DNA from: Nanobdellota archaeon
GTDB lineage: Archaea > Nanobdellota > Nanobdellia > SCGC-AAA011-G17 > ARS1403
NCBI GenBank assembly: GCA_002688395.1
Contig: NZCU01000014.1
Coordinates: 1 to 34,226, forward strand
Length of the DNA stretch: 34,226 nt
Reading direction: 5' to 3'
Shown here: piece by piece, positions 1 through 34,226 of the stretch
How positions within the stretch are numbered: the stretch's first letter is position 1
Layout of the letters: the number at the start of each line of letters is the position of its first letter
Notes under the pieces: model-generated
What the model saw: the letters and a program-made list of their open reading frames with translations, nothing else
The model's database searches: none
Told to the model about the DNA's origin: nothing
Position numbers and translations under genes: made by a program

Positions 1-93
1 GGATTAAAATATACAACACCTGTTTCGATTTATTATCCTGAAAGTAGAGAATATAAAATTGGTAAATTAGTCATAACTGCGGACATAAATTAA
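1..93 (+). CDS. 3' end of an upstream ORF (partial, runs off the window start)
   Basis: Frame 1 is open from base 1 to TAA at 91-93 (ends ...GKLVITADIN). It lies directly upstream of the pilin-like gene. Thirty residues are too few to assign a domain. Confidence 0.3.
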   Translation, partial: GLKYTTPVSIYYPESREYKIGKLVITADIN

Positions 94-94
94 A

Positions 95-559
95 ATGAAA
101 AAAAGAGGGCAAGCAGAAATATTTGGATTGATTATTATAGTTATTTTATTGATATTTGCTTTGTTATTTTTTGTTAAAACAAGACAAGATGATAGTTCTA
201 ATCTTACTATTAGAAGTAATTTAAGAGCTAATAATTTGTTAAATGCTATTATGAATTATCATGTTGGAGATGATAATATGAAAGAATTATTAAAAGAATG
301 TGTTAAAACTGGAGATCCAACTTCTCCGAAATGTGTTGGTACTAATGGTGTTGAAACAAAATTAATTGGTATTTTTGATAGTGAGGTTTTGTTGGAAGTT
401 GAAAATTATGAATTTAAAGGTTCTAAGGGAGATCTTAATGATCCAGTAAATCCAATAATACATTTACCTGCTAGCCCATGTGATACTGGAATAACTGCAA
501 GTCCTTTTAGATTACCAGGAAGGTATACTTTTGAATTAAAATTATGTTTTAGAGAATAA
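95..559 (+). CDS. Small secreted protein with class III (archaeal type IV pilin-like) signal peptide
   Basis: The N-terminus MKKRGQAEIFGLIIIVILLIFALLFFV has a basic n-region, then G-Q, then a long hydrophobic helix. This matches the KGQxxxE/hydrophobic class III signal-peptide pattern cleaved by prepilin peptidases. The mature part has 4 Cys. Confidence 0.7.
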   Translation: MKKRGQAEIFGLIIIVILLIFALLFFVKTRQDDSSNLTIRSNLRANNLLNAIMNYHVGDDNMKELLKECVKTGDPTSPKCVGTNGVETKLIGIFDSEVLLEVENYEFKGSKGDLNDPVNPIIHLPASPCDTGITASPFRLPGRYTFELKLCFRE

Positions 560-564
560 TTCTT

Positions 565-593
565 CTTACTAAGTAAGTAACTAAGTAACTAAG
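565..593. repeat. Palindrome plus short tandem repeat just upstream of a TATA-like box
   Basis: CTTACT-A-AGTAAG palindrome at 565-577, followed by AGTAACTA twice in tandem (576-583, 584-591). A TATA-like CTTTATATATC follows at about 597-607. Confidence 0.6.
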
Positions 594-629
594 AAAACTT
601 TATATATCAAAACACATGTTTAAAAATAT

Positions 630-755
630 ATGAAAAAGTACCTTCTTTTGATAGAGGATGAGAAATTATGGGTGAAATTTAAATCTGCTATTGATAAAGA
701 CCTTAATACCGAAATTATAGATCTTATTAAGAAGAAGGTAAGAGGGAGTAAATGA
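630..755 (+). CDS. Small ribbon-helix-helix (CopG/Arc-like) protein, 41 aa; below the ORF-track size cutoff
   Basis: Manual translation gives MKKYLLLIEDEKLWVKFKSAIDKDLNTEIIDLIKKKVRGSK, which has a beta-strand / helix / helix RHH-like pattern. Its TGA overlaps the next gene's ATG (ATGA at 752-755). Confidence 0.45.
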   Translation: MKKYLLLIEDEKLWVKFKSAIDKDLNTEIIDLIKKKVRGSK

Positions 756-2707
756 ATAATAAAGGCCAAGTTACAATATTTATTATTTTAGGAATTATAA
801 TTGTAATAGCTGCTTTAACTGCTAGTTTCTTGAGGGATCAATCTCTTACAGATATAGTACAAGGAATTGCTTTTAGAAGTGTTGTTGTACCTGAACAAGC
901 TCAAGGTGTTGTTAATTATGTAAATAATTGTATAGAAGATATTACTAAAGAAGGTATAGATATTATGGGGTTACAAGGAGGATATATAACAATTCCTAGA
1001 GAAATAGATGTTAATCCTAGAGCTTATTTACCTTTTACTGATAATATAAAAATTCCTTATTGGATATATGGTCAAAATATTAGAAATATTCCAGATATAA
1101 ATGATATGGAAAGAGATTTAGAGAATTTTATTGAGACTAGATTTGATGAGGATTGTGGGTTGGGAGTTTATGATGATCTTGGTTATGATGTTCCTAGTGG
1201 AAGTATAAGTGTGGATGTTGTAATTGGAGTAGAAACTGTGGATGTACGTTTAAGTTCTGGATTAAAAGTTGGTATAAAAGAAGATGAATATAATTTAGAT
1301 GAGTTTATTTTTGTTTCTTTATCAAGTAGGCTTAGTGAATTTTATGAGATGGCTATTGAGATTGTTAATAGAGAGACTAGAAGTATTGATGGGAAAGTCG
1401 CTCCTTTAGAATTTAATACTATGAATATGATTGCTTTATGGTCAAGAGATGAAGATGTAATTCCTTCCATTTCTAAATTTGATTTTAGTTGTAAACCTGC
1501 TACTTATTTTTTAACTGATGTTGCTAATGAGTTATCTAGAAGAATAAGTGATATGACTTCTCGTTTACAAATTGATGGAACTAATTTACAAACATTTGAT
1601 GATGCATTTTATGATAGTATGTTGATGGAGGATGTTTTTACTAGAGATCATGGTGATGTAGATTTACAATTTAATTTCTATGAAGGATGGCCATTTCTTT
1701 TAGATATTACTCCGAGGAATGGGCCTATATTGAAATCTAGTGTTTTGAAAATTGGTTTACCTTTATTACCTAAAATCTGTTTCAATAGTCATGATTTTAG
1801 ATATGATTTAGTTTATCCTGTTACTATTGATTTAGAAGCAGATGGGGAATTATTTAGATTCCCAATTGAAATTTTTATAGATAGTAATTATGGTAGGAGA
1901 AATTTATTTGGAAGAGAAACTAGATTACACACTCCTAGTAAATTTTGTGAAGAAACTCAAAAAATAAGTGAAGAAATTGTTGTGAAGGCTTTTGATAATT
2001 CTGATGGAGAAGAATTAGAAGATGTTAGAGTATTGTATACATGTGGATTAAATGAGTGTGTAATGGGGAATATTGGAGAGAATGATTTAGGAGTACTTGA
2101 ATATAGAAGTAGATTCCCTAATTGTGTTGGTGGAGAAGTGCAGTTAACAAAAGAAGGATATGGTATTTTTAGAGAGAGTTTGGATACTTTAGAATCTGGA
2201 GCACAAAGTATTTCTGCTGTAATGGAACCATTTAGAGAATTAAAGTTGGATTTTAATGTTGTTGAATTGGATAGTAATGATGGGATATTGGGAAATAGAG
2301 ATGTGAAATCAAGTGAGAATGTTATTTTACAATTAAATAGAATAAATGAAGATTTTGGTGGATTTGATGAAACTATTGTTATTAATTTTAATTATTTAGA
2401 TGATGTTAGTTTATCTTTAGTACCTGGAAGATATAATGTTGTTATTGATTTAGTTTTAACTGAGGAAACTTTGTTACAAGGACAAAATATTAATGGATTA
2501 GATGTTGAGTCTCAAACTGTTGATAATTTAGTTTTAGGTCATGCTGAATTTGAACATGATATAACTAATGGAGATTTATTAAATGAAAATATTAAATTTA
2601 ATATATTTGGAATCCAACCTTTATTGGTTGAAGATATTTTAAGAGGATATGAGATGAGTGAAATAGTTGAAAGAAATAGAGAGGTGCTAGATCTTGAGTT
2701 CAGCTAA
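752..2707 (+). CDS. Large (651 aa) protein with class III / pilin-like signal peptide
   Basis: The N-terminus MNNKGQVTIFIILGIIIVIAALTASF shows the same KGQ + hydrophobic helix motif as 95-559. An SD-like GGGAG lies upstream. The remainder is soluble and acidic with scattered Cys. Confidence 0.65.
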   Translation: MNNKGQVTIFIILGIIIVIAALTASFLRDQSLTDIVQGIAFRSVVVPEQAQGVVNYVNNCIEDITKEGIDIMGLQGGYITIPREIDVNPRAYLPFTDNIKIPYWIYGQNIRNIPDINDMERDLENFIETRFDEDCGLGVYDDLGYDVPSGSISVDVVIGVETVDVRLSSGLKVGIKEDEYNLDEFIFVSLSSRLSEFYEMAIEIVNRETRSIDGKVAPLEFNTMNMIALWSRDEDVIPSISKFDFSCKPATYFLTDVANELSRRISDMTSRLQIDGTNLQTFDDAFYDSMLMEDVFTRDHGDVDLQFNFYEGWPFLLDITPRNGPILKSSVLKIGLPLLPKICFNSHDFRYDLVYPVTIDLEADGELFRFPIEIFIDSNYGRRNLFGRETRLHTPSKFCEETQKISEEIVVKAFDNSDGEELEDVRVLYTCGLNECVMGNIGENDLGVLEYRSRFPNCVGGEVQLTKEGYGIFRESLDTLESGAQSISAVMEPFRELKLDFNVVELDSNDGILGNRDVKSSENVILQLNRINEDFGGFDETIVINFNYLDDVSLSLVPGRYNVVIDLVLTEETLLQGQNINGLDVESQTVDNLVLGHAEFEHDITNGDLLNENIKFNIFGIQPLLVEDILRGYEMSEIVERNREVLDLEFS

Positions 2708-5700
2708 AAAATTATTAATATTAATTTTACTTGTAATGATTTTGCCCATTGTTCATTCTCAATCTTCTGACTCTGTTATTAGTGGAAGTACTGCTGGAGG
2801 TACAGCAGATGCTTTTGCTGGATCTGCTTATGATAATGATGGAGATGGAGTTTGTAATGAAGGTAGAGATTTTTATAGAGATAGAAATATTAATTCATTT
2901 GATACTGGTTGTACTATTCCTGCTGTAAGAGATTTTTGTCCTGGCACACCTTCTGATGAAACTGCACATAGAAGTGGAGATAGGGCTGGATGTAGTGACA
3001 ATCAATTAACTGGATTTCAAAATTATTGGACTCTTAAAATAGAAAAAGATAAGATAAGACCTAAAACTGTTAAAACTAATTGGTTAGTTGATCAAAGACA
3101 AGGAATTAGAGTTTATCAACCCATTACTTTCCTTCAAAATGATGCTTTCTTAAATGATGATGAAAAAATAAATTATAGAGGTGTTAGTGTTAGATGTGAT
3201 AGTGGAAGAGGTGTTGTGAGAACTGAAGGTCTTAGAGATGTTGAAACTTCTGATGTTGATTTTAGTAGAGAAACAGGTGGTGGGAGAGTAGATGTTAGTT
3301 CTGCTAGGACTGGAGTTGTTTATATTGAAGAGAGCTATGGAAGTGTTTCTGTTTCTGATATTAATAGAACTGATTTAAATGCTGATTTGGTTATAAGATT
3401 GAGGCAACAAGCTGAAGAATTAGTAAGACCTAAAGATGTTAGAAATTATAGAGGGGATTTTGGTATTGATGAAATTGAATTTGAATGTACTGCTACAATT
3501 AATCAATGTAGAACAAGAATAGAAGTAGTAGATGGACAAAGAGTTGAGCAAGAAGGATGTAGTCCTATTTTTCCTCCTGAAACAGATGAATTTTTACTTG
3601 TTGTTCCATTAGATAGTGTAGCGATACAAGCACCTGAAGTATTTTTAGATGCAGGAATTGCTACAGCAACAGCAATTCTTAGTGTTACGAATGATGTAAA
3701 ACCTAAGTTAAGAGATTTATATGGATTTCTTAGAAATAATTGCTTAAGAGCTATTGGTATTGTTTTCACAAGTAAACTTTTTAGTGTTGTTCCTGGTGCA
3801 AATGAACTTGCTGATTTTATTTGGTTTGGACCTAAAAAATTACAAAACCTTGGGATATTTTATGAAGGTAGTTTTATTGTAAGTGGGAGATCTATGTGTG
3901 CTGCTACTGCTTGTCCTAGAGATTGGTGTAGACCTTTGAATTGGCATCCTGGTGGAAAAGAGAGTGGGAGTAAAAGCTTAGCTGATCTTACTTCAACTTA
4001 TAATGATAAAGGTGAAGTTGTAAGCACACAACCTATTCAGAATAGTTTAATATTAAGTACTGCTTGTGGATGTGTTAGTGGTATTTTGGCTAAAGTTTAT
4101 GAGATAGAAGCTATTGCAATAAATTGGAGAACTTGTATGCTTAGAGCGAAAGATTCTAATGAATTTATAGGGGAATGTGATAGATATCTTAAGGAAGGAA
4201 TATGTGAATTTGTTATTAGAGAGGTTGGCACTTTTGATAATTTTGATTTAGGATTGTTTAGTAGATTTAAAGATAAAGGAGGAGGAGGAGAAACTACAGA
4301 CCCACTTATAGAAGCAACTCAAGCTAAAGGTGCATTGGATAGACCTAAAGGTGCTTTTGGAGATGCAATTAGTAAAGGAAAGAAAAAATCAGAAGATTTT
4401 GCAAAAGATGAACTTGAAGTTATTGGTAGTTCTGGTGCTAAAGGTATTTTAGGATATAAGGATCATGCTTTGGCTAGAACATTTTGTTCTTTAGCTGTCT
4501 ATAAAGAGCTACCTGATTTGAGTACGTTACAATCTTATGATTTGAATAGGATAAGTATAGAGAGTACTACTACTTCTAATTGGGATATTAAAGAAGCTTA
4601 CAAAGGAGAAGGAGGAAGAAGTGTTTGGGGATATGAGATTAGTTGGATGATTGTTGCTGGTAAGGAAAATTTAAGATATAATGTTTATTTAGAAAGTGCT
4701 GGAGGTGCTAGAAGACAATTACATACAGATGTTTTACCTAATGTTGGAGATTTTGATTCTGACTTTGTTGAAATTACAGATAGTATTGAATATACAAATC
4801 TTTGCTTTGATTTGAGAGGAGATGCAAGAAGAATAAGATGTTTCCCTGCTGGAAGTGGTAGTCAAGGAGGATTATTAGAAGAATTTGGATTTGGTGGAGG
4901 GATTAATGATAGAGATAAAGATAGATTACCTGATGAATGGGAAGTTAGATTTAATTGTGATTCAAGTAGGACTAAATTTAATACTCCTGAAGATGAAAGA
5001 GCTTGTAAAGAATTATTATCTAATAGTGTGGATAATAGATTAGACCCTGATAATGACAATACAGATGGTGATAATACTAATGATGGAAGTGAAGATCCGG
5101 ATAATGACGGAATTAATAACTATCAAGAATATAGGACTAATGGCCATCCTAATGTTGCTTCTAGAACTGTAGATGGTAGCACTGTTCAGAGTAGTTGTAG
5201 GGCAGGATTTGATGATTTTGAAATTATTGGAGGGGATAATATTCCAAATATAAATTCTATATCTAAGAAATTTATTCCTGGTGAGACTTTAAGTGTTAGA
5301 TTAAATAATGTTAATATTGGAGAAGGGAATACTGTTAGTGAAAGAGATATTAAAGTTAGAGTGGATGTTAAAGGACCAAGATTATTTTCACTTGATCAAT
5401 TTGTAGATATCCCATTTAATCAAGCTTCTGTTAATAATAATCCTATTTGGAATATTCCTACTGGAAGAAATGCGCCTGATACTGAAGTTTATGAAGTAGT
5501 AGTTCAATTAGTTGTTCCTGGGAAATTTAACCTTAGAGAAGATGCATGTGTGGATTCGGGAGGAGTGTTAGCTGAAAAAACTAAGAAAATAATAATTTAT
5601 AATCCAAATAGTGGTAGTTGTATAGATAGTGATGAAGGGGTTAAGTTTAATGTTGCTGGTGCTTGTGTAGATAATACAGGAGTAGTTAGAGGAGATTCTT

Positions 5701-6308
5701 GCAATGGAAATGATCAAGTAAATGATTTCTTCTGTAATGGAAATAATATTTGTACTGTTAGAACTGGTAGTTGTAGTGGAGGTAATGTATGTAGGAATGG
5801 CGCTTGTGTTTCAGTAGTTGCTCAAAGCGTAAGTAGTGTAAGTAGTTCTGATGGTGGGGATACAACTGATGCTTCTATTTTAGATCAACAATTGGCAGCT
5901 GAGGATGAGATTGTGGTAGAGGAAATAGAACCTCTTCTTTTTGAATCGGAATTAGGAGACACTTTGTTAGTAGAACCAAGAGAATTGAGTGGTCTTTTAG
6001 ATTTGTCTTCTTCTGATTTTGTATCTTCTGCTGTGTCTGATAGAGAAGTTGCAGAAATGGAAATTACAACATATCTTAGTTGTCCTACACAAGATATTGT
6101 TTTCTTTTTAACAAAAGAAAGATCTGAGTCTGTTATGGACTTTATTGGTTTTAGGTGGAGAGGTGATGCTTGGTATATGAGTGTTTTGTATTTAAACGAC
6201 CGAGGAGAAGCTCTAGCATGCAATTCTAGAACTTCATTCGGAGGTTTAGTTAGCGAAGAAGCACATATTAGAGCAAGAGAGCTATGTTCATGTGGAGAAC
6301 CGAGATAA
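2694..6308 (+). CDS. Giant (1204 aa) secreted Cys-rich protein with thrombospondin type-3-like Asp-rich calcium-binding repeats
   Basis: TTG start at 2694 preceded by GAGAGGTG. Sec-type signal peptide SSAKKLLILILLVMILPIVHSQSS. DxDxDG-type repeats are present (YDNDGDGVCNEG; DPDNDNTDGDNTNDGSEDPDNDGINNYQEY). There are many Cys and an internal hydrophobic stretch around aa 315-380. Confidence 0.7.
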   Translation: MSSAKKLLILILLVMILPIVHSQSSDSVISGSTAGGTADAFAGSAYDNDGDGVCNEGRDFYRDRNINSFDTGCTIPAVRDFCPGTPSDETAHRSGDRAGCSDNQLTGFQNYWTLKIEKDKIRPKTVKTNWLVDQRQGIRVYQPITFLQNDAFLNDDEKINYRGVSVRCDSGRGVVRTEGLRDVETSDVDFSRETGGGRVDVSSARTGVVYIEESYGSVSVSDINRTDLNADLVIRLRQQAEELVRPKDVRNYRGDFGIDEIEFECTATINQCRTRIEVVDGQRVEQEGCSPIFPPETDEFLLVVPLDSVAIQAPEVFLDAGIATATAILSVTNDVKPKLRDLYGFLRNNCLRAIGIVFTSKLFSVVPGANELADFIWFGPKKLQNLGIFYEGSFIVSGRSMCAATACPRDWCRPLNWHPGGKESGSKSLADLTSTYNDKGEVVSTQPIQNSLILSTACGCVSGILAKVYEIEAIAINWRTCMLRAKDSNEFIGECDRYLKEGICEFVIREVGTFDNFDLGLFSRFKDKGGGGETTDPLIEATQAKGALDRPKGAFGDAISKGKKKSEDFAKDELEVIGSSGAKGILGYKDHALARTFCSLAVYKELPDLSTLQSYDLNRISIESTTTSNWDIKEAYKGEGGRSVWGYEISWMIVAGKENLRYNVYLESAGGARRQLHTDVLPNVGDFDSDFVEITDSIEYTNLCFDLRGDARRIRCFPAGSGSQGGLLEEFGFGGGINDRDKDRLPDEWEVRFNCDSSRTKFNTPEDERACKELLSNSVDNRLDPDNDNTDGDNTNDGSEDPDNDGINNYQEYRTNGHPNVASRTVDGSTVQSSCRAGFDDFEIIGGDNIPNINSISKKFIPGETLSVRLNNVNIGEGNTVSERDIKVRVDVKGPRLFSLDQFVDIPFNQASVNNNPIWNIPTGRNAPDTEVYEVVVQLVVPGKFNLREDACVDSGGVLAEKTKKIIIYNPNSGSCIDSDEGVKFNVAGACVDNTGVVRGDSCNGNDQVNDFFCNGNNICTVRTGSCSGGNVCRNGACVSVVAQSVSSVSSSDGGDTTDASILDQQLAAEDEIVVEEIEPLLFESELGDTLLVEPRELSGLLDLSSSDFVSSAVSDREVAEMEITTYLSCPTQDIVFFLTKERSESVMDFIGFRWRGDAWYMSVLYLNDRGEALACNSRTSFGGLVSEEAHIRARELCSCGEPR

Positions 6309-7111
6309 TGGAGCTTTTTAAGAAGAGTTTTAGTTTGTTAATTAATAATAAACAAAAAGTTTTTACTAGTGTAGGTGTTGATTTTATATTTTATATTTTA
6401 GTTTTGTTATCTGGATTTTATTTTTTTAATAAATTTTCTGAAAAGTTTGAAATAATAAATAATAATATTAGTAGTGTTGTTTTGGCTGATGAAGAACTTT
6501 CACAAGGAGCTTTACTTAAATTAAATGCTGTCTCTACTGCTTTGACAGATATGTTGTTAATTGTTATTGGTTATTTTATTTTAGTTTTAATTTTATGGGG
6601 GATCTTTAATGGTGCTGTTTGGTTAATATGTAAAAATATTATTAAAAATAAGAAACCTTTTGATGGTTTTGATATAACTTTTTTATCAAGATATTATATA
6701 TTAAGTTTATTTTGGTTTTTGATAACTGGAATTCTTTTCTTTTCTTTTTATAATTATAATTCTTATGTTTTATCTTTGGGAAATATTGGAATTTTAATTG
6801 TTAATTTACCAATTTTATTAATATTATATTTTGGAACTATTTCTTTTTCTTTGTTTTTTGTAAATGGAAAAACTATTAAATCTTTTACGAATTGTTTTAA
6901 ATTAGGATTAAGTAAAGTTTCTTTTTTAATTGCTTTTGTTTTATTTATTTTAATATTTTATTTTTCTGAATTTATTTTATTATCTTTAGGGAAGTTAATA
7001 AATTCTAATGTTTTTTCTATTTTAGGTATTATTGCTTTCTTGTTAATTATGGTTTGGTTTAGAGTTTATTTATTATTACTTGTAGAAAAATATGCGGGAG
7101 ACAGGATTTGA
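6308..7111 (+). CDS. Polytopic integral membrane protein (about 6-7 TM), unknown function
   Basis: I prefer the ATG at 6308, which overlaps the upstream TAA (TAATG), over the track start at 6284. The sequence is very hydrophobic and Phe/Leu/Ile-rich. The last 18 nt, including the TGA, lie inside the convergent tRNA-Leu. Confidence 0.6.
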   Translation: MELFKKSFSLLINNKQKVFTSVGVDFIFYILVLLSGFYFFNKFSEKFEIINNNISSVVLADEELSQGALLKLNAVSTALTDMLLIVIGYFILVLILWGIFNGAVWLICKNIIKNKKPFDGFDITFLSRYYILSLFWFLITGILFFSFYNYNSYVLSLGNIGILIVNLPILLILYFGTISFSLFFVNGKTIKSFTNCFKLGLSKVSFLIAFVLFILIFYFSEFILLSLGKLINSNVFSILGIIAFLLIMVWFRVYLLLLVEKYAGDRI

Positions 7112-7218
7112 ACCTGCGTAGGCACTAAGCCATCAGGTGTCTTACAGAAACGTCCTAAGCTTAGTCTTCTAAAATACAATTTTAGAATCTGACCCGTTTT
7201 CCGCTCCGGCACTCCCGC
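7093..7218 (-). tRNA. tRNA-Leu(UAG), class II (long variable arm), with two introns
   Basis: Minus strand: acceptor GCGGGAG/CTCCCGC, T-arm GCAGG-TTCAAAT-CCTGT, 15-nt variable region with a GGC/GCC stem, discriminator A. Removing 7161-7188 (28 nt, position 30/31) and 7139-7153 (15 nt, canonical 37/38) gives a perfect anticodon stem UCAGG/CCUGA and loop CUUAGGA. The canonical intron folds as helix / 3-nt bulge GGA / 4-bp CUUA:UAAG / 3-nt bulge ACA. Confidence 0.8.
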
Positions 7219-7284
7219 TTAATAGAAGAAGAGATGAAGGTAATTTAAAAAAGTTTTTATATCATATTCAATTACATAAACAAT

Positions 7285-7548
7285 ATGGGTGCTTTAACAG
7301 AGATATTGGAGTTGTTAATAGGTTTTATTGTTCTTCCTAGGATTGTTCTTTTTGGTTGGATACTATTTGCTGCTTATTTTAATTTAAGCAGTCTTCTAAT
7401 AACTCTTGTAGCCCAAATTTTGATTCTTTTTGTCCTTGCACGTCTTTTCTTTAATTTTAGAAGACTTATTGCTTATGGATTGATAATTGCAGGATTGGGG
7501 AGTGTAGTAGATTTTTTAATTAGTCTCCTTGGATTTAGTTTAGTTTAA
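7285..7548 (+). CDS. Small membrane protein (about 3 TM), unknown function
   Basis: 87-aa hydrophobic ORF. A TATA-like TTTTTATAT lies about 30 nt upstream, in a promoter region shared divergently with tRNA-Leu. Confidence 0.45.
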   Translation: MGALTEILELLIGFIVLPRIVLFGWILFAAYFNLSSLLITLVAQILILFVLARLFFNFRRLIAYGLIIAGLGSVVDFLISLLGFSLV

Positions 7549-7582
7549 TTATTTTCTTTTAGAGTATTAAAGTATATACTAG

Positions 7583-7640
7583 AAAATATATATTACATTC
7601 AAATGACATACTTGCCAAGGGTGCGTGAGGCTTATAAACA
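7583..7640 (+). promoter_or_regulatory. Conserved upstream cassette, copy A (box1 GACATACTTGCCA, box2 CGTGAGG, TATA CTTATAAA)
   Basis: Near-identical to 30579-30636, which lies upstream of TnpB. The core is shared with 16621-16664, 19529-19574, 13827-13875 (minus strand) and 33013-33037. Confidence 0.7.
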
Positions 7641-7664
7641 AAAACCCTTTATAATTATTGTGTT

Positions 7665-9041
7665 ATGGACCAAATTATGGAGATATCAAGGGGAGATTTT
7701 TGGAAATATGAGAAGCCTCTATTTATTTTAAAAAAGAGGATTTGGGGAGGTGGTTACTTTTACTTTCCTAGAAAACTTGCTAGAGAATTACGTTTGGATC
7801 GAGATTGTGTGCTGTTATTTAGGATAGCTTCTGCTAAATCTTTATTTTGCTTGAGTAAAATTTCTGAAGTAAGAAAAGATTATGTTTTAAAGATAAGTTC
7901 TGATATTCTTAAAAACTTGAGAATTAAAACATCTAGTTTGCTTAAATTAGAGTTCTTACAAATTAAGAAAAGAGGTGATAAACCAAAACTTCACATTATG
8001 AAGAATCATATTGATGTTATTAGGTATATTCCAGGAGGTAATGAATTTGTTTGTTTTAAAAGACCAGGGAATTGGGTTACTGTTTATTATCTAAAAGGAA
8101 GGAGTTCTTCTAATTTGACAATAAGAAGATTTGTTAAATTAAATCAGATATTTCTTTGGAATATTGGTTTTTATTTGGCAGAAGGTGAAAAAGCTACGAA
8201 TTATAGATTTGGATCATCTAATGCTGAAATAGATTTAATTAAATTGTTTAGAGATTGTGGAGAGAAATGTTTTGGTTTAAGTAGAAATGATTGGTATGCA
8301 GAACTGAGATTAAAGTATGGTAATGAAGTAGCTGTTAAACACTGGATTGATAATCTTGGTCTAAATAAAGATAAAGTTAATGTTAGAATTGTTAAAAATA
8401 AACCTCCTGAAACTGAATTTGGAAATTTATCTTTGGTTTTTTATAATAGGATTTTAGGGGAAATTAACAAAAATATTATTTATGATTTAAAATTTATAAG
8501 GAATTTGAGTAGAGTGGAGAAATTGTACATTCTTCGTGGACTTGAAGCTGGAGATGGTACCGTACTAAAAAATGGTTGCTTAGAAATGGGTATAACCTGT
8601 CAGAAAAAAGAAATGGAGATTGTGAAGTATTTACTTTCTTCTGTTTGTTCTAAAGATCCATTTATAAGAGAATATTGGACTTGTGATAAGGTTTGGTTTG
8701 TTTTCCATAGAGGTATTGAAATGGCTAAAGAATACATCTTAGATGGACATTTTTTGGAGCATACTAACAGACGGAAAAGACTATTAAATTTGTATAAATA
8801 TTATAAATTTAAGGAACTTTTTTGTTTATGTTTGTTATTGAATAGAAAAAATACTGTCTGGGATTTAACTAAAAATATGGACCTTACATATCCTGCAATA
8901 AATGTAAGATTGAAAAATTTAACAAAAGATGGTTTTATAATTAACAAGAAAGATAAACTCTTTAAAAATAATAGGTCCTATGATATTAGAAGGTTTTATT
9001 TAACTAATAAAGGAAAAGAGTATCTTAATCATTTTCTTTAA
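7665..9041 (+). CDS. LAGLIDADG homing-endonuclease-like protein with N-terminal AbrB/SpoVT-like segment and C-terminal wHTH
   Basis: Two LAGLIDADG-type motifs are present (NIGFYLAEGEK; YILRGLEAGDGTV). The N-terminal YFYFPRKLARELRLDRDCVLLF is AbrB-like. The C-terminal NVRLKNLTKDGFIINKK is wHTH-like. Confidence 0.75.
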   Translation: MDQIMEISRGDFWKYEKPLFILKKRIWGGGYFYFPRKLARELRLDRDCVLLFRIASAKSLFCLSKISEVRKDYVLKISSDILKNLRIKTSSLLKLEFLQIKKRGDKPKLHIMKNHIDVIRYIPGGNEFVCFKRPGNWVTVYYLKGRSSSNLTIRRFVKLNQIFLWNIGFYLAEGEKATNYRFGSSNAEIDLIKLFRDCGEKCFGLSRNDWYAELRLKYGNEVAVKHWIDNLGLNKDKVNVRIVKNKPPETEFGNLSLVFYNRILGEINKNIIYDLKFIRNLSRVEKLYILRGLEAGDGTVLKNGCLEMGITCQKKEMEIVKYLLSSVCSKDPFIREYWTCDKVWFVFHRGIEMAKEYILDGHFLEHTNRRKRLLNLYKYYKFKELFCLCLLLNRKNTVWDLTKNMDLTYPAINVRLKNLTKDGFIINKKDKLFKNNRSYDIRRFYLTNKGKEYLNHFL

Positions 9042-9042
9042 A

Positions 9043-9225
9043 TTATTTCTTTTTAGAAGTATTTCTCTTGTTCCATTTGTACTTTCTAAGTTTAGACGAT
9101 TTCCCATAACCGCATGAACTGCATCTTTTTTTTCTGATATGATAGGATCGCTCCCCACACCTATGGCATCGCAAATGAGTTTTCTTTCCTGATTTTTTAC
9201 CCATAGAGGGTGTTCCTTTGGTCAT
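9043..9225 (-). CDS. rpl37e: 50S ribosomal protein L37e
   Basis: [41 protein letters not shown] shows the L37e zinc-ribbon signature. It sits immediately downstream of the Sm gene, the conserved archaeal arrangement. Confidence 0.9.
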
Positions 9226-9226
9226 T

Positions 9227-9454
9227 TTATTCTGATGGAGATATTAGAATTATTGTGTCTCCTCTTATGAATAGGGTTCCAAGTTTTCGTACCATTTGTC
9301 CATCACTATGTTCTTCTGCGTCTTCTAGGACAGTATTTATATGTACGTCAAAAGCTTTTAGTTTTCCAATTATTTGTTTTCCGTTCTTAAGTTCTAAGAT
9401 TACTTTTTTGTCTCTTGCACTATTTAATGTGTCTAAAGGTCTTAATGCTTCCAT
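9227..9454 (-). CDS. Sm-like (LSm) archaeal protein
   Basis: Sm1/Sm2 motifs are present ([33 protein letters not shown] ... [13 protein letters not shown]). I prefer the start at MEALRPLD (9454); the N-terminal extension in the track ORF looks non-coding. Confidence 0.85.
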
Positions 9455-9529
9455 ATTTTTAGCCCCCTTGATATAGATTCTTAAAAAACAAAAGTATATA
9501 AATGTTTTTTTTATCATAATAAATATAAA

Positions 9530-9910
9530 ATGTCAATATCACAATATAGACCAAAAAGGAAAGTTACTGGTGGAATTTATATTAACTTTAGAAAGAAAAG
9601 AAAATTTGAGTTAGGTAGTGAAGCGAATAATACTAGAGTTGGTGGATTAAAGAAGAAAAGTATTAGAGTTTTAGGTGGAAATAGGAAAAGTTTTTTGTTA
9701 ACATCTGATATTGCTAATGTTTTTGATGGAAAAAAGTATAGTAAATCTAAAATAAAGGCAGTTTTAGAAAATAGTGCTAATAGACATTTTGTAAGAAGAA
9801 ATATTATTACAAAAGGGGCTATTATTGACACAGAATTGGGGAAAGCTAAGGTTGTTTCAAGGCCTGGGCAAGAAAGTGTCATAAATGCAGTATTATTAAA
9901 GAAAGAGTAA
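9530..9910 (+). CDS. rps8e: 30S ribosomal protein S8e
   Basis: The N-terminal SQYRPKRKVTGG and basic composition are typical of S8e. Confidence 0.85.
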   Translation: MSISQYRPKRKVTGGIYINFRKKRKFELGSEANNTRVGGLKKKSIRVLGGNRKSFLLTSDIANVFDGKKYSKSKIKAVLENSANRHFVRRNIITKGAIIDTELGKAKVVSRPGQESVINAVLLKKE

Positions 9911-10013
9911 TTCTATTTGCATACGAAGTCAAGGTTTAAAATATAAGCTTTTAGAAACCTTTATATACTAGTATATTCGAAGATTTATAAAGCTTATGTT
10001 GGGGGTAAGTCTT

Positions 10014-10928
10014 ATGGCAGCAAATGTTAAAAAATGTCCAGAGTGTAGTGGCATAAATCTAATTTTGAATAAGGATAGAGGAGAAATTATTTGTAAAGAC
10101 TGTGGACTAGTAGTTGAAGAGAAAATGGTCGATTTTGGTCAAGAATGGAGAGAATTTGACAGTGATCAAGCTGCTTCTAGAAGAAGAACTGGAGCTCCTA
10201 TGACTTATACTAAATATGATAGAGGTTTAGGTACTGATGTGGGTAGAAAATCAGATATTTACCAATTAGGTGGAAAAGATAGAAATAGATTTTTTAGATT
10301 AAGAAAATGGCAATATAGGATTAGTACTGCTATTGAGAGAAATTTAAAGTTAGCTTTAGCTGAGTTGAAGAGAGTTAGTAGTTATTTAAAATTAACAAAG
10401 GCTGTTGAAGAAGAAAGTGCTAGAATTTATACTTTAGCTGTTCAAAGAGGGTTAGTTAGGGGTAGATCAATGGAAAGTGTTGTTTCTGGTGCGCTTTACG
10501 CTGCATGTAGAAGACATGAAGTGCCTAGAACTTTAGATGAATTATCAGAGGCAAGTGGAATAGATAAGAAAGAAATTGGAAGAACTTATAGATTTGTTAC
10601 AAGAGAATTAGGAATTAGAATATTACCAAGTAATCCTGTTGATTATATTGCTAGATTTGCAACTTCTTTAAAATTAAGTGCTGATACACAAACTAAAGCT
10701 GTTGAAATTTTAGAAAAAGCACAGAATAGTGAATTGACAAGTGGTAGAGGTCCTACTGGGATTGCTGCTGCTAGTTTATATGTTGCTGCTTTGATTAATA
10801 ATGAGAAAAGAACTCAAAGAGAAGTAGCTGATGTTGCTGGTGTTACAGAAGTAACTATAAGAAATAGATATAAAGAGCTAATTAAAAAATTAAAGTTAGA
10901 CGATAAGGTTAAGAAAAAAAGAAGATAG
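10014..10928 (+). CDS. tfb: Transcription initiation factor B (TFB/TFIIB)
   Basis: N-terminal zinc ribbon CPECSG...CKDCG, a B-reader/linker, and two cyclin-like repeats (RGRSMESVVSGALYAACR; GRGPTGIAAASLYVAA). An upstream in-frame ATG at 9996 is an alternative start. TAG stop. Confidence 0.92.
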   Translation: MAANVKKCPECSGINLILNKDRGEIICKDCGLVVEEKMVDFGQEWREFDSDQAASRRRTGAPMTYTKYDRGLGTDVGRKSDIYQLGGKDRNRFFRLRKWQYRISTAIERNLKLALAELKRVSSYLKLTKAVEEESARIYTLAVQRGLVRGRSMESVVSGALYAACRRHEVPRTLDELSEASGIDKKEIGRTYRFVTRELGIRILPSNPVDYIARFATSLKLSADTQTKAVEILEKAQNSELTSGRGPTGIAAASLYVAALINNEKRTQREVADVAGVTEVTIRNRYKELIKKLKLDDKVKKKRR

Positions 10929-10929
10929 G

Positions 10930-11202
10930 ATGAGTATTTATCAATTAGAAAGAGATTTGGCTGAATTTATTTTACCTCCTAAAGTGGAAGATTTAGATTT
11001 TGAGGAAGTTGCATCTTATAGTGATGAGTTATTTGAAGCATTACAAAGAGGATGGATTGGTTTGAAGAAATTTTATGAGGATAAAAGAAATTTGTATGGA
11101 GATGAAACTATAATGAGATTAGATGGTTTTAGTAATGATGATTGGGGTTTGTATAAAATGCTTTTAACTCCAGAAATAACAGAAGATCTTATTTTACCTT
11201 AG
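10930..11202 (+). CDS. Small acidic hypothetical protein
   Basis: 90-aa ORF starting 1 nt after the tfb stop. I recognise no motif. TAG stop. Confidence 0.4.
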   Translation: MSIYQLERDLAEFILPPKVEDLDFEEVASYSDELFEALQRGWIGLKKFYEDKRNLYGDETIMRLDGFSNDDWGLYKMLLTPEITEDLILP

Positions 11203-12089
11203 ATTTTAATTTCCATTAAGTCTTTAGCTGCTTTTGTGTTTTTGAAAACTTTTTTTGCTTCGTTTTCTAATTCTTTCACATCTCTATATCTTTGAGAAAA
11301 ATGTGTTAATATTAATTGTTTAACTTTTGCTTTTTTTGCTATTTTAGCTGTTAATTCTGTTGTTAAGTGTTTTCTTTTTCTAACTAAATCCTTTAATTCT
11401 TTTTTCCATGTACATTCAGTTATTAGTAAATCTGAGTTTTTTGCAATAATTTCTGCGTTTTTACAAGGAGCAGTGTCCATGATAATTGTTACTTTTTTAC
11501 CCTTTCCTGGTATGGTTGCTTTTTTTGCTAAAATTTTATGTCCTTTGTAAGTTATATTTTTTCCTTGTTGTAACTTCCCTAAAATTGGATGTTGTTTTAA
11601 GTTAAATTTTTTTAAATAATCTAAATTTATTTTTATTTTATCATTTTCTATTAAAGAATAGGCTAAACATGGTACAATATGGTCTAAAGTAATAGCTTCT
11701 AAATTAAATGATTTTCCTTTGTAGAATATTCCTGAAGATATTTCTTTTACTTTGAATTTTATAGTTTTCTGTACTGCGATGCCGGAAAGCATGTTTTTTA
11801 GGTATTTTTTAGTGCCTTTTGGGCCGTAAATTTCTAATGTTTTCCTATAATCATTAGCTCTTAGATTTTGTAGTAAACCAGGAATGCCTAAAGTATGATC
11901 TCCATGCCAATGAGAAATTAATAATTTAGTTGTTTTACTTGGAGAAATGTTGGCTAATCTAAATTGTCTTTGAGTTCCTTCTCCACAATCTATTAAAATC
12001 CCTTCACCCTCATATTGTAAAAATATAGATGAATGGTTTCTAGTTTTCGTTGGAATCATCGAAGATGTTCCCAAAAATGTAATTTTCAT
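11199..12089 (-). CDS. rnz: Ribonuclease Z (tRNA 3' endonuclease), metallo-beta-lactamase fold
   Basis: HxHxDH motif in LISHWHGDHTLGIPGLL. Length and layout are typical of short-form RNase Z. Confidence 0.85.
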   Translation of the reverse strand: MKITFLGTSSMIPTKTRNHSSIFLQYEGEGILIDCGEGTQRQFRLANISPSKTTKLLISHWHGDHTLGIPGLLQNLRANDYRKTLEIYGPKGTKKYLKNMLSGIAVQKTIKFKVKEISSGIFYKGKSFNLEAITLDHIVPCLAYSLIENDKIKINLDYLKKFNLKQHPILGKLQQGKNITYKGHKILAKKATIPGKGKKVTIIMDTAPCKNAEIIAKNSDLLITECTWKKELKDLVRKRKHLTTELTAKIAKKAKVKQLILTHFSQRYRDVKELENEAKKVFKNTKAAKDLMEIKI

Positions 12090-12141
12090 AATATATATTA
12101 AATTGATAAGATTTTTAAATACTTTTGTTTAGTTATTGGAT

Positions 12142-12699
12142 ATGGTTAAAAAGAAAGAAGATATTATTGAACTTAAGAAGAAGATAGTTGGAGTGCTAGA
12201 AAAAGAGAGGGTTGTTGGAGATGTAAGTAATGAAAGTACTTTAATTTATGATAAAAGTAGATTTGGAGAGAGAGTTGGAGAGAAATTTCAGTATTCTTTA
12301 GTTGAAGGTTTGTTTTTATTAGATACTAAAAGAATGAATATTAAAGATGGAAGGGGTAAAAAGGTTAAATTTGATGATTTTTTAAAAAAAGCTAGGAGAT
12401 TTGATAAGAATTTTTGGGTTAAATACTGTGTTTTTAAAGATATGAGAAGTAGGGGTTATGTTGTTAAAACTGCTTTGAAGTTTGGAGCTGAATTTAGGGT
12501 TTATGGAAGGGGTATTAAACCTGGAGATGATCATGCTAAGTGGATTGTTTATCCTGTTCATGAATCTAATACAACTACTTGGTCTGAATTTGCTGCTAAA
12601 AATAGAGTAGCTCATAGTACTAGGAAAAGATTGCTCGTTGGTGTGGTTGATGATGAAGCAGAAGTATCTTATTGGGAGATATCTTGGATAAGGCCCTGA
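12142..12699 (+). CDS. endA: tRNA-splicing endonuclease (short, alpha-type subunit)
   Basis: The C-terminal catalytic domain is RGYVVKTALKFGAEFRVY...HAKWIVYPV. ATG at 12142, with TTG at 12136 as an alternative. Confidence 0.85.
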   Translation: MVKKKEDIIELKKKIVGVLEKERVVGDVSNESTLIYDKSRFGERVGEKFQYSLVEGLFLLDTKRMNIKDGRGKKVKFDDFLKKARRFDKNFWVKYCVFKDMRSRGYVVKTALKFGAEFRVYGRGIKPGDDHAKWIVYPVHESNTTTWSEFAAKNRVAHSTRKRLLVGVVDDEAEVSYWEISWIRP

Positions 12700-13802
12700 T
12701 TGACACTCCAGATAATTTTATTTTTGTATCCATTTTTTTGGATTATTCCTTCTTTTTCTAATTTGTTTAGATGTCTTATGGCTCCTCCATGTGTGAAAAG
12801 TAAACTATTAGCTATCTCTAACGTTTTTGAAGGTTTGTCCTTTAATATCTTTAAAATTTCTTTCTTTAATAAAATAGGATTTCTTGTTCTTTCTTTTCTA
12901 TTCCTAATTTTTATTTTGTACTCCATACTTAATTTTTTATGAGGACATTCAATAGGAATTGTATTGTGGAAATTTTCAAGACTTCTAGATGAAAGTGGTA
13001 GTGAGACTTTATCCTTTTTGTATCCATATTTGAAAATAACAATCTTATTAGTTTTAATATCTAAGTTTTCTAATAATTCTTTAACTTGTTTAATTAAATT
13101 TAAATTATGAATTGTTAGGTTTGGTTCTTTAGAAAAAGATCCGTCATCATCGAACAAAGCTCCAGTAAATGACGATTTACATTCTTTTGAGGATGAAAAT
13201 ATTAATTTTGGGATTCTATTTGGGTGCGTAATCTGAAAATCAAATAAATGTTGAATTATGTCTGAAATTGCTTTTGGAAATTCAATAATTGATGTGGTTT
13301 TCGTTTTTATTTCTCTAGTTCTAAAGTTGCCGAAAAGAGATAATTTTTCTATGAATTTTTCCCTTAGAGTTTTATCAGAATTCGCATAATATGGAGGATG
13401 ACTTTTTGCTTGACAGCCGTCTGCAATCATATGACCAATTATGGAATATAGCTTTGGAGTTTCTTTTAATGGCAGTTTTAGTTTTTTAATTTCCAAACCT
13501 GCTCTTACGCTAATTGCTAAAATATTCTTTTCTAGTTTGAACTTATTTTTGGAATCTATAATTTTTTTTAATAATTTTAATGGAATCGATTGAGAGTATT
13601 TAATCTTGTATTTTATACTAAATCCTCTTTCATAGTTTAGCAACGTTCTCAAATTAATATTTAGATATTTGGCAGTTTTTCTTTTGCTACCAAATTTTTC
13701 ATATAATTGATTAAATAATTTCTTTCTAAAGTTATCTTTTATCTTAACATATATTGTTTCTGGAAAATCTAAAATATCCCACTCCTTCAGTTTTCTTGAC
13801 AT
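12669..13802 (-). CDS. LAGLIDADG homing-endonuclease-like protein flanked by N- and C-terminal HTH/wHTH domains
   Basis: LAGLIDADG-type motifs are YSIIGHMIADGCQ and FTGALFDDDGSF. N-terminal HTH is KRKTAKYLNINLRTLLNYERG; C-terminal wHTH is GGAIRHLNKLEKEGIIQKNG. The 3' end overlaps the endA 3' end by 31 nt. Confidence 0.75.
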   Translation of the reverse strand: MSRKLKEWDILDFPETIYVKIKDNFRKKLFNQLYEKFGSKRKTAKYLNINLRTLLNYERGFSIKYKIKYSQSIPLKLLKKIIDSKNKFKLEKNILAISVRAGLEIKKLKLPLKETPKLYSIIGHMIADGCQAKSHPPYYANSDKTLREKFIEKLSLFGNFRTREIKTKTTSIIEFPKAISDIIQHLFDFQITHPNRIPKLIFSSSKECKSSFTGALFDDDGSFSKEPNLTIHNLNLIKQVKELLENLDIKTNKIVIFKYGYKKDKVSLPLSSRSLENFHNTIPIECPHKKLSMEYKIKIRNRKERTRNPILLKKEILKILKDKPSKTLEIANSLLFTHGGAIRHLNKLEKEGIIQKNGYKNKIIWSVNQGLIQDISQ

Positions 13803-13826
13803 TTAGTAATAATTAAGGATTTTTTC

Positions 13827-13875
13827 TTTATAAACTTCACGGGGGCATGACAAGTGTGTCAAGTATGTCAAGTGA
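13827..13875 (-). promoter_or_regulatory. Conserved upstream cassette, copy B (minus strand)
   Basis: The reverse complement reads CTTTCACTTGACATACTTGACACACTTGTCATGCCCCCGTGAAGTTTATAAA. It has the same box1/box2/TATA order as copies A, C, D and E, plus an internal TGACA...TGTCA inverted repeat. Confidence 0.65.
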
Positions 13876-13952
13876 AAGTAGCCTGGATTAGACCTTGATT
13901 TCTATATTCTAACATAATAATATTTTTAAAAAAAGTAGTATAATTTTAATAT

Positions 13953-14873
13953 ATGGTGGATGTTGATCGTAGAGATAAAATATTAGAGTTTGTAAGAAAA
14001 GAAGGAGCTGTTTTACCTATTAAGATTTCTAAAGAATTTAATATAGATACTATGTTTTCAGGCGCGATGTTATCAGAGCTTGTTAATAGTGGTAAAATTA
14101 AAGTTACTGAGCATTTAAAGGTTGGAGGAACTCCTGTTTATTATGTTGAAGGTATGGAAGCTAAATTAGAGGATTATACTAAATTTCTTAATGAGAAGGA
14201 TATTAGGACTATTGCTTTTTTGAAAGATAAAGGGATAGTTGAAGATAAAGGGTTAAGTCCTTTGCAGAGAGTTTCTTATAGGATTGTTAAAGATTTTGCT
14301 AAGAGTATTGTGTTAAAAAGAGATGATGGGAGTAAAGAGGTTTTTTGGAGATATTTTTTAGTTGATGAGGAAGCTGCTAAAGAAAAAATATTAGATTTGA
14401 TTAATAATAAAAAGGAAGATGTTAAGGTTAAAGTTGAGAAACAGGCATCTTTAGAAGAACCTGCTTTAGAAGAGGAAGTTCACGAAGAAAAAGAGCTTCC
14501 TGAGGAAAAACCTTTAGAGGAGCCTTTACAAAGAGAGGTCCCTGAGAGAATTGAGGTTAAGAAAAAACCTATTGGAGATGTTGTTAAAGAATTTTTTAGA
14601 GTTAATGGTATTACTGTTTGGGAAGAGAAGGTTATAAGGAAAGGAAAAGATGTTAATTACCTTGTAAGTTTTGATTCTAGAGTTGGGAAAGTTAGGTATT
14701 TTGCTAAATATAGAGATAAGAAAAGAATAAGTGAAGGAGATGTGAGTTTGGCTTATAATGAAGCTGGTAAATTGCCTTTATTGTTTCTAAGTAAAGGAGA
14801 GTTAACTAAACCTGCTAAGAGAATTATAGAAGAAGAATTTAAAGGTGTGATATTTAAGAGATTAAGTAGATGA
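13953..14873 (+). CDS. Hypothetical protein: N-terminal wHTH-like domain, acidic linker, basic C-terminal domain
   Basis: The N-terminal KILEFVRKEGAVLPIKISKEFNIDTMFSGAMLSELVNSGKIKV is wHTH-like. An E/P/K-rich linker follows. I could not assign a family. Confidence 0.45.
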   Translation: MVDVDRRDKILEFVRKEGAVLPIKISKEFNIDTMFSGAMLSELVNSGKIKVTEHLKVGGTPVYYVEGMEAKLEDYTKFLNEKDIRTIAFLKDKGIVEDKGLSPLQRVSYRIVKDFAKSIVLKRDDGSKEVFWRYFLVDEEAAKEKILDLINNKKEDVKVKVEKQASLEEPALEEEVHEEKELPEEKPLEEPLQREVPERIEVKKKPIGDVVKEFFRVNGITVWEEKVIRKGKDVNYLVSFDSRVGKVRYFAKYRDKKRISEGDVSLAYNEAGKLPLLFLSKGELTKPAKRIIEEEFKGVIFKRLSR

Positions 14874-15913
14874 TAAAAATAATTGATTGTGGAAGCCAAT
14901 TAACTCAGAATATTGCTAGGAGAGTTAGAGAGTTGGGTGTTTTTACAGAGATTGTTCCTTTTAATACATCTTATGAAAATGTTGTTGAGCAAGATACAGA
15001 TGGACTTATAATTTCTGGAGGTCAATTTAGTGTACATGATGATACTGCACCTATGTATACAAAAAAATTCTTAGAAGCTAGTATTCCCATACTTGGAATT
15101 TGTTATGGGCTTCAATCAATTTCTCATTTATTAGGTGGGAAAGTGATATCTACAAAAAATAGAGAATATGGAGAGACAAAGATTAAGATATTAAAGAAAA
15201 ATCTTCTATTTAAAGATATTAATTCTGAAGAATTTACTGTATGGATGAGTCATGGAGATATATTAGAAGAAGTTCCTTCTGGTTTTGAGGTTCTTGCAAA
15301 ATCATGGAATAATCATATAGCCTCAATACAAAGAGATAATATTTATGCTGTACAGTTTCATCCTGAAGTTGACCACACTGAACATGGAAGAAAGATACTT
15401 GATAATTTTTTAGAAATTTGTAAGTCAAAAAGGACTTGGGATCCTGAAAAAGAGTATAATTTTATTCTTAATAAAACTAGAGAAAAAATAGAAGGGAAAA
15501 TTGGTGTTGGTGGTATAAGTGGAGGTGTTGATTCAACAACAGTATCTGTTCTACTTGATAGAATAGCTGGAGAAAATTATCATCCAATTTTTATTGATAA
15601 TGGGTTATTAAGATTGAATGAGATAAATGAAGTAAAAAATAATCTTAGTTCTCTCGGCCTTAGAGTGCATTATGTTGATGCTAGTGAGAGATTTCTTTTA
15701 AAATTAAAGGGAGTTATTGATTCGGACGAAAAGAGGAAGATTATTGGTCATGAATTTATTAGAGTATTTGAGGAGGAAGCTAGGAAAATTCCAGGAGCTT
15801 CTTATTTAGTTCAAGGGACGCTTTATCCTGATGTTATTGAAAGTGTACCAATTTATAGTGCTTCTTCTATGATAAAAAGACATCATAATGTTGAGGATTG
15901 CCCAAAGATATGA
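14870..15913 (+). CDS. guaA: GMP synthase (glutamine-hydrolysing), part 1: GATase domain plus N-terminal part of the ATP pyrophosphatase domain
   Basis: GATase catalytic region PILGICYGLQ and HPEV; PP-loop SGGVDSTT. It ends ...HHNVEDCPKI where the family has HHNVGGLP, so the frame is lost at about 15893. Confidence 0.85.
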   Translation: MIKIIDCGSQLTQNIARRVRELGVFTEIVPFNTSYENVVEQDTDGLIISGGQFSVHDDTAPMYTKKFLEASIPILGICYGLQSISHLLGGKVISTKNREYGETKIKILKKNLLFKDINSEEFTVWMSHGDILEEVPSGFEVLAKSWNNHIASIQRDNIYAVQFHPEVDHTEHGRKILDNFLEICKSKRTWDPEKEYNFILNKTREKIEGKIGVGGISGGVDSTTVSVLLDRIAGENYHPIFIDNGLLRLNEINEVKNNLSSLGLRVHYVDASERFLLKLKGVIDSDEKRKIIGHEFIRVFEEEARKIPGASYLVQGTLYPDVIESVPIYSASSMIKRHHNVEDCPKI

Positions 15914-16389
15914 ATTTAGAAGTTGTTGAACCATTTAAGCATATGTTTAAGGATGAGGTGAGAAAGATAGCTGAAAATAAACTTAATATGTCTAGAGCTG
16001 TTGTTTGGAGACATCCCTTTCCTGGACCGGGATTGGCTATACGTATTAAGGGAGAAGTAGATAAAGAAAAATTAGAGATTGTGAGACAAGCTGATGCTAT
16101 TTTTCTTGATGAACTTAAAAGAAGAGGGTTATATTATGATATTAGCCAAGCATTTGTGGGATTAAATGATGTTCAATCAGTTGGAGTTATGGGAGATGAA
16201 GGTACTTATGAAGGAGAGATTAGATTGAGAGCAGTTGTTACAAAGGATTTTATGACTTCTGATATATATCATTTTAAATGGGAGGATTTACAAGCAATTT
16301 CTAATAGAATTGTAAATGAAGTTAGGGGTGTTAATCGTGTTTTTTATGATACAACTCAAAAACCTCCGGGAACGATAGAATGGGAATAG
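15898..16389 (+). CDS. guaA: GMP synthase, part 2: C-terminal/dimerisation region, in the -1 frame relative to part 1
   Basis: The frame reads (G)LPKDMNLEVVEPF...RHPFPGPGLAIRI...PPGTIEWE, the canonical GuaA C-terminus. It ends with tandem stops TAG TAA. Confidence 0.85.
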   Translation: MPKDMNLEVVEPFKHMFKDEVRKIAENKLNMSRAVVWRHPFPGPGLAIRIKGEVDKEKLEIVRQADAIFLDELKRRGLYYDISQAFVGLNDVQSVGVMGDEGTYEGEIRLRAVVTKDFMTSDIYHFKWEDLQAISNRIVNEVRGVNRVFYDTTQKPPGTIEWE

Positions 16390-16424
16390 TAAGGTTTAAA
16401 TATTGGGATTTTTGAAGATTAATT

Positions 16425-16619
16425 ATGGGAAGAATTAAAACTACTTTAGTTAAAAGAAGTGCAGAGAACTTCTTAGATAAACATCCAGATTTGTTTAAGA
16501 CTTCATTTAAAGAAAATAAAGTTAAATTAGCTGGAGTTGGAGAGATAAAATCTAAAAAATTAAGAAATAAGATTGCTGGATATTTAACTAGACTTACTAA
16601 ACAACAAGAAAAAGCTTAA
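16425..16619 (+). CDS. rps17e: 30S ribosomal protein S17e
   Basis: The N-terminus MGRIKTTLVKRSAENFLDKHPDLF is typical of S17e. Confidence 0.85.
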   Translation: MGRIKTTLVKRSAENFLDKHPDLFKTSFKENKVKLAGVGEIKSKKLRNKIAGYLTRLTKQQEKA

Positions 16620-16620
16620 T

Positions 16621-16664
16621 TTTTACCCGACATACTCGCCATACCCTCGTGAGACTTATAAATG
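16621..16664 (+). promoter_or_regulatory. Conserved upstream cassette, copy C
   Basis: TTTTACCCGACATACTCGCCATACCCTCGTGAGACTTATAAAT starts 1 nt after the rps17e stop codon. Confidence 0.7.
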
Positions 16665-16684
16665 AATAATTCTTTGTTTATTAT

Positions 16685-17380
16685 ATGTATTGTTTGACTG
16701 ATTCTCAAAAAGTAGATTTGGCTTATTTAATTGGGGCTGTTATTGGTGATGGATCTTATATGAACACTAAGAGTGGAAAAAGACGAAATATTAGATTTTC
16801 TTTCGGTTCTTCTGATAGGGAGTTTGTCGTTATTATAAAGGACATTATTAGAGACATTTTTTCCCTTGAATTAAACATATGTGTTGAAAGATTATCTCTA
16901 AAAAATAATGCATGGAGAGACCATTATAAAATAAGGAGTAGAATATTGCACAGACATCTTAAAAAATATCTTCCTGATAAGAATAAAATACCTAGTTTTG
17001 TCTATAATTCAAACCACTTTATTAAAAGTAGTTTTATTTCTGGATTTTTTGATGCTGAAGGAGGAATTTGTGTTAGTACTATAAAATCCAGAAATGTTTT
17101 AGATAGGAGATTGTATTGTCATAATTTCAATATTGATTTATTGAATGAAATTAAAGGATACTTATCTGAATTAGATATTGATTGTTTTATACAGAATAGT
17201 AAGAGAGCTTATGCTTTAAATATTTGGGGTTATAAAAATTTGGTTAATTTTAAAAATAAAATTGACTTTAGAATTTATAGAAAGAGATTTAAACTATTAG
17301 GTGCTATAAATAGTTATAAATTTGTTCACAAAAAATACAGACATTTGAAAGTTGATGTTCAAAACTTAGGAGGGATTTAA
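16685..17380 (+). CDS. LAGLIDADG homing endonuclease (compact two-motif form)
   Basis: Classic motifs are present: LAYLIGAVIGDGSY and FISGFFDAEGGI. Confidence 0.85.
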   Translation: MYCLTDSQKVDLAYLIGAVIGDGSYMNTKSGKRRNIRFSFGSSDREFVVIIKDIIRDIFSLELNICVERLSLKNNAWRDHYKIRSRILHRHLKKYLPDKNKIPSFVYNSNHFIKSSFISGFFDAEGGICVSTIKSRNVLDRRLYCHNFNIDLLNEIKGYLSELDIDCFIQNSKRAYALNIWGYKNLVNFKNKIDFRIYRKRFKLLGAINSYKFVHKKYRHLKVDVQNLGGI

Positions 17381-17381
17381 A

Positions 17382-17483
17382 ATGAGCGACGATATAGAAA
17401 AAGAGTCAGTAAAGATAACAGATACAAAAAATAGTGATAACCATACTGTGTTTGTAGGCCCCAAACCTTTTAACAGAATTTAG
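17382..17483 (+). other. Alba N-terminal fragment ORF ending at an in-frame TAG
   Basis: MSDDIEKESVKITDTKNSDNHTVFVGPKPFNRI then stop. HTVFVGPKP matches the Alba beta1 consensus (v-IGkKP). It is in the same frame as 17505-17750. Confidence 0.6.
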
Positions 17484-17504
17484 CGAAATGCTATTTCTGG
17501 AAGA

Positions 17505-17750
17505 GTGAATTATGTTACAGGGGTCGTGATGCAGTTTACAACACAAGGTGCTAATGAAGTTGTTGTTAAAGCTAGGGGTAGATTTATTTCTAGAGCTGTA
17601 GATATTGTTGAGGTTGCCACTAAGAGATTTTTAGAGGGACAAATAGAAATAGCTAAAGATGGAATTAATATTGGAAGTGAGGAATTTGAAAATAAAGAAG
17701 GAAAACAAGTTAGAGTGAGTTTTATAGAATTAAGTCTTATCAAACGATAA
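17505..17750 (+). CDS. albA: Alba (Sac10b-family) DNA/RNA-binding protein, main body
   Basis: NYVTGVVMQF...EVVVKARGRFISRAVDIVEVATKRF is the Alba core. GTG at 17505 is the only nearby start, and the canonical N-terminal strand is encoded upstream of an in-frame TAG. Confidence 0.8.
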   Translation: MNYVTGVVMQFTTQGANEVVVKARGRFISRAVDIVEVATKRFLEGQIEIAKDGINIGSEEFENKEGKQVRVSFIELSLIKR

Positions 17751-17823
17751 TTTTATTCCTTTTTCAATATTTAATAACTTTTAAATAGAATTTAATTCTA
17801 AACTATAGCTAAAAAGAGGTAAA

Positions 17824-19527
17824 ATGGTAAGTGGATTTGAAGCTTCGATACAGTCTAATTTATTTTTTAATATTGGATTAGTGCTAGTTGTTGCTACTAT
17901 TGTAGGTTATTTGGCTAGATTGATTAGACAACCATTGATTCCTGCTTATATTTTAGCTGGTATTTTAATTGGTCCTTTTGGTTTAGGATTGATAAAAGAA
18001 AGTGAAATTATAATTGCTTTAAGTGAAATTGGTATTGCGTTTCTGTTATTTATTGTTGGCTTGGAGATAGATTTAAAGAAATTAAAGGAAGTTGGATTAG
18101 TTAGTACTCTTGGAGGAACTATACAAGTAGCTTCTGTATTTTTTATTGGTTTTTTGGCAGCAATGGCTTTTGGATTTGTGAGGGTTGAGGCTATTTACTT
18201 AGGGTTTGTTCTAGCTTTTTCTAGTACCATGATTGTGATTAAGTTGTTGAGTGATAAGAGTGAGATGAACACTTTACATGGGAAAATTATTTTGGGGATA
18301 TTGTTGATGCAAGACATTATTGTTATTTTTGTTTTAATTTTATTGCAATCCTTGGGTAGCTTAAATTTATCTTTGTTATTGTGGGCGTTTTTGAAAGGCG
18401 CGATATTATTAGCTTTTGCAGTTCTTTTGAGTCAGTTTGTGTTACCTTTTATATTTAGATTTAGTGCTAGAACCCAAGAGTTGTTGTTTTTAAGTTCAAT
18501 TTCTGTTTGTTTTGTATTTTCTTTAGTAGCTTTTAGTTTTGGCTTTTCAATTGTTATAGGAGCTTTTTTAGCAGGGTTGGCTTTAGCTTCTTTACCTTAT
18601 CACTTTGATATAGCTGGAAAGATTATTCCTTTAAGAGATTTTTTCGCTACTTTATTTTTTGTTAGTTTAGGAATGGAGTTAGTGTTTGATTCTTTTAATG
18701 GATTGTTAGGGCCTTTGATTGTATTTTTGGGAATTATAATTTTGTTAAAGCCTTTGATTTTTATGATAATTACAAGTGTGTTTGGGTATAAGAAAAGAAC
18801 CGCGTTTTTTACTTCAATTTCATTAGCTCAAATAAGTGAGTTTTCTTTAGTTTTAGTTGCTTTAGGTTTGAACTTAGGACATGTTTCTAATCAAATTTTT
18901 ACTTTAACTGTGTTGTTGGCTATTATAACAATTGCTTTGACGTCTTATTTCATTAAATATGATAGAAATTTATATGGAATGTTCTCAAAAAAATTGAATG
19001 TTTTTGAAAGATTAGCTTTGAAAAATTCTGAGTTAGAACATTTACCTTATCATGAAAGAAAAGACATTATTATTTTTGGAGCTCATAGAATGGGAAGAAT
19101 ATTTATTGATACTTTAAATAAAGTTAAAAGTAATTTTGTTGTTGTTGATTTTGACCCTCAAATTATTAGAAATTTAATTAATAAAAAAATACCTTGTGTT
19201 TATGGTGATGTTGCAAATACTGAAGTTCTTAAAAGATTAAACTTGAATTCTGCTAAAATGGTTATAAGTACTATTCCTAATGATGAAGATAATATATTTT
19301 TAATTAAACATATTAAGAAAACGAATCCTGGTGCTATTCTTATAGTTACTTCTAGTCATGCAGGTAGTGCTTTGCATTTATATGATATTGGTGCTGATTA
19401 TGTTATTGTACCTCATTTATTGAGTGGAGAGATTGTTTCTCATAATTTGGTTGAATTAATTGAGAAGAAGAAAGATGTTGAGGAAATGAAAGTTAGGCAT
19501 ATTAAACATTTAAAGAGTAATAAATAA
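17824..19527 (+). CDS. Kef-type (CPA2) monovalent cation:proton antiporter with C-terminal RCK/TrkA-N domain
   Basis: About 12 TM segments typical of the Na+/H+ exchanger family, then a Rossmann-type IIIFGAHRMGRIF...VVVDFD. SD AAAGAGGT lies upstream. Confidence 0.8.
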   Translation: MVSGFEASIQSNLFFNIGLVLVVATIVGYLARLIRQPLIPAYILAGILIGPFGLGLIKESEIIIALSEIGIAFLLFIVGLEIDLKKLKEVGLVSTLGGTIQVASVFFIGFLAAMAFGFVRVEAIYLGFVLAFSSTMIVIKLLSDKSEMNTLHGKIILGILLMQDIIVIFVLILLQSLGSLNLSLLLWAFLKGAILLAFAVLLSQFVLPFIFRFSARTQELLFLSSISVCFVFSLVAFSFGFSIVIGAFLAGLALASLPYHFDIAGKIIPLRDFFATLFFVSLGMELVFDSFNGLLGPLIVFLGIIILLKPLIFMIITSVFGYKKRTAFFTSISLAQISEFSLVLVALGLNLGHVSNQIFTLTVLLAIITIALTSYFIKYDRNLYGMFSKKLNVFERLALKNSELEHLPYHERKDIIIFGAHRMGRIFIDTLNKVKSNFVVVDFDPQIIRNLINKKIPCVYGDVANTEVLKRLNLNSAKMVISTIPNDEDNIFLIKHIKKTNPGAILIVTSSHAGSALHLYDIGADYVIVPHLLSGEIVSHNLVELIEKKKDVEEMKVRHIKHLKSNK

Positions 19528-19528
19528 A

Positions 19529-19574
19529 TTTTACCCGACATAGTCGACATTGGTGCGTAAGGTATTTATAAAAG
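19529..19574 (+). promoter_or_regulatory. Conserved upstream cassette, copy D
   Basis: TTTTACCCGACATAGTCGACATTGGTGCGTAAGGTATTTATAAAA starts 1 nt after the antiporter stop codon. Confidence 0.65.
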
Positions 19575-19592
19575 AAAGACGTAATTTAGTGT

Positions 19593-20538
19593 ATGAAAAT
19601 TGATTTAATGAAGTATATTCCAAATAAAATCATTCCAAAACAAGGAAACTTGAAAGAATTCTCTATAAGTGAGCATAATAGTAATTTGTTGTTGTTTTAT
19701 AAAGGTTGTAGAAAGAAAATATTATTACCTAGGTTTGTTAATTTAAGTGAGGAGGATTTTGTTGCAATTGGTCTTTATCTAGCAGAAGGTCAAAAGTATG
19801 TTAATCTTGATAAGAAGTATCATCACTCTGGTGAGATAGATTTTTCTAATAGTGAGTTAATTTCTTTAGAACTGTTTTGTAAATTTATAAAAAAATTAAA
19901 TATATCTTCTAAGGAGTTTAGATGGGAAATTGTTTTAAATGTAAAAAGGAAATTTATAGATAAATCTTTGTTATTGAATTATTGGGTAGAAAATCTAAAC
20001 TTAGATTTTGAGAAAAGACGTCCTAAGAGTGTACGTTATAGCGGATCTTTATTTACAAATCCAAAAACTGTTAGTTAGTGATTATGGATGTATTCATTTG
20101 AAATATAGTTCTGTAATCTTTCGTAATTTTTTCTTGAATTTTGTATTTGAAATTTTTAATGATTTTTTGAAAATTAAGCATAAAAATATACTAGGATTAA
20201 TTCTGAAAGGTTATTTTGCAGGAGATGGAAATGTAACTTTTAATTTAAAGCCTAGAAGAAAGGCTGTTTATTTTTGCTCTAATGATATTAAATTATTTTC
20301 TATGCTAAAAGAAGCCCTTAAGACAATAGGAGTAAGCTCTATTAAAGAAACTTATCCTGAATATACTAGAACTCACACTAAGAGTTTAGTTTTTTATAAT
20401 TTTAAGGATTTTCAGTTGTTGGATGATTATGCTATTGCAGATACTGTTCCTTACAAAAGGAAGAAGTTTGAAAAACTTTTAAAGAGTTATAAATTATTGC
20501 CTCGAGCCGGATTTGAACCGGCGATCACTAGCTCATGA
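19593..20538 (+). pseudogene. LAGLIDADG homing-endonuclease-like gene disrupted by a 4-bp tandem duplication; paralog of 7665-9041
   Basis: Motifs are AIGLYLAEGQKY and LILKGYFAGDGNV. GTTAGTTAG at 20070-20078 contains GTTA twice; deleting one copy joins the two track ORFs into ...NPKTVSDYGCIHLKY.... The 3' end reads 41 nt into tRNA-Met. Confidence 0.75.
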
Positions 20539-20571
20539 AACTAGGGTTCTGCCAGACTAAACTATCGAGGC
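20498..20571 (-). tRNA. tRNA with CAU anticodon (elongator Met, or Ile2 if C34 is modified)
   Basis: The minus strand gives a full cloverleaf: acceptor GCCTCGA/TCGAGGC, D-stem GTTT/GAAC, anticodon stem CTAGT/GCTAG, loop TTCATGA, T-arm GCCGG-TTCAAAT-CCGGC, discriminator A. It lacks initiator features (no A1:U72, no GGG/CCC in the anticodon stem). Confidence 0.9.
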
Positions 20572-20646
20572 TTTAGTGAAGAGTGCTTTATTTGATTTTT
20601 AAGGGTTTTGGTTAAGTTTAAATAGGTTATTTTTTTAAGAAAAACT

Positions 20647-21189
20647 ATGGAAAATAAGAAATTAGGATTAATATTATTAGGAATTGGAGTGTTATTTTTA
20701 GTTAGTTTGATTATATTTAAATTACAAATTAATAGTTTAGTTCATATTGTCATGGATCAAAGTGGGGGTAATTGTTTTATAGATGGAGAAACTTGCATTC
20801 ATGAACAAAGTCAATTCCCAATCTATGTAGGGATAATTGTGGTTGTTGTTGCATTTTCATTAGGAGGATATTTATTATTCTTTGATAAATCTCAAAAATA
20901 CGTTAAGGAGATGCAAGAAAAATTAGTAGATAGATTGGAAGAGACTAAAAAAGAGAAAGATAGTGATGAAAATTTTGAGTTTTTATTAAAGGGGTTAGAT
21001 GAAGCTGAGAAGAGGGTTGTTAAAGCTGTTAAAGAACAAGATGGAATAACCCAAGCTACATTAAGGATTAGGGTAGATATGTCTAAAGCTAAGTTAAGTG
21101 CTGTTTTAAGTGAATTGGATAAAAAAAATCTAATTAAAAAAGTTTCTCATAAAAAAACTAATAAAATTTTCTTAAAAACTGCTCTATGA
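20647..21189 (+). CDS. Membrane-tethered wHTH (MarR-like) regulator with extracytoplasmic CX6C loop
   Basis: Two TM helices flank the loop GGNCFIDGETCIHEQ. The cytoplasmic C-terminus is a wHTH: EKRVVKAVKEQDGITQATLRIRVDMSKAKLSAVLSELDKKNLIKK. Confidence 0.65.
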   Translation: MENKKLGLILLGIGVLFLVSLIIFKLQINSLVHIVMDQSGGNCFIDGETCIHEQSQFPIYVGIIVVVVAFSLGGYLLFFDKSQKYVKEMQEKLVDRLEETKKEKDSDENFEFLLKGLDEAEKRVVKAVKEQDGITQATLRIRVDMSKAKLSAVLSELDKKNLIKKVSHKKTNKIFLKTAL

Positions 21190-21292
21190 ACGTTCTAGAG
21201 TTAAAATTTTGGTGTTATGAACGATAAAGAATGTATTGTTTTTGGGGTTAAATATAAGGATGGATGTTTCTTTTGAAAGCTTGTGAAATTAA

Positions 21293-21952
21293 ATGGATAA
21301 TGATGAAACTCAAGAAAAACAAATTTTGAGTAAATTATCTACAATACTGGTGGTTGTTGCTTTTGTTTTGATGGTGTTTAACCAATTTCAATTAATGGGG
21401 TTAAATTCTGAATTAGGATCTACCCCAACTGGTTTATCCATTGTATCTACTTCTGTTATACCCACAGGAACACCTAAAATTTATGGTAAGGAATTGGGAA
21501 TTAGTTATGATAATGTAAACCCTAATGATCCACAATCAGCTGATGCTACTATAAAAGCTATGAGTAGTTTAGATAGGACTTTAACTTTGACTGGAGATGA
21601 TTTAAGTAGATATATTAAAATTGTTAGTGAGATAAGCTGTGAGTATTGTTGTGGAGCTAAATCTATTATTTTTGACGATGGTAGGCCTGCTTGTGGATGT
21701 GCACATAGTTATGCGATGAGAGGATTAGCTAAATATTTAATTTTAAACCACGAGAATGAATTTAGTGATGATGAAATCTTAACTGAGTTAGCCAAATGGA
21801 AGACTTTGTATTTTCCAGGACAGATGCAAGCTAAAGCGGATGTTATGAAATCAAAAGGTGTTGAATTTAGTTATATTAACTTAGGGAGTAATAAGTACAG
21901 AAATATCGAGAAAGGGGCTACATCTAGTAGTGGAATGGTTGGGGGGTGTTAA
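21293..21952 (+). CDS. Membrane-anchored Cys-rich protein (PCYCGC-like motifs), C-terminal MVGGC
   Basis: N-terminal TM anchor, motifs CEYCCG and PACGCAHS, ends SSSGMVGGC. Confidence 0.55.
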   Translation: MDNDETQEKQILSKLSTILVVVAFVLMVFNQFQLMGLNSELGSTPTGLSIVSTSVIPTGTPKIYGKELGISYDNVNPNDPQSADATIKAMSSLDRTLTLTGDDLSRYIKIVSEISCEYCCGAKSIIFDDGRPACGCAHSYAMRGLAKYLILNHENEFSDDEILTELAKWKTLYFPGQMQAKADVMKSKGVEFSYINLGSNKYRNIEKGATSSSGMVGGC

Positions 21953-21953
21953 A

Positions 21954-22151
21954 ATGGATAAAGAAATAATTTTGGTTTTGATGTTGGTTGGATTGGTAGT
22001 TTTAGGAGGAGTGCAGGCGGTTCAGATAAATGATCTAAAAGATAATCTTAATGATGGAAATTTAATTACAGGAAATGCTGTTAATACCGAAACTACTCAA
22101 TCTACATCGGTTCGTACAGTAACACAGCCTTCAATGGTTGGAGGTTGTTAG
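21954..22151 (+). CDS. Small membrane-anchored protein, C-terminal MVGGC
   Basis: MDKEIILVLMLVGLVVLGGVQAV... ends QPSMVGGC. It starts 1 nt after the previous stop. TAG stop. Confidence 0.5.
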   Translation: MDKEIILVLMLVGLVVLGGVQAVQINDLKDNLNDGNLITGNAVNTETTQSTSVRTVTQPSMVGGC

Positions 22152-22152
22152 T

Positions 22153-22881
22153 ATGAGAAAATTATTTTTTCTTTTACTTTTTAGTGTTGTTTTTTTAAGT
22201 GGTTGTTCTGTAAATAAAAATGTTATAAATAATTTAGATGTTGAGAATTTTGCAAAATTGATTGAGAAAGATGATGTTTTTTTATTGGATGTGCGCATGC
22301 CTGAAGAAACACATATAATGGGGACAGATGATACTATTGCATTTGATAAATTAATGGAAAATGTTGATAGATTACCCAAAGATAAAAATCAACCTATTGC
22401 AGTTTATTGTAGAAGCGGTGTTAGAAGCGCTAAGGCTTCAGAAACTTTGAAAAAAATGGGATATTCTAATATTTATAATTTACTTGGAGGGAAAAACGCT
22501 TGGGACTTAGAAGAAAATAAAATTACTATTTTTAAACCTGCAAGTTGTGGATGTTGTGTTGGTTGGACTGCAGAAGTTAAAAATAAAAAATTTAATGTTG
22601 AAACAAAAATTACTCAAAATATGGAACCTATAAAACAAAAATATGGAATTCCTAGAAACATGTGGAGTTGTCATACTGCTTCTGTTGGAGATTATTTTAT
22701 TGAAGGTCATGTACCTATAGAAGCCGTTAATAAATTGTTAAAAGAGAAGCCAGATATAAAAGGAATAGCTTTACCTAATATGCCTGCAGGATCCCCAGGA
22801 ATGCCTGGTGTTAAATCTGGACCATTTAGAGTATATTCTATTTTAGATGATGGAAGTAGTGAAATTTTTATGGAGGTTTAA
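22153..22881 (+). CDS. Predicted lipoprotein: rhodanese domain fused to a DUF411/CopG-like metal-binding domain
   Basis: Signal peptide with lipobox MRKLFFLLLFSVVFLSGC. Rhodanese active-site loop YCRSGVRS. DUF411-like signature SCGCCVGW...WSCHTAS...GHVP...PGMPG. Confidence 0.7.
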   Translation: MRKLFFLLLFSVVFLSGCSVNKNVINNLDVENFAKLIEKDDVFLLDVRMPEETHIMGTDDTIAFDKLMENVDRLPKDKNQPIAVYCRSGVRSAKASETLKKMGYSNIYNLLGGKNAWDLEENKITIFKPASCGCCVGWTAEVKNKKFNVETKITQNMEPIKQKYGIPRNMWSCHTASVGDYFIEGHVPIEAVNKLLKEKPDIKGIALPNMPAGSPGMPGVKSGPFRVYSILDDGSSEIFMEV

Positions 22882-22882
22882 A

Positions 22883-23326
22883 ATGATAAGGAAAAAAACT
22901 TGGTTTGGTATTAATTTAATTGTTTTATTGGGGTTTTTGATAGCATTTGTTACAAGCTCAACTGGAACATCTTTTGAACATATGGATATGGATGAAAAAA
23001 GAGATACTTTTATTTCCCTTAAAGAAGATATTCAACAAGATTTAATGCCCAAACATGGATATAGATGTTGCTTAGTCAAACCTTGCACTTATTGTATTGA
23101 AAAAACTCCAGGACATGGCGAAGGTGCTGTATGTGATTGTTTGAGTGATGTTGTTAATGGAGTCCATCCATGTGGAGAATGTATTGGTGAAATTCTAGAA
23201 GGTCATGGTAATCCCTACCTTAAAGAATATTTTGCAGAAGCTATAGCTGAAAAGACTGGCCAAAAGAAAGCTTTAAAAAAGATAATCTCTAAAAAATATG
23301 ATGTAGCTGAGGATGATCAAAAATGA
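22883..23326 (+). CDS. Membrane-anchored Cys/His-rich protein, unknown family
   Basis: N-terminal TM, then RCCLVKPCTYCIEKTPGHGEGAVCDCLSDVVNGVHPCGECIGEILEGHGNP (9 Cys in about 50 aa). Confidence 0.55.
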   Translation: MIRKKTWFGINLIVLLGFLIAFVTSSTGTSFEHMDMDEKRDTFISLKEDIQQDLMPKHGYRCCLVKPCTYCIEKTPGHGEGAVCDCLSDVVNGVHPCGECIGEILEGHGNPYLKEYFAEAIAEKTGQKKALKKIISKKYDVAEDDQK

Positions 23327-23916
23327 AAATTAAAGAAATTATTTTGGTTGCTGTAATTGTTGGAATATTGTCTAGTTTAATAACTGTTACATCTTTAAAC
23401 TATTTAGAGAAAGATAATTTAATTAAAGATTTTTATCTTACTGAGACTAGTGTTCATGTAAGTCCACATCATATTAGGAAAGCTATGGATAAAGGAGATA
23501 GTAATTTTATTTTAGTAGATTTAAGGAGTGATGAAGAGTATGAGAGAGAACATATTGTTGGGGCTATAAATATTCCTGCTTATAGAGATCCCTATACTTC
23601 TGCTTATGGGGATGTTGAAAGAATTGTTGGAGAATTTTCTAAATTACCTAAAGATAAAGAAATAATTGTTTATTGTTATAGCACTCCTTGTATGACTGGA
23701 AGGAAAGTTGGAGGAATGCTTGCAGAAAATGGAATTTTTGTTAAACATTTAGGTGTCGGGTGGAATGAATGGAGATATTTTTGGACTATGTGGAATCATG
23801 AACATGAATGGAATATAACTAATGTTGAAGATTATGTTGTTAAAGGGAAAAATCCAGGAGTTCCAAAATTACAAGATTATGGTGGATGTAGTATTGAAGG
23901 GAAATTTGGCTGTTAA
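23323..23916 (+). CDS. Membrane-anchored rhodanese-domain protein with C-terminal Cys
   Basis: N-terminal TM. Rhodanese fold signature FILVDLRSDEEYEREHIVGAINIP ... IIVYCYSTPCMTGRK ... GWNEW. Ends DYGGCSIEGKFGC. Confidence 0.65.
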   Translation: MKIKEIILVAVIVGILSSLITVTSLNYLEKDNLIKDFYLTETSVHVSPHHIRKAMDKGDSNFILVDLRSDEEYEREHIVGAINIPAYRDPYTSAYGDVERIVGEFSKLPKDKEIIVYCYSTPCMTGRKVGGMLAENGIFVKHLGVGWNEWRYFWTMWNHEHEWNITNVEDYVVKGKNPGVPKLQDYGGCSIEGKFGC

Positions 23917-23992
23917 AATTAAAATTTGACTATATATAGAAAACTTTTTATATACTAATCTTTTGATTAGAAACAATAGGAGGGTTAAAACA

Positions 23993-24715
23993 ATGGAAGA
24001 AAGTAATGAAGGAAACATAACTTTAAAAAAATCTAGTTTGTGGAAAGCTGGAACATTTGTATTTGGATTATTATTTGTGATATCTTTATTCACAGGAGGA
24101 TTTGGTACAGGTGATGGTGGTGGTGTTACTGGTAATGGTGTTGCACAACCTTCTCCTAGTGTACCAAATATTCCTACTGGTGTAGGAACAGTAAGGGCCG
24201 AAGATATTGTTGATGATGATCCTTTTTTAGGAGATGAAAACGCACCTTTAACAATAGTTGAATTTAGTGATTTTCAATGTCCTTTTTGTAGCAGATTTAA
24301 AGATCAAACTTTAAGTCAGTTGAAATCTGAGTATATCGATACTGGAAAAGTTAAATTTGTTTATAGAGATTTCCCTTTGAGTAGTATTCATCCAATGGCA
24401 CAAAAAGCTGCTGAAGCTACTGAATGTGCAGATGAACAAGGAAAATTCTGGGAATATCATGATTTGGTCTTTGATAGACAAAGTAGCTTGAGTATTGGAA
24501 ACTTAAAAAGTTGGGCAGGAGAACTTGGATTGAATAGTGCAGAATTTGATGAATGTTTAGATTCTGGAGAACAAGCTGATGAAGTTGCTAATGATTTAAA
24601 AGCTGCAACTGCTGCAGGTGGAAGGGGTACTCCGTTTTTCATAGTTGGTAATCAACCTTTAAGTGGAGCACAACCATTTAGCGCATTCCAACAAGCGATT
24701 GAATCTCAACTTTAA
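23993..24715 (+). CDS. Membrane-anchored DsbA-family thiol:disulfide oxidoreductase
   Basis: Thioredoxin-fold active site FSDFQCPFCSRF and a late GTPFFIVG motif. GGAGG SD lies 10 nt upstream of the ATG at 23993. Confidence 0.8.
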   Translation: MEESNEGNITLKKSSLWKAGTFVFGLLFVISLFTGGFGTGDGGGVTGNGVAQPSPSVPNIPTGVGTVRAEDIVDDDPFLGDENAPLTIVEFSDFQCPFCSRFKDQTLSQLKSEYIDTGKVKFVYRDFPLSSIHPMAQKAAEATECADEQGKFWEYHDLVFDRQSSLSIGNLKSWAGELGLNSAEFDECLDSGEQADEVANDLKAATAAGGRGTPFFIVGNQPLSGAQPFSAFQQAIESQL

Positions 24716-24749
24716 ATTTTTTTATTTTTTTTATTTTAAAGGATTTAAC

Positions 24750-25508
24750 ATGGCTTTTATACATAATATTGACCCTGCATTTTTAAGAATTGGACATTTT
24801 GAATTAAGATATTATGGGCTTGTTTGGGTTGCTGGATTTTTATTGGCTTATTATATTCTAAACAAATATAGAAAAAACGGTAAGCTGGATATTTCTGTTG
24901 AAAAATTAGAAAGTTTTATGTTGTATTTAATTTTAGGGGTGTTAATTGGAGCTAGATTATTTCATGTGTTATTTTCTGATCCTAGTTACTATTTTAGTAA
25001 TCCTTCTAGAATACTTGCTTTTTGGGAAGGGGGAGTTGCTTTTCATGGAGGTTTAGTTGGAGCTGCTCTTGTTGTTTATTATTTTGTTAAGAAAAATAAT
25101 TTAAGTTGGAAACAATTAGGAGATGCTATTGCAGTTCCTACTGTTTTAGCTTTAGCATTAGGAAGGATTGCTAACTTTATTAATGGAGAATTATGGGGCA
25201 CTATTACTAATGTTTCTTGGTGTGTTAACTTTCCTGGAGTTAGCGGATGTAGACATCCTAGTCAGTTATATGAATCTATAGCTAATTTTTTTATATTTGG
25301 AGTCTTATTTTTTTGGAATAAGAAAGAGAATAAATCTGGATTTATCTTTTGGATGTTTATATTATTAATGGGGATTACTAGATTTTTAATTAGTTTTTTA
25401 AGAGAAGATGATAAGTGGTTGGGGTTGAGTGATGGACAGTATTTTAGTTTGATAATGATAATTATTGGAGGCTATGTTTTGTTTAAACATTATTTTAAGT
25501 ATGAGTAA
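24750..25508 (+). CDS. lgt: Prolipoprotein diacylglyceryl transferase (Lgt)-like membrane protein
   Basis: YYGLVWVAGFLLAY, AFWEGGVAFHGG and the Lgt signature GRIANFINGELWG...HPSQLYE. I prefer the ATG at 24750 over the track start. Confidence 0.8.
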   Translation: MAFIHNIDPAFLRIGHFELRYYGLVWVAGFLLAYYILNKYRKNGKLDISVEKLESFMLYLILGVLIGARLFHVLFSDPSYYFSNPSRILAFWEGGVAFHGGLVGAALVVYYFVKKNNLSWKQLGDAIAVPTVLALALGRIANFINGELWGTITNVSWCVNFPGVSGCRHPSQLYESIANFFIFGVLFFWNKKENKSGFIFWMFILLMGITRFLISFLREDDKWLGLSDGQYFSLIMIIIGGYVLFKHYFKYE

Positions 25509-25586
25509 ACCTTTTTTGATTTTAAGAATTGAACCTGGATTTGTGTTTTTTTGGTTTGGATAAGTTATTAAATCCTGATAATTAGT

Positions 25587-26045
25587 TTAATTTGTTTTTA
25601 TAATTTTTTCTGCTAATTTCTTTAATTTTTCATTGTCTGCTTCTTTATAATCATGAGATGATATATATCCCTCATATTTTTCAAAATATTTGTTTATGTT
25701 TGATTTTATTGGTTTCCAGTCTTTCATTTTTGTACCATGCATTGGAAATAATTTAGCATGGACATGATCTACTCCGAATCCTTCAAAAATCATTCCTGTT
25801 CTTCCTACATCTTTTAATTTTGAGTCTAATAATTTTCCTACTTTTTTTGTTGCTAATACTAATTCTTTTAGAATTTCATCTGGGAGATCAAACGCATAAC
25901 TGGGATAGTGTTTTTTTGGAATAACAACTGAAAACCCTTCTGTATTTGGAAATATTGTTAAGAATGCTAAGTGTTTGTCATCTTCGTAAATTTTATGAGA
26001 TGGAATTTCATTATTTACTATTTTACAAAAAATACAATCATTCAT
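25587..26045 (-). CDS. HIT-family (histidine triad) nucleotide hydrolase/transferase
   Basis: CIFCKI... and the histidine triad VDHVHAKLFP. Confidence 0.8.
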   Translation of the reverse strand: MNDCIFCKIVNNEIPSHKIYEDDKHLAFLTIFPNTEGFSVVIPKKHYPSYAFDLPDEILKELVLATKKVGKLLDSKLKDVGRTGMIFEGFGVDHVHAKLFPMHGTKMKDWKPIKSNINKYFEKYEGYISSHDYKEADNEKLKKLAEKIIKTN

Positions 26046-26685
26046 TTTCTAACCATTTGGGTAAATCTTTTAATGATTTTAAAATATTGTTGTTGTTAAG
26101 ATTATGTTTTAAGAAATCTGATTTTTTATAAGATCCTGTTAATACAGCTACAAAATTTAATCCAGCTTTTTTTGCTGCTATGTAATCATGTATTGAATCT
26201 CCAACATATAATATTTCTTCTTTCTTTAATTTTAGTTTTTTAAGAGGTTTGTTAAAAACTTTTGGATTTGGTTTATGATGGTTAACATCTTCTTTTGAAT
26301 AGATAAATTTGAATAAATTTTTATTTAATTTAACATTCTTTAAATGAGGATACATTAATATTTTTGATTTAGAACTTAGTAAAGCTAGGGTGTAATTTTT
26401 ATGTAATTCTTTTATTGTATTTACAGATCCTTTAATCGCTTTGAATTTTCTTTTCTTTATTTTTTTTAATGCTATAGTTTCAAACTTTTTTTTATTTGCT
26501 TTTGGCCAGAATGCTTTTATCATATTTTTTAATGGTGTTCCGAAATACCTTGCCATAGATGCTTTTGATTTGAATTTTAAATTTAATTCTTTTGCAGTTT
26601 TTTGGTAATTGGGAAGGACATGTTTGCTAAAATCTATTATTGTGTCATCAACATCAAAAATAATTGCTTTTATTATATTTATCAC
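26038..26685 (-). CDS. HAD-superfamily phosphatase
   Basis: Motif I IIFDVDDTI and motif IV YVGDSIHDYIAAKKAG. GTG start lies 5 nt downstream of the tRNA-Ala 3' end. Confidence 0.75.
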   Translation of the reverse strand: MINIIKAIIFDVDDTIIDFSKHVLPNYQKTAKELNLKFKSKASMARYFGTPLKNMIKAFWPKANKKKFETIALKKIKKRKFKAIKGSVNTIKELHKNYTLALLSSKSKILMYPHLKNVKLNKNLFKFIYSKEDVNHHKPNPKVFNKPLKKLKLKKEEILYVGDSIHDYIAAKKAGLNFVAVLTGSYKKSDFLKHNLNNNNILKSLKDLPKWLENE

Positions 26686-26690
26686 CTCTA

Positions 26691-26761
26691 TGGACTGACT
26701 GGGAATCGAACCCAGGACCCAAGACTGCCAGCCTCGGATTTTACCACTAGACTATCAGCCC
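26691..26761 (-). tRNA. tRNA-Ala(GGC)
   Basis: Minus strand: acceptor GGGCTGA/TCAGTCC with the Ala identity pair G3-U70, anticodon loop CTGGCAG (GGC), T-arm CTGGG-TTCGATT-CCCAG, discriminator A. The D-stem is weak and the variable loop is 4 nt. Confidence 0.8.
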
Positions 26762-26766
26762 TTTGT

Positions 26767-28236
26767 TTATTTTACTTTTTTAAATTCTATTTCTTTATTT
26801 AATAATTTTGTTAGAATGTCTTTTAAATCTTTTATTTTTACTCTTATTTGTTGCATAGTTTCTCGTTCTCTTATTGTTACATCTTTGTTTTTTATTGAGT
26901 CATGGTCTACTGTAATCATAAAAGGACATCCTATTTCGTCTACACGTCTGTACATTCGGCCAATAGAACCGGTTTCATCATATGTTGTTGTAAAATTATG
27001 TCTTAAATCGTGGAAAATTTCTTTTGCTAATTTTGGAAGATTATCTTTTCTTATTAATGGGAATATTGCTATATCTATTGGGGATACTTTATATGGAAAT
27101 GTGAACAAAGTTCTTTCTTTTTCTTCTTTGTAGAAATTGTCTAATAAAGCCCATAGATTTCTGTCTACACCAAATGATAATTCTAGAACATTAGGGATGA
27201 ATTTTTTGTTGTCGATTGTTACTTCTAGCTTTGTTTTAGAACCTTTTTGATGTCCTCCTAAGTCATGTTCTCCCCTATAGTGTAAACCTGCTACTTCTTT
27301 CCAACCATTTAAAGTTTCTAAATTTAGTTCTATATCATAATGTATTTTATTGTAGAAAGCTTTTTCTTTTTCTGATAGTTTTCTGAATTTAAATTTTTCT
27401 TTAGGTATTTCTAATTCATTTAAATAAAATTGTTGTATTTTTGCCATATGATAAACATAAAATTTAGGTATTTCTAATTTTGAGTTGGCTTCTTTACATG
27501 TTACTTCTTTATCTATTTTTATTTTGTAATCTTTTATTTCATCCCAATCTTCTGCTTCATCAAATTTATCTGGGTTTATGAAAATTTGTAGTTCTGCTTG
27601 GGTAAATTCTCTTAATCTAAAAAAACCTTGTCTTGGAGATATTTCATTTCTAAATGCTTTTCCAATCACTGCTAAACCTAAAGGTAATTTTTCTCTTAAA
27701 GCTTGAAATTCTCTTTTAAAAGATAGATAAGGAGATTGGGCTGTTTCTGGACGTAAGTACATAATATCTTTTCCTGTTGAGCCAACTCTTAATTCAAACA
27801 TCATATTAAAGAATTTTACTTGATTTAATTCTGAGTTACATTCTGGGCAATGAATATCTTCTTTTTTTATTATTTTATCTAATTCTATTTCATTAAAACC
27901 GCCTACTTCTCTTCCTGTTTTACCTTCTATTATTTCGTCTGCTTTGAACCTTAAATGACATTTTTTACATTCTACCAAAGGATCTTTAAAATTTTCTAGA
28001 TGACCTGAGGATTCAAAAACTTCTTTAGATAAAATATTAACATCATCTATTTCGTAATAATTTGGAGATAGAGATAAGAAAAAAGACCTCCATAAATTTT
28101 CAAATTTTTGTTTTAGTAAAGTTCCTAGATGACCATAAGTCCAGAATCCTGATTTAACTGCGTAAATTTCTCCTGATGGGTAAAAGAAACCTCTTTTAGT
28201 TGCTATGTTTGTTATTTTTTCTGCTTTATCTGCCAT
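26767..28236 (-). CDS. glyS: Glycine--tRNA ligase (archaeal/eukaryotic alpha2 type)
   Basis: N-terminal KRGFFYPSGEIYAVKSGFWTYGHLG, class II motifs, an inserted zinc-ribbon-like CKKCH...CPEC, and a C-terminal anticodon-binding domain. Confidence 0.9.
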   Translation of the reverse strand: MADKAEKITNIATKRGFFYPSGEIYAVKSGFWTYGHLGTLLKQKFENLWRSFFLSLSPNYYEIDDVNILSKEVFESSGHLENFKDPLVECKKCHLRFKADEIIEGKTGREVGGFNEIELDKIIKKEDIHCPECNSELNQVKFFNMMFELRVGSTGKDIMYLRPETAQSPYLSFKREFQALREKLPLGLAVIGKAFRNEISPRQGFFRLREFTQAELQIFINPDKFDEAEDWDEIKDYKIKIDKEVTCKEANSKLEIPKFYVYHMAKIQQFYLNELEIPKEKFKFRKLSEKEKAFYNKIHYDIELNLETLNGWKEVAGLHYRGEHDLGGHQKGSKTKLEVTIDNKKFIPNVLELSFGVDRNLWALLDNFYKEEKERTLFTFPYKVSPIDIAIFPLIRKDNLPKLAKEIFHDLRHNFTTTYDETGSIGRMYRRVDEIGCPFMITVDHDSIKNKDVTIRERETMQQIRVKIKDLKDILTKLLNKEIEFKKVK

Positions 28237-28272
28237 GTTTATTTTAAAGAAAGGAGTGTTTATAATATTTTC

Positions 28273-28548
28273 TTATAGTTTTATATTTAATACTTTTAAA
28301 ATAAAATCTTCTATTTCTTTTAGTTTTTCTTTATTCAATGAAATTTGTAAACCATAAGATGTTGGTTTTGTTATGATTAGTCTTTCTTTGATTAATTTTT
28401 TAGCTACTTTTCCTATGCTTTTTCCTAAATGAGATGGAAAACCTTTTTTTAATGTATCAAAATGTGTATGGACATTACCTATTACTTTTTTTCTCCTTAG
28501 ATGATAGAGAATTGTTGCTCTAATCTTATCTTCTTCTGAAAATTCCAT
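28273..28548 (-). CDS. Small hypothetical protein, possibly wHTH
   Basis: 91-aa basic ORF with its own AT-rich promoter region. No firm motif. Confidence 0.4.
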   Translation of the reverse strand: MEFSEEDKIRATILYHLRRKKVIGNVHTHFDTLKKGFPSHLGKSIGKVAKKLIKERLIITKPTSYGLQISLNKEKLKEIEDFILKVLNIKL

Positions 28549-28647
28549 ATATGATGAACGATTTGAAAATATTTAAATGTTTCTAATATTGAAATATAAA
28601 AACAAAAATAGAAATATTTATAAACTAACTAAGTTACATAATTACTT

Positions 28648-28956
28648 ATGAAAAATGAAACTGTTTTTTTAGAAGTTTTTGGGAATAACCCTATAATAAA
28701 AGTGCTAGATTTTTTGATAACCTATCAACTTTTTGACTATCCTTTAACTGAAATAGCTAAAAATTCCGAAGTGAGTTATTCAACCTTACAAACTTTTTGG
28801 GATAAATTAGAAAAAAATAATATTGTTGTTAAAACTAGAAGAGTTGGTAAATCTGATTTATTTAAACTAAATATAGATAATCCTGCTGTGAAACAATTAA
28901 TCAAATTAGATTGGAATTTAATTAAAGGAAGCGAAGAAAAGATTATAATTTCTTAA
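28648..28956 (+). CDS. Small wHTH transcriptional regulator
   Basis: KVLDFLITYQLFDYPLTEIAKNSEVSYSTLQTFWDKLEKNNIVVKTRRVGKSDLFKLN fits a helix-turn-helix plus wing pattern. Confidence 0.55.
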   Translation: MKNETVFLEVFGNNPIIKVLDFLITYQLFDYPLTEIAKNSEVSYSTLQTFWDKLEKNNIVVKTRRVGKSDLFKLNIDNPAVKQLIKLDWNLIKGSEEKIIIS

Positions 28957-29458
28957 CTTCTGCTTTATCTGATAGTATGGCTGAGTTTCCACTTGGATCT
29001 TCTATAATTATTTTTAATTTTAAATCTCCTGTTTCTACTTTCCATAATTTTTTTAATAGGTTTTTTGCTTTTTTTCTTATACCAGGATCTTCTGCATTAT
29101 CTCTTTGAGATTCTATGATTTTTTTAAATCTATTTAGTAATCCTTCTATGTTTGTTAAGAAACCTATAGATGAGGGACCGGATTCCATAGCCATTCGCAT
29201 TTGTGGAATTTTAACTGTTGCTTGGGCTGATTTTATTACTCTAACATTTAAATCTTCTTTCTTTTTTATCTCAAAAGTAATTTTTGCTGGAGGTTTAGTT
29301 TCTTCAGCTTCTATGTCAGAAGTGTGATATTTACACTCATTACAAGTCATAACCATTAGATAACATTTACCAAAATGAGGGATGTTATAGTTTTGTTCTG
29401 TTAGTTCTAATGTGTTTTTTTTACATGCTGGACACTTTTGTTTTGTTAAATTTGACAT
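28943..29458 (-). CDS. ZPR1-type zinc-finger protein
   Basis: CPACKK...(N)...CNECKYH zinc ribbon, followed by the ZPR1 A/B-domain-like region. Confidence 0.7.
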   Translation of the reverse strand: MSNLTKQKCPACKKNTLELTEQNYNIPHFGKCYLMVMTCNECKYHTSDIEAEETKPPAKITFEIKKKEDLNVRVIKSAQATVKIPQMRMAMESGPSSIGFLTNIEGLLNRFKKIIESQRDNAEDPGIRKKAKNLLKKLWKVETGDLKLKIIIEDPSGNSAILSDKAEVKKL

Positions 29459-29539
29459 GATAATTTATAGAAAAAATATATTTAAAACTCTTTTGTTTTA
29501 ATAGTAAGATTTATATTATTTTATTATTTGTATATTAAT

Positions 29540-29866
29540 ATGAAAGTTTTATTTATATGTAATCAAAATGAGAACAGGAGTAAAACAGCTGAAGAATTAT
29601 TTAAAAGAGAGTATGAAACTAAATCTGCTGGGCTGTTTAATAATAATCCTGTTTCTAAAAAAGAGATTAAATGGGCTGATATAATTGTTGTGATGGAGGA
29701 TAATCAAAGAGGTGAAATAGCTAAAAGATTTCCTAATTTATATATGCAGAAGAGAATTTTATCTTTAAATGTTCCGGATGTGTATTCTTATCAAGATTCA
29801 GAATTAGTAGATATATTAGAGAAGAAAATGGTAGAAATTGTTGAACCTATTGTAGCCATTCATTAA
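29540..29866 (+). CDS. Low-molecular-weight phosphotyrosine phosphatase / ArsC-like protein
   Basis: KVLFICNQNENRSKTAEELF contains the CX5R(S) P-loop at the N-terminus. I prefer the ATG at 29540 over the TTG at 29528. Confidence 0.6.
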   Translation: MKVLFICNQNENRSKTAEELFKREYETKSAGLFNNNPVSKKEIKWADIIVVMEDNQRGEIAKRFPNLYMQKRILSLNVPDVYSYQDSELVDILEKKMVEIVEPIVAIH

Positions 29867-30010
29867 ATTGTGCTACTGCTTCTTCTTTTGAGTTGAATAT
29901 TTGTGTTTCTGCTACAGATAAATTTGGAAGCCTTCTTGCCACTTTGTATTTATCTCCTATTTTTATTATGGAAATTTCCCATTCCTTTATGGAATGTTTA
30001 ATTGTTTTCA

Positions 30011-30454
30011 TTAGAAATCTTTTGTTTCTTCGCCTATTGCTGTTTTTACATCTATTTCACTTCTATGTACTTGGGCAAATGATGGAGTTGCTACAATCCA
30101 ATCTTCTCCAAATCCTGCTATATCTCCTTCTATGGCATCGCATGTTTTTTTCAATTTGTTTACTGCTCTTTTTAATTCTACTATATCTTTGTCTTTTAAT
30201 GGCTTAATATTAACTAAAGCTATTGTGTATCCTTCTCTTAAACCATCTAAAGCAGGTTTTATATCTTGAAATTCGTTGATAATAAAAGGTTTTACAATTA
30301 TTTTTGCTTTTGATTCTGATGTGTCACTTGGGTTTATTTCCAGGTATTGGTCTTCTTCTGGAAGTTCTTCTAATTCATCATCTAGAGGTCCCATTATCTT
30401 TTCTTTAATTCTTGAAAAAGTATCTTTCATTTTTTTACAATTCTCCGATAACAA
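30011..30454 (-). CDS. sepF: Cell division protein SepF homolog
   Basis: Acidic N-terminus, then a SepF/DUF552-like core: IIVKPFIINEFQDIKPALDGLREGYTIALVNIKPL...AIEGDIAGFGEDWIVATP. Confidence 0.6.
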   Translation of the reverse strand: MLSENCKKMKDTFSRIKEKIMGPLDDELEELPEEDQYLEINPSDTSESKAKIIVKPFIINEFQDIKPALDGLREGYTIALVNIKPLKDKDIVELKRAVNKLKKTCDAIEGDIAGFGEDWIVATPSFAQVHRSEIDVKTAIGEETKDF

Positions 30455-30578
30455 TTAAAAAACAAAGATTTATATTTAAATATTTCTATTCTCTGAGCTA
30501 TGTACTGTATAAATTAGATTTTGTGTACGGTTACTACTAAAATATATATATATGAATTTGTTAGATAATACATATTAT

Positions 30579-30636
30579 AAAATATATATTGCATTCAAAC
30601 GACATACTCGCCATACCCTCGTGAGCTTTATATATG
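30579..30636 (+). promoter_or_regulatory. Conserved upstream cassette, copy E (upstream of TnpB)
   Basis: AAAATATATATTGCATTCAAACGACATACTCGCCATACCCTCGTGAGCTTTATATAT is collinear with copy A over about 58 nt. Its core is identical to copy C. Confidence 0.7.
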
Positions 30637-30655
30637 AATACATCTTATTATTTAT

Positions 30656-31707
30656 ATGGAAAAGACAATAATAGCATCTGTAATAAACTTAACAAAAAAT
30701 AAAAAAACATTGTTAGATAATGATTATAACAATTATCAATGGTGGATGTTATTTAGTATAGATAAAGGTTTATTAAGTGCATTTAAAGCAGCAAAAGGTT
30801 ACAAACAAAAAATAATCAAATATAAGGAATACCCTTTACCATTACAATCAAGATTTATTAAAGAATGGTTTAGGATTAGAGATACTAAGATAACTAAACA
30901 TTGGATTAAGATACCTAATAGTAAAAGAAAAGGTGTTGGTTTATGGCTTCCATTAAGATTCCACCAACAACTACCGGAATATTATACATTAAAAGATTCT
31001 TATTTAGTAAAAAAGAATAAAAGTACTATATTCATTTTTGTGTTAATATAAGAGAACCTAAATTGTACAAATCAAGAACCATAATAGGAATAGATTTGGG
31101 ATTAAAAAACCCAGTTACGTTAACAAATATGAAAACAAATAAAACATTATATTTAGGTAAGGAATTAAAACAAATAAGAGGAAAATATTTCTACTTAAGA
31201 AAAAAATTAGGAAAAGAAAAAAAGTTGAAACAAATAATAAAAATTAAGAACAAAGAAAAGAGAAAGATTAACACATTATTACACACAGTTTCAAAGGAAA
31301 TAATAATAAATGCTTATCAAAATAAATCAACAATAGTTATTGGGAAATTAAAGAATTTCAAGAAAAATAAAGGAAGAAAGTTTAATAGAAAAATATCATC
31401 ATTCTCTTATTATAAACTTACACAATATCTAGAATACAAAGCAAGAGAAAAAGGAATTCCATTCATTAAAGTTTCAGAGTTTAATACATCTAAAACTTGT
31501 AGTGTCTGTGGCACTATAGGGAAAAGAGATAAAAATTGGTTTAAATGTACTTGTGGATATGAAGATAATGCGGATAGAAATGCAAGTATAAATATTGCAA
31601 AACGAGGTTTAAGTCAAGAACTTAAATTAGGGGTAGTTGCTTCTACCCAGAAATCTCTCAATGAAGAGATAAGCACTAAAAGTGTGCAATCTTGTGTGAT
31701 TGCTTAA
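30656..31707 (+). mobile_element. tnpB: IS200/IS605-family TnpB (OrfB, RuvC-like nuclease), frameshifted; no TnpA present
   Basis: RuvC-I IIGIDLGLKN, zinc ribbon CSVCG...CTCG, RuvC-III NADRNASINIAKRG. The two track ORFs join if one A is restored in AATAAAAG (31016-31023), giving ...VKKNKKYYIHFCVNIRE.... Confidence 0.8.
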
Positions 31708-31740
31708 TTTGTGTGTAAAGCTTATTCTTTATAGATATTG

Positions 31741-31995
31741 TTACTGTATACTCTCTAATAAACTTACTATACTCCAAATTTGAGTCCTTACATGTTCAGG
31801 CATATTTGTTTCTTCTGAAATTTCTTCTAATTCTTGTAAAGCTTTATTTGTTTTAAATTCTGTAGTAGAGCTAGCTTCTGTTATTATAGAAATAATGTTG
31901 TCTATTTTTGATTTTATGTTTTTTGGCACACCATCATCATTAATTATCTTTTCGAATTCAGGGATAACCTCTTTACTAATTCTTTGTTCAGACAT
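31741..31995 (-). CDS. UPF0147-family small helical protein
   Basis: DDGVPKNIKSKI...EISEETNMPEHVRTQIWSIVSLLE resembles the conserved archaeal UPF0147 pattern (vPrNIR ... NmP.h.Rt.iW). Confidence 0.5.
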   Translation of the reverse strand: MSEQRISKEVIPEFEKIINDDGVPKNIKSKIDNIISIITEASSTTEFKTNKALQELEEISEETNMPEHVRTQIWSIVSLLESIQ

Positions 31996-32015
31996 CTTTA
32001 TTTTTTCCTAGAGGA

Positions 32016-32348
32016 TTATTCTTTTAAGTATTTTAATACCTCTTTTTGTAAGGAATTTGCTTTTGTTCTTAGTTTTTCTTCTTGAGATTCTATGTTTTTA
32101 ATTCTTATATCTATTACTTCTTTTTTGGATGTTAGCTCTTTTTTTAAATCTTCTGATTGAGCTTCGAACATTATTCCGTTTATTATTTTATAGGGTGATG
32201 TTTTTGTTTTTTTTAATTCTGTTAGAGCATTTTCTACTTCAATCAATTCTTGAGTAAATTTTTGTTTTTGTTGTAGTAAACTTTGAATATTTTGCTCTAG
32301 TAATTGTAGATCTGCTATGTTTTTTTCTTGTTCTTTTGAGATATTCAT
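32016..32348 (-). CDS. pfdB: Prefoldin beta subunit
   Basis: Two coiled-coil arms flank the central YKIINGIMFEAQSEDL hairpin region. It lies in the conserved rpl37ae-rpoP-pfdB neighbourhood. Confidence 0.8.
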   Translation of the reverse strand: MNISKEQEKNIADLQLLEQNIQSLLQQKQKFTQELIEVENALTELKKTKTSPYKIINGIMFEAQSEDLKKELTSKKEVIDIRIKNIESQEEKLRTKANSLQKEVLKYLKE

Positions 32349-32482
32349 TTTGATTTAAAGGAAGCTGATACTGTGTTTGCTTTGAATAAAATTTTACTTC
32401 CACAATAAGGACATCTGATGTTCTTTTTAACATACTCTTGCTTAATTACTTTATTACATTGAATGCATTTATATTGTGGCAT
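32345..32482 (-). CDS. rpoP: DNA-directed RNA polymerase subunit P (Rpo12), 45 aa; below the ORF-track size cutoff
   Basis: Manual translation gives MPQYKCIQCNKVIKQEYVKKNIRCPYCGSKILFKANTVSASFKSK, a CxxC...CPYCG zinc ribbon. Its TGA overlaps the pfdB ATG. It starts 1 nt after the rpl37ae stop. Confidence 0.8.
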   Translation of the reverse strand: MPQYKCIQCNKVIKQEYVKKNIRCPYCGSKILFKANTVSASFKSK

Positions 32483-32483
32483 T

Positions 32484-32690
32484 TTAAATTTCGTATGCTC
32501 TTCCAGCAAACTTTACATCGCATTTATTACATAACCATATCCCAGATGATACTCTTTTTACTTTTTTATAAGTGCAATGTGGGCATGTATAAGTAGCTTT
32601 TTGTTTTGCTTCTATTTTTTTTAGTTTATTTTTTGGAGTTCTACCATACCTTGTTCCAAATCTTCCTGTTGTTCCTTGTCCTTTTCCCAT
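32484..32690 (-). CDS. rpl37ae: 50S ribosomal protein L37Ae (L43e family)
   Basis: GRFGTRYGRTPKNKLKKIE...CPHC...CNKC zinc ribbon is typical of L37Ae. Confidence 0.9.
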   Translation of the reverse strand: MGKGQGTTGRFGTRYGRTPKNKLKKIEAKQKATYTCPHCTYKKVKRVSSGIWLCNKCDVKFAGRAYEI

Positions 32691-32793
32691 TTGAACCCTT
32701 TAGAAAAGCGTTCACGGAAAACAAACTTTAAGAAAGTTTGATCAAAACTATTGCTTTTCTTAGAAAAATTTGATGTTTTTGGGTTTAAAAGGT

Positions 32794-33006
32794 TTATGTT
32801 TTTAATTTTAATATTTTGAATAGCCCTTTCTCTCCCAGGATTATCTCCTGAATTTTATCTTTTAATTTTGTATTTATTAGATAACTTACTGTCGTTTTGG
32901 CTAAATTTGTTTCTCTACTAATCTGTGATACATATGTTCCTTCAGGATGTTTTTTTAGAGCTTCTAATATTTTGTTTATTTTAGTTTGATCAACTTTTCT
33001 TACCAT
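32794..33006 (-). CDS. Small wHTH regulator, divergent from a LAGLIDADG gene
   Basis: KINKILEALKKHPEGTYVSQISRETNLAKTTVSYLINTKLKDK. I prefer the start at MVRKVDQ (33006) because the longer track start would cover the shared promoter. Confidence 0.5.
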   Translation of the reverse strand: MVRKVDQTKINKILEALKKHPEGTYVSQISRETNLAKTTVSYLINTKLKDKIQEIILGEKGLFKILKLKT

Positions 33007-33012
33007 AACTGT

Positions 33013-33037
33013 ACACTTGACCAAAAACTATATAAAG
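33013..33037 (+). promoter_or_regulatory. Degenerate copy F of the conserved upstream cassette
   Basis: ACACTTGACCAAAAACTATATAAAG retains box1 (ACTTGACCA) and the TATA but lacks box2. It is flanked by ACTGTACA direct repeats at 33009-33016 and 33052-33059. Confidence 0.45.
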
Positions 33038-33060
33038 ATTAGGATTTTATTACTGTACAT

Positions 33061-33873
33061 ATGAACAGAAATAAATATCAGAGATTATATGAAGAGGAAA
33101 AGAATTTGATTAAGAATTTAACTTTGAAAGGAAATAGTTTGAGACAGATTTCTGAGATAACGGATCTTGGAATAACTACTATATACTATCAAGTGAGAAA
33201 ATTTAAACCCAAACAGAAAAAGGATTTTGTTTGTAATTTAAGTGATTTTCAAATAGGAGAATTAATTGGATCTTTTGCAGGGGATGGAAACTTTTACTAT
33301 TCCTCTCATGGTAGGAGTGGTCACTATAGGATTAGATACTATCTTTCGTATAAAGATGACATGGATTATTCTAAGTATTTATCCCATCTATTAGAAATGA
33401 TGAACTTACGCACCAATACTTTTTTTAAGAAGTATAAAGGAAAATTAAGTGTAATTGAATTGGTTGTTAGATCTAAAGATTTTTATAAATTTATAAGGAA
33501 GTATCTCATTTGGGAAGGCAAAAAAACTTATTCTGTAAGATTGAAATCTTACATTAATGGATATAGCGATGATTTCTTGAGAGGCTTTGTTAGAGGTCTT
33601 ATGGATACGGATGGATTTGTGGAAATATCTGGCGTTGCTTTTGGTGTTGTTTCTAGAGATCTTGTTTTAAATTTTGAGGCTATTCTAAGCAAGTTTAATA
33701 TTGGATCTAAATTATCAATCAAACCTGGGAAAGGAAATTGTAAGGACTGTTACCTATGTCGTATTCCTAGAAGATATTTGGAATTGTATAATGAAATTTT
33801 TGGATTTAGTAACTTAAGAAAAATTAACTCTTTAATGAAAATATTAAGTAAAACTGGGACTGCGCGGATTTGA
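33061..33873 (+). CDS. LAGLIDADG homing endonuclease with N-terminal HTH
   Basis: HTH is LRQISEITDLGITTIYYQVRK. LAGLIDADG-type motifs are IGELIGSFAGDGNF and FLRGFVRGLMDTDGFV. The last 19 nt lie inside tRNA-Pro. Confidence 0.8.
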   Translation: MNRNKYQRLYEEEKNLIKNLTLKGNSLRQISEITDLGITTIYYQVRKFKPKQKKDFVCNLSDFQIGELIGSFAGDGNFYYSSHGRSGHYRIRYYLSYKDDMDYSKYLSHLLEMMNLRTNTFFKKYKGKLSVIELVVRSKDFYKFIRKYLIWEGKKTYSVRLKSYINGYSDDFLRGFVRGLMDTDGFVEISGVAFGVVSRDLVLNFEAILSKFNIGSKLSIKPGKGNCKDCYLCRIPRRYLELYNEIFGFSNLRKINSLMKILSKTGTARI

Positions 33874-33928
33874 ACCGCGGTTAGGAAGTCCCAAACCTCC
33901 AGTGATAACCAAACTACACTACAGTCCC
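33855..33928 (-). tRNA. tRNA-Pro(UGG)
   Basis: Minus strand: acceptor GGGACTG/CAGTCCC, anticodon stem GGAGG/CTTCC, loop TTTGGGA, T-arm CGCGG-TTCAAAT-CCGCG, discriminator A. Confidence 0.9.
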
Positions 33929-34013
33929 AATAAGAAAGAATTAAGAATTTTCGTTTATAAATTTATTTAATTTTACTATAAGCTATAAAAATTGTGAAAT
34001 TTTACTAATTGTT

Positions 34014-34226
34014 ATGGTTAGGAAGAAATGGAAAAGAAAGAGTGGTTGGATATCTCCCACTTCAACTTTGAAGATTAGTAAAGATGAAATTATCAATGAA
34101 TCTTTAGAACCAAGACTTTTTTATGATGATTGGTGTAATTTTAGAGATGGACAGAGAATAAATAGAGATAGAACTAGACTTAGAGATCCTAATTGTTATA
34201 TGGCTAGATTTACTGATGTTGGAAAA
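34014..34226 (+). CDS. 5' part of an ORF running off the window end, unknown function
   Basis: ATG at 34014, with the frame open to the last base (MVRKKWKRKSGWISPTSTLKISKDEI...). An AT-rich promoter-like region lies upstream. Confidence 0.35.
   Translation, partial: MVRKKWKRKSGWISPTSTLKISKDEIINESLEPRLFYDDWCNFRDGQRINRDRTRLRDPNCYMARFTDVGK

What the first reader, a model, noticed from the sequence alone, without database searches (positions are those of the whole stretch)
1..7111. Pilin-like / giant secreted protein / membrane protein operon: candidate cell-surface attachment apparatus
These same-strand genes have overlapping or near-abutting junctions: a partial upstream ORF, a 154-aa protein and a 651-aa protein both with class III prepilin-type signal peptides (RG-QAEIFGLIII..., KG-QVTIFIILGIII...), a 41-aa RHH ORF between them, a 1204-aa Sec-secreted Cys-rich protein, and a 7-TM-like membrane protein. 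No assembly ATPase or platform gene is in the window; they may lie upstream. Pilin-type N-termini on a 651-aa protein plus a giant calcium-repeat protein suggest a surface fibre or adhesin. In a small-genome archaeon that could mediate host or partner contact.
Basis: partly seen in the sequence, partly recalled or inferred. Interest (0 to 1): 0.6.

Follow-up and report, generated by a model that had tools for sequence, protein, structure and literature searches.

The report
Pilin-like anchor plus giant surface protein
A tiny uncultivated (DPANN, Woese-/Pacearchaeota-type) archaeon carries one copy of a surface-protein operon found in about 95% of sampled genomes of its class: a small regulator, a pilus-subunit-like protein and a giant secreted protein that in sister lineages ends in enzymes that cut bacterial cell walls, so it is a good candidate for the gear these archaea use to contact other cells.

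Summary
All the ORFs exist with coupled junctions. The 154-aa and 651-aa proteins carry archaeal prepilin-type (class III) N-termini. The 1204-aa protein has a Sec signal and 36 Cys, and the last gene encodes a 6-TM protein.

The core is a conserved unit. The 651-aa family occurs in 192/197 genomes of the order and 143/151 of a phylum sample. It is essentially always followed directly (median overlap 4 nt) by a 1000-3000-aa secreted giant.

A 41-aa protein, 64-79% identical across relatives, heads the unit. It sits behind a tetranucleotide repeat array fused to the TATA box. That array is unique in this genome.

No assembly ATPase lies within 10 kb in any of 84 related loci. This genome does hold two secretion-ATPase loci and a prepilin peptidase elsewhere. 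One of those loci ends in a pilin-signal protein with an intact lytic transglycosylase domain.

Orthologous giants in fully syntenic sister loci end in SLT or Amidase_3. A more distant giant carries an internal Peptidase_M23 domain. This window's giant has none.

The likeliest reading is a regulated, pilin-anchored adhesin or tool-holder module for cell contact. Display on a filament versus a plain membrane anchor remains unresolved. The giant family is published; the partner, the regulator cassette and the membrane protein were not found in the papers searched. This scan has already met the module in at least eight other genomes.

The parts
1..93 (+). 3' end of a small prepilin-like gene. Its homologues are 162-178 aa with a KKG|QLEI N-terminus.
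   Evidence: One search shows the sequence. tblastn of the L013 172-aa protein hits bases 1-87. Gene maps of L012, L013, L094 and L095 show the same order.
95..559 (+). 154-aa prepilin-like protein (class III signal MKKRG|QAEIF, 4 Cys). It is the last gene of an upstream row of small pilin-like genes.
   Evidence: Homologues of 143-164 aa sit at the same position in L012-L014, L094 and L095.
566..592 (.). Operator-like array of about seven STAA/STTA tetranucleotide units (CTTACTAAGTAAGTAACTAAGTAACTAAG), directly abutting the promoter.
   Evidence: The same kind of array precedes the 41-aa gene in all 22 loci examined. It is the only such cluster in the 630-kb assembly.
591..606 (+). BRE/TATA-like promoter element AAGAAAACTTTATATA, 23 nt before the ATG at 630. 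This spacing predicts a leaderless or near-leaderless transcript.
   Evidence: The consensus AAGAAAnATTTATA is aligned in 19 loci, with 24-45 nt between it and the start codon. The function as a promoter is inferred from archaeal promoter knowledge.
630..755 (+). 41-aa basic protein (MKKYLLLIEDEKLW.KFK..I.KDLNTEII.LIKKK). It is the proposed ribbon-helix-helix-type autoregulator of the unit.
   Evidence: It is 64-79% identical to 15 aligned homologues whose neighbouring 651-family proteins are only about 25% identical. BLASTP found it in 21 of 84 loci. An ATGA overlap couples it to the next gene. No RHH profile hit was found.
752..2707 (+). 651-aa class III-signal ('modular pilin-like') protein. 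It has an N-terminal hydrophobic helix, a flexible linker, an alpha/beta domain (about residues 48-290) and several beta-sandwich domains (about 300-620).
   Evidence: Family searches. AlphaFold2 model with mean pLDDT 83. Foldseek finds CnaB/Ig-type pilins and adhesins and SlaB at low TM-scores. The family is present in 192/197 and 143/151 genomes.
2694..6308 (+). 1204-aa Sec-secreted giant. Parts in order: signal peptide (residues 1-23), beta-rich N-terminal part, Cys-rich helical central module (about 320-520, the only part shared with distant giants), beta-sandwiches, TSP3-like Asp sites (739-750, 797-812), a 65-aa Cys-rich module (about 975-1040), an acidic linker and a small 4-Cys C-terminal domain (1041-1204).
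   Evidence: No Pfam or NCBIfam family matches. Orthologues end in SLT or Amidase_3.
6308..7111 (+). Polytopic (6 predicted TM) membrane protein, 267 aa from ATG 6308 (275 aa from 6284). It is the last gene of the unit.
   Evidence: Iterated HMM search finds 26 homologous ORFs, all lying within these modules on the same strand. Few columns are conserved (W113, R260 and aromatic positions) and no catalytic-type motif is evident. Start site.

Best explanation
The window opens inside a surface-protein gene cluster typical of Nanoarchaeia (Woese-/Pacearchaeota-type DPANN archaea). Its core (bases 566-7111) is a self-contained operon. It consists of a promoter fused to a repeat operator, a 41-aa DNA-binding-type regulator, a 651-aa protein with a prepilin (class III) signal, a 1204-aa Sec-exported protein stabilised by disulfides and calcium, and a 6-TM membrane protein. 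In this clade it sits directly behind a row of small prepilin-like genes, of which 1-93 and 95-559 are the last two.

Proposed working, in steps:
1. The 41-aa protein binds the tandem STAA repeats next to the TATA box and gates transcription (inferred).
2. The genome's A24 prepilin peptidase (contig C26) cuts the pilin-like proteins after K/R-G (inferred from the invariant cleavage motif).
3. A type-IV-pilus-like ATPase/platform system encoded elsewhere (C26 or C27) builds them into a short fibre or stalk. The small proteins act as minor pilins, and the 651-aa protein acts as the large modular subunit (inferred by analogy).
4. The giant is exported by Sec and docks on the 651-aa partner, probably through its conserved central Cys-rich module. 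It projects a variable outer end towards another cell (inferred from obligate gene coupling and from which part is conserved).
5. In sister lineages the giant carries a murein hydrolase (a C-terminal SLT or Amidase_3 domain; Peptidase_M23 as an internal domain in one distant giant). The module is therefore a holder for tools that grip or open bacterial walls. In this genome the giant has only a small unknown end domain and most likely acts as an adhesin. An SLT domain is instead carried by a pilin-signal protein in the C26 pilus-like locus.

What is shown: gene content, coupling, conservation, signal motifs, the machinery elsewhere in the genome, and hydrolase domains in orthologues. What is inferred: processing, assembly, docking, regulation and the target.
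For: Gene structure and coupling.

The class III motif is invariant across the family, and the N-terminal helix is the best conserved part.

Machinery in the same genome: an A24 peptidase, two T2SSE ATPases with pilin-like rows, and a weak platform match (13.7 bits, below cut-off).

Pairing: 72 of 88 family members are followed by an ORF of at least 900 aa, and 11 more by an ORF cut off at the contig end. Four of the five exceptions look like giants fragmented by frame breaks. The median gap is -4 nt.

Distribution: the family is in 192/197 genomes of the order and 143/151 of the phylum sample, at 1-8 copies.

Full synteny (small pilins, 41-aa gene, about 650-aa pilin-like gene, giant, TM6 gene) holds in L012-L014, L094 and L095. 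L092 and L093 show the 3' part of it (pilin-like gene, giant, TM6).

Variable end on a conserved core of about 1030 aa. SLT, Amidase_3 and Peptidase_M23 are confirmed by Pfam. SLT is found in 16 module ORFs.

The 41-aa protein is highly conserved. The conserved operator-like array is unique in the genome.

A pilin-signal protein with an intact SLT signature (ES...GVMQ...YNGPG) ends the C26 pilus-like locus.

N-glycosylation sequons are depleted in both proteins, unlike two sequon-rich large proteins of the same genome. This argues against an S-layer glycoprotein.
Against: No ATPase, platform or peptidase lies within 10 kb of the unit in any of 84 related loci. A physical link to a pilus machine is therefore only co-occurrence in the genome.

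The AlphaFold2 model of the 651-aa protein shows a low-confidence linker (residues 30-44) between the hydrophobic helix and the first globular domain. A classical pilin has a continuous alpha-1 helix packed on a beta-sheet. The protein may therefore be merely membrane-tethered.

No Pfam archaeal pilin model matches. This is uninformative, because the pilin-like proteins next to this genome's ATPases do not match either.

The window's giant has no hydrolase or recognisable adhesin domain. Its model is poor (pLDDT 59.8) and has no significant structural match.

The RHH assignment has no profile support.

Hydrolase domains were detected in only a minority of the modules sampled (SLT in 16 ORFs).
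Confidence: 0.5

Rival explanations
1. Membrane-anchored envelope complex with no filament. After, or even without, signal cleavage the 651-aa protein stays in the membrane by its N-terminal helix as a stalk made of beta-sandwich domains. The 6-TM protein helps to hold it. The giant forms an outer coat or spike on it. This would resemble the SlaB stalk with the SlaA canopy of Sulfolobus S-layers, or class III-signal binding proteins of the bindosome.
For: The family is near-universal across the class and usually multi-copy, which fits a core envelope part. There is no linked ATPase. The second-best Foldseek match of the 651-aa model is SlaB of the SlaA/SlaB S-layer (8qox_B, E 9e-7). A flexible linker follows the N-terminal helix. 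Giants diverge fast, as surface-exposed proteins do. A 2026 survey reports that class III-signal proteins that are not pilins are widespread in archaea (PMC13705601).
Against: The -1/+1 cleavage motif and specific residues of the helix are invariant (Q+1, T+3, F+5). A plain anchor would not need that. SlaB is anchored by its C-terminus, and the structural match has TM-scores of only 0.13-0.18, so it reflects tandem beta-sandwiches only. Sequons are strongly depleted (0 against 4.6 expected; 1 against 9.9 expected). Meanwhile AglB is present in 26/31 relatives, and two other large proteins of this genome are sequon-rich and are better S-layer candidates. A dedicated repressor-type cassette and a row of small pilin-like genes are unusual for a constitutive coat.
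Confidence: 0.27
2. Type-II-secretion-like export. The small and large pilin-like proteins form a pseudopilus that pushes the Sec-exported giant through the cell envelope. The giant is released as a free exoprotein (an enzyme or toxin in relatives), not held on the cell.
For: The arrangement of several small pilin-like proteins plus one large one resembles the GspH-K minor pseudopilins. The giant has a Sec signal and, in relatives, hydrolase domains typical of secreted enzymes.
Against: These archaea have no outer membrane to cross (general knowledge). No secretin-like or linked ATPase genes are present. One-to-one translational coupling of the giant with the 651-aa partner across hundreds of genomes, and a giant core conserved only in its central module, fit a stable complex better than a passing substrate. 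The conserved 6-TM partner has no counterpart in type II systems.
Confidence: 0.08
3. The genes are neighbours by chance or history and do not work together. The pilin-like N-termini are just signal anchors.
For: None of the proteins matches a curated family.
Against: Adjacency with overlapping stop and start codons holds in essentially all of 88 cases, across a whole class of archaea.
Confidence: 0.02

Closest known systems
[quoted passage not shown] 2021, PMC8204110; also Vigneron et al. 2022, PMC9723730)
   Same: The lineage and the kind of protein are the same: Sec-secreted giants of up to about 3000 aa. Orthologues of the window's giant with 31-36% identity over about 85% of its length, in syntenic loci where context was fetched, end in an SLT domain.
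   Different: The window's protein has no SLT or other hydrolase domain. The passages read from these papers do not mention the pilin-signal partner, the 41-aa regulator with its operator, the 6-TM protein, or the exchange of SLT for Amidase_3, for an unknown domain or for no end domain. I could not check whether the window's subfamily was clustered into fam00969.
Minor-pilin/PilY1 tip complex of bacterial type IVa pili (fimU-pilVWXY1E), and the GspH-K tip of type II secretion pseudopili (from general knowledge)
   Same: The gene logic is shared: a row of several small pilin-like genes, one large pilin-like protein, and a protein of about 1000 aa or more that is not a pilin, is exported by Sec, binds calcium and serves adhesion.
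   Different: There is no sequence or fold similarity to PilY1 or GspK. The ATPase is unlinked, there is a 6-TM partner, and the system is archaeal. This is a resemblance in how it may work, not membership.
Modular type IV pilins such as PilB of Streptococcus sanguinis (PMC8179133), and archaeal class III-signal proteins that are not plain pilins (bindosome binding proteins; survey PMC13705601)
   Same: A pilin-type N-terminus is followed by large grafted domains that give the fibre or surface a function.
   Different: The grafted part here is an unknown alpha/beta domain plus beta-sandwiches, not a vWA or solute-binding domain. A complete pilin module is not evident in the model.
MetJ/CopG/Arc ribbon-helix-helix repressors binding tandem short repeats (from general knowledge)
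   Same: The 41-aa protein has a similar size and a similar predicted strand-helix-helix pattern. A tandem short-period repeat array overlaps the promoter, as with the 8-bp metboxes.
   Different: No profile match was found, and neither the fold nor binding has been tested.
SlaA/SlaB two-component S-layer of Sulfolobales (PDB 8qox)
   Same: It is a gene pair of a membrane-anchored beta-sandwich stalk and a giant secreted partner. SlaB is among the best structural matches.
   Different: The anchor is at the other end of the protein and is of prepilin type. Sequons are depleted rather than abundant. A regulator cassette is present.

Membership tests
Archaeal class III-signal (prepilin-type) proteins | A short basic leader ending in [KR]-[GAS], with cleavage before a small or polar residue, followed by about 20 hydrophobic residues | tested here: met
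   154-aa protein: MKKRG|QAEIFGLIIIVILLIFALLFFV. 651-aa protein: MNNKG|QVTIFIILGIIIVIAALTASFL. The motif is kept in all 30 full-length homologues, with Q+1, T+3 and F+5 invariant.
Archaeal class III-signal (prepilin-type) proteins | A cognate A24-family prepilin peptidase (PibD/FlaK/EppA type) in the genome | tested here: met
   C26:28682-29560 encodes a 292-aa protein that matches PF01478 at 46.5-50 bits, above the 26.5-bit cut-off. Actual cleavage cannot be tested here.
Type IV pilins (filament subunits) | Pilin fold: a long continuous N-terminal helix packed onto a beta-sheet head | tested here: inconclusive
   The AlphaFold2 model has helix 3-28, a low-confidence stretch at 30-44 and helix 48-74, followed by alpha/beta and beta-sandwich domains. 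There is no Foldseek hit to type IV pilins. The 154-aa protein was not modelled.
Type IV pilins (filament subunits) | Match to curated archaeal pilin models (Pfam Pilin_N, Class_IIIsignal) | tested here: not met
   No hit at E <= 1. As a control, the pilin-like proteins next to this genome's own ATPases also give no hit, so the negative result says little.
Type IV filament system (ATPase + platform + pilins + peptidase) | An assembly ATPase and a platform protein present and linked to the pilin genes | tested here: not met
   They are present in the genome: C27:2094-3710, and C26:14825-17074 followed by 17076-19172. They are not in the window, and none lies within 10 kb in 84 related loci. Scattered type IV filament genes are reported as typical for DPANN archaea (PMC13705601).
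fam00969-type giant murein-lytic proteins of Woese-/Pacearchaeota | A murein-like lytic transglycosylase (SLT/GH23) domain in a secreted giant protein | tested here: not met
   The 1204-aa protein has no Pfam hit at E <= 1. Its orthologues P0039, P0041-P0044 and the L094 and L095 giants do have SLT, and P0040 has Amidase_3.
fam00969-type giant murein-lytic proteins of Woese-/Pacearchaeota | Homology of the protein body to SLT-bearing giants | tested here: met
   Identity is 31-36% over 83-86% of the query to SLT- or amidase-bearing members, with 110 invariant columns including 24 Cys.
Ribbon-helix-helix regulators | A sequence or profile match to RHH families, or the beta-alpha-alpha fold | tested here: not met
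   There are no Pfam or NCBIfam hits. A profile of 16 homologues run against PDB sequences finds no RHH protein.
Ribbon-helix-helix regulators | A repeated operator at its own promoter | tested here: met
   An array of STAA/STTA repeats abuts the TATA box in all 22 loci examined, and it is unique in this genome. Binding was not tested.
S-layer glycoprotein pair (SlaA/SlaB type) | Abundant N-glycosylation sequons and a C-terminally anchored stalk | tested here: not met
   Sequons number 0 against 4.6 expected and 1 against 9.9 expected. Family-wide observed/expected ratios are 0.56 and 0.43, against 0.77 for other ORFs. The anchor is N-terminal.
PilY1-type pilus tip adhesins | A C-terminal beta-propeller with a calcium site, or sequence homology to PilY1 | tested here: not met
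   No family hit was found. The giant's low-confidence model has no propeller and no significant PDB match.

The most novel reading that the evidence does not exclude
The unit is a switchable archaeal cell-contact device that has not been described in the papers searched. A prepilin-type protein mounts a giant 'tool-holder' on a pilus-like fibre or stalk, and the outer end of the giant is exchanged between lineages (SLT, amidase, unknown domains, or nothing; M23 occurs as an internal domain in one case). The whole unit is gated by a class-wide conserved 41-aa repressor and its tetranucleotide-repeat operator. If so, most Woese-/Pacearchaeota would contact, and many would breach, bacterial rather than archaeal partners.
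Probability: 0.3. Interest if true: 0.8.

Novelty: new variant of a known kind. Interest (0 to 1): 0.55.

Why it matters
Woesearchaeota and Pacearchaeota are abundant and almost entirely uncultivated, and their hosts are unknown. A gene unit present in about 95% of their sampled genomes gives concrete, testable handles on how they attach and to whom. Those handles are a defined regulator and operator, a predicted peptidase substrate, and enzyme domains whose substrate is bacterial murein. This window adds three things to the published 'giant lytic transglycosylase' observation: the hydrolase head is dispensable on a conserved body, the unit can sit behind a row of minor-pilin-like genes, and the same genome places an SLT domain directly on a pilin-signal protein inside a pilus-like locus. 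Within this scan the module is no longer new, because at least eight earlier follow-ups describe it in other genomes.

Tried and rejected
- Contig joining. I looked for overlap between the start of C14 and other contig ends and found none. I also tested whether the open pilin-like ORF at the 3' end of C26 is the missing upstream gene. It has no similarity to the upstream genes of relatives. The upstream genes of L013 are not in the assembly.
- Pfam and NCBIfam on all window proteins gave nothing usable.
- A PDB profile search for the 41-aa family gave no RHH hit.
- Foldseek of the 651-aa model found only generic tandem beta-sandwich matches with TM-scores of 0.72 or less, and 0.33 or less for alignments over 200 columns.
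- The AlphaFold2 model of the giant was poor (pLDDT 59.8), and its Foldseek hits were not significant. Weak matches to beta-pore-forming toxins (probability 0.1-0.4) were disregarded.
- A second word-based search with alignment A2 found fewer relatives than the single sequence did.
- The metagenome scan returned only 5 loci.
- The first representatives job failed because the profile was too long. It was repeated with a trimmed alignment.
- The 6-TM protein was checked for a conserved catalytic-type residue pattern and none was seen, so an enzymatic role is unsupported but not excluded.
- AglB was not found in this genome, which is 73% complete. I therefore tested relatives instead.


Full report
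**What is in the sequence.**

The window is the first 34 kb of contig C14 of a 630-kb assembly. The assembly has 46 contigs, is 73% complete and has about 29% G+C. The closest related loci come from genomes labelled Nanoarchaeota, Woesearchaeota or Pacearchaeota.

On the + strand of bases 1-7111 lie the following:
- the last 30 codons of an ORF that runs off the contig (1-93)
- a 154-aa ORF (95-559)
- a 70-nt spacer
- a 41-aa ORF (630-755)
- a 651-aa ORF (752-2707, ATGA overlap)
- a 1204-aa ORF (2694-6308, TTG start behind a GAGGTG box)
- a membrane-protein ORF (6284-7111)

The membrane-protein gene more likely starts at ATG 6308. That gives a TAATG overlap and an N-terminus, MELFKKSF, like that of its homologues. 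None of these proteins matches a Pfam or NCBIfam family.

**The prepilin-type signals are real.**

The 154-aa and 651-aa proteins begin MKKRG|QAEIF... and MNNKG|QVTIF..., each followed by about 20 hydrophobic residues. For the 651-aa family this is a family trait. All 30 full-length homologues retrieved show [KR]-[GAS]|Q-x-T-x-F-I-I. Q+1, T+3 and F+5 are invariant. The N-terminal helix is the most conserved stretch of the protein (0.63 against 0.41 majority fraction). A plain signal anchor would not need that.

In the whole genome, 22 of 760 ORFs fit the motif, and about 17 of them look convincing. Most of those lie beside the two secretion-ATPase genes on contigs C26 and C27.

The genome encodes an A24 prepilin peptidase (C26:28682-29560). 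It also has a 538-aa and a 749-aa T2SSE-type ATPase, and a 698-aa platform-like protein (PF00482 13.7 bits, below cut-off). Pfam's archaeal pilin models hit neither the window's proteins nor the pilin-like proteins next to those ATPases. That negative result is therefore uninformative.

**A conserved, obligate gene pair.**

The 651-aa family was found in at least 390 species-representative genomes, all Nanoarchaeota, Woesearchaeota or Pacearchaeota-type metagenome-assembled genomes. A few of them carry mislabelled titles.

A profile search found it in 192 of 197 genomes of the window's order that are at least 80% complete. It also found it in 143 of 151 genomes sampled across the phylum, all of the same class, usually at 1-8 copies.

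In 88 cases where downstream sequence exists, the next gene on the same strand is:
- an ORF of at least 900 aa in 72 cases (median 1820 aa, median gap -4 nt)
- an ORF cut off by the contig end in 11 cases
- something else in 5 cases, of which four look like giants broken by frame breaks

The giants are very diverse. Outside the window's own subfamily they share only a central Cys-rich module, corresponding to about residues 320-520 of the window protein. The window's subfamily has about 13 clusters at 50% identity among 1.84 billion proteins.

**The closest clade and what lies upstream.**

In L012-L014, L094 and L095 the order is:
1. small prepilin-like genes (153, 292, 162-178 and 143-164 aa)
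2. the 41-aa gene
3. the pilin-like gene of about 650 aa
4. a giant of 1021-1370 aa
5. a 6-TM protein of 250-259 aa

After that come unrelated genes. L092 and L093 show the 3' part of this order (pilin-like gene, giant, TM6). The window's bases 1-93 match the C-terminus of the 172-aa protein. So the 3' border at 7111 is right, and the cluster continues upstream of the contig end with more pilin-like genes.

In L013 a further giant of at least 2459 aa, with Ig-like domains, precedes them. The missing upstream genes are not in the assembly.

No ATPase, platform or peptidase gene lies within 10 kb in any of 84 related loci. All five relatives' genomes tested do carry T2SSE ATPases elsewhere. In the complete genome CP061211 the nearest one is about 30 kb away. 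A 2026 survey likewise reports that type IV filament genes are scattered in DPANN genomes (PMC13705601).

**The regulator cassette.**

BLASTP with the 41-aa protein found homologues in 21 of the 84 loci. Fifteen aligned homologues are 64-79% identical to the window copy, although the neighbouring 651-family proteins are only about 25% identical.

In all 22 loci examined, an array of about 35 nt made of STAA/STTA tetranucleotide units precedes it. In the window this reads CTTACTAAGTAAGTAACTAAGTAACTAAG, at 566-592. The array runs straight into an AAGAAAnnTTTATATA element (591-606), which lies 23 nt before the ATG. This cluster is the only one of its kind in the 630-kb assembly.

The protein's pattern is a short strand followed by two helices, with basic ends. 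That suggests a ribbon-helix-helix repressor acting on tandem repeats, as MetJ does on metboxes (my own knowledge). No profile search confirmed the fold. The core unit therefore has its own promoter, and the 154-aa gene belongs to the upstream pilin row.

**The proteins.**

The AlphaFold2 model of the 651-aa protein is good, with mean pLDDT 83. It shows the N-terminal helix, a low-confidence linker (30-44), an alpha/beta domain (about 48-290) and several beta-sandwich domains (about 300-620). Its PDB matches are CnaB/Ig-type Gram-positive pilins and adhesins and the S-layer stalk SlaB. All have low TM-scores, so they show only a stalk-like string of beta-sandwiches.

The giant has the following features:
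- a Sec signal
- 36 Cys (24 of these positions invariant in the alignment)
- three invariant DxDxD-type sites, which hit TSP3_bac in relatives
- a Cys-rich repeat module of about 65 aa that is widespread in other proteins
- a 164-aa tail that is shared only with P0038 among the 11 relatives aligned

Its model is poor (pLDDT 59.8) and finds no significant structural match.

The 6-TM protein has 26 homologous ORFs, all within these modules on the same strand. It has no evident conserved catalytic-type residue pattern.

**The link to bacterial cell walls.**

The conserved body of about 1030 aa carries a variable C-terminal end:
- nothing (P0034, P0037)
- extra Cys-rich repeats (P0035, P0036)
- SLT lytic transglycosylase (P0039, P0041-P0044, and the L094 and L095 giants)
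- Amidase_3 (P0040)
- the unknown domain of the window and P0038

More distant modules carry SLT in the giant or in the second downstream protein, 16 ORFs in all. The giant of the complete Pacearchaeota genome carries an internal Peptidase_M23 domain (residues 1870-1991 of 2562).

[quoted passage not shown] The passages I read do not mention the pilin-signal partner, the regulator cassette or the membrane protein.

In the window's own genome the only SLT domain lies in a 414-aa protein with a prepilin-type N-terminus (MNKRG|LFFASISIIMVV). Its ES...GVMQ...YNGPG signature is intact. It is the last gene of the ATPase-platform-pilin row on C26. This ties murein cleavage to pilus-like machinery in this organism.

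**Coat or fibre?**

Near-universal presence and the SlaB-like stalk raised the idea of a two-part S-layer. Three observations count against it:
- The cleavage motif is invariant.
- The regulator cassette and the small-pilin row are unusual for a constitutive coat.
- N-glycosylation sequons are strikingly scarce. The 651-aa protein has 0 against 4.6 expected (P about 0.01), and the giant has 1 against 9.9 expected (P < 0.0005).

By contrast, two other large proteins of the genome are sequon-rich, with 31 and 26 sequons. Across the family the observed/expected ratios are 0.56 and 0.43, against 0.77 for other ORFs in the same loci.

The oligosaccharyltransferase AglB is missing from this incomplete assembly. 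It is present in 26 of 31 relatives, including the one genome of the same genus.

Still, nothing here shows that a filament is built. The linker after the N-terminal helix would also suit a simple membrane tether.

**Verdict.**

The best explanation, at about 0.5, is a regulated module of pilin-type anchor plus giant adhesin or tool-holder. It would be served by pilus-like machinery encoded elsewhere and used for contact with other cells, probably bacteria.

The main rival, at about 0.27, is the same complex held directly in the membrane as an envelope structure. A type-II-like secretion role (0.08) and chance linkage (0.02) are unlikely.

Earlier follow-ups in this scan describe the same module in at least eight other genomes. 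I reached the same picture independently before reading them. From them I took only the pointer to 'fam00969', which I then checked in the paper.

Noticed in passing
G000 contig C26:23716-24960 (L098:11717-12961), outside the window: A 414-aa protein has a prepilin-type N-terminus (MNKRG|LFFASISIIMVV) and an intact SLT lytic transglycosylase signature (ES...GVMQ...YNGPG; Pfam 31 bits, cut-off 21.3). It is the last gene of an ATPase-platform-pilin row. It is the only SLT match in the genome.
   Followed up: partly
window 752-6308; also G000 C7:783-7724, C24:3316-6981, C34:25585-28566: N-glycosylation sequons are almost absent from the 651-aa protein (0), the giant (1) and another 2313-aa secreted giant on C7 (0 against 17.6 expected). 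Two other large proteins are sequon-rich (31 and 26) and may be the true S-layer glycoproteins. AglB is missing in this assembly but present in 26/31 relatives.
   Followed up: partly
window 5620-5810 (giant residues about 975-1040): A module of about 65 aa with 6 Cys (C.DSD.G...C.D..G...D.C......Y.C....C......C..G..C..G.C) recurs as 4-11 tandem copies in hundreds of otherwise unrelated proteins of 400-900 aa in the representative library. No Pfam family matched any module protein scanned.
   Followed up: no
G000 C26:30565-31168: A further prepilin-like ORF (MKRG|QAGNIATLISLIALF) runs off the 3' end of C26, about 1 kb downstream of the prepilin peptidase gene. It is unrelated to the genes expected upstream of the window.
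   Followed up: partly
G000 C27:944-2080 (+), next to the 538-aa ATPase gene (2094-3710, minus strand): A 378-aa ORF on the opposite strand sits just downstream of the ATPase gene in the pilin-ATPase row. It might be a mobile-element gene. It was not scanned.
   Followed up: no
L008:18370-21303 and L077:11860-19548: In a 1.47-Mb Woesearchaeota contig, the module's fourth gene (977 aa) combines SLT with a weak GDSL-lipase-like match. In the complete Pacearchaeota genome CP061211, the 2562-aa giant carries Peptidase_M23.
   Followed up: partly
window 6284-6310: The membrane-protein gene probably starts at ATG 6308 (TAATG overlap with the giant's stop codon), not at 6284. Homologues begin at the equivalent of MELFKKSF.
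   Followed up: yes
window 7285-7548: An 87-aa, very hydrophobic ORF follows the cluster after the intron-bearing tRNA-Leu region. It has no family match and no homologue in the 89 related loci.
   Followed up: partly

Follow-up and report, generated by a model that had tools for sequence, protein, structure and literature searches.

The tRNA-Leu(UAG) locus

The window, that is the whole stretch of 34,226 nt analysed here, is contig C14 of an assembly of 630 kb (~0.63 Mb) in 46 contigs, which is 73% complete and has a GC content of 29%. It belongs to a DPANN archaeon of the Woesearchaeota type. A tRNA-Leu(UAG) gene is located at 7093..7218 on the minus strand (read 7218->7093), an orientation left unstated in the initial annotation, and comprises a precursor body of 126 nt in which the CCA is not encoded. 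In precursor numbering, base i of the tRNA lies at 7218-(i-1) in the window. The precursor RNA runs GCGGGAGUGCCGGAGCGGAAAACGGGUCAG / AUUCUAAAAUUGUAUUUUAGAAGACUAA / GCUUAGG / ACGUUUCUGUAAGAC / ACCUGAUGGCUUAGUGCCUACGCAGGUUCAAAUCCUGUCUCCCGCA, in the order exon, intron 1, exon, intron 2, exon. Its acceptor stem is GCGGGAG/CUCCCGC followed by the discriminator A, the T arm reads GCAGG-UUCAAAU-CCUGU, and the variable region of 15 nt is UGGCUUAGUGCCUAC. The elements that the initial annotation had listed for the 126-nt gene, with their coordinates, both 4-bp helices, the bulges and a 9-bp hairpin, are all present in the sequence.

The gene was missed by ARAGORN in a default run. With the -i option it was detected, misfolded as 'tRNA-Pyl (cta) i(38,32)'. 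The Rfam model RF00005 matched it beyond chance (42 bits against a gathering score of 29; E = 8.5e-6 across the whole window), but could align the unspliced gene only with two inserts, one of 33 nt placed in the anticodon loop and one of 23 nt in the variable region.

Reading of the flanking sequence revealed an AT-rich, TATA-like box, TTTTTTAAATTA, at 7241..7252 on the minus strand, -34..-23 from the 5' end of the tRNA. In a genome of 29% GC this is weak evidence for a promoter, and TTTTTTAAATTA might be that of the Leu gene. On the 3' side, a T5 run (7086..7090, minus strand) located 2 bases past the discriminator was found by the same reading and is a likely transcription stop.

A BLAST search of the assembly revealed a total of four Leu-type genes, and the UAG anticodon occurs in the window gene only, in a genome that is 73% complete. 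CTA is as frequent as CTT in the long ORFs (1589 versus 1604 codons), so that a Leu tRNA with the UAG anticodon is needed.

Exons, junctions and splice motifs

The 5' exon (positions 1-30; 7189..7218, minus strand) contains the 5' strand of the acceptor stem, the D arm, G26 and U27-G30, and aligns base for base with the paralogous Leu(CAA) gene and with intronless orthologs. The middle exon (7154..7160, minus strand) is only 7 nt long, G31-C32-U33-U34-A35-G36-G37, and bears the anticodon UAG; this GCUUAGG block is common to all Leu(UAG) orthologs. The 3' exon (positions 38-76; 7093..7138, minus strand) consists of A38, CCUGA (39-43), the variable arm, the T arm, the 3' strand of the acceptor stem and the discriminator A. 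In the Leu(CAA) paralog (C16:11146-11230) identical variable and T arms are found directly after the anticodon stem, and CCUGA in the window gene thus corresponds to positions 39-43 and UCAG, following G26, to positions 27-30.

Removal of both introns leaves an 83-nt tRNA-Leu(UAG) made up of exons of 30, 7 and 46 nt. Cutting the bulges 2|3 yields the anticodon stem UCAGG/CCUGA with the loop CUUAGGA, and ARAGORN folded the 83-mer, spliced in silico, into a perfect tRNA-Leu(tag) cloverleaf. The proposal that the anticodon UAG and a perfect stem appear only after both excisions is borne out by this fold and by the orthologs.

These orthologs were obtained by BLAST searches against this genome and 60 relatives, from which 43 distinct Leu-gene sequences were extracted and parsed. 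Full-length intron-bearing matches to the window gene were found by BLAST in many families of the order. In every state of intron presence or absence, the exons of the orthologs are contiguous exactly at the predicted junctions. Seven Leu orthologs are intronless (L021, L024, L064, L065, L018, L058 and L044, the last from the genome whose EndA is closest). The 37/38 intron alone is found in L012, L019, L027 and L050, and orthologs without intron 1 read UCAGG, AUAGG etc. contiguously, exemplified by L027, where the stem UCAGG/CCUGA is identical to that of the window gene and intron 1 is absent. The 30/31 intron alone occurs in L004, L030 and L022, which read GCUUAGGACCUGA contiguously. Both introns are present in ten genes besides the window gene (L003 and L005 (same genus), L007, L008, L010, L014, L015, L026, L028 and L079), and a third intron, in the D-loop, was found in L052 and L069. 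The lengths and positions initially assigned to the introns, 28 nt at 30/31 (7161-7188) and 15 nt at 37/38 (7139-7153), match the junctions in the orthologs. The anticodon stem covaries among the orthologs (UCAGG/CCUGA, ACAGG/CCUGU, CUAGG/CCUAG and CUGGG/CCCAG), and the 30/31 intron is spread over the Leu isoacceptors UAG, UAA, CAA and AAG.

Intron 2 (15 nt; 7139..7153, minus strand, precursor 66-80) occupies the canonical position 37/38 and has a BHB motif. Its helix, C60U61U62A63 : U75A76A77G78, is bordered by the bulges G64G65A66 and A79C80A81, and the inner helix is of 2 bp only (C67-G74 and G68-U73). With two 3-nt bulges, a 4-bp helix and a cut past the second bulge base, the motif has the strict hBHBh' form, with the anticodon stem, complete after removal of intron 1, as its outer helix. 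The helix (32-35 : i-6..-3) is paired in 83/92 cells from 23 genes, a count in which kinship is not fully controlled, and as it varies little it is less informative than the helix of intron 1. In thermodynamic folding, the pair probability of the intron-2 BHB was only 0.02-0.05, whether intron 1 was still in place or already removed; this says little, since the same program fails on the mature tRNA cloverleaf.

Intron 1 (28 nt; 7161..7188, minus strand, precursor 31-58) lies at 30/31, a non-canonical site within the anticodon stem's 5' strand, and has a relaxed H-B-h motif. A 4-bp helix, G25G26U27C28 : G53A54C55U56, is followed by the bulge A29G30A31 and a 9-bp hairpin formed by 32-40 with 44-52, and the trailing A57A58G59 would be cut as AA/G. 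One bulge, a 4-bp helix, one flanking helix and an unpaired second cut correspond to the relaxed HBh' form. The initial observation that this motif lacks an outer helix agrees with the comparison of orthologs, and apart from a G24:C32 pair that might form, none was found at intron 1. The minimum-free-energy structure predicted for the precursor includes this motif, with a pair probability of ~0.55.

Of 84 cells from 21 genes, 82 are paired in the helix of intron 1 (exon 25-28 : intron -6..-3), again with kinship not fully controlled. Compensatory changes are found at 27:i-5 (U-A, A-U and C-G) and at 28:i-6 (C-G, U-A, U-G and A-U). None of 10000 shuffles reached 82 paired cells, and sliding the partner strand by 1-3 nt reduced the pairing to only 6-43 of the 84 cells. 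Eighteen of the 21 genes have AGA or GGA as the bulge, and 14 of the 21 have an intron that ends in AA ahead of G31 or A31. Elsewhere in the same genome, the first insertion of a Gly(UCC) gene (C16:4540-4648) failed to fit the intron-1 motif, with two of four helix pairs when aligned by hand.

The window also contains five LAGLIDADG-type ORFs, and tblastn searches with these placed such a neighbour at only two of the 21 loci that have a 30/31 intron, namely the window gene itself (447 nt away) and L020; the flanks searched were short and the proteins are fast-diverging. The ORF at 7665-9041 gave no Pfam match. A link between homing endonucleases and the 30/31 intron is not supported by these searches.

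EndA, RtcB and the proposed splicing pathway

A gene encoding the tRNA-splicing endonuclease EndA is located at 12136..12699 on the plus strand (187 aa if translated from the TTG at 12136, 185 aa if the ATG at 12142 is the start). The reading of 12142-12699 as a short alpha-type subunit is confirmed by matches to PF01974 (94 bits) and PF02778 (41 bits), and by matches in the PDB to the alpha subunit of N. equitans (3iey_A, 4.7e-34) and the alpha4 enzyme of M. jannaschii (1a79, 5e-31). By its EndA homologs, the genome is placed among MAGs labelled Candidatus Woesearchaeota or Nanoarchaeota. The divergent neighbour of EndA, at 11199..12089 on the minus strand, encodes a metallo-beta-lactamase protein that matches Lactamase_B_2 (2.5e-15) and, weakly and under the cut-off, Lactamase_B_4 (tRNase Z endonuclease; 3.9e-4). 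The ligase RtcB is encoded on another contig (C24:29442-30755, 543 bits).

The catalytic triad of EndA is intact (Y123, H133 and K164, in the context FRVY...DH...STRK) and aligns with that of M. jannaschii; residues 16-187 align to 1-171 of the latter enzyme over 172 residues, and the only gap is of one residue. The L10 loop, VVDDEAEV, is acidic and of full length, its counterpart in M. jannaschii being IVDADGDI and that of N. equitans alpha being two residues shorter and less acidic; in the window EndA it may serve as the tetramer-contact loop. The 6-residue basic insertion between Tyr and His of N. equitans is absent from the alignment of the window EndA and 58 relatives, in all of which the Tyr-to-His spacing is that of M. 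jannaschii. None of the Lys/Arg loop insertions tied to relaxed specificity (the L1 CSL, the L2 ASL and the L3 loop of N. equitans) was found in the aligned window EndA. A C-terminal Trp (..ISW..P) that is common to the broad-specificity EndA of N. equitans, crenarchaea and ARMAN-2 (PMC3488258) is conserved.

The initial annotation also called for a search for a second endonuclease subunit. A single full-length EndA was found in 57 of 61 genomes (this one and 60 relatives; PF01974), some of them assembled into just one or two contigs (G010, G015 and G043). Searches with PF01974 and PF02778 in this genome (73% complete), and with PF01974 in the 60 relatives, revealed no beta paralogue or other second EndA subunit. 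A paralogue like the beta subunit of N. equitans (3iey_B) would have been seen, since the window EndA used as a query detects it at 5.8e-13. The window EndA thus appears alpha4-like, a short single subunit (187 aa) that has both the N- and the C-terminal domain. As no second subunit was found, the single alpha-type EndA must process both introns, and it would therefore be expected to accept the relaxed 30/31 site. EndA of the alpha4 type is classically regarded as strict for the BHB motif (PMC3488258), and the relaxed site argues against such a strict specificity of the window EndA.

We consider it highly probable that the locus is a functional tRNA-Leu(UAG) gene with two EndA-type introns, at 30/31 and 37/38, that are cut out by the single alpha EndA and whose exons are joined by RtcB. 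The direct observations are the splice motifs, the junctions read from intron-free orthologs, the covariation of the helices and the presence of EndA and RtcB, and they suggest that the Leu precursor is spliced in the cell.

The following pathway is proposed. In the precursor, the helix 25-28:53-56 would form together with the AGA bulge and the 9-bp hairpin. EndA would cut at G30|A31 and A58|G59, in each case after the second base of the bulge, and RtcB would ligate G30 to G59. This ligation would complete the anticodon stem, which is the outer helix of the intron-2 BHB, and EndA could then cut intron 2 at G65|A66 and C80|A81. With the three exons joined by RtcB, CCA would be added. That intron 1 is probably removed ahead of intron 2 is suggested by geometry only, as intron 1 interrupts the anticodon stem that serves intron 2 as its outer helix.

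The missing outer helix of intron 1 might be replaced by the D stem. The helix 25-28 starts right after the D stem, which could therefore stack on it, and such stacking would account for the exact 30/31 position that the intron has throughout these genes. We propose this role for the D stem with low confidence.

Dual-cassette relatives, alternative readings and significance

In some relatives, what aligns as the 30/31 intron holds a second 7-nt anticodon exon. A pattern search of 240 genomes of the order found genes of the form CUAAGG...GCUUAGG in eight genomes, versus none for a reversed-pattern control. In seven of these eight dual-cassette genomes, all four helix pairs are formed in both alternative first introns, with 3-7 bp in the inner helix. 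To yield the AAG product, a long 37/38 intron would have to be removed, and in six of the seven genomes a 5-bp helix in this intron joins the spacer to sequence downstream of cassette 2; in the remaining genome, G142, this helix was not found. The spacer helix covaries (AUCGG:CCGAU versus AUCAG:CUGAU). Other dual pairs are a CAG/UAA gene in G047 and a CAG/UAG gene in G002.

The distribution of stand-alone AAG/GAG Leu genes was surveyed with a loose pattern that also matches intron tails, and only the listed 22-nt matches were used. In family f14, five genomes with the dual gene have no stand-alone AAG/GAG Leu gene among the matches listed, and six genomes without the dual gene have one. In G134, of family f28, the two are found together. 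One dual-cassette Leu gene could give rise to two isoacceptors by mutually exclusive splicing, and the second cassette may have arisen in some relatives as a tandem copy, at 30/31, of the unit of intron end plus 7-nt anticodon exon. No description of dual-cassette Leu genes was found in the literature searched. Taken as a whole, the reading that an alpha4-like EndA without the specificity loops cuts the 30/31 motif, perhaps with the D stem stacked on its helix, that dual cassettes yield two isoacceptors, and that the window gene is the single-cassette form of such genes is a tentative one, about which we are slightly more doubtful than confident.

The second cassette of the relatives raises the possibility that the window gene likewise produces two tRNAs by alternative splicing. 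No second cassette was found in the window gene, however: intron 1, AUUCUAAAAUUGUAUUUUAGAAGACUAA, lacks a G + [C/U]U-NNN-R able to pair with C39, and its helix-plus-bulge unit is in single copy, so that we give this reading next to no credence. Decay of the locus into a pseudogene, with both insertions as junk and the functional Leu(UAG) gene in the missing 27% of the genome, is very unlikely. An assembly that is 73% complete does leave room for a second Leu(UAG) gene, and the default tRNA finders miss or misread the one in the window. Nevertheless, every stem is perfect once spliced, the splice motifs are in exact register in both insertions, and a T-run terminator is located 3' of the gene. 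Moreover, the two-intron layout is kept with compensatory changes in relatives, several of which are 95-97% complete (G016 and G023).

A gene with one intron only, of 32-33 nt after position 37, would have the anticodon CUA and thus be an amber suppressor or 'tRNA-Pyl'. This is the fold returned by ARAGORN -i, and Infernal likewise aligns the gene with one 33-nt insert and the loop UUCUAA. It requires, however, a U27-U mismatch and a variable region of 25 nt, or, in a variant with a normal variable arm, an A31-C39 mismatch. Its posterior probability in the 3' strand of the anticodon arm is low (0.4-0.6), the implied 5' cut falls within the 9-bp hairpin, and the helix 32-35:i-6..-3 becomes UUCU:UAAG, with two of four pairs. 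The anticodon CUA is found in none of the orthologs, where the UAG block is contiguous with both strands of the stem. A single-intron covariance fold with a different anticodon and a better score was the outcome that the initial annotation had named as counting against two introns, and the two-intron reading withstands it. The model did propose such a fold, mismatched and with low posterior, and the same model gives the intronless ortholog L021 57.6 bits with UAG and the window gene, in unspliced form, 42 bits; on L004, an ortholog with one intron, it imposes a mismatched fold similar to that of the window gene. TAG terminates 55 of 394 long ORFs and is hence a working stop codon. We consider the CUA reading highly improbable, a little more so than the pseudogene. 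A pyrrolysine or suppressor tRNA(CUA) identity was rejected on the stem, the variable arm, the splice motif and the use of TAG as a stop.

The two-intron tRNA-Leu(UAG) is well supported as a new example of a gene type already known in archaea. Multi-intron tRNA genes and non-canonical BHB/HBh' introns have been described from Thermoproteales, Nanoarchaeota and ARMAN (Marck & Grosjean 2003; Sugahara 2007/2008; via PMC4090602), and position 30/31 is among the known non-canonical sites (PMC4090602). The window gene resembles these crenarchaeal, nanoarchaeal and ARMAN cases in having 3-nt bulges 4 bp apart and a 37/38 intron with a second one elsewhere, and intron 1 shares with them the HBh' form without an outer helix. 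It differs from them in its Woesearchaeota-type DPANN host, in a 30/31 intron that is lineage-wide, polymorphic and found in several Leu isoacceptors, and in the single alpha EndA in place of an (alpha-beta)2 or epsilon2 enzyme. A split tRNA-Lys(CUU), described from N. equitans and Staphylothermus, is also divided at 30/31 (PMC4090602), so that the same position of the anticodon stem is an EndA-type processing junction in both systems; however, its halves are joined in trans from separate loci, whereas the window intron is in cis and of 28 nt.

According to Kaneta et al. 2018 (PMC5829648), alpha4-type EndA in several DPANN lineages is accompanied by more non-canonical and multiple introns, in a set including one Woesearchaeota and one Pacearchaeota genome, and the disrupted tRNAs found with alpha4 EndA are attributed to the 'L3' loop. 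In contrast to that 'L3', the window EndA and its 58 relatives in our alignment are without the N. equitans insertion at the Tyr-His site. Two aspects appear modestly new, to judge from the sequences compared: a 30/31 intron that is polymorphic across a lineage and shared among Leu isoacceptors, and an EndA that, in our alignment, is without the loop insertion invoked in the 2018 paper.

The locus adds a clean case, backed by comparison, in which a single alpha-type EndA without the known specificity loops would have to handle a relaxed, non-canonical site, by which the rule that alpha4 enzymes accept the strict BHB only becomes testable. As tRNA finders miss the gene or call it as CUA or 'Pyl', annotation of DPANN genomes may falsely conclude that a Leu decoder is missing or that a stop codon is recoded. 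For complete Nanobdellota genomes, 'missing' tRNAs were reported in a 2026 survey, and these could partly be disrupted genes like the Leu gene described here.

Surroundings of tRNA-Leu(UAG) and the splicing endonuclease gene

The tRNA-Leu(UAG) gene (7093-7218, minus strand) is flanked by two plus-strand ORFs. One of these, encoding a membrane protein of 275 aa (6284-7111), overlaps the tRNA gene by 19 nt at the gene's 3' end. The terminal codons of this ORF (..AGDRI) read antisense to the acceptor stem. The other, of 458 aa (7665-9041), is situated upstream of the tRNA gene at a distance of 447 nt and gave no match at E <= 0.01 in a Pfam search. A tblastn search showed that ORFs similar to it adjoin only two of the 21 Leu genes that carry an intron at 30/31. 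This result therefore does not support the idea that homing endonucleases are generally linked to this intron.

The gene for the tRNA-splicing endonuclease EndA (12136-12699, plus strand) adjoins the gene for a metallo-beta-lactamase protein whose tRNase Z signature is weak (11199-12089, minus strand). The two are divergent, with 46 nt between them, and may constitute a small gene pair for tRNA processing. In several relatives, too (genomes G001, G004, G057, G028 and G016), 4-11 kb separate the EndA gene from the gene for tRNA-Leu(UAG).

Other disrupted tRNA genes of the genome

Two plus-strand tRNA genes on other contigs of the genome, C16:4540-4648 and C18:10776-10904 (129 nt), also require more than one excision. 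The former looks like Gly(UCC); it contains an 18-nt insert near 26/27 in addition to a 16-nt intron at 37/38, and the relaxed H-B-h motif did not fit the 18-nt insert (two of four pairs). A partial tRNA match on C21 (17455-17507, plus strand; 30 bits) covers model positions 9-63, without the acceptor ends, and may be a further disrupted, split or permuted tRNA.

Arg(CCU) (C16:8261-8368, minus strand) and Glu(CUC) (C42:3185-3292, plus strand) each contain a canonical intron of 33 nt. Despite the different tRNAs the two introns are alike (..CUUUUAGAAAAAG.. / ..GCUUUAGAAAAGC.., then ACAAAAGGAGU), and this likeness looks, from the sequences, like the spread of an intron from one tRNA gene to another.

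D-loop introns and the anticodon AAG in Leu genes

Introns in the D-loop were found in the Leu tRNA genes L031, L062, L052, L069, L103, L112 and L118. This splice unit obeys the 30/31 rule; its 4-bp helix takes its exon strand from G18-G19-U20-C20a (GGUC). L031 has the helix GGUC:GGCU plus an 8-bp hairpin, and L103 a mini-intron of 13 nt with the helix GGUC:GACU. A Leu(UAA) gene of the genome itself (C27:~6425-6575, minus strand), of which Rfam and ARAGORN detected the 3' end alone, has one or two D-loop insertions and a 37/38 intron, and is without a 30/31 intron.

The anticodon AAG is frequent among the Leu genes of the order, as in C16:15477-15562 of the same genome, in L022 and L031, and in many matches to the pattern 'CTAAGGACC...'. 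A34 is unusual in archaeal tRNAs, and its being common here raises the question of how CUU and CUC are decoded.

Tandem anticodon exons in Leu genes of relatives

In relatives, single Leu tRNA genes contain a tandem pair of alternative anticodon exons, each of 7 nt, in the orders AAG then UAG, CAG then UAG, or CAG then UAA. These genes are L114 (=L028/L100) and L103, both in G047, L118 (=L069; G022), L115-L117 (G159-G161), L112 (G134), L113 (G142) and L108 (=L052; G002). Such tandem genes were seen in eight of 240 genomes belonging to the order, with none for the reversed-pattern control. Their occurrence makes up in part for the lack of stand-alone AAG genes. Every anticodon exon has a separate helix-plus-bulge splice unit, and the tandem genes are candidates for mutually exclusive tRNA splicing, by which one gene would give two isoacceptors.

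Follow-up and report, generated by a model that had tools for sequence, protein, structure and literature searches.

In the T-even phages free-standing homing endonuclease genes, like seg and mob, are self-contained units that are present in some genomes and absent from their relatives. TnpB acts in transposon retention, and a review reportedly links it with the homing endonucleases; both LAGLIDADG enzymes and TnpB rely on host recombination after they have cut. Bacterial integron integrases, ICEs and prophages are under the control of a LexA/SOS operator and are active when repair or recombination is induced. To our knowledge, the control of free-standing homing endonuclease and TnpB genes in cells is largely unknown, archaeal DNA-damage regulons are described essentially only from the Sulfolobales, and we know of no mobile nuclease genes that belong to the Sulfolobales regulon. 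In that group the damage-responsive genes are marked by a promoter-proximal motif located 23-55 nt upstream of the ATG (PMC6061795), and the response is reported to induce DNA-transfer genes rather than repair genes (PMC2246294). Another set of archaeal promoters is served by the activators EarA (fla operon) and Ptr2 and by the Sulfolobus ara-box; here the activator sites lie just upstream of weak BREs, and the activators are thought to recruit TFB or TBP (PMC5512572).

The DNA analysed here (the window, meaning the entire stretch) is a 34-kb contig of 29% GC from a Tara Oceans marine metagenome, and derives from a DPANN archaeon. The genomes closest to it are ARS1403 and ARS1286, both labelled 'Nanoarchaeota archaeon', and all sequences compared below are MAG or metagenome contigs. 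Five LAGLIDADG-type genes (A-D and F) and one TnpB gene (E) are scattered among its housekeeping genes, which include those for TFB, Sm, S8e, RNase Z, EndA, GMP synthase, S17e, Alba, GlyRS and SepF. Several wHTH genes are also recognized within the window by Pfam. A compact DNA module associated with these nuclease genes is, on balance, probably a regulator-dependent promoter of a repair-type regulon that is carried by mobile nuclease cassettes.

Architecture of the module

The initial annotation had described six copies of a conserved element, one before each of the five LAGLIDADG genes and one before the TnpB gene. A pattern covering box1 to box2 (the 25-mer GACATACTYGCCNNNSSBBCGTGAG, with at most three mismatches) matches the window at exactly five places, 7605, 13860 (minus strand), 16629, 19537 and 30601, against a chance expectation of 0 in 100 shuffles. 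An nhmmer profile derived from 14 copies finds 16 matches of 30-52 bits in the window and nine ARS loci (L004-L012), and nothing from 16 to 30 bits. Copy A is matched by the pattern with no mismatch and by the profile at 42.6 bits, copy B with three mismatches and at 40.6 bits, while copies C and E, which are identical across 26 nt, score 50.8 and 48.4 bits in the profile search. Thus, the copies before four LAGLIDADG genes (A-D) and before tnpB (E) stand, and the sixth does not: F was missed by both the window pattern and the profile, and with no detection by the latter it was rejected as a copy of the module. It retains only ACACTTGACCAAA, comparable to the last repeat of the L013 module, and, like ordinary promoters, has an A-rich stretch in the 8 nt preceding its TATA. 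The homologues of F in L010 and L013 (30% identity) have the complete three-repeat module, and at best F might represent a degenerate remnant of it.

Further details of the initial description hold good. The upstream stretch common to A and E, AAAATATATATTRCATTCAAA, is confirmed and is seen again in other genomes. Copies C and D open alike with TTTTACCCGACA (starting TTTTACC) right past the stop codons of two housekeeping genes, those for S17e (16617-16619, adjoining copy C) and the Na/H exchanger. Likewise, box1 is seen at no other gene of the window: the pattern, the profile and a comparison of upstream regions find neither box1 nor box2 ahead of about 25 ordinary window genes.

Table 1. Coordinates of the module copies, nuclease genes and inserted elements of the window
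Feature	Position	Strand	Description
Copy A, Ext	7569..7603	+	AAAGTATATACTAGAAAATATATATTACATTCAAA; long form of the module
Copy A, core	7604..7639	+	9-mers TGACATACT, TGCCAAGGG; box2 CGTGAG 7624-7629; TATA TTATAAAC 7632-7639
Copy B	13827..13880	-	TTTCAC; 9-mers TTGACATAC, TTGACACAC, TTGTCATGC; CGTGAA; TATA TTTATAAA 13834-13827
Copy C	16620..16663	+	TTTTTACC, CGACATACT, CGCCATACC; CGTGAG 16648-16653; TATA TTATAAAT 16656-16663
Copy D	19528-19572	+	ATTTTACC, CGACATAGT, CGACATTGG; CGTAAG; TATA TTTATAAA
Copy E	30566..30635	+	Ext 30566-30599; core CGACATACT, CGCCATACC; CGTGAG 30620-30625; TATA 30628-30635
Claimed copy F	33013..33037	+	ACACTTGACCAAAAAC, then ordinary TATATAAA promoter
Gene A, probable LAGLIDADG	7665-9041	+	ATG 7665; 458 aa; C-terminal winged-helix domain (weak Lrs14/HlyU-type wHTH matches)
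Gene B, LAGLIDADG	12669-13802	-	ATG 13802
Gene C, LAGLIDADG	16685-17380	+	ATG 16685
Gene D, LAGLIDADG	19593-20538	+	Frameshifted: 19593-20078 and 20008-20538
Gene E, tnpB	30656-31707	+	ATG 30656; frameshifted: 30656-31051 and 31063-31707
Gene F, LAGLIDADG	33061-33873	+	
Inserted cassette B	12702..13883	-	Module + LAGLIDADG gene; absent from ARS1403 (junction comparison with L005)
Inserted cassette D	19528..20497	+	Module + frameshifted LAGLIDADG gene; absent from ARS1403 (L060)
Inserted TnpB element E	30496..31734	+	Module + frameshifted tnpB; absent from ARS1403

The module spans roughly 60-110 bases and comprises, in 5' to 3' order, an optional AT-rich extension of 35 nt (Ext), a short T-rich flank (TTTYAC), the 9-bp repeats, box2, a TATA box and the start codon. 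The Ext is kept in nine long-form copies, in which conservation begins about 37-40 nt before box1. The repeats are two or three tandem direct repeats with the consensus YGACAYACT, located at about -40 to -70; those of copy C read CGACATACT, CGCCATACC, CTCGTGAGA and then CTTATAAAT. As their count varies, with one extra 9-mer (three in all) in copy B, L010, L013 and L027, the upstream part of the module is a direct-repeat array of variable copy number. Box2 (CGTGAG or CGTAAG) is GC-rich and occupies the position of the BRE. The 8 nt preceding the TATA (CGTGAGNC-like) have 60% GC in the modules versus 25% in 19 ordinary window promoters, where they are A-rich, and the purine- or A-rich BRE of the archaeal core promoter is accordingly not found in the module. 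The module does possess the TATA octamer of such promoters at its usual distance from the ATG: it starts 28-33 nt before the ATG in A-E (at -33 in A) and at -28 to -44 in the 19 ordinary window genes. The start codon follows about 21-30 nt past the TATA box, and this short distance implies a leaderless mRNA. Two spacing classes are apparent, one in which CGTGAR is followed by 2 nt and TTATA and another in which CGTAAR is followed by 4 nt and TTATA.

With a TATA box and a TATA-ATG distance like those of ordinary promoters, the module might be read as the generic strong promoter of the organism that happens to be seen at these genes by sampling. In that case it should be found before many ordinary genes, and a search for it there came back empty. 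Apart from the ordinary window genes mentioned above, the motif is absent from the unrelated genes of L004-L012, there is no match in 14 kb of unselected ARS1403 sequence (L060), and L044, L045 and L046 have none outside nre; moreover, the promoters of ribosomal-protein, TFB, Alba and tRNA-synthetase genes have A-rich BREs. Hence, this reading was rejected as very improbable. Structured transcripts, be it a small RNA, a leader of the riboswitch type or another kind, deserve hardly any credence either, a small RNA or leader having been entertained in the initial annotation. In the long form an AT-rich TATA-like stretch farther upstream (AAAATATATATT) could start a transcript running through box1 and box2, but the short form lacks it, RNAalifold gives 0 consensus pairs for 16 copies, Rfam has no match, and the element itself lies upstream of the TATA. 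The copies vary in their spacer (GGTG versus CCCY); an explanation of this variation as RNA covariation or a strand flip was rejected, since it has no complementary partner.

Activator-dependent archaeal promoters classically have repeats immediately ahead of a BRE that departs from the consensus and a normal TATA, which is the layout seen here, and the 60% GC at the BRE position suggests dependence on a helper factor. Most likely, a sequence-specific DNA-binding protein would occupy the repeats and help TFB and TBP to use a promoter with a non-consensus BRE. Alternatively, a TFB paralogue might read the odd BRE. The module would have promoter activity and would be subject to activation rather than repression. 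The proposal of the initial annotation that one regulator acts on an operator or promoter common to these genes gains from the position of the TATA, the variable number of 9-bp repeats and the occurrence of the module before nre in four genomes (see below).

Distribution, cargo proteins and inserted cassettes

The wider distribution of the module was assessed with an exact pattern requiring box1, box2 and TTATA, run against one genome per GTDB species (596 Gb). This gave 9 matches and no chance matches, all in two related MAGs (8 in ARS1403 and 1 in ARS1286); eight lie before LAGLIDADG genes and one before a gene coding for Nre_N + Nre_C. BLAST recovered two further ARS1403 copies with a variant box2, both upstream of LAGLIDADG genes; the ARS1403 loci having been chosen via the motif, the statement that all LAGLIDADG genes there have the module is a biased one. 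The JGI/Tara metagenome scan yielded 31 loci; seven matches from high-GC contigs, of at most 15 bits, are obvious chance matches. The remaining loci supply more LAGLIDADG cargos, a Bro-N protein (L028), the radA copy described below and TnpB cargos, including the intact L014 and L041, and TnpB is found with the module in three independent cases. Of low weight is L018, a truncated ORF with a weak match to an HNH PHROG, which might be an HNH/NUMOD-like cargo. The scan of IMG/VR gave 0 matches, and a viral origin of the module was accordingly rejected. Thus, the module is confined to a narrow DPANN ('Nanoarchaeota') lineage, and is restricted to nuclease genes and nre, with a further family member before radA (see below).

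Among the cargo proteins, Pfam LAGLIDADG_3 matches B, which additionally has an ArsR-type HTH, C, D2 (the second fragment of D), F and L020, and E is matched by Cas12f1-like_TNB (9e-24) and OrfB_IS605. The Pfam search with protein A was without any match. This protein shows 28% identity to D1, the N-terminal half of D (E 3e-5), and a weak profile alignment by hhalign (E=0.05) with both motifs in register, and is probably a LAGLIDADG protein; its predicted structure, with a pLDDT of 36, is too low in confidence to use. The LAGLIDADG cargos all come from a single, very divergent family, in which pairs are 23-38% identical, and the TnpB pairs are 26-36% identical. The modules are ~75-100% identical between copies, and the 28-nt box1-box2 core has a mean identity of 75% (91 pairs) versus 33%, about random, for the first 120 nt of the coding sequences. 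This indicates that the sequence of the module is maintained far above that of its cargo, by selection or by homogenisation. The initial observation of conserved DNA before very divergent proteins is hence upheld, as is its explanation by selection on the DNA rather than by recent duplication, with homogenisation as an alternative means.

Most of the window has a collinear counterpart in the ARS1403 contig NZBI01000009 (~75-83% nucleotide identity), which allows the insertions to be delimited. At site B the stop codon of endA leads directly to the promoter of the next gene in ARS1403, and the window has 1182 extra nt, which on the B strand open with GGCTACTTTCAC and continue with the repeats. 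Site D in ARS1403 consists of the exchanger stop codon, 3 nt and the tRNA-Met; the 970 extra nt of the window open with ATTTTACC, then box1, and are placed precisely in the interval that separates the stop codon of the Na/H exchanger from the 3' end of the tRNA-Met. At site E 74 nt separate SepF from UPF0147 in ARS1403, and the window has ~1.23 kb extra. The right border of element E is ambiguous, falling between 31722 and 31734, and the module lies ~105 nt inside its left end and not at the tip. The insertion is discrete and carries no transposase gene, and Rfam gives no match in 30450-31800. No empty E site was seen in the same population, where all contigs with an identical UPF0147 protein also carry tnpB. 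Thus, in B, D and E the module lies inside the inserted DNA, and the comparison with ARS1403 assigns it to the insert rather than to the flanking host sequence.

Certain sites are occupied by different cassettes in different genomes. In ARS1403 site A has a different LAGLIDADG gene in the opposite orientation, with homology resuming 12 nt beyond its module, and the D site of L029 has a different LAGLIDADG cassette with a B-like module. Together with the empty sites, these agree with the proposal of the initial annotation that the module is the 5' boundary of a mobile cassette that swaps its cargo. Both an endonuclease domain and presence or absence at collinear sites, as typical of homing-endonuclease cassettes, are observed. 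The module forms the 5' part of small self-contained mobile cassettes composed of a putative promoter and one nuclease ORF, either a LAGLIDADG gene, a TnpB gene or, once, a possible HNH/NUMOD-like gene. The insertion sites of these cassettes are the 3' ends of host genes and of tRNA genes.

Imperfect direct repeats flank some of these insertions: cassette D has one of 22 nt (p<0.005), cassette A one of 15 nt (7545-7559 and 9025-9039) and cassette B one of 17 nt that repeats the 3' end of endA (12685-12701 and 13884-13900), the in-frame copy having three synonymous changes and the relic copy being the ARS1403 sequence. They are significant only for D, A and, in a three-way comparison, B; the ARS1403 cassettes have no flanking direct repeats, and such repeats were rejected as a general feature of the cassettes. 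Imperfect flanking repeats of 15-22 nt are not predicted by simple homing.

At A, B and D these repeats restore the 3' end of the target gene, like att-type integration, which raises the question of whether the module is mainly an att-like integration site or a homology 'handle' for cassette swaps, with any promoter activity being secondary. Its distance of only 8-13 nt from the 5' junctions of B and D, the different cassettes found at the same sites in relatives, once in opposite orientation, and a module subtype that does not follow the type of cargo would all suit such a role. Nevertheless, we deem it improbable: the flanking repeats are target sequence and not module, and are missing from the ARS1403 cassettes; no recombinase gene is found in the cassettes or beside them in the window; and the module is in fixed phase with the TATA box and the start codon, is internal in E, and stands before nre, where nothing has been inserted.

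The host genes nre and radA

The initial annotation had also held that the module precedes selfish nuclease genes and nothing else. This is true of the window but not of the genome as a whole, as the host gene nre carries the module at an orthologous locus in four genomes (L012, L044, L045 and L046; 30-46 bits). In ARS1403 it lies in an intergenic space of ~98 nt beside a divergent gene, and in general the spaces upstream of nre are only 83-100 nt long and have no remnant of a cassette. The nre orthologues of 84, 77 and 76% identity have the module at 42, 39 and 30 bits with conserved synteny, the same module-to-ATG distance and similar TATA-to-ATG spacings; in those of at most 69% identity no module is detectable. 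The orthologue of 77% identity comes from the same sample as the window, and the nre promoter of the window's own population (L044) is nearly identical to copy B. Thus, nre displays the same motif at a fixed position before an orthologous host gene, in the manner of a regulon operator, and the module appears to be the native promoter of this repair gene. The small gene divergent from nre codes for a membrane protein and was rejected as a candidate for the regulator.

A second host gene is radA, which in L027/L032 lies with a small ORF downstream of one copy of the module; this 26-bit copy in L027 is a bona fide member of the family. The arrangement of a small ORF and radA behind a long leader is common to three other DPANN lineages. 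The radA loci L055-57 have an Ext of 22-25 bits (position matrix; shuffle maximum 15.7), the top-scoring and significant match of this matrix falling just ahead of the radA operon, and a box2 of the form CGCAGGG + TATA with different direct repeats, and the radA promoter of L051 has 9-bp-phased CATTTAC repeats. In ARS1403 radA was not matched by the pattern scan; RadA is too conserved to single out the orthologue of the window lineage, P0179, P0129 and P0125 being from other lineages. Either a member of the family or a promoter matching it in architecture precedes the radA operon in sister lineages.

An alternative derivation of these host copies has to be weighed at this point, namely that the module is a private constitutive promoter of an ancestral nuclease cassette, which was copied by recombination and from which nre and radA captured solo modules, with no regulon being involved. 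The LAGLIDADG cargos do form a single family with the module at the 5' end of the cassette, and module subtypes partly cluster by genome (e.g. CCCCC in ARS1403), suggesting homogenisation. Furthermore, D and E, which are decaying as pseudogenes, retain intact modules, and solo modules could arise in this way. We nevertheless consider this derivation unlikely. The module has remained conserved while the cargo drifted apart, and it is also present on the non-homologous TnpB cargo. The nre copies share an orthologous locus and are free of cassette remnants, the two host carriers both function in DNA repair or recombination, an unlikely coincidence, and the GC-rich BRE position is unlike that of constitutive promoters.

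Returning to a regulator-dependent promoter as the preferred reading, the presence of the same module on nre, the radA family and the cassettes suggests that the selfish nucleases share control with host recombination and repair genes. The inclusion of these in a repair regulon would be based on the two host genes, nre and radA, and on the weak DinD-like case of L028, a Bro-N protein whose C-terminal match (E 5e-4) is far below the cutoff and of low weight. The sharing of a promoter with nre and radA would be biologically coherent, given that LAGLIDADG enzymes and TnpB alike need host recombination after cutting. As a tentative extension, which we rate as possible rather than probable, there might be a DPANN repair/recombination regulon (nre, radA and maybe more), recognizable by tandem 9-bp repeats ahead of a non-canonical BRE, whose promoter was acquired as a portable module by three unrelated kinds of nucleases (LAGLIDADG, TnpB and possibly HNH-like). 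Under such a regulon the signal might be DNA damage or recombination, and the nucleases would cut only while recombination by the host, perhaps together with DNA exchange, is active. In a stronger form of this idea some of the LAGLIDADG paralogues would be domesticated members of the repair response; one orthologous pair is retained at the same site with a dN/dS of ~0.17.

Comparison with known systems

In practical terms, the module can serve in this lineage as a simple sequence tag that locates mobile nuclease cassettes and the borders of their insertions. A single compact DNA element links repair genes of the host to selfish nucleases of three classes, all of which need host recombination to spread. 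If the above interpretation is true, a DPANN repair regulon would have a cis-element that can be tested, and the module would exemplify a promoter travelling with interchangeable nuclease cargo as well as an archaeal counterpart of the mobile elements that are wired to the SOS response.

The organization of the cassettes is reminiscent of the seg and mob genes of the T-even phages, which are likewise small units of a promoter and one endonuclease ORF. These lie between conserved genes or at their ends, close relatives differ in whether they have them, and equivalent sites hold different endonucleases. However, the phage genes use generic middle or late promoters, in contrast to the special module described here that is absent from ordinary genes and common to host repair genes, and the present cassettes reside in a cellular archaeon and encode LAGLIDADG and TnpB nucleases. 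Unlike seg and mob, many of the insertions lie next to tRNA genes, and the 15-22-nt imperfect target repeats flank three of them. Element E resembles the TnpB-only elements of the IS200/IS605 group in encoding a TnpB with OrfB_IS605 and Cas12f1-like TNB domains, in the absence of a transposase and in having a promoter at the left end. It differs from them in that this promoter is the module of the LAGLIDADG cassettes and nre, and in that its gene is frameshifted.

In its layout the module recalls the promoters activated by EarA and Ptr2 or through the ara-box, all of which have several short repeated sites immediately before a BRE that deviates from the consensus, and after it a normal TATA. 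The differences lie in the sequence of the repeats (here YGACAYACT in a 9-bp phase), the set of genes and the lineage. With the damage regulon of Sulfolobales, in which Orc1-2 binds ANTTTC and TFB3 takes part, it shares a short promoter-proximal motif that marks a set of genes, and several of the modules have A-TTTCAC immediately 5' of box1. Nevertheless, the motif as a whole is another one and the phylum is different. The logic would be akin to that of the SOS-controlled elements, in which mobile genes carry the operator of a host damage regulon. Yet those systems are bacterial and based on a repressor with a palindromic operator, whereas the present one combines an archaeal BRE/TATA with upstream direct repeats, and its cargo consists of homing-type nucleases and not integrases.

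RNA genes at cassette ends

The 3' flanks of the LAGLIDADG cassettes, both in the window and in the comparison loci L004-L039, indicate that RNA genes are the sites at which these cassettes cluster: in about 13 of the roughly 20 cassettes examined a tRNA gene overlaps the cassette end or lies within a few nucleotides of it (see table). The end of a further cassette, in locus L004a, carries a putative 5S rRNA gene that was recognised by eye. Several of the cassette ORFs read into the tRNA sequence on the opposite strand, and thereby acquire C-termini such as ...AGFEPAITSS and ...TARI.

A 126-nt tRNA match (Rfam, 42 bits) on the minus strand at 7093-7218, unreported by ARAGORN, presumably represents an intron-containing tRNA gene. 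It adjoins the variable segment harboring cassette A, and its counterpart in the related MAG ARS1403 adjoins a different cassette. At this site the window and ARS1403 differ over 7219-9040, a segment that additionally includes an ORF for an 87-aa membrane protein (7285-7548), which falls outside cassette A as bounded by its flanking repeats.

Coordinates of features associated with the cassettes, and of related loci
Feature	Position	Remark
Cassette A repeat pair	7545-7559 / 9025-9039	
Cassette B repeat pair	12685-12701 / 13884-13900	
Cassette D repeat pair	19506-19527 / about 20473-20494	
tRNA-Met	20498-20571	adjoins cassette D
tRNA-Pro	33854-33929	at the end of cassette F
Further cassettes ending at tRNA genes		L005 (ARS1403), L006a, L008, L010, L011, L013, L024, L029, L033, L039
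Divergent small winged-helix gene pair	28273-28548 and 28648-28956	in segment 28275-28941
radA with small ORF	L027 6114-7472	
radA with small ORF	L051 5556-6984	
radA with small ORF	L055 4540-5930	

Apparent retention, decay and exchange of cassette genes

An orthologous pair of LAGLIDADG genes occupies an equivalent tRNA-adjacent site in a marine MAG (L010, 4673-5446) and a groundwater contig (L013, 1537-2307), with flanks that are about 71-73% identical. The two proteins share 68% identity with a dN/dS of about 0.17, and the pair points to purifying selection and long-term retention. Within the window, the LAGLIDADG gene of cassette D (19593-20538) and the TnpB gene of element E (30656-31707) are each split by one frameshift. 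For D, scaffold L002 from Tara has an identical two-ORF call and contig L042 matches with 100% sequence identity; for E, an identical two-ORF call is found in locus L058. Hence, D and E look like decaying genes whose promoter modules are still intact.

Two more segments of the window (28275-28941 and 32815-33865) are missing or replaced in ARS1403. The latter block comprises a wHTH gene (32794-33024) and the LAGLIDADG gene F; its ARS1403 counterpart consists of two unrelated small ORFs, and the wHTH gene may therefore travel together with F. Over roughly the first 25 kb of the window (1-25000) the GC skew takes strongly positive values of 0.3-0.5, and past about 26 kb (26000-34226) it is near zero. 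This change coincides with a shift in the majority of genes from the plus to the minus strand, and the pattern looks like a purine bias of the coding strand, not necessarily a replication landmark.

Repeat-bearing and module-like promoters ahead of radA and a Bro-N gene

Ahead of radA, three DPANN lineages (L027, L051 and L055) have a conserved small ORF of 87-99 aa with no Pfam family, together with a leader, untranslated and about 100-135 nt long, located 3' of the repeat-bearing promoter. A module-like promoter (25 bits) precedes a gene for a Bro-N protein (L028, 135-1048) on a DPANN-like contig of 37% GC. The C-terminal half of this protein weakly resembles the E. coli DNA-damage-inducible protein D (E-value 5e-4, far below the family cutoff).

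Direct repeats bracketing the cassettes

Cassettes A, B and D are flanked on both sides by imperfect direct repeats of the target, 15-22 nt in length. Each repeat corresponds to the 3' end of the adjacent host gene, whose reading frame is preserved by one of the two copies. No such flanking repeats were found around the ARS1403 cassettes. Flanking repeats of this kind are predicted neither by simple homing nor by IS200/605 transposition; the bracketing of A, B and D resembles att-type integration.

Follow-up and report, generated by a model that had tools for sequence, protein, structure and literature searches.

Free-standing LAGLIDADG genes lodged at the ends of conserved genes in a Woesearchaeota-type archaeon are probably homing endonucleases

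Homing endonucleases of archaea have been described in rRNA introns and in inteins. The 34,226-nt stretch of DNA analyzed here (the window), from a Woesearchaeota-type DPANN archaeon, raises the question of why five LAGLIDADG genes should instead stand free, wedged between conserved housekeeping genes. The genes, here termed HEG1 to HEG5, lie at 7665-9041, 12669-13802 (minus strand), 16685-17380, 19593-20538 and 33061-33873, exactly where the first-pass annotation had placed them. Each has its own start codon, two LAGLIDADG motifs and a position between intact genes, and the earlier statement that none occupies an intron or intein holds for all five. Their combined span of 4,966 nt makes up 14.5% of the window, in line with the earlier estimate of about 15%. 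The tight spacing that had been described is also correct: 1 nt separates the stop codons of HEG1 and rpl37e, HEG2 converges on endA with an overlap of 31 nt, HEG3 stops 1 nt short of the Alba start codon (ATG at 17382, a start supported by the alignment with the same-genus genome G001), HEG4 runs 41 nt antisense into the 3' end of tRNA-Met, and HEG5 runs 20 nt into that of tRNA-Pro. Four of the genes are intact; HEG4, which had been read as one ORF, is indeed a LAGLIDADG gene but is broken into two frames by a frameshift.

This density is extreme even for the genome at hand. A genome-wide search recovered about 13 LAGLIDADG ORFs, with frames of 177-477 aa, in 631 kb, a rate that predicts 0.7 per window against the five found (P(>=5) about 8e-4, calculated post hoc). 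Homing-endonuclease-type genes make up some 15% of the window, and the genome itself is small, its assembly (73% complete) amounting to just about 0.63 Mb. A search for recent paralogs among the genome's own LAGLIDADG ORFs showed them to be barely alignable to each other, and a recent burst of a single element was therefore rejected. In the literature we searched, we found no description of free-standing versions colonizing archaeal chromosomal gene ends at such density.

All five genes retain the catalytic acidic residue (D or E) that closes each of the two LAGLIDADG motifs. The Pfam LAGLIDADG_3 profile is matched above the cut-off by four of them: HEG2 (377 aa; E = 2.5e-9), whose motifs end in ..ADG and ..DDDG, with the acidic residues conserved across ten members of its family; HEG3 (231 aa; E = 9.4e-9), a minimal double-motif version (D22, E125; motif ends GDG and AEG) that also matches LAGLIDADG_1/2; the 20008-20538 frame of HEG4 (E = 2.2e-5; AEG and GDG); and HEG5 (270 aa; E = 2.6e-13; GDG and TDG), which has two LAGLIDADG_3 stretches. 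HEG1 (458 aa), a homolog of the HEG4 family, gave no match to the Pfam LAGLIDADG profiles, and a PDB sequence search with its family matched just the C-terminal winged helix-turn-helix (wHTH) domain; its LAGLIDADG core needed fold comparison. It nevertheless has two recognizable motifs, GFYLAEGEK (residues 168-176, with E173) and RGLEAGDGT (291-299, with D297), whose acidic residues are invariant in the alignment of the family. The top PDB match of its AlphaFold model (pLDDT 74) is I-DmoI (Foldseek probability 1.0, E 4e-4); PI-SceI and PI-PfuI are also matched, with WhiA among the weaker structural hits. The predicted fold is accordingly that of a two-motif monomer with an acidic residue at each motif end, as in the archaeal and yeast enzymes I-DmoI, PI-PfuI and PI-SceI. 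Unlike those enzymes, which are encoded within rRNA introns or inteins, HEG1-HEG5 are free-standing, and three of them bear HTH or wHTH domains. These extra DNA-binding modules, which had been proposed from the sequence earlier, receive weak to moderate support: an ArsR/HlyU-like wHTH at the C-terminus of HEG1, an N-terminal HTH and a C-terminal ArsR-type wHTH flanking the core of HEG2, and an N-terminal HTH_38 domain in HEG5. The β-rich N-terminus of HEG1, labeled AbrB-like at that time, is not backed as such by any profile.

Synteny of the rpl37e-LSm-rps8e-TFB-RNaseZ-endA-o13953-rps17e-Alba-Kef block extends to 14 relatives across the family and order. Each of the five sites has an empty counterpart in some close relative. 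This presence/absence polymorphism reaches into the genus, G001 being devoid of HEG2, HEG3, HEG4 and HEG5. Other endonuclease genes occupy neighboring slots in G001, namely a NUMOD3-HNH gene in the Alba-Kef interval and a LAGLIDADG gene at glyS|tRNA-Ala. The target of each lineage is constant across distant families, namely the 3' end of rpl37e for HEG1, the 3' end of endA for HEG2, the rps17e|Alba junction for HEG3 and the 3' end of tRNA-Pro for HEG5, and the occurrence of each lineage at its target is sporadic. We estimate, with a probability of roughly 0.7, that five independent free-standing LAGLIDADG homing endonuclease lineages have invaded this conserved information-processing block. 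By the mechanism termed intronless homing, in a genome lacking the element the enzyme would cut the conserved sequence that closes a housekeeping or tRNA gene, and repair from the carrier allele would then copy the endonuclease gene in, with the ORF and a promoter-like cassette in front of it as the mobile unit. The HTH and wHTH domains of HEG1, HEG2 and HEG5 probably lengthen the DNA target, and the proteins would constitute a pool of new nucleases with predicted long targets and add-on DNA-binding domains. The anatomy of the units, their boundaries, their fidelity to one site and their sporadic occurrence are read directly from the sequences; cleavage, the identity of the targets and current activity we infer from them. 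Of the two options offered by the first-pass annotation, active homing or domestication, the sporadic and polymorphic distribution, the retained acidic residues and the presence of some decayed copies favor the mobile one and argue against the other. The "intergenic targets" it proposed do not fit; the predicted targets are the ends of conserved genes (rpl37e, endA and the tRNA 3' ends), and the HEG3 slot is tied to a putative mini-intron in Alba.

The closest known parallel for such a lifestyle comes from T4-like phages, where free-standing homing endonucleases encoded by the seg and mob genes spread by intronless homing, for example, SegB in a tRNA cluster (PMC2330249; reviewed in PMC2988022). 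In both cases, nuclease genes with their own promoters are wedged among essential and tRNA genes, vary in presence among close relatives, share slots with nucleases of different families and have a presumed target in the adjacent conserved gene. The present genes differ in residing on an archaeal cellular chromosome, in being of the LAGLIDADG rather than the GIY-YIG or HNH type, in their density (5 in 34 kb, about 13 in 0.63 Mb) and in that cleavage and marker exclusion would here be predictions.

HEG1 and HEG2 sit within the last ~5-7 codons of rpl37e and endA, having brought replacement codons and left the original ones as a remnant. HEG1 (7665..9041, plus strand) is convergent with rpl37e, and the functional 3' end joined to the rpl37e gene body lies beside its stop codon (9043..9063, minus strand). 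On the far side of the insertion, an orphan rpl37e 3' end (7549..7568, minus strand; TTATTTTCTTTTAGAGTATT), a near-duplicate of 9043-9063, abuts the stop codon of a membrane-protein gene (7285-7548). In G005, where the site is empty (L003:441-), the real end of rpl37e shows the same junction with the membrane-protein gene as does this remnant. In G058 and G161, this site likewise contains a HEG1 homolog, and the slot after rpl37e in G001 is held by an unrelated LAGLIDADG gene. HEG2 repeats this anatomy. The last five codons of the functional endA (12685..12699, plus strand; TGGATAAGGCCCTGA), on the HEG2 side, are recoded with three synonymous differences from the native G001 end. The orphan remnant (13884..13898, plus strand; TGGATTAGACCTTGA) is identical to that native end at 15/15 positions and is followed by the same intergenic sequence as the G001 endA. 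Comparable remnants are seen in G158, G181 and G231. Homologs of HEG2 are found in nine genomes from several families, always between endA and the next gene. The replacement gene end of HEG1 and HEG2 would also split their presumed target. In fungal mitochondria (the Allomyces atp6 type), mobile endonuclease ORFs replace the C-terminus of the host gene. HEG1 and HEG2 resemble them in interrupting the final codons of their host genes, rpl37e and endA, in carrying a replacement end and in leaving a remnant, but they are LAGLIDADG genes on an archaeal chromosome, converge antisense on the host gene instead of lying behind it in frame and are flanked by duplicates of just 15-20 nt of its last codons.

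HEG4 and HEG5 lie flush with tRNA 3' ends, which they overlap in antisense. HEG4 (19593..20538, plus strand), of the HEG1 superfamily, has as its landing point the 3' end of tRNA-Met(CAT) (20498..20571, minus strand). Its insertion begins directly after the stop codon of the Kef-type transporter gene, 9 nt upstream of the cassette described below. The two frames, 19593-20078 and 20008-20538, are most simply explained by a frameshift in the A5 run at 20063-20067; guaA and TnpB show apparent frameshifts as well. Intact homologs of 301-324 aa exist in G102 and G007, and the one in G208 is split. HEG5 (33061..33873, plus strand) adjoins tRNA-Pro(UGG) (33854..33929, minus strand), which lies directly upstream of rpl37ae (32484-32690) in relatives lacking the element; in G004, G005, G006 and G016, the two abut. 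Members of the HEG5 family occur in the rpl37ae/tRNA-Pro neighborhood of six genomes, with more distant cousins at tRNA-Gly, and the homolog in G022 is split. Hence, decayed copies (HEG4 here and the G208 and G022 homologs) stand beside intact ones. We considered divergence of the tRNAs as a sign of allele replacement and dropped it: tRNA-Met, tRNA-Pro and tRNA-Ala are all 61-70% identical between the present genome (G000) and G001, and each adjoins an inserted element in one or both of them, so that there is no clean control.

These distributions could alternatively stem from fossil insertions, acquired in order-level ancestors, inherited vertically, lost lineage by lineage and now decaying slowly without homing. 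Same-site homologs are just 36-61% identical, comparable to poorly conserved neighbors such as o13953, and the nearest ones, at 40-61%, give no sign of recent transfer. Nucleotide-identity profiles of G000 against G001 show no clear dip adjoining the insertions, and no convincing co-conversion tract was found beside them. HEG4 is frameshifted, and the within-genus pair G231/G232 (HEG2 77% identical, endA 94%) looks vertical. An apparent horizontal transfer of HEG2 between G154 and G177, which carry different family labels (HEG2 69%, endA 77%), had to be dropped: the flanks are similar too, the whole 3-kb region being 70-88% identical, and the contigs are therefore related or one is a contaminant. 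Against the fossil scenario, only one of the five ORFs is broken, and even across families where identity has fallen to 36-40% the catalytic residues are kept, which implies selection on the nuclease. The endA remnant, intact relative to G001 beside a recoded functional copy, is easier to reconcile with an insertion that postdates the G000/G001 split than with one as old as the order. Vertical descent would further demand many independent precise losses, because HEG2 is missing from 11/11 relatives examined, including each of the other nine genomes of the host's family. On balance, we regard the fossil scenario as unlikely.

A further possibility concerns the shared TATA-containing, promoter-like cassette found inside the inserted units about 25 nt upstream of HEG1-HEG4. 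It lies at 7605..7639 (plus strand; GACATACTTGCCA..GCGTGAG..TTATAAA) for HEG1, 13826..13869 (minus) for HEG2, 16629..16663 (plus) for HEG3 and 19537..19573 (plus) for HEG4. Such a cassette could mark a common insertion machinery (for example, TnpB/IS605-related) that drops assorted nuclease genes, the LAGLIDADG genes being passengers that do not mobilize themselves. This cassette also stands in front of two TnpB genes and a NUMOD3-type nuclease gene, among others, and it starts ~10 nt or less from the upstream stop codon. In G001, the same slots contain the HNH gene or, at tRNA-Pro, a toxin-antitoxin-like pair. Yet the cassette is missing from HEG5 and several homologs, and the units have no transposase and no terminal inverted repeats; IS605-type hairpin ends and TnpA, considered because TnpB has the same cassette, were sought around them and none was seen. 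The duplications, for their part, are 15-20 nt of gene end rather than a fixed short target duplication, and each LAGLIDADG lineage keeps to its target across distant families, as specificity encoded in the protein predicts. We therefore consider a shared insertion machinery quite improbable. Least credible of all is that these are domesticated, WhiA-like LAGLIDADG+HTH proteins regulating the neighboring housekeeping genes: the joining of core and HTH/wHTH in HEG1, HEG2 and HEG5, the WhiA match and the common promoter cassette, with its hint of regulated expression, speak for it, but the acidic residues are kept in every motif, the genes are absent from the closest relatives with the neighbors intact, the HEG1 family amounts to just three clusters among 5.8 billion proteins and decayed copies exist.

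Within the favored reading of mobile gene-end insertions, HEG3 (16685..17380, plus strand) presents a distinct arrangement. Its insertion begins directly after the rps17e stop codon, 9 nt upstream of the cassette. An orthologue (55% identity) occupies the same slot in G009, and the gene is absent in 8/11 mapped relatives (G001, G002, G003, G005, G007, G008, G010 and G016). Overall, endonucleases of two unrelated LAGLIDADG families use the rps17e|Alba slot in at least 12 genomes. Immediately downstream, the Alba gene is interrupted at ..KPF|(M/V)NYVTG.. by a 33-nt stop-containing hairpin (17472..17504, plus strand), a candidate mRNA mini-intron and, possibly, a determinant of immunity against the slot endonuclease. 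Insertions of 30-69 nt at this one fixed codon occur in 11/11 genomes with a LAGLIDADG gene in the slot and in 15/58 without one (Fisher p = 4.2e-6, with genomes counted without correction for phylogeny). All form hairpins, and many are 31 or 32 nt long, so that the reading frame is broken unless they are removed; presumably, they are substrates of the archaeal splicing endonuclease (bulge-helix-bulge type). The association suggests phage-style collaborative homing in which the partner is a mini-intron of an archaeal mRNA: the slot enzymes would cut at KPF|MNYVTG, and the insertion, which in the case of HEG3 lies ~90 nt downstream, would destroy the target at that codon and immunize the allele, with the pair spreading jointly. 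We advance this tentatively, at somewhat less than even odds. Collaborative or trans homing is known from cyanophage S-PM2, where F-CphI neighbors the psbA intron (PMC6083498), and from T4, where mobE accompanies the defunct I-TevIII intron of nrdB (PMC2790892). There, too, a free-standing endonuclease gene adjoins a gene with an endonuclease-less intron, the two co-occur and intron-only alleles exist. In contrast, the Alba interruption, a candidate intron, is far below group I intron size. If the proposal is correct, it would be the first archaeal counterpart to the phage systems and a concrete route for splicing-endonuclease-type introns into archaeal protein-coding genes, thereby bearing on the old question of how introns entered such genes. 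The window would then display three ways of sitting harmlessly on an essential gene, namely, a replacement gene end, abutment on a tRNA 3' end and pairing with a mini-intron.

A small companion gene is found next to HEG5. It is divergently oriented (32794..33024, minus strand) and codes for a 76-aa wHTH protein. Among 12 relatives of the family and order, it recurs only in G007, there too beside a HEG5 homolog, and it probably belongs to the HEG5 inserted unit.

All five LAGLIDADG genes called in the first-pass annotation are present on the window, contig C14 of a DPANN archaeon of the Woesearchaeota type (assembly of 631 kb in 46 contigs, 73% complete, 29% G+C), and their claimed spacing from neighboring genes is correct. 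Together they occupy 14.5% of it, close to the 15% first estimated, and at five in 34 kb they are about seven times as dense as in the genome on average. Pfam also supports the neighbors: L37e, LSm, S8e, TFB, an RNase Z-type metallo-beta-lactamase, the tRNA-splicing endonuclease EndA, S17e, Alba, a Kef-type Na/H exchanger with TrkA-N, and L37ae. The LAGLIDADG_3 profile scores above cut-off for four of the five genes, and HEG1 (7665-9041, plus strand, at the rpl37e 3' end) matches no LAGLIDADG profile in Pfam. Both HEG1 motifs are invariant in three homologs at 40% identity, and the protein is related to the HEG4 family (31% over 177 residues, E 1e-7). Its AlphaFold model (pLDDT 74, pTM 0.71) has I-DmoI as the best PDB match, followed by PI-SceI, the Tli VMA intein endonuclease, PI-PfuI, I-OnuI and WhiA, while its C-terminus resembles ArsR/HlyU winged helices. 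In all five genes the terminal acidic residue is kept in each motif.

The gene running into the tRNA-Met 3' end (HEG4, 19593-20538, plus strand) had been described as a single ORF; a LAGLIDADG gene does lie there, but a frameshift, most simply placed at the A5 run 20063-20067, splits it into two frames; in G102 and G007 the homologs are each read as one ORF, of 301-324 aa. Further frameshifts interrupt guaA and TnpB, and all three are either assembly errors or decay. The guaA (GMP synthase) gene at 14870-16389 is broken at about 15898-15913, within the expected HHNVGGLP motif. It was not found at this slot in any relative examined: its close counterpart occurs only in G006, at another place, six relatives (G002, G003, G007, G009, G010, G016) have a THUMP-methyltransferase-like gene of 345-360 aa, and the same-genus genome G001 has nothing. 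As first claimed, none of the genes is intein-borne: the approximately 13 such ORFs of the genome all lie in short frames, outside any intein. The TFB of the window is likewise uninterrupted; in G004:C38, G005:C112, G008:C41 and G022:C7 an intein with a LAGLIDADG core, inserted in frame and about 1.5 kb long, divides it.

For synteny, the flanking housekeeping proteins were concatenated as one query against 14 relatives, and eleven loci were fetched and mapped; the block rpl37e-LSm-rps8e-TFB-RNaseZ-endA-o13953-rps17e-Alba-Kef keeps its order across the family and into other families. Each of the five sites is empty in some relatives, a presence/absence polymorphism of the kind that the first-pass annotation proposed to look for. 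The HEG1 site is empty in G005, where a membrane-protein gene abuts rpl37e, and filled in G058 and G161. The HEG2 site (12669-13802, minus strand, at the endA 3' end) is empty in all eleven mapped relatives and occupied in nine genomes elsewhere in the order. The site of HEG3 (16685-17380, plus strand, between rps17e and Alba) is empty in eight of the eleven (in G004 rps17e does not adjoin Alba), and is occupied in G009 (55% identity) and, by a gene of a different LAGLIDADG family, in G015 (27%). The HEG4 site is empty in G001, where the Kef stop lies 3 nt from the tRNA, and no homolog was found at this site. A second concatenated search and further loci showed the site of HEG5 (33061-33873, plus strand, running into the tRNA-Pro 3' end) to be empty in G004, G005, G006 and G016, where tRNA-Pro adjoins rpl37ae, and filled in G007 and five others; in the window and G007 the interval holds a small wHTH gene and HEG5.

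Searching the five concatenated proteins against 240 genomes of the order, with two candidates scored per genome, recovered homologs in at least 57. The HEG1 family, comprising only three clusters among 5.8 billion proteins, converges on rpl37e in G058 and G161 (39-40% identity). In nine genomes of several families, HEG2 homologs (36-41%) lie between endA and its downstream gene o13953 and overlap the 3' end of endA; more distant cousins (28-31%) occupy other sites. The HEG5 family (44-61%) keeps to the rpl37ae/tRNA-Pro neighborhood in six genomes, one copy being split; its cousins (33-38%) sit beside tRNA-Gly genes, and HEG4 relatives beside other tRNAs. Such site fidelity is what one would expect to see if the specificity of each protein sets where its gene lands.

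The insertion boundaries can be read in part from remnants. The endA end of the window is TGGATAAGGCCCTGA (12685-12699), and past the HEG2 promoter stands TGGATTAGACCTTGA (13884-13898), followed by TTTCTATATT. Since G001 has exactly this second copy, with the same spacer after it, at the native end of its endA, the HEG2 unit lies within the last five endA codons; it brings a synonymously recoded replacement for the endA end, and the original stays behind as a remnant. Remnants of this kind are also present in G158, G181 and G231. HEG1 has the same design: a 20-nt rpl37e-end remnant (7549-7568) abuts the membrane-protein gene stop, in the position that the real rpl37e end has at the unfilled G005 site, and the functional rpl37e end (9043-9063) adjoins the HEG1 stop. 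The HEG3 insertion starts directly after the rps17e stop and that of HEG4 after the Kef stop, each about 9 nt upstream of a shared promoter-like cassette.

This cassette, GACATACTCGCCA-N7-CGTGAG-N2-4-TTATAAA, lies about 25 nt upstream of HEG1-4 and TnpB, and is degenerate at best upstream of HEG5. Most of its twelve further copies in the genome precede LAGLIDADG genes, and the rest a second TnpB, a NUMOD3-type nuclease gene, a 400-aa gene and small ORFs. In other families, about one in three of the homologous genes has a related GCGYGTGAG-TATA element in front of it. At seven relatives' loci (L016, L020, L023, L085, L090, L025, L009), elsewhere in the order and outside the family of the window genome, a GCG(C)GTGAG-like element also stands directly upstream of the TATA box, and the endonuclease genes that follow it belong to several LAGLIDADG families unrelated to one another; hence, the promoter type is order-wide rather than specific to this genome.

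G001 has its own set of inserted genes in the same block. After rpl37e (L001:11499-12158) there is a 219-aa LAGLIDADG gene with the same cassette, whose 3' end overlaps the 5' end of tRNA-Leu; a NUMOD3-HNH gene lies between Alba and Kef (L001:4699-5802), and glyS is separated from tRNA-Ala by a LAGLIDADG-like gene of 352 aa (L042:6263-7321). The tRNA-Pro slot holds a toxin-antitoxin-like pair (ribbon-helix-helix/RelE-like, about 690 nt). The slot directly 3' of tRNA-Pro (window 32691-33929; G001 L042:2009-2790) is thus an insertion hotspot, the inserts of both genomes ending at one boundary, between AAAATTAAAAACATAA and ACCTTTTAAACCC. TnpB (30656-31707) is absent from G001; the frameshifted gene with its cassette (30601-31707) is an insertion, the G001 homologs of 30011-30454 and 31741-31995 being adjacent.

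The first-pass annotation had proposed either active homing or domestication as regulators. We argue for a selfish, homing-type life cycle, although recent movement was not seen. Four features speak for it and against domestication: the kept catalytic residues, the sporadic but site-faithful spread, the clean empty sites in the nearest relatives, and split copies (HEG4 in the window, G022 and G208, with a fragment in G157). The closest homologs of these genes have 40-61% identity, one candidate for cross-family transfer did not hold up when inspected, and no co-conversion tract was found between the window genome and G001; therefore, a slowly decaying fossil population of endonuclease genes is a real rival, albeit an improbable one. 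Free-standing endonucleases are described from phages and organelles, and LAGLIDADG enzymes from CPR rRNA insertions; the literature searched yielded nothing on free-standing LAGLIDADG genes in DPANN chromosomes.

Within the homing-type reading, the most original element is the pairing of an endonuclease with a putative mini-intron at Alba. Where Alba is uninterrupted, KPF and YVTG are linked by ATGAAT (Met-Asn). At that codon the window gene (17382-17750) has 33 extra, stop-containing nucleotides (17472-17504), and other genomes 30-69 nt, the insertions being hairpins. They occur in 26 of 69 genomes surveyed and fall into two sequence classes, one running from AACAGA to GTGAAT and the other starting with ATGAA. 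Many are 31 or 32 nt long, not multiples of three, so either splicing removes the insertion from the mRNA or Alba is a dead gene. In 12 genomes the rps17e-Alba slot is occupied by a LAGLIDADG gene: one of HEG3 type (224-231 aa) in the window genome and G009, and one of an unrelated HTH+LAGLIDADG family (290-335 aa) in G015, G025, G026, G036, G037, G053, G059, G070, G143 and G185. Alba is interrupted in all 11 of these that have it on the contig, versus 15 of the 58 genomes lacking a slot endonuclease (43 uninterrupted; Fisher one-sided p = 4.2e-6, taking genomes as independent, with carriers in at least eight families). In G026 (L087), G037 (L084) and G059 (L086) the slot ORF has no stop before Alba and continues in frame through its first 20-30 codons, the first exon, to stop inside the insertion; hence, the encoded product would differ between spliced and unspliced transcripts. 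Phages offer the closest precedent, in collaborative or trans homing (F-CphI with psbA, mobE with nrdB): there, an allele without the intron is cut, at the point where the intron inserts, by a free-standing endonuclease (PMC6083498; PMC2790892). By this analogy, the slot endonuclease and the putative Alba mini-intron might form a collaborative homing pair, to which we assign a probability of roughly 40%. The G143 slot (L091:1379-2479) also holds a group II intron-type reverse-transcriptase ORF (YVDDF motif) adjoining a truncated slot endonuclease.

The slot tRNAs of the window and G001 are unexpectedly divergent (tRNA-Met, 20498-20571, 52/74; tRNA-Ala, 26691-26761, 46/75; tRNA-Pro, 33854-33929, 51/76) compared with neighboring protein genes, which are 75-90% identical. 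This may reflect allele replacement along with the endonuclease genes, all tRNAs compared being ones that adjoin slots. The tRNA-Pro T-arm carries an insertion of about 30 nt in G007 (L014:2305-2420), beside the HEG5 homolog, and in G005 (L053:817-893), where there is no endonuclease gene; both insertions may represent tRNA introns of a non-canonical kind, close to the presumed target.

What the first reader, a model, noticed from the sequence alone, without database searches (positions are those of the whole stretch)
17382..17750. Alba gene interrupted by an in-frame TAG inside an 11-codon, hairpin-forming insertion
ATG at 17382 opens a frame encoding ...NHTVFVGPKPF, the conserved Alba beta1 strand. 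The same frame continues after TAG (17481-17483) into NYVTGVVMQF...KARGRFISRAVD, the rest of Alba. Relative to the family consensus (IGkKPvMNYV), about 33 nt are extra (NRI-stop-RNAISGR). That extra segment plus a few flanking bases (17467-17505) folds into a 14-bp imperfect hairpin: CTTTT/AAGAG, CAGAA/TTCTG, TAGC/GCTA, loop GAAAT. The TAG sits in the upper stem. Options are a small excised RNA element, stop-codon readthrough or recoding, a genuinely split or N-terminally truncated Alba starting at GTG 17505, or a miniature insertion that inactivated the gene. Alba is normally an abundant core chromatin/RNA-binding protein. The gene sits directly downstream of a LAGLIDADG insertion.
Basis: partly seen in the sequence, partly recalled or inferred. 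Interest (0 to 1): 0.7.

Follow-up and report, generated by a model that had tools for sequence, protein, structure and literature searches.

The report
tRNA-type intron inside an Alba gene
The 33 extra bases that break this archaeal Alba chromatin-protein gene are very probably a small intron of the kind normally found in tRNAs, cut out of the mRNA by the tRNA-splicing enzyme; similar introns sit at the same spot in Alba genes of more than 100 related uncultured archaea, and the papers searched here name only one other archaeal protein gene (cbf5) with such an intron in its coding region.

Summary
Compared with every relative, the window's Alba gene carries exactly 33 extra bases containing an in-frame TAG. 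The precise insert is 17473-17505. Removing it joins A17472 to T17506-G17507, recreating the conserved Met codon and the family consensus KPFMNYV.

The insert folds as a relaxed bulge-helix-bulge (BHB) motif. The standard cleavage rule, a cut after the second base of each bulge, predicts exactly these borders.

A degenerate DNA pattern scan found similar 27-35-nt inserts at the same site:
- 107 of 109 metagenome contigs that matched the scan (plus two with a candidate pair of introns)
- 40 species-representative Woesearchaeota, Nanoarchaeota and Pacearchaeota genomes, including a single-cell genome

Evidence that these are spliced introns:
- 78 of 103 unique inserts are not a multiple of 3 long.
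- 102 of 103 carry an in-frame stop.
- Removing them restores an intact Alba reading frame.
- Both helices covary, including against the wobble base of the Pro codon.

The window also encodes the splicing endonuclease EndA and a tRNA-Leu with two BHB introns.

Verdict: an endonuclease-spliced pre-mRNA intron, a new member of a kind the papers searched here record only for crenarchaeal cbf5. No RNA data were available. A possible link to the adjacent LAGLIDADG homing endonuclease is suggestive only.

The parts
17382..17472 (+). Alba exon 1: Met1 to the first base (A) of the codon for Met31
   Evidence: In the 19 codons before the insert, all 7 codon differences from relative L001 are synonymous.
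17473..17505 (+). Predicted BHB-type pre-mRNA intron, 33 nt: ACAGAAUUUAGCGAAAUGCUAUUUCUGGAAGAG
   Evidence: It is absent from the closest relative. Its removal restores ATG and KPFMNYV. It is homologous to the class A inserts in 35 metagenome loci. Only one copy occurs in the window.
17506..17750 (+). Alba exon 2 (UG of the Met codon through the TAA stop)
   Evidence: Pfam Alba, E=1.3e-12. The spliced ORF is 111 aa.
17467..17470 (+). Central 4-bp helix H, 5' strand (CUUU, in exon 1); pairs with 17500-17503
   Evidence: This helix is 98% paired in 27 homologues. The second pair covaries with the Pro-codon wobble base (UA 18, GC 6, CG 3).
17471..17473 (+). 5' bulge U-A|A; predicted 5' cleavage after A17472
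   Evidence: The geometry was derived. The rule that cleavage falls between the 2nd and 3rd bulge residues is from PMC2738675.
17474..17478 (+). Inner helix h', 5' strand (CAGAA); pairs with 17495-17499 (UUCUG)
   Evidence: All 5 pairs show double compensatory changes.
17481..17493 (+). Apical stem UAGC/GCUA with loop GAAAU. The UAG at 17481-17483 is the in-frame stop.
   Evidence: A stop lies in frame in 102 of 103 unique introns, against 43-52% in the other two frames and 56% in shuffled introns.
17495..17499 (+). Inner helix h', 3' strand (UUCUG)
17500..17503 (+). Central helix H, 3' strand (GAAG, in the intron), directly next to h'
17504..17506 (+). 3' bulge A-G|U; predicted 3' cleavage after G17505. 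On the outer side it is closed only by the single pair C17466-G17507.
12136..12699 (+). tRNA-splicing endonuclease EndA (187 aa), the enzyme proposed to cut the intron
   Evidence: Pfam tRNA_int_endo N- and C-terminal domains. The best solved relatives are the N. equitans alpha subunit (3iey_A, 4.7e-34) and M. jannaschii 1a79.
7093..7218 (-). tRNA-Leu(UAG) gene with two BHB introns: 7161-7188 (28 nt, position 30/31, relaxed motif) and 7139-7153 (15 nt, position 37/38, canonical). It shows that this organism splices relaxed motifs.
16685..17380 (+). Free-standing LAGLIDADG homing-endonuclease ORF inserted between rpS17e and Alba. It may be functionally linked to the intron, but this is not established.

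Best explanation
The 33 nt at 17473-17505 are an archaeal bulge-helix-bulge (BHB) intron inside the Alba pre-mRNA.

Proposed structure. Four exon bases (CUUU 17467-70) pair with four intron bases (GAAG 17500-03) to form the central helix. A 3-nt bulge (U-A|A) separates this helix from an inner hairpin (CAGAA/UUCUG plus UAGC/GCUA). A second 3-nt stretch (A-G|U) follows the helix on the other strand.

Proposed mechanism. The tRNA-splicing endonuclease EndA, encoded 5 kb upstream in the same window, cuts after the second base of each bulge. An RNA ligase then joins A17472 to U17506; RtcB is the usual archaeal enzyme, but it was not seen in this window. The join recreates the AUG codon and yields a normal 111-aa Alba. 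The UAG in the intron's apical stem lies in frame, so a ribosome on an unspliced transcript stops after 33 codons instead of making an Alba with a disrupted beta1 strand.

What is shown: the borders, the fold, its covariation, its wide conservation, intact exons, the presence of EndA, and relaxed tRNA introns in the same organism.

What is inferred: that cleavage and ligation actually occur, and that EndA is the enzyme.
For: 1. The insert is clean and unique. Relatives read CCTTTYA|TGAATTATGT, and only the borders 17473/17505 recreate ATG.
2. The published BHB cleavage rule (PMC2738675) predicts those same borders. Only 99 of 200,000 shuffles of the intron give a 4/4 central helix plus an inner helix of 5 bp or more at the required positions.
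3. A degenerate pattern scan found 109 metagenome contigs and 43 species-representative genomes, 40 of them genuine, with inserts at this site. Across all 147 intron-bearing loci the inserts are 27-35 nt long. There are two main positions, 4 nt apart: class A like the window, and class B after ATGAA.
4. 78 of 103 unique inserts are not a multiple of 3 long. Removing the predicted intron gives an intact Alba ORF in nearly all of the 131 loci not cut by a contig end (125 are 96-131 aa; five longer calls are upstream run-ons), making 95 unique proteins.
5. Covariation, class A: 97.1% of cells are paired against 74.5% when shuffled and 35-46% when slid, and 10 of 14 pairs show double changes. RNAalifold predicts the same register on its own.
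6. Covariation, class B: 85.5% paired against 59.2%, and all 6 inner-helix pairs covary.
7. Exon 1 is under purifying selection: 7 synonymous and 0 non-synonymous codon differences from L001.
8. EndA is encoded in the window with its catalytic Tyr, His and Lys. tRNA-Leu(UAG) in the window needs removal of a non-canonical 30/31 intron with the same relaxed architecture.
9. The inserts occur in independent assemblies and in a single-cell genome (SCGC AAA011-G17), so this is not an assembly error.
Against: - There is no RNA evidence. Ten spliced protein sequences were absent from the 15-billion-protein collection.
- The motif is relaxed. The outer helix is a single C-G pair, and its bases are fixed by coding anyway.
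- The class B central helix is only 79% paired.
- BHB-like geometry on its own is common by chance in this AT-rich DNA: about 1,370 loose hits in the window against about 740 in shuffles. The motif is diagnostic only together with the borders and the covariation.
- The window's EndA has the length of the strict alpha4 type. It lacks the short insertions seen in the N. equitans alpha subunit. The (alpha-beta)2 and epsilon2 enzymes are the ones reported to cut relaxed motifs efficiently (PMC6379350, PMC5829648).
- In the window the BHB conformer (-9.2 kcal/mol) is about 2 kcal/mol less stable than the minimum-energy register.
Confidence: 0.85

Rival explanations
1. The insert is removed from the RNA, or tolerated, by some mechanism other than EndA plus ligase: another RNase, self-cleavage, or an unknown DPANN-specific splicing activity. 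On this view the BHB-like fold is a structural feature of that other process.
For: The motif lacks a proper outer helix, and the class B central helix is imperfect. The window's EndA shows none of the loops linked to broad specificity (PMC5829648). No RNA or enzymatic data exist.
Against: The borders required by the coding sequence coincide with the EndA cleavage rule in both intron classes, which differ in sequence and phase. The same relaxed architecture occurs in a tRNA intron of the same window, which must be spliced to make tRNA-Leu. Rfam reports no ribozyme in the region.
Confidence: 0.06
2. The insert is a disabling insertion, and this Alba copy is a pseudogene. Alternatively the gene is expressed only as an N-terminally truncated Alba starting at GTG 17505 or ATG 17529, as the public annotation has it.
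For: The deposited annotation calls only a 73-aa fragment (P0053). The window holds other broken genes, including guaA with a 1-nt frameshift, a frameshifted LAGLIDADG ORF and a split TnpB.
Against: The insert is kept in more than 100 lineages with compensatory changes. The exons on both sides stay intact and conserved. Exon 1 shows only synonymous differences. Class B inserts leave no start codon at the junction. No intronless allele encoding the identical protein was found for the ten spliced proteins looked up.
Confidence: 0.04
3. Translational recoding: either the TAG is read through (amber suppression or pyrrolysine), so the 11 extra codons form a loop, or the ribosome hops over the segment as in phage T4 gene 60.
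For: With its intron option, ARAGORN calls a 'tRNA-Pyl(cta)' at 7093-7218. The window's insert is a multiple of 3 long, and its stop lies in a hairpin, as at the gene 60 take-off site.
Against: That tRNA call needs a U.U mismatch and a 26-nt variable arm. Removing two BHB introns instead gives a perfect tRNA-Leu(UAG). TAG terminates other genes in the window, for example 9996-10928, 10930-11202 and 15898-16389. 78 of 103 homologous inserts shift the frame, and they use TAA, TGA or TAG. No matching take-off and landing codons flank the segment, and a hop cannot create the Met codon, whose A and UG are 33 nt apart.
Confidence: 0.02
4. Assembly or sequencing artefact, or a miniature transposable element caught in one MAG.
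For: The window is a metagenome-assembled contig with at least one apparent 1-nt error or mutation.
Against: Related inserts occur in assemblies from many projects and in a single-cell genome. There is only one copy in the window. The 103 unique introns have no credible copies elsewhere in 1.06 Mb of related DNA. No target-site duplication flanks the insert.
Confidence: 0.01

Closest known systems
cbf5 pre-mRNA intron of Crenarchaeota (Watanabe 2002; Yoshinari 2006; Yokobori 2009, PMC2738675)
   Same: It is a short (16-44 bp) intron inside a protein-coding gene and has no ORF of its own. It has a relaxed BHB-like fold, with the borders predicted by cleavage between the 2nd and 3rd bulge residues. 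It lies in a highly conserved codon stretch and shows patchy gain and loss among relatives.
   Different: The host gene is Alba rather than the pseudouridine synthase Cbf5, and the lineage is DPANN (Woesearchaeota, Nanoarchaeota, Pacearchaeota) rather than Desulfurococcales or Sulfolobales. The endonuclease looks like a single alpha-type subunit rather than the crenarchaeal heterotetramer. There are two insertion sites 4 nt apart, and in two contigs (L007/L086) a second, class B-like insert appears to follow the class A intron. An in-frame stop is nearly universal. Splicing of cbf5 was shown with cDNA; here it is only inferred.
BHB introns of archaeal tRNAs and rRNAs, including non-canonical relaxed (HBh') tRNA introns
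   Same: The geometry is the same: a 4-bp helix, a 3-nt bulge, an adjoining inner helix, and cuts after the second bulge base. The same window holds a tRNA-Leu with one canonical and one relaxed intron.
   Different: The substrate is an mRNA, so no tRNA body can help recognition. Splicing here decides the reading frame rather than an RNA fold.
BHB intron in the 5' UTR of Haloferax volcanii HVO_1309 mRNA (PMC7714728)
   Same: It is an mRNA that the splicing endonuclease processes.
   Different: That intron is in the untranslated leader, whereas this one interrupts a codon.
HAC1/XBP1 unconventional mRNA splicing in eukaryotes (from my own knowledge of the field; not read here)
   Same: A protein endonuclease cuts the mRNA at paired stem-loops and a tRNA ligase (RtcB in animals) rejoins it, changing what the mRNA encodes.
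   Different: The nuclease there is IRE1, not EndA, and the process is stress-regulated. There is no evidence of regulation here.
[quoted passage not shown] 2009)
   Same: A free-standing homing-endonuclease gene lies directly beside a conserved gene whose small, ORF-less intron interrupts a highly conserved stretch.
   Different: That intron is a self-splicing group I intron in a phage, and the endonuclease's target was shown by experiment. Here the target of the LAGLIDADG protein is unknown, and the statistical link is weak (p = 0.034).

Membership tests
Archaeal BHB (endonuclease-spliced) intron | A central 4-bp helix with a 3-nt bulge on its 3' side on the 5' strand, followed directly by an inner helix that stacks on the central helix on the opposite strand | tested here: met
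   CUUU/GAAG, bulge UAA, and CAGAA/UUCUG directly next to GAAG. RNAalifold predicts this register from 27 sequences.
Archaeal BHB (endonuclease-spliced) intron | Strict hBHBh' form: the second 3-nt bulge is closed by an outer helix of at least 2 bp | tested here: not met
   Only C17466-G17507 pairs, and class B has no outer pair. The motif is therefore the relaxed HBh' type, which is still within the family as described in PMC6379350 and PMC5829648.
Archaeal BHB (endonuclease-spliced) intron | Cleavage after the second residue of each bulge gives a functional exon junction | tested here: met
   The predicted cuts after 17472 and 17505 are the only borders that recreate ATG and KPFMNYV. The same geometry fits nearly all of the 147 related loci.
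Archaeal BHB (endonuclease-spliced) intron | The helices are maintained by compensatory changes among homologues | tested here: met
Archaeal BHB (endonuclease-spliced) intron | The organism encodes the splicing endonuclease EndA | tested here: met
   Window 12136-12699.
Archaeal BHB (endonuclease-spliced) intron | The organism encodes an RtcB-type ligase, and spliced RNA or a circular intron is detectable | not testable with these tools
   No RtcB was seen among the window ORFs that were scanned. No transcript data were available, and the look-up of spliced proteins was negative.
cbf5-type crenarchaeal pre-mRNA intron | Located in the catalytic-Asp codon of cbf5 in Desulfurococcales or Sulfolobales | tested here: not met
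   The host gene is Alba in Nanoarchaeota/Woesearchaeota MAGs. It works like the cbf5 intron but is not a member of that family.
Alba (PF01918) | A significant Pfam match and a full-length fold-forming sequence including beta1 (IGxKPxMNYV) | tested here: met
   Exon 2 scores E=1.3e-12. The spliced product aligns end to end with relatives and is 84% identical to P0001.
Amber (UAG) recoding / pyrrolysine | A genuine tRNA(CUA), with UAG not used as a terminator | tested here: not met
   The 'tRNA-Pyl' call resolves to tRNA-Leu(UAG). UAG ends several genes.
Programmed translational bypassing (T4 gene 60 type) | Matching take-off and landing codons flank the gap | tested here: not met
   The codons flanking the segment do not match, and the Met codon is split by the insert.
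Collaborative homing (free-standing homing endonuclease plus protective intron) | The homing-endonuclease gene lies next to the intron-bearing gene more often than next to intronless alleles | tested here: inconclusive
   20 of 86 unique intron-bearing loci against 0 of 14 intronless controls; Fisher one-sided p=0.034, not corrected for relatedness.
Collaborative homing (free-standing homing endonuclease plus protective intron) | The endonuclease cleaves the intronless allele at or near the intron insertion site, and the intron blocks cleavage | not testable with these tools
   This needs a cleavage assay.

The most novel reading that the evidence does not exclude
The mini-intron and the neighbouring free-standing LAGLIDADG gene may form a 'collaborative homing' pair. 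The endonuclease would recognise the extremely conserved Alba stretch AARCCNTTYATGAAYTAYGT in intronless genomes. The BHB intron, at any of several positions within 7 nt, would break that site and protect the carrier genome. Repair of the cut would copy the endonuclease gene and the intron together into new genomes. This would explain three things: why an ORF-less BHB intron spreads and turns over among close relatives, why two insertion sites can appear to coexist, and why about a fifth of intron-bearing loci still carry the endonuclease gene. It would be the first mobility mechanism proposed for an archaeal pre-mRNA intron.
Probability: 0.2. Interest if true: 0.85.

Novelty: new member of a known kind. 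Interest (0 to 1): 0.75.

Why it matters
- In the papers held here, endonuclease-spliced introns inside archaeal protein-coding sequence rest on one case, cbf5 in Crenarchaeota, first reported in 2002. A 2020 paper (PMC7714728) still cites it as the only one besides a 5'-UTR example. A second family, in a different gene and superphylum and present in dozens of species, would show that mRNA splicing by the tRNA machinery is not a one-off.
- It gives more than 100 natural sequence variants for working out what a DPANN endonuclease will accept as a substrate.
- Gene callers currently truncate these Alba genes. The deposited record annotates only a 73-aa fragment, so the core chromatin protein is mis-annotated in these genomes.
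- The near-universal in-frame stop suggests selection against translating unspliced mRNA.
- The recurrent LAGLIDADG neighbour points to a testable route by which such introns could spread.

Tried and rejected
- Amber suppression. ARAGORN in intron mode reports a tRNA-Pyl(cta) at 7093-7218. It was rejected because removing two BHB introns gives a perfect tRNA-Leu(UAG).
- Using the BHB motif alone as a detector. A loose scan gives about 1,370 hits in the window against about 740 in shuffled sequence, so it is uninformative without borders and covariation.
- Looking for spliced products. Ten spliced Alba proteins were looked up by exact sequence in the 15-billion-protein collection and none was found. 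This is neither support nor refutation.
- Looking for other copies of the insert. There are none in the window at up to 3 mismatches. In 1.06 Mb of related loci there were only 4 marginal 16-20-nt hits. The MITE idea is rejected.
- Looking for mini-introns in other genes. A tblastn search for split matches, using 250 ORFs against all fetched loci, recovered only Alba. Sensitivity was low.
- The guaA break at about 15893. It was considered as a second intron and rejected, because a base is missing rather than added.
- Rfam. Nothing but tRNAs was found in the window.
- Literature. Searches for Alba with intron or BHB found no report.
- The endonuclease-intron association. Only 14 independent intronless controls could be obtained, so the test is underpowered.
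- Twin-intron loci L007/L086. The second intron deviates by one base from strict geometry, and I could not resolve why.

Full report
**1. The observation**

The window is a 29% G+C contig from a marine Nanoarchaeota (DPANN) metagenome-assembled genome. Its own deposited Alba annotation is a 73-aa fragment (P0053).

The frame opened by ATG 17382 encodes ...NHTVFVGPKPF and then NRI, and stops at TAG 17481-83. The same frame continues as VNYVTGVVMQF..., which Pfam identifies as Alba.

An alignment with 21 relatives shows exactly 11 extra codons between the nearly invariant KPF and MNYV. At the DNA level the closest intact relative is L001, at 84% protein identity and with the same gene order. It reads CCTTTCA-TGAATTATGT where the window reads CCTTTTA-[33 nt]-TGAATTATGT.

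The insert is therefore 17473-17505. It splits the Met codon after its first base, and deleting it gives a 111-aa protein with the exact consensus KPFMNYV.

In the 19 codons before the insert, all seven codon differences between the window and L001 are synonymous. Exon 1 is therefore still under selection as coding sequence.

**2. The fold**

A register about 2 kcal/mol higher has the anatomy of a bulge-helix-bulge motif:
- The central helix is CUUU (17467-70) paired with GAAG (17500-03).
- A 3-nt bulge, U-A|A, follows it.
- The inner helix CAGAA/UUCUG abuts GAAG.
- The apical stem is UAGC/GCUA.
- The stretch A-G|U follows the central helix on the 3' strand.

The published rule places cleavage between the second and third bulge residues (PMC2738675). 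It therefore puts the cuts after 17472 and 17505, which are the only borders that restore the Met codon.

Shuffling the intron reproduces a 4/4 central helix plus an inner helix of at least 5 bp at those fixed positions in 99 of 200,000 trials.

The motif alone is not diagnostic. Loose BHB geometry is abundant by chance in this AT-rich DNA.

**3. Related sequences**

A truncated homologue (P0039) led to a second marine contig, L005. There a different 32-nt insert sits 4 nt downstream (ATGAA|...|TTATGTT) and shifts the frame.

I then scanned for Alba genes with 22-52 nt between the Phe and Tyr codons, where 6 nt are expected. The scan returned 109 metagenome contigs and 43 species-representative genomes.

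After inspection:
- 107 of the 109 metagenome hits (apart from the candidate twin-intron pair L007/L086) and 40 of the 43 genome hits carry inserts that can be removed to restore KPFMNYV.
- Five of those metagenome hits (L038, L056 and L068, plus L007 and L086) are not single inserts of this kind: three are chance matches in intronless genes and two are a candidate twin-intron pair.
- The genomes are labelled Woesearchaeota, Nanoarchaeota, Nanoarchaeia or Pacearchaeota, and include the single-cell genome SCGC AAA011-G17.
- In the metagenome set, class A (35 loci plus the window) lies between the A and TG of the Met codon, and class B (67 loci) lies after ATGAA.
- A few inserts sit one base to either side of these positions.
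- Two contigs (L007 and L086) appear to carry both introns, separated by the 4-nt micro-exon UGAA.

Among the 103 unique introns:
- Lengths are 27-35 nt.
- 78 are not a multiple of 3 long.
- 102 contain a stop in the upstream reading frame, against 43% and 52% in the other two frames and 56% in shuffled introns.

Because the two classes differ in codon phase yet both place the stop in frame, the stop looks selected. Removing the predicted intron yields an intact Alba ORF in nearly all of the 131 loci not cut by a contig end (125 are 96-131 aa; five longer calls are upstream run-ons), giving 95 unique proteins.

**4. Covariation**

| Measure | Class A (27 distinct sequences) | Class B (49 sequences) |
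|---|---|---|
| Cells paired in the BHB structure | 97.1% | 85.5% |
| Cells paired when partners are shuffled | 74.5% | 59.2% |
| Cells paired when partners are slid | 35-46% | 31-42% |
| Pairs with changes on both sides | 10 of 14 | all 6 inner-helix pairs |

In class A, the exon base at the Pro-codon wobble position pairs with an intron base and covaries with it (UA 18, GC 6, CG 3). RNAalifold, given only the alignment, returns the same BHB register.

In class B, the central helix is weaker, at 79% paired. One of its positions pairs in only about half of the sequences.

**5. The machinery in the same window**

ORF 12136-12699 is a tRNA-splicing endonuclease with both Pfam domains. It is closest to the N. 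equitans catalytic subunit and to the M. jannaschii enzyme, and it has the catalytic Tyr, His and Lys. It lacks the short insertions present in the N. equitans protein, so its specificity cannot be read from the sequence.

Rfam finds a 126-nt tRNA at 7093-7218. In intron mode ARAGORN calls it tRNA-Pyl(cta). Removing a 28-nt intron at position 30/31 (relaxed motif, no outer helix) and a 15-nt intron at 37/38 (canonical motif) instead yields a perfect tRNA-Leu(UAG).

This organism must therefore splice a relaxed motif with the same architecture as the Alba insert. There is also no amber suppressor, and TAG terminates several other genes.

**6. Rivals**

- Readthrough and hopping fail on the frame-shifting lengths, the variety of stop codons, and the split Met codon.
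- A pseudogene or a truncated Alba fails on conservation, covariation and exon integrity.
- An artefact or a MITE fails on independent assemblies and the absence of other copies.
- Still open: the cutting enzyme might not be EndA, and no RNA evidence could be obtained.

**7. What is known**

The papers found describe BHB introns in tRNA, rRNA, the cbf5 mRNA of Crenarchaeota, and the 5' UTR of one Haloferax mRNA. As late as 2020, cbf5 was cited as the only further example (PMC7714728; PMC2738675; PMC5829648; PMC6379350).

Searches combining Alba with intron or BHB terms found nothing relevant, and Rfam has no family for the element. The library holds only open-access papers, so an earlier report cannot be excluded.

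I file the element as a new member of a known kind. It works like the cbf5 intron but has a new host gene, a new lineage, two insertion sites and a conserved in-frame stop.

**8. The LAGLIDADG neighbour**

The ORF 16685-17380 fills the rpS17e-Alba spacer. That spacer is 60 nt in L001 and 762 nt here.

Among 120 intron-bearing loci with rpS17e upstream, the spacer length is bimodal: 91 are 5-393 nt and 29 are 609-1069 nt. Of the long spacers, 25 encode a LAGLIDADG protein on the same strand.

Counting unique introns gives 20 of 86 with the endonuclease gene, against 0 of 14 independent intronless loci. Fisher's one-sided p is 0.034, not corrected for relatedness.

Intron state is labile on an Alba tree. 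The window's nearest neighbours are class B or intronless. This fits, but does not prove, a collaborative-homing arrangement like the F-CphI/psbA case (PMC6083498).

A caution: the window holds four LAGLIDADG ORFs in 34 kb, so adjacency could simply reflect their density.

**9. Verdict**

The finding is real and is best explained as an endonuclease-spliced BHB intron in Alba pre-mRNA (confidence 0.85). It is one instance of a family that is widespread in DPANN archaea and, as far as I could find, undescribed. Direct RNA evidence is the missing step.

Noticed in passing
window 7093-7218 (-); introns at 7161-7188 and 7139-7153: Default ARAGORN misses this tRNA gene, and in intron mode calls it tRNA-Pyl(cta). 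It is a tRNA-Leu(UAG) with two BHB introns: 28 nt at position 30/31 (relaxed) and 15 nt at 37/38 (canonical).
   Followed up: yes
window 14870-16389, break near 15893: The GMP synthase gene (guaA) is split into two ORFs by what looks like a 1-nt deletion: GTTG-AGGATTG where GTT GGA GGA TTG (HHNVGGLP) is expected. This could be a mutation, a sequencing error or a pseudogene. guaA is absent at this position in the syntenic relative L001.
   Followed up: partly
window 12669-13802 (-), 16685-17380 (+), 19593-20538 (+), 33061-33873 (+): There are four free-standing LAGLIDADG endonuclease ORFs in 34 kb, each beside a highly conserved gene (EndA, Alba, tRNA-Met, tRNA-Pro). The third is frameshifted and overlaps tRNA-Met (20498-20571).
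   Followed up: partly
L007 (about 7380-7500, - strand) and L086: These Alba genes appear to carry both a class A and a class B-like intron, separated by a 4-nt micro-exon (UGAA). The second intron is one base off the strict BHB geometry, and it contains a copy of the exon sequence AAACCTTTT.
   Followed up: partly
all 103 unique Alba introns; window 17481-17483: An in-frame stop codon occurs in 99% of the introns. It usually lies on the 5' side of the apical stem: UAG at +8 in class A, and UAA or UAG at +7 in class B. The two classes differ in codon phase, yet the stop stays in frame.
   Followed up: yes
L001 10406-11509; L002-L004 at the equivalent position: In the closest relatives, which have no Alba intron, an HNH/NUMOD3 endonuclease ORF lies directly downstream of Alba, between Alba and the Na+/H+ exchanger gene. 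Both flanks of Alba therefore attract homing endonucleases.
   Followed up: no
L121 and L092: The upstream LAGLIDADG ORF runs in frame into the Alba start with no intervening stop codon.
   Followed up: no
window 30656-31051 and 31063-31707: A TnpB / IS605 OrfB-like gene (Cas12f1-like TNB domain) is split into two ORFs and is probably degenerate.
   Followed up: no
class A introns (33 unique): The last intron base is G or T in 31 of 33. Together with the exon's TG, the unspliced RNA therefore reads GTG or TTG at the junction, which are possible alternative start codons. No convincing ribosome-binding site precedes it in the window.
   Followed up: no

Follow-up and report, generated by a model that had tools for sequence, protein, structure and literature searches.

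The window analysed here is a 34,226-nucleotide stretch from a Nanobdellota archaeon (GCA_002688395.1, NZCU01000014.1:1-34226); it encodes TFIIB and a tRNA-intron endonuclease, both archaeal signs. Eight open reading frames (g1, G2 and g3 to g8) occupy positions 20647-25508 of the plus strand, all present where a sequence-only reading had placed them (Table 1). Hydropathy analysis identifies one N-terminal hydrophobic segment in each of G2, g3, g5, g6 and g7, whilst g8 is polytopic; with the ORF coordinates, this bears out the proposal of eight same-strand genes encoding anchored envelope proteins. The tight packing reported for 21293-23916 is likewise confirmed, with 1-nt gaps at G2/g3 (21952/21954), g3/g4 (22151/22153) and g4/g5 (22881/22883), and a 4-nt overlap between g5 and g6 (23323-23326). 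The wHTH, rhodanese, DUF411/CopG, DsbA and Lgt assignments all hold, with scores passing curated thresholds. The likely start codons of g7 and g8 are ATG 23993 and ATG 24750, so that these two genes do not overlap.

Table 1. Genes and candidate regulatory elements of the cluster.
Feature	Position	Strand	Description and basis
TATA-like box TTTAAATA	20617..20624	+	23 nt upstream of g1 start; read from sequence
g1	20647..21189	+	Membrane-tethered transcription factor; DUF7343 profile match and hydropathy
Operator box 1 TATGAACGTT	21185..21194	+	Overlaps g1 stop codon; conserved position
Operator box 2 TATGAACGAT	21216..21225	+	31 nt downstream of box 1; repeat D6
Degenerate GTTTC-like half-site TTGTTTTTGGGG, then TATA box TTAAATATAA	21236..21257	+	Aligned with class-A loci
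G2	21293..21952	+	N-terminal TM anchor and ~165-aa mostly helical extracytoplasmic domain
g3	21954..22151	+	TM anchor, low-complexity linker, C-terminal MVGGC as in G2
g4	22153..22881	+	Lipoprotein, rhodanese fused to CopG-like DUF411; Pfam and CopG alignment
g5	22883..23326	+	N-terminal TM anchor and 8-Cys, His-rich domain; orphan family
g6	23323..23916	+	TM-anchored rhodanese; Pfam Rhodanese 55.8 bits
g7	23993..24715	+	TM-anchored DsbA-like thiol:disulfide oxidoreductase, C-P-F-C; ORF opens TTG 23963
g8	24750..25508	+	Bacterial-type Lgt; ORF opens GTG 24663

The K+R counts flanking the first TM segment, taken at the family level, favour an N-in/C-out orientation for G2 (116 of 120 sequences), g5 (100 of 120, with 8 opposite), g3 (53 versus 4) and TM1 of g1 (49 versus 4), so that the Cys-rich domains are predicted to be extracellular and the wHTH intracellular. 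The extracytoplasmic location proposed for the Cys-rich domains is thus supported as a prediction by this positive-inside analysis; these domains could perhaps simply be disulfide-bonded.

Conserved core and the orphan proteins G2, g3 and g5

Gene-neighbourhood searches covered 83 non-duplicate loci, with genes counted within 6 kb of G2; some counts were made over 87 loci plus the window (88 sequences). The expected co-occurrence of the cluster genes in other genomes was found, although the eight genes do not behave as the single unit first described: the two closest relatives, L092 and L093, keep only five, in the order wHTH>G2>g3>Rhd-DUF411>g5, followed by an ArsR-type regulator and a permease and, in one of the two only, by a cupredoxin. 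The conserved core is the first five genes (wHTH, G2, g3, DUF411, which is rhodanese-fused here, and g5), and the second rhodanese (g6), DsbA (g7) and Lgt (g8) are variable add-ons. This gene island, of which the region is a compact version, is conserved chiefly among DPANN archaea. Relatives of G2 are encoded by 399 GTDB species genomes, nearly all labelled DPANN, and the named homologues belong to Woese-, Pace-, Aenigm- and Nanoarchaeota and to Diapherotrites. The membrane families F3, F4, F5 and F7, companions of G2 in most loci, are absent from the window.

Invariant residues of G2 across 120 sequences include C116-E-Y-C119-C120-G, C134-G-C136-A-H138-S and the C-terminal M215-V-G-G-C219. 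This MVGGC tail, invariant and common to G2 and g3, is the most distinctive feature of the cluster, and was absent from the sequence-only account. G2 has 1830 homologues, with no Pfam domain among the 120 listed, and a profile search of family members gave no consistent Pfam family. Its AF2 model (pLDDT 89.8) has no Foldseek match in the PDB below E = 2.3, and a PDB sequence search with G2 returned no match.

Counted from its ATG, g3 has 65 residues, not the 66 first reported. Of 87 loci, 73 encode a small protein that ends in (M/Q)VGGC; g3 lies directly downstream of G2 in 57 of 80, most commonly after a 1-nt gap, and the two tails co-vary, with QVGGC on both in two loci. Met/His motifs of the Cu(I)-binding kind (ETYEQMMARMHPDQ) are found among g3 linkers, and some g3 relatives bear motifs of this Met/His type or have a CC at the cytoplasmic N-terminus. 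The g3 protein would seem to be a tether that carries a terminal thiol.

The pattern CC-x4-C-x2-C ... C-x-C ... HPC-x2-C ... GHG of g5 comprises eight cysteines, where nine had been counted. Its homologues number 568 (no Pfam domain among the 120 listed), and its AF2 model (pLDDT 84.3) and sequence have neither a fold match nor a sequence match in the PDB. The suggested membership of g5 in PCYCGC (PF13798) could not be demonstrated: hmmscan of 120 g5 and 120 G2 members gave no PF13798 match even at E<=1, and hhalign to PF13798 gave a probability of 45% for g5, over just 14 columns, and of 10% for G2. G2 and g5 are two protein families so far undescribed. A DUF411 gene is located immediately upstream of g5 in every g5 locus examined.

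Rhodanese, CopG-like and oxidoreductase genes

The signal peptide of g4 ends in the lipobox LSGC (C18). Its two domains score 53.8 bits (Rhodanese) and 88.1 bits (DUF411) against Pfam, the first with the active-site loop C86-RSGVR, and the second with C132-G-C-C135, SCHT, GHVP and MPAGSPGM. The DUF411 part aligns full-length with CopG 6WIS (E = 1.8e-22), with CGCC, SCHT, GHVP and MPxGSPGM conserved; CopG binds a Cu4 cluster via CxCC and methionines (PMC7558416). The rhodanese-DUF411 fusion is found in 12 protein clusters among the best 120 hits, as well as in L092 and L093. The second rhodanese, g6, has an unusual loop, C118-YSTP-C123-MTGRK, similar to the CxxxxC loop of its nearest solved relative, BH2092 (3o3w), and a C-terminal C189-x7-C197, ending ...GKFGC. 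Anchored rhodaneses of this type lie within 6 kb of G2 in 3 of the 88 sequences, all ending in FGC; g6 is not present in L092 or L093.

These genes bear on the persulfide (sulfane sulfur) relay first put forward. In a version built on the tails of G2 and g3, rhodaneses would load sulfur on the terminal Cys of these two proteins, which would act as SoxY-like swinging arms for delivery to the Cys clusters of the CopG-like protein and g5, for example in building or detoxifying Cu-S species. The recurrence of the fusion fits this idea, as do the two rhodaneses in the window (one with a canonical CRSGVR loop), stand-alone rhodaneses in four further loci (in L009 directly upstream of a DUF411 gene), the Gly-Gly-Cys terminus with its likeness to the SoxY arm, and the C-terminal Cys in which g6-type rhodaneses likewise end. 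However, of the 88 sequences searched only ~10 contain a rhodanese domain, where G2 and g3 are near-universal, and for this reason the relay is weak as an organising idea; no Sox, Dsr or Tus partners are present, G2 is predicted to be helical, unlike a SoxY-like beta-sandwich, and the tail Met and the Met/His motifs would be left unexplained. Of the sulfur/copper relay originally envisaged, the copper half is favoured, since copper genes dominate the neighbourhoods, whereas persulfide transfer is distinctly improbable as the central theme, and sulfur relay would have an accessory role at most.

Against Pfam, g7 scores 115 bits for Thioredoxin_4 (4.7e-33) and 78 bits for DSBA (8.2e-22), and its nearest structures are an actinobacterial DsbA, 4pwp (4e-26), and BdbD. 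For g8 the scores are 220 bits (LGT PF01790; 3e-65) and 184.5 bits (TIGR00544; cut-off 118.9). Five of the 88 sequences searched have Lgt within 6 kb of G2; it is probably a neighbour, not part of the module.

The window's DsbA-like gene has counterparts within 6 kb of G2 in 11 of 83 loci and invites another interpretation: an extracytoplasmic thiol-disulfide (oxidative folding/repair) system with G2 as a novel disulfide-generating or shuttling protein. The CxxC/CxC centre of G2 would be served by the mobile C-terminal Cys, a logic that can be likened to that of Erv2 with its tail CGC. In this scheme g3 would serve as adaptor and DsbA and the rhodaneses as client-facing oxidoreductases, and copper genes would lie nearby because copper stress harms thiols. 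We consider such a system unlikely. Most loci, including the closest relatives L092 and L093, lack DsbA; neither a flavin- nor a quinone-binding signature is present, and Erv, DsbB and VKOR gave no significant fold match (the sole Erv1 match has E = 5.3 and TM 0.14). The invariant tail Met and the Met/His residues of linkers and sensor loops are metal ligands without a role in disulfide exchange, and Cu pumps and cuproproteins recur most strongly as neighbours. These points outweigh the CxxC plus CGC motif of G2, the weak thioredoxin-like 'F8' proteins in 15 loci, the DsbD-type membrane proteins nearby, the second occurrence of the Rhd>DsbA pair (in L055, a g6-type gene followed after a 1-nt gap by DsbA), and a distant bacterial G2 relative with a fused FKBP prolyl isomerase, a folding catalyst. 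The surroundings of this bacterial gene contain no metal genes, a point against the copper reading discussed below.

Regulator and putative operators

The winged helix of g1 (residues 119-176), predicted to be cytoplasmic, matches Pfam DUF7343 with 38 bits (cut-off 27.6; 1.5e-9). Hydrophobic segments at residues 6-24 (TM1) and 61-79 (TM2) lie on either side of C43-X6-C50, which is positioned in a predicted outward loop and followed by HEQS. The wHTH family is found in 64 of 83 loci, and a wHTH gene directly precedes G2 in 37 of 78. Across the family the loop Cys pair is kept with variable spacing; loop Cys are absent in 7 of 68 distinct members, and at least three members have Met/His-rich loops in place of the pair.

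The palindrome GAAACTAGTTTC is the putative operator upstream of G2 in many loci. There are 49 occurrences of GAAACNNGTTTC in 1.12 Mb (~1.3 expected), 35 of which sit 15-96 nt upstream of G2, and the motif was recovered in the independent locus L091. In the window's subclass the operator consists of two TATGAACG boxes at a 31-nt spacing, which is identical in L092. Across the 34 kb of the window TATGAACGWT is matched exactly just twice, one of the two matches being box 1, whose position is kept in L011, L020, L030, L064, L016, L079, L051 and L031, plus the independent closest relative L092. Operator type is associated with the sensor-loop class of g1 (Fisher p=7e-8, a statistic without phylogeny correction). 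This covariation, the wHTH gene upstream of G2 and the operator between them support the earlier view in that the cluster appears to have its own regulator.

The half-site and TATA region aligns with CAGTTTC-N4-5-GG(T)TAAnTATA in class-A loci and with CTGTTTCTTAGGTTAAATATAA in L092; its TATA box precedes the G2 ATG by 36 nt, and we regard the region as the putative promoter of a G2-g6 transcript. From its position only, the TATA-like box ahead of g1 may give the regulator gene a promoter of its own.

Copper context and comparison with known systems

P1B ATPases with CPC and MxxSS, a signature that marks Cu+/Ag+ pumps, were found 23 times within 6 kb of G2. The same neighbourhoods contain single-domain DUF411 (27 loci), Met-rich proteins (13), Cupredoxin_1 (12), YHS-like proteins (11), HMA chaperones (8) and HMA-DsbD_2-cupredoxin fusions (6). 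The gene order is G2>g3>DUF411>g5>CopA in L091 and DsbA>DUF411>g5>multicopper oxidase>COX2-like>DoxD>TRASH in L090. The 34 kb of the window contain no CopA, HMA or cupredoxin gene, which counts against a copper role. As the same core lies beside copper-export genes in related archaea, the most likely role of the island is the handling of copper, or of soft metals akin to Cu(I), at the outside of the cytoplasmic membrane.

A general module for thiophilic metals or metalloids (Hg, Ag, Cd, As or Te), in which the toxic ion would pass along Cys pairs in the manner of MerP, MerT and MerC, could account for the Cys-pair membrane proteins in related loci (F3, AHCPLC; F4, CxxxC; F12, CPxC; a 161-aa family, CC) and for neighbours that hint at a wider range, namely ArsR and PadR regulators, an ArsP permease, TPMT/TehB-like methyltransferases and DUF302. 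MerA, MerB and ArsC are not among the recurrent families, though, and CopG-type DUF411, multicopper oxidase, cupredoxins and CPC/MxxSS ATPases are copper-typical; we give a module of such breadth little credence.

The best reading, to which we assign a probability of roughly 0.55, is an envelope module for copper or soft metals that has a membrane-tethered sensor-regulator of its own. For G2, g3 and g5 we infer function from guilt by association and ligand-like residues. Metal would be sensed by g1 at the outward Cys-pair/His loop (Met/His-rich in some orthologues), altering how the wHTH binds the paired TATGAACG boxes and the GTTTC half-site beside the TATA box and thereby switching transcription of G2 through g6. 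G2 may bind metal at its CxxC...CxC knuckle plus C120 and H138; the flexible MVGGC tails of G2 and of the tether-only g3 may capture Cu(I) near the membrane and hand it on. The CopG-like lipoprotein g4, together with g5, its constant partner, would buffer or oxidise Cu(I); Lgt, encoded just alongside, could lipidate g4. The fused rhodanese, g6 and DsbA-like g7 would be optional thiol-chemistry helpers, acting on the redox state of ligand cysteines, in the repair of copper-induced disulfides or in sulfane sulfur supply.

Parts of this module resemble known systems. SoxY is a sulfur carrier with a C-terminal GGCGG swinging arm; G2 and g3 also carry a thiol on a flexible Gly-Gly-Cys C-terminus, with genes for rhodanese-type sulfurtransferases close by, a resemblance for which we claim no homology. 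In contrast to SoxY, their Cys is the last residue and an invariant Met precedes GGC, G2 is helical and membrane-tethered, g3 lacks a globular domain, and there is no SoxZ or SoxAX. The regulator is reminiscent of ToxR/CadC-type one-component factors, of which CadC uses a periplasmic disulfide: the DNA-binding domain of g1 is membrane-held and its outward sensing segment has a Cys pair. It differs in having two TM helices with a short loop as sensor and a DUF7343/MarR-like wHTH at the C-terminus and, being archaeal, has to act on a TATA/TFB promoter.

The Scs (suppressor of copper sensitivity) system, made up of the DsbA-like ScsC and the DsbD-like ScsB, offers a parallel for g7, a membrane-associated DsbA-like CxxC protein in a copper context that matches ScsC structures (4gxz at 7e-9, 6nen, 6mhh, 4xvw); DsbD-type proteins occur in some related loci. 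Nonetheless, g7 is closer to actinobacterial DsbA/MdbA and BdbD, the window has no ScsB or DsbD, and DsbA is an optional accessory. PF13798 lipoproteins are, like g5, Cys/His-rich extracytoplasmic anchored proteins, the g5 pattern C-Y-C ... H-x-C-x2-C ... I-x2-Y is similar, and in several related loci a PF13798 gene takes the place of DUF411 or adjoins it.

The C-terminal domain of g4 matches the whole chain of CopG from bacterial cop/pco/cus/cutFOG clusters for copper resistance, whilst g4 itself is archaeal, lipid-anchored and rhodanese-fused, is always followed by the orphan 8-Cys g5, and sits behind a wHTH-G2-g3 triad without bacterial counterpart. As in cutF-cutO-cutG (PMC7558416), related loci place DUF411 beside a multicopper oxidase or CopA.

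The cluster and its predicted topology

The cluster combines a conserved core, an outward predicted topology, a CopG-type domain, copper-rich neighbourhoods in related loci and recurrent operators, and is best read as a module that handles copper or soft metals in the envelope under the control of its own membrane-tethered sensor-regulator, a reading to which we give a probability of roughly 0.55. All eight same-strand genes proposed by the sequence-only reading are present as open reading frames (ORFs), with the tight spacing it had described from G2 (the CEYCCG/ACGCAHS protein) to g6 (the second, TM-anchored rhodanese); the nine cysteines it had counted in g5, however, are eight. ORF calling was simple, taking the longest ORF with ATG favoured as the start.

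Positions of the features discussed, in the window or in the related locus named
Feature	Sequence	Position	Strand	Remark
g1, two-TM wHTH regulator	window	20647-21189	+	
TATGAACG box 1	window	21185-21194		overlaps g1 stop codon
TATGAACG box 2	window	21216-21225		31 nt from box 1
Degenerate GTTTC element and TATA box TTAAATATAA	window	21236-21257		after the TATGAACG boxes
G2	window	21293-21952	+	
g3, 65-aa tether protein	window	21954-22151	+	1-nt gap after G2
g4, rhodanese-DUF411 lipoprotein	window	22153-22881	+	1-nt gap after g3
g5	window	22883-23326	+	1-nt gap after g4
g6, second rhodanese	window	23323-23916	+	4-nt overlap with g5
g7, DsbA-like	window	from 23993	+	likely ATG start
g8, Lgt	window	24750-25508	+	likely ATG start
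Large ORFs	window	752-9041	+	651, 1204, 275, 458 aa
LAGLIDADG-type ORF	window	12669-13802	-	also with ArsR-type HTH
GMP synthase region	window	14870-16389	+	LAGLIDADG ORF just downstream
LAGLIDADG-type ORF	window	16685-17380		
LAGLIDADG-type ORF	window	19593-20538		two overlapping frames
tRNA-Met	window	20498-20571	-	
LAGLIDADG-type ORF	window	33061-33873		
Palindrome GAAACTAGTTTC	L015	5608-5619		
Palindrome GAAACTAGTTTC	L005	6486-6497		
Palindrome GAAACTAGTTTC	L091	4676-4687		39 nt upstream of G2
FKBP-G2 fusion, Desulfobacterales	L088	7001-8416		P0320, P0392
Orphan companions of G2, including F3 (cited jointly)	L076	12160-12687		
Orphan companions, as above	L046	14476-14907		
Orphan companions, as above	L061	11919-12419		
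Orphan companions, as above	L019	3466-3912		

Hydropathy analysis places two hydrophobic segments either side of C43-X6-C50 in g1 and a single N-terminal hydrophobic segment in each of G2, g3, g5, g6 and g7; g4 has a signal peptide terminating in a lipobox (LSGC). At the family level, K+R counts flanking the first TM helix favour an N-in/C-out orientation for G2 (116 of 120), g5 (100 versus 8 with the opposite arrangement), g3 (53 versus 4) and TM1 of g1 (49 versus 4). Because of this bias the Cys-rich domains are predicted to lie outside and the wHTH domain inside, in agreement with the extracytoplasmic location first proposed.

The wHTH, rhodanese, DUF411, DsbA and Lgt assignments score above curated cut-offs (Pfam, NCBIfam), as the same reading had anticipated. 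g1 is a DUF7343 wHTH protein (PF24034; 38 bits versus a threshold of 27.6), with MarR, TrmB and HTH_24 all sub-threshold on this stretch in the model scan. Residues ~124-240 of g4 form a CopG/DUF411 domain (PF04214; 88.1 bits versus a cut-off of 27), which covers the full CopG structure 6WIS in alignment (E = 1.8e-22) with conservation of CGCC, SCHT, GHVP and MPxGSPGM; C132-G-C-C135 and M-P-A-G-S-P-G-M match the equivalent 6WIS residues, i.e. the CxCC and adjacent Met motif. In CopG, these CxCC and Met-containing motifs ligate a Cu4 cluster, and the protein has a role in anaerobic copper resistance, with frequent linkage to copA, cus or MCO (PMC7558416).

The N-terminal domain of g4 is a rhodanese (PF00581; 53.8 bits) with a CxxGxR-type loop (Y-C86-R-S-G-V-R-S) that lines up with the 6mxv and PspE active-site loops; of the top 120 g4 hits, 12 clusters contain the rhodanese-DUF411 fusion. 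g6 likewise matches the rhodanese model (PF00581; 55.8 bits), and its loop, C118-Y-S-T-P-C123-M-T-G-R-K, is a two-Cys variant also seen in BH2092 (3o3w). g7 is a DsbA-like thioredoxin (PF13462, 115 bits; PF01323, 78 bits) in which a C106-P-F-C109 active site and a cis-Pro (T-P) loop, G-T-P-F-F, can be read from the sequence; its nearest structures are actinobacterial DsbA 4pwp (4e-26) and BdbD, with ScsC further off (7e-9). g8 is Lgt (TIGR00544, 184.5 bits versus a cut-off of 118.9; PF01790, 220 bits). g4, g6, g7 and g8 are ordinary members of known families. Bacterial-type Lgt genes occur in this archaeal contig and in DPANN loci L021, L034, L048 and L087; a 2025 paper on archaeal lipoproteins states that bacterial Lgt had no identified homologue in archaea (PMC12462473). 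The bacterial-type enzyme may lipidate DPANN lipobox proteins such as g4.

The window derives from a DPANN archaeon; its G+C content is ~29%, it encodes TFIIB and a tRNA-intron endonuclease, and its proteins have named homologues in Woese-, Pace-, Aenigm- and Nanoarchaeota and in Diapherotrites. With four LAGLIDADG-type ORFs in 34 kb, free-standing genes of the homing-endonuclease-like kind are unusually dense here; one, probably frameshifted, runs into the tRNA-Met gene. In the GMP synthase region a 347-aa GATase-containing ORF overlaps a 163-aa GMP_synt_C ORF, which may be a split or frameshifted guaA. The large ORFs near the start of the window, which have no Pfam match at E<=1e-3, may encode DPANN-specific surface or giant proteins. 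GC skew is +0.2 to +0.5 over the first 26 kb, where genes lie on the + strand, and about zero or negative beyond ~26 kb, where they lie on the - strand; the change could reflect coding-strand G bias or a replication-related switch.

Conserved neighbourhood of G2

Relatives of G2 are present in 399 scanned GTDB species genomes, nearly all labelled DPANN. ORFs were called in 87 loci and clustered if within 6 kb of G2 (reciprocal 60% coverage); the resulting counts refer to 83 non-duplicate loci and are not phylogenetically corrected.

Protein families encoded near G2, as the number of the 83 loci containing each
Family	Loci
Two-TM wHTH	64
F3, multi-TM protein with invariant AHCPLC	48
F5, soluble protein ending CCKE	31
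Single-domain DUF411	27
650-880-aa protein cluster	26
161-aa 'CC' membrane protein	25
F7, membrane protein with CxxC and CCKKW end	19
DUF5676	19
F4	18
Cupredoxin_1	12
YHS-like protein	11
DsbA	11
Grx/DUF411-membrane fusion	9
HMA chaperone	8
HMA-DsbD_2-cupredoxin fusion	6
g5	6

Pfam confirmed representatives of the neighbour families. Within the 650-880-aa cluster, 23 of the 27 members are P1B ATPases, all 23 of which carry CPC(A/S)LG and MxxSS, the signature of Cu+/Ag+ P1B-1 ATPases. The commonest gene order is wHTH>G2>g3>DUF411>F3>F5 or F7>F4>F4. G2 is also accompanied by small membrane proteins whose TM helices contain Cys pairs (F4, F12 and the 161-aa 'CC' family). The orphan companions F3, F4, F5, F7, F12 and the 161-aa 'CC' protein have no Pfam family and are missing from the window; a search of its full 34 kb for the first five found none. 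The window is a compact rhodanese- and DsbA-bearing variant without the usual membrane components. The island that we define as wHTH-G2-g3 is complete in it, comprising a G2 with SCEYCCG...ACGCAHS, MVGGC tails, a two-TM DUF7343 protein upstream and an operator between.

In every locus examined g5 directly follows a DUF411 gene, as in the orders G2>g3>DUF411>g5>CopA (L091) and DsbA>DUF411>g5>multicopper oxidase>COX2-like>DoxD>TRASH (L090). The two closest relatives of the window, L092 and L093 (g4 identity 60% and 58%), share the order wHTH>G2>g3>Rhd-DUF411>g5, after which come an ArsR-type regulator, a permease of ArsP type and, in L092, a cupredoxin; g6, g7 and g8 are absent from both. Because these relatives keep g1-g5 without g6-g8, the conserved unit in the window is 20647-23326, and of the eight-gene unit originally envisaged the five-gene core stands, whereas the last three genes fall outside it. 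The g6-type anchored rhodanese occurs in only 3 of 88 searched sequences (the 87 loci and the window), each ending ...FGC, and Lgt lies near G2 in five of the 88. Since L055 repeats the rhodanese-DsbA pair, with a 1-nt gap, g6 and g7 make up a small sub-module that recurs.

The sequence-only reading had pictured an envelope sulfur/copper or redox relay with rhodanese as persulfide carrier, from which the idea of a persulfide relay derives. The rhodanese-DUF411 fusion and the SoxY-like Gly-Gly-Cys end of G2 and g3 keep an accessory function of this kind plausible, but rhodanese is limited to ~10 loci; persulfide transfer is at most accessory, and such a relay is a quite improbable account of the cluster as a whole.

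The orphan families G2 and g5 and the MVGGC tail

At E<=1e-3, G2 has 1830 homologues and g5 568, and in both families the window protein is 55-70% identical to its best hits, from several phyla. None of the best 120 homologues listed for either protein carries a precomputed Pfam domain, and a Pfam scan at E<=1 of 120 members each gave no consistent family. The proposed identity of g5 as a PCYCGC protein (PF13798) was not borne out, the window protein being unmatched in hmmscan and 0 of 120 members matching at E<=1; G2, considered for the same family, likewise gave no match with the window protein or with 120 members at E<=1. Alignment by hhalign with PF13798-type proteins from related loci gave probabilities of 45% for g5, spanning 14 columns, and 10% for G2. 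AlphaFold2 produced confident models (pLDDT 89.8 for G2 and 84.3 for g5), with which Foldseek found no related fold in the PDB (best E=2.3 and 4.4, respectively); PDB profile searches with both families gave no matches.

Invariant residues of G2 across 120 sequences include C116, E117, C119, C120, G121, C134, G135, C136, H138 and S139, together with M142-R-G144, K168, K170 and F174-P175, and M215, V216, G217 and C219 at the C-terminus. In g5, eight Cys and several His are conserved, in the pattern YRCCLEKPCTYCIEKTPGHGEGAxCDC...HPCGECIGEILEGHGNPY.

G2 and g3 share an identical C-terminus, MVGGC, which the earlier reading had overlooked. In the 87 related loci, 85 G2 proteins end (M/Q)VGGC, and at least one small protein with an (M/Q)VGGC tail is present in 73 loci; in the two loci where G2 ends QVGGC, g3 does as well. 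In 57 of 80 loci the gene directly after G2 is g3, the commonest gap between them being 1 nt. Proteins of the g3 family are built from a TM helix, the juxtamembrane motif QAFQIxxLK that G2 also has, a linker of low complexity and the tail; Met/His motifs occur in many of the linkers (GGETYEQMMARMHPDQ; WTENEKMNYEMHGTIPAR), and a subset of the proteins has a cytoplasmic N-terminal CC.

A G2 profile search of 1.84 billion representatives returned only 311 clusters. Distant members retain SCE(Y/F)CC and ACGCAHS, and most of the full-length sequences listed end ...VGGC or ...GEC; a Methanoperedens protein has both Cys motifs, slightly altered, in a chain that extends past the domain without either ending. 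The gene contexts of the distant relatives from a Desulfobacterales bacterium and Methanoperedens are uninformative. The Desulfobacterales relative is joined to an FKBP peptidyl-prolyl isomerase, still ends NMVGGC and has no metal genes in its context, a hint that the G2 domain may act in protein folding or maturation. Together with the DsbA links, this fusion would favour a thiol-disulfide folding or repair system; the Met/His ligands and the neighbour statistics argue against one, and we consider it unlikely.

Regulation, proposed mechanism and relation to known systems

In the g1 family the outward Cys pair varies in spacing (CX5C, 21; CX12C, 14; CX6C, 8; CX13C, 6) and is often followed by His. 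The loop cysteines are absent in 7 of 68 distinct members, and Met/His-rich loops replace them in at least three sequences (MMQGMSEMMG, HTVMGDHIM and HTMMMGDHMM).

By k-mer counting, a perfect palindrome, GAAACTAGTTTC, was found in g1-G2 intergenic regions; the independent locus L091 has it too, 39 nt upstream of G2. GAAACNNGTTTC has 49 occurrences across 1.12 Mb of related loci, where composition would predict ~1.3; 35 of them lie 15-96 nt upstream of G2, with a TATA box and a GTGTTTC half-site after them, and further copies stand before F3, F8, cupredoxin or divergent wHTH genes. The presence of the palindrome before F3, F8 (a further neighbour family) and cupredoxin genes also suggests a small regulon. 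The palindrome is absent from the window, which falls in another operator class, with two TATGAACG boxes that are the only exact matches in 34 kb. This layout aligns with that of other loci whose g1 loop is 'CX5-7C-x-HEQ', and L092 keeps it, including the 31-nt spacing. Generic intergenic repeat finding returned mostly AT-rich noise, the exception being a repeat (D6) that comprises the two operator boxes; a scan for sigma-70 promoters and intrinsic terminators yielded nothing informative in this AT-rich archaeal sequence.

With g1 loops of class A the palindrome occurs in 0 of 17 cases and two or more GAAC boxes in 9 of 17, versus 19 of 23 and none, respectively, with classes B and C (Fisher p 7e-8, uncorrected for shared ancestry). 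This co-variation supports the proposal that the cluster has its own regulator and is consistent with g1 filling that role for the G2 operon, to whose operator g1 would bind.

Under the copper reading, the g1 loop would sense the metal, and Cu(I) would be bound by the CxxC...CxC knuckle of G2 with C120, H138 and the Met/Cys tail. g3 would be a tether-only version of the G2 arm, g4 and g5 would buffer or oxidise Cu(I), and the rhodaneses and DsbA would act as thiol-chemistry helpers. A possible, though rather doubtful, elaboration is that G2 and g3 represent a new class of membrane-tethered 'swinging-arm' carriers, whose MVGGC arm would ferry Cu(I), or a Cu-bound or free rhodanese-made persulfide, between surface donors and acceptors; the G2 globular domain would then be a new metallo-domain loading and unloading its own and g3 arms, with the loop of the two-TM wHTH protein reading the same chemistry. 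A broader thiophilic-metal or metalloid system is improbable, to about the same degree as the persulfide relay.

DPANN archaea are ultrasmall, mostly uncultured and host-attached, and their surface biochemistry is largely uncharacterised. The module is present in ~400 species-level genomes and contains two strongly conserved families without a Pfam family or a solved structural relative. If the copper reading is true, the module would be what DPANN archaea chiefly use for copper defence or copper trafficking at the envelope; it would also offer a tractable sensor-operator pair for archaeal transmembrane signal transduction and a C-terminal arm of a new kind, carrying metal or sulfur. G2, g3, g5, the MVGGC tail and the two-TM DUF7343 regulator with its operators are undescribed in Pfam, the PDB and the literature searched; searches on PCYCGC, DUF7343, MVGGC, DPANN DsbA and DPANN copper found no account of this system.

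Two known systems were considered as identities and rejected. SoxY is a beta-sandwich carrier whose C-terminal arm is GGCGG and whose partner is SoxZ, whereas G2 is predicted to be helical with an MVGGC-COOH tail, and neither the window nor the related loci showed any Sox genes; the resemblance is confined to the concept of a Cys carried by a flexible arm. The Scs copper-tolerance system pairs ScsC (DsbA-like) with the reductant ScsB (DsbD-like), whereas g7 matches ScsC (7e-9) more weakly than DsbA/MdbA and no DsbD-like gene was found among the Pfam-scanned ORFs of the window. In its logic, the module resembles both Scs systems and the bacterial copper clusters that contain CopG.
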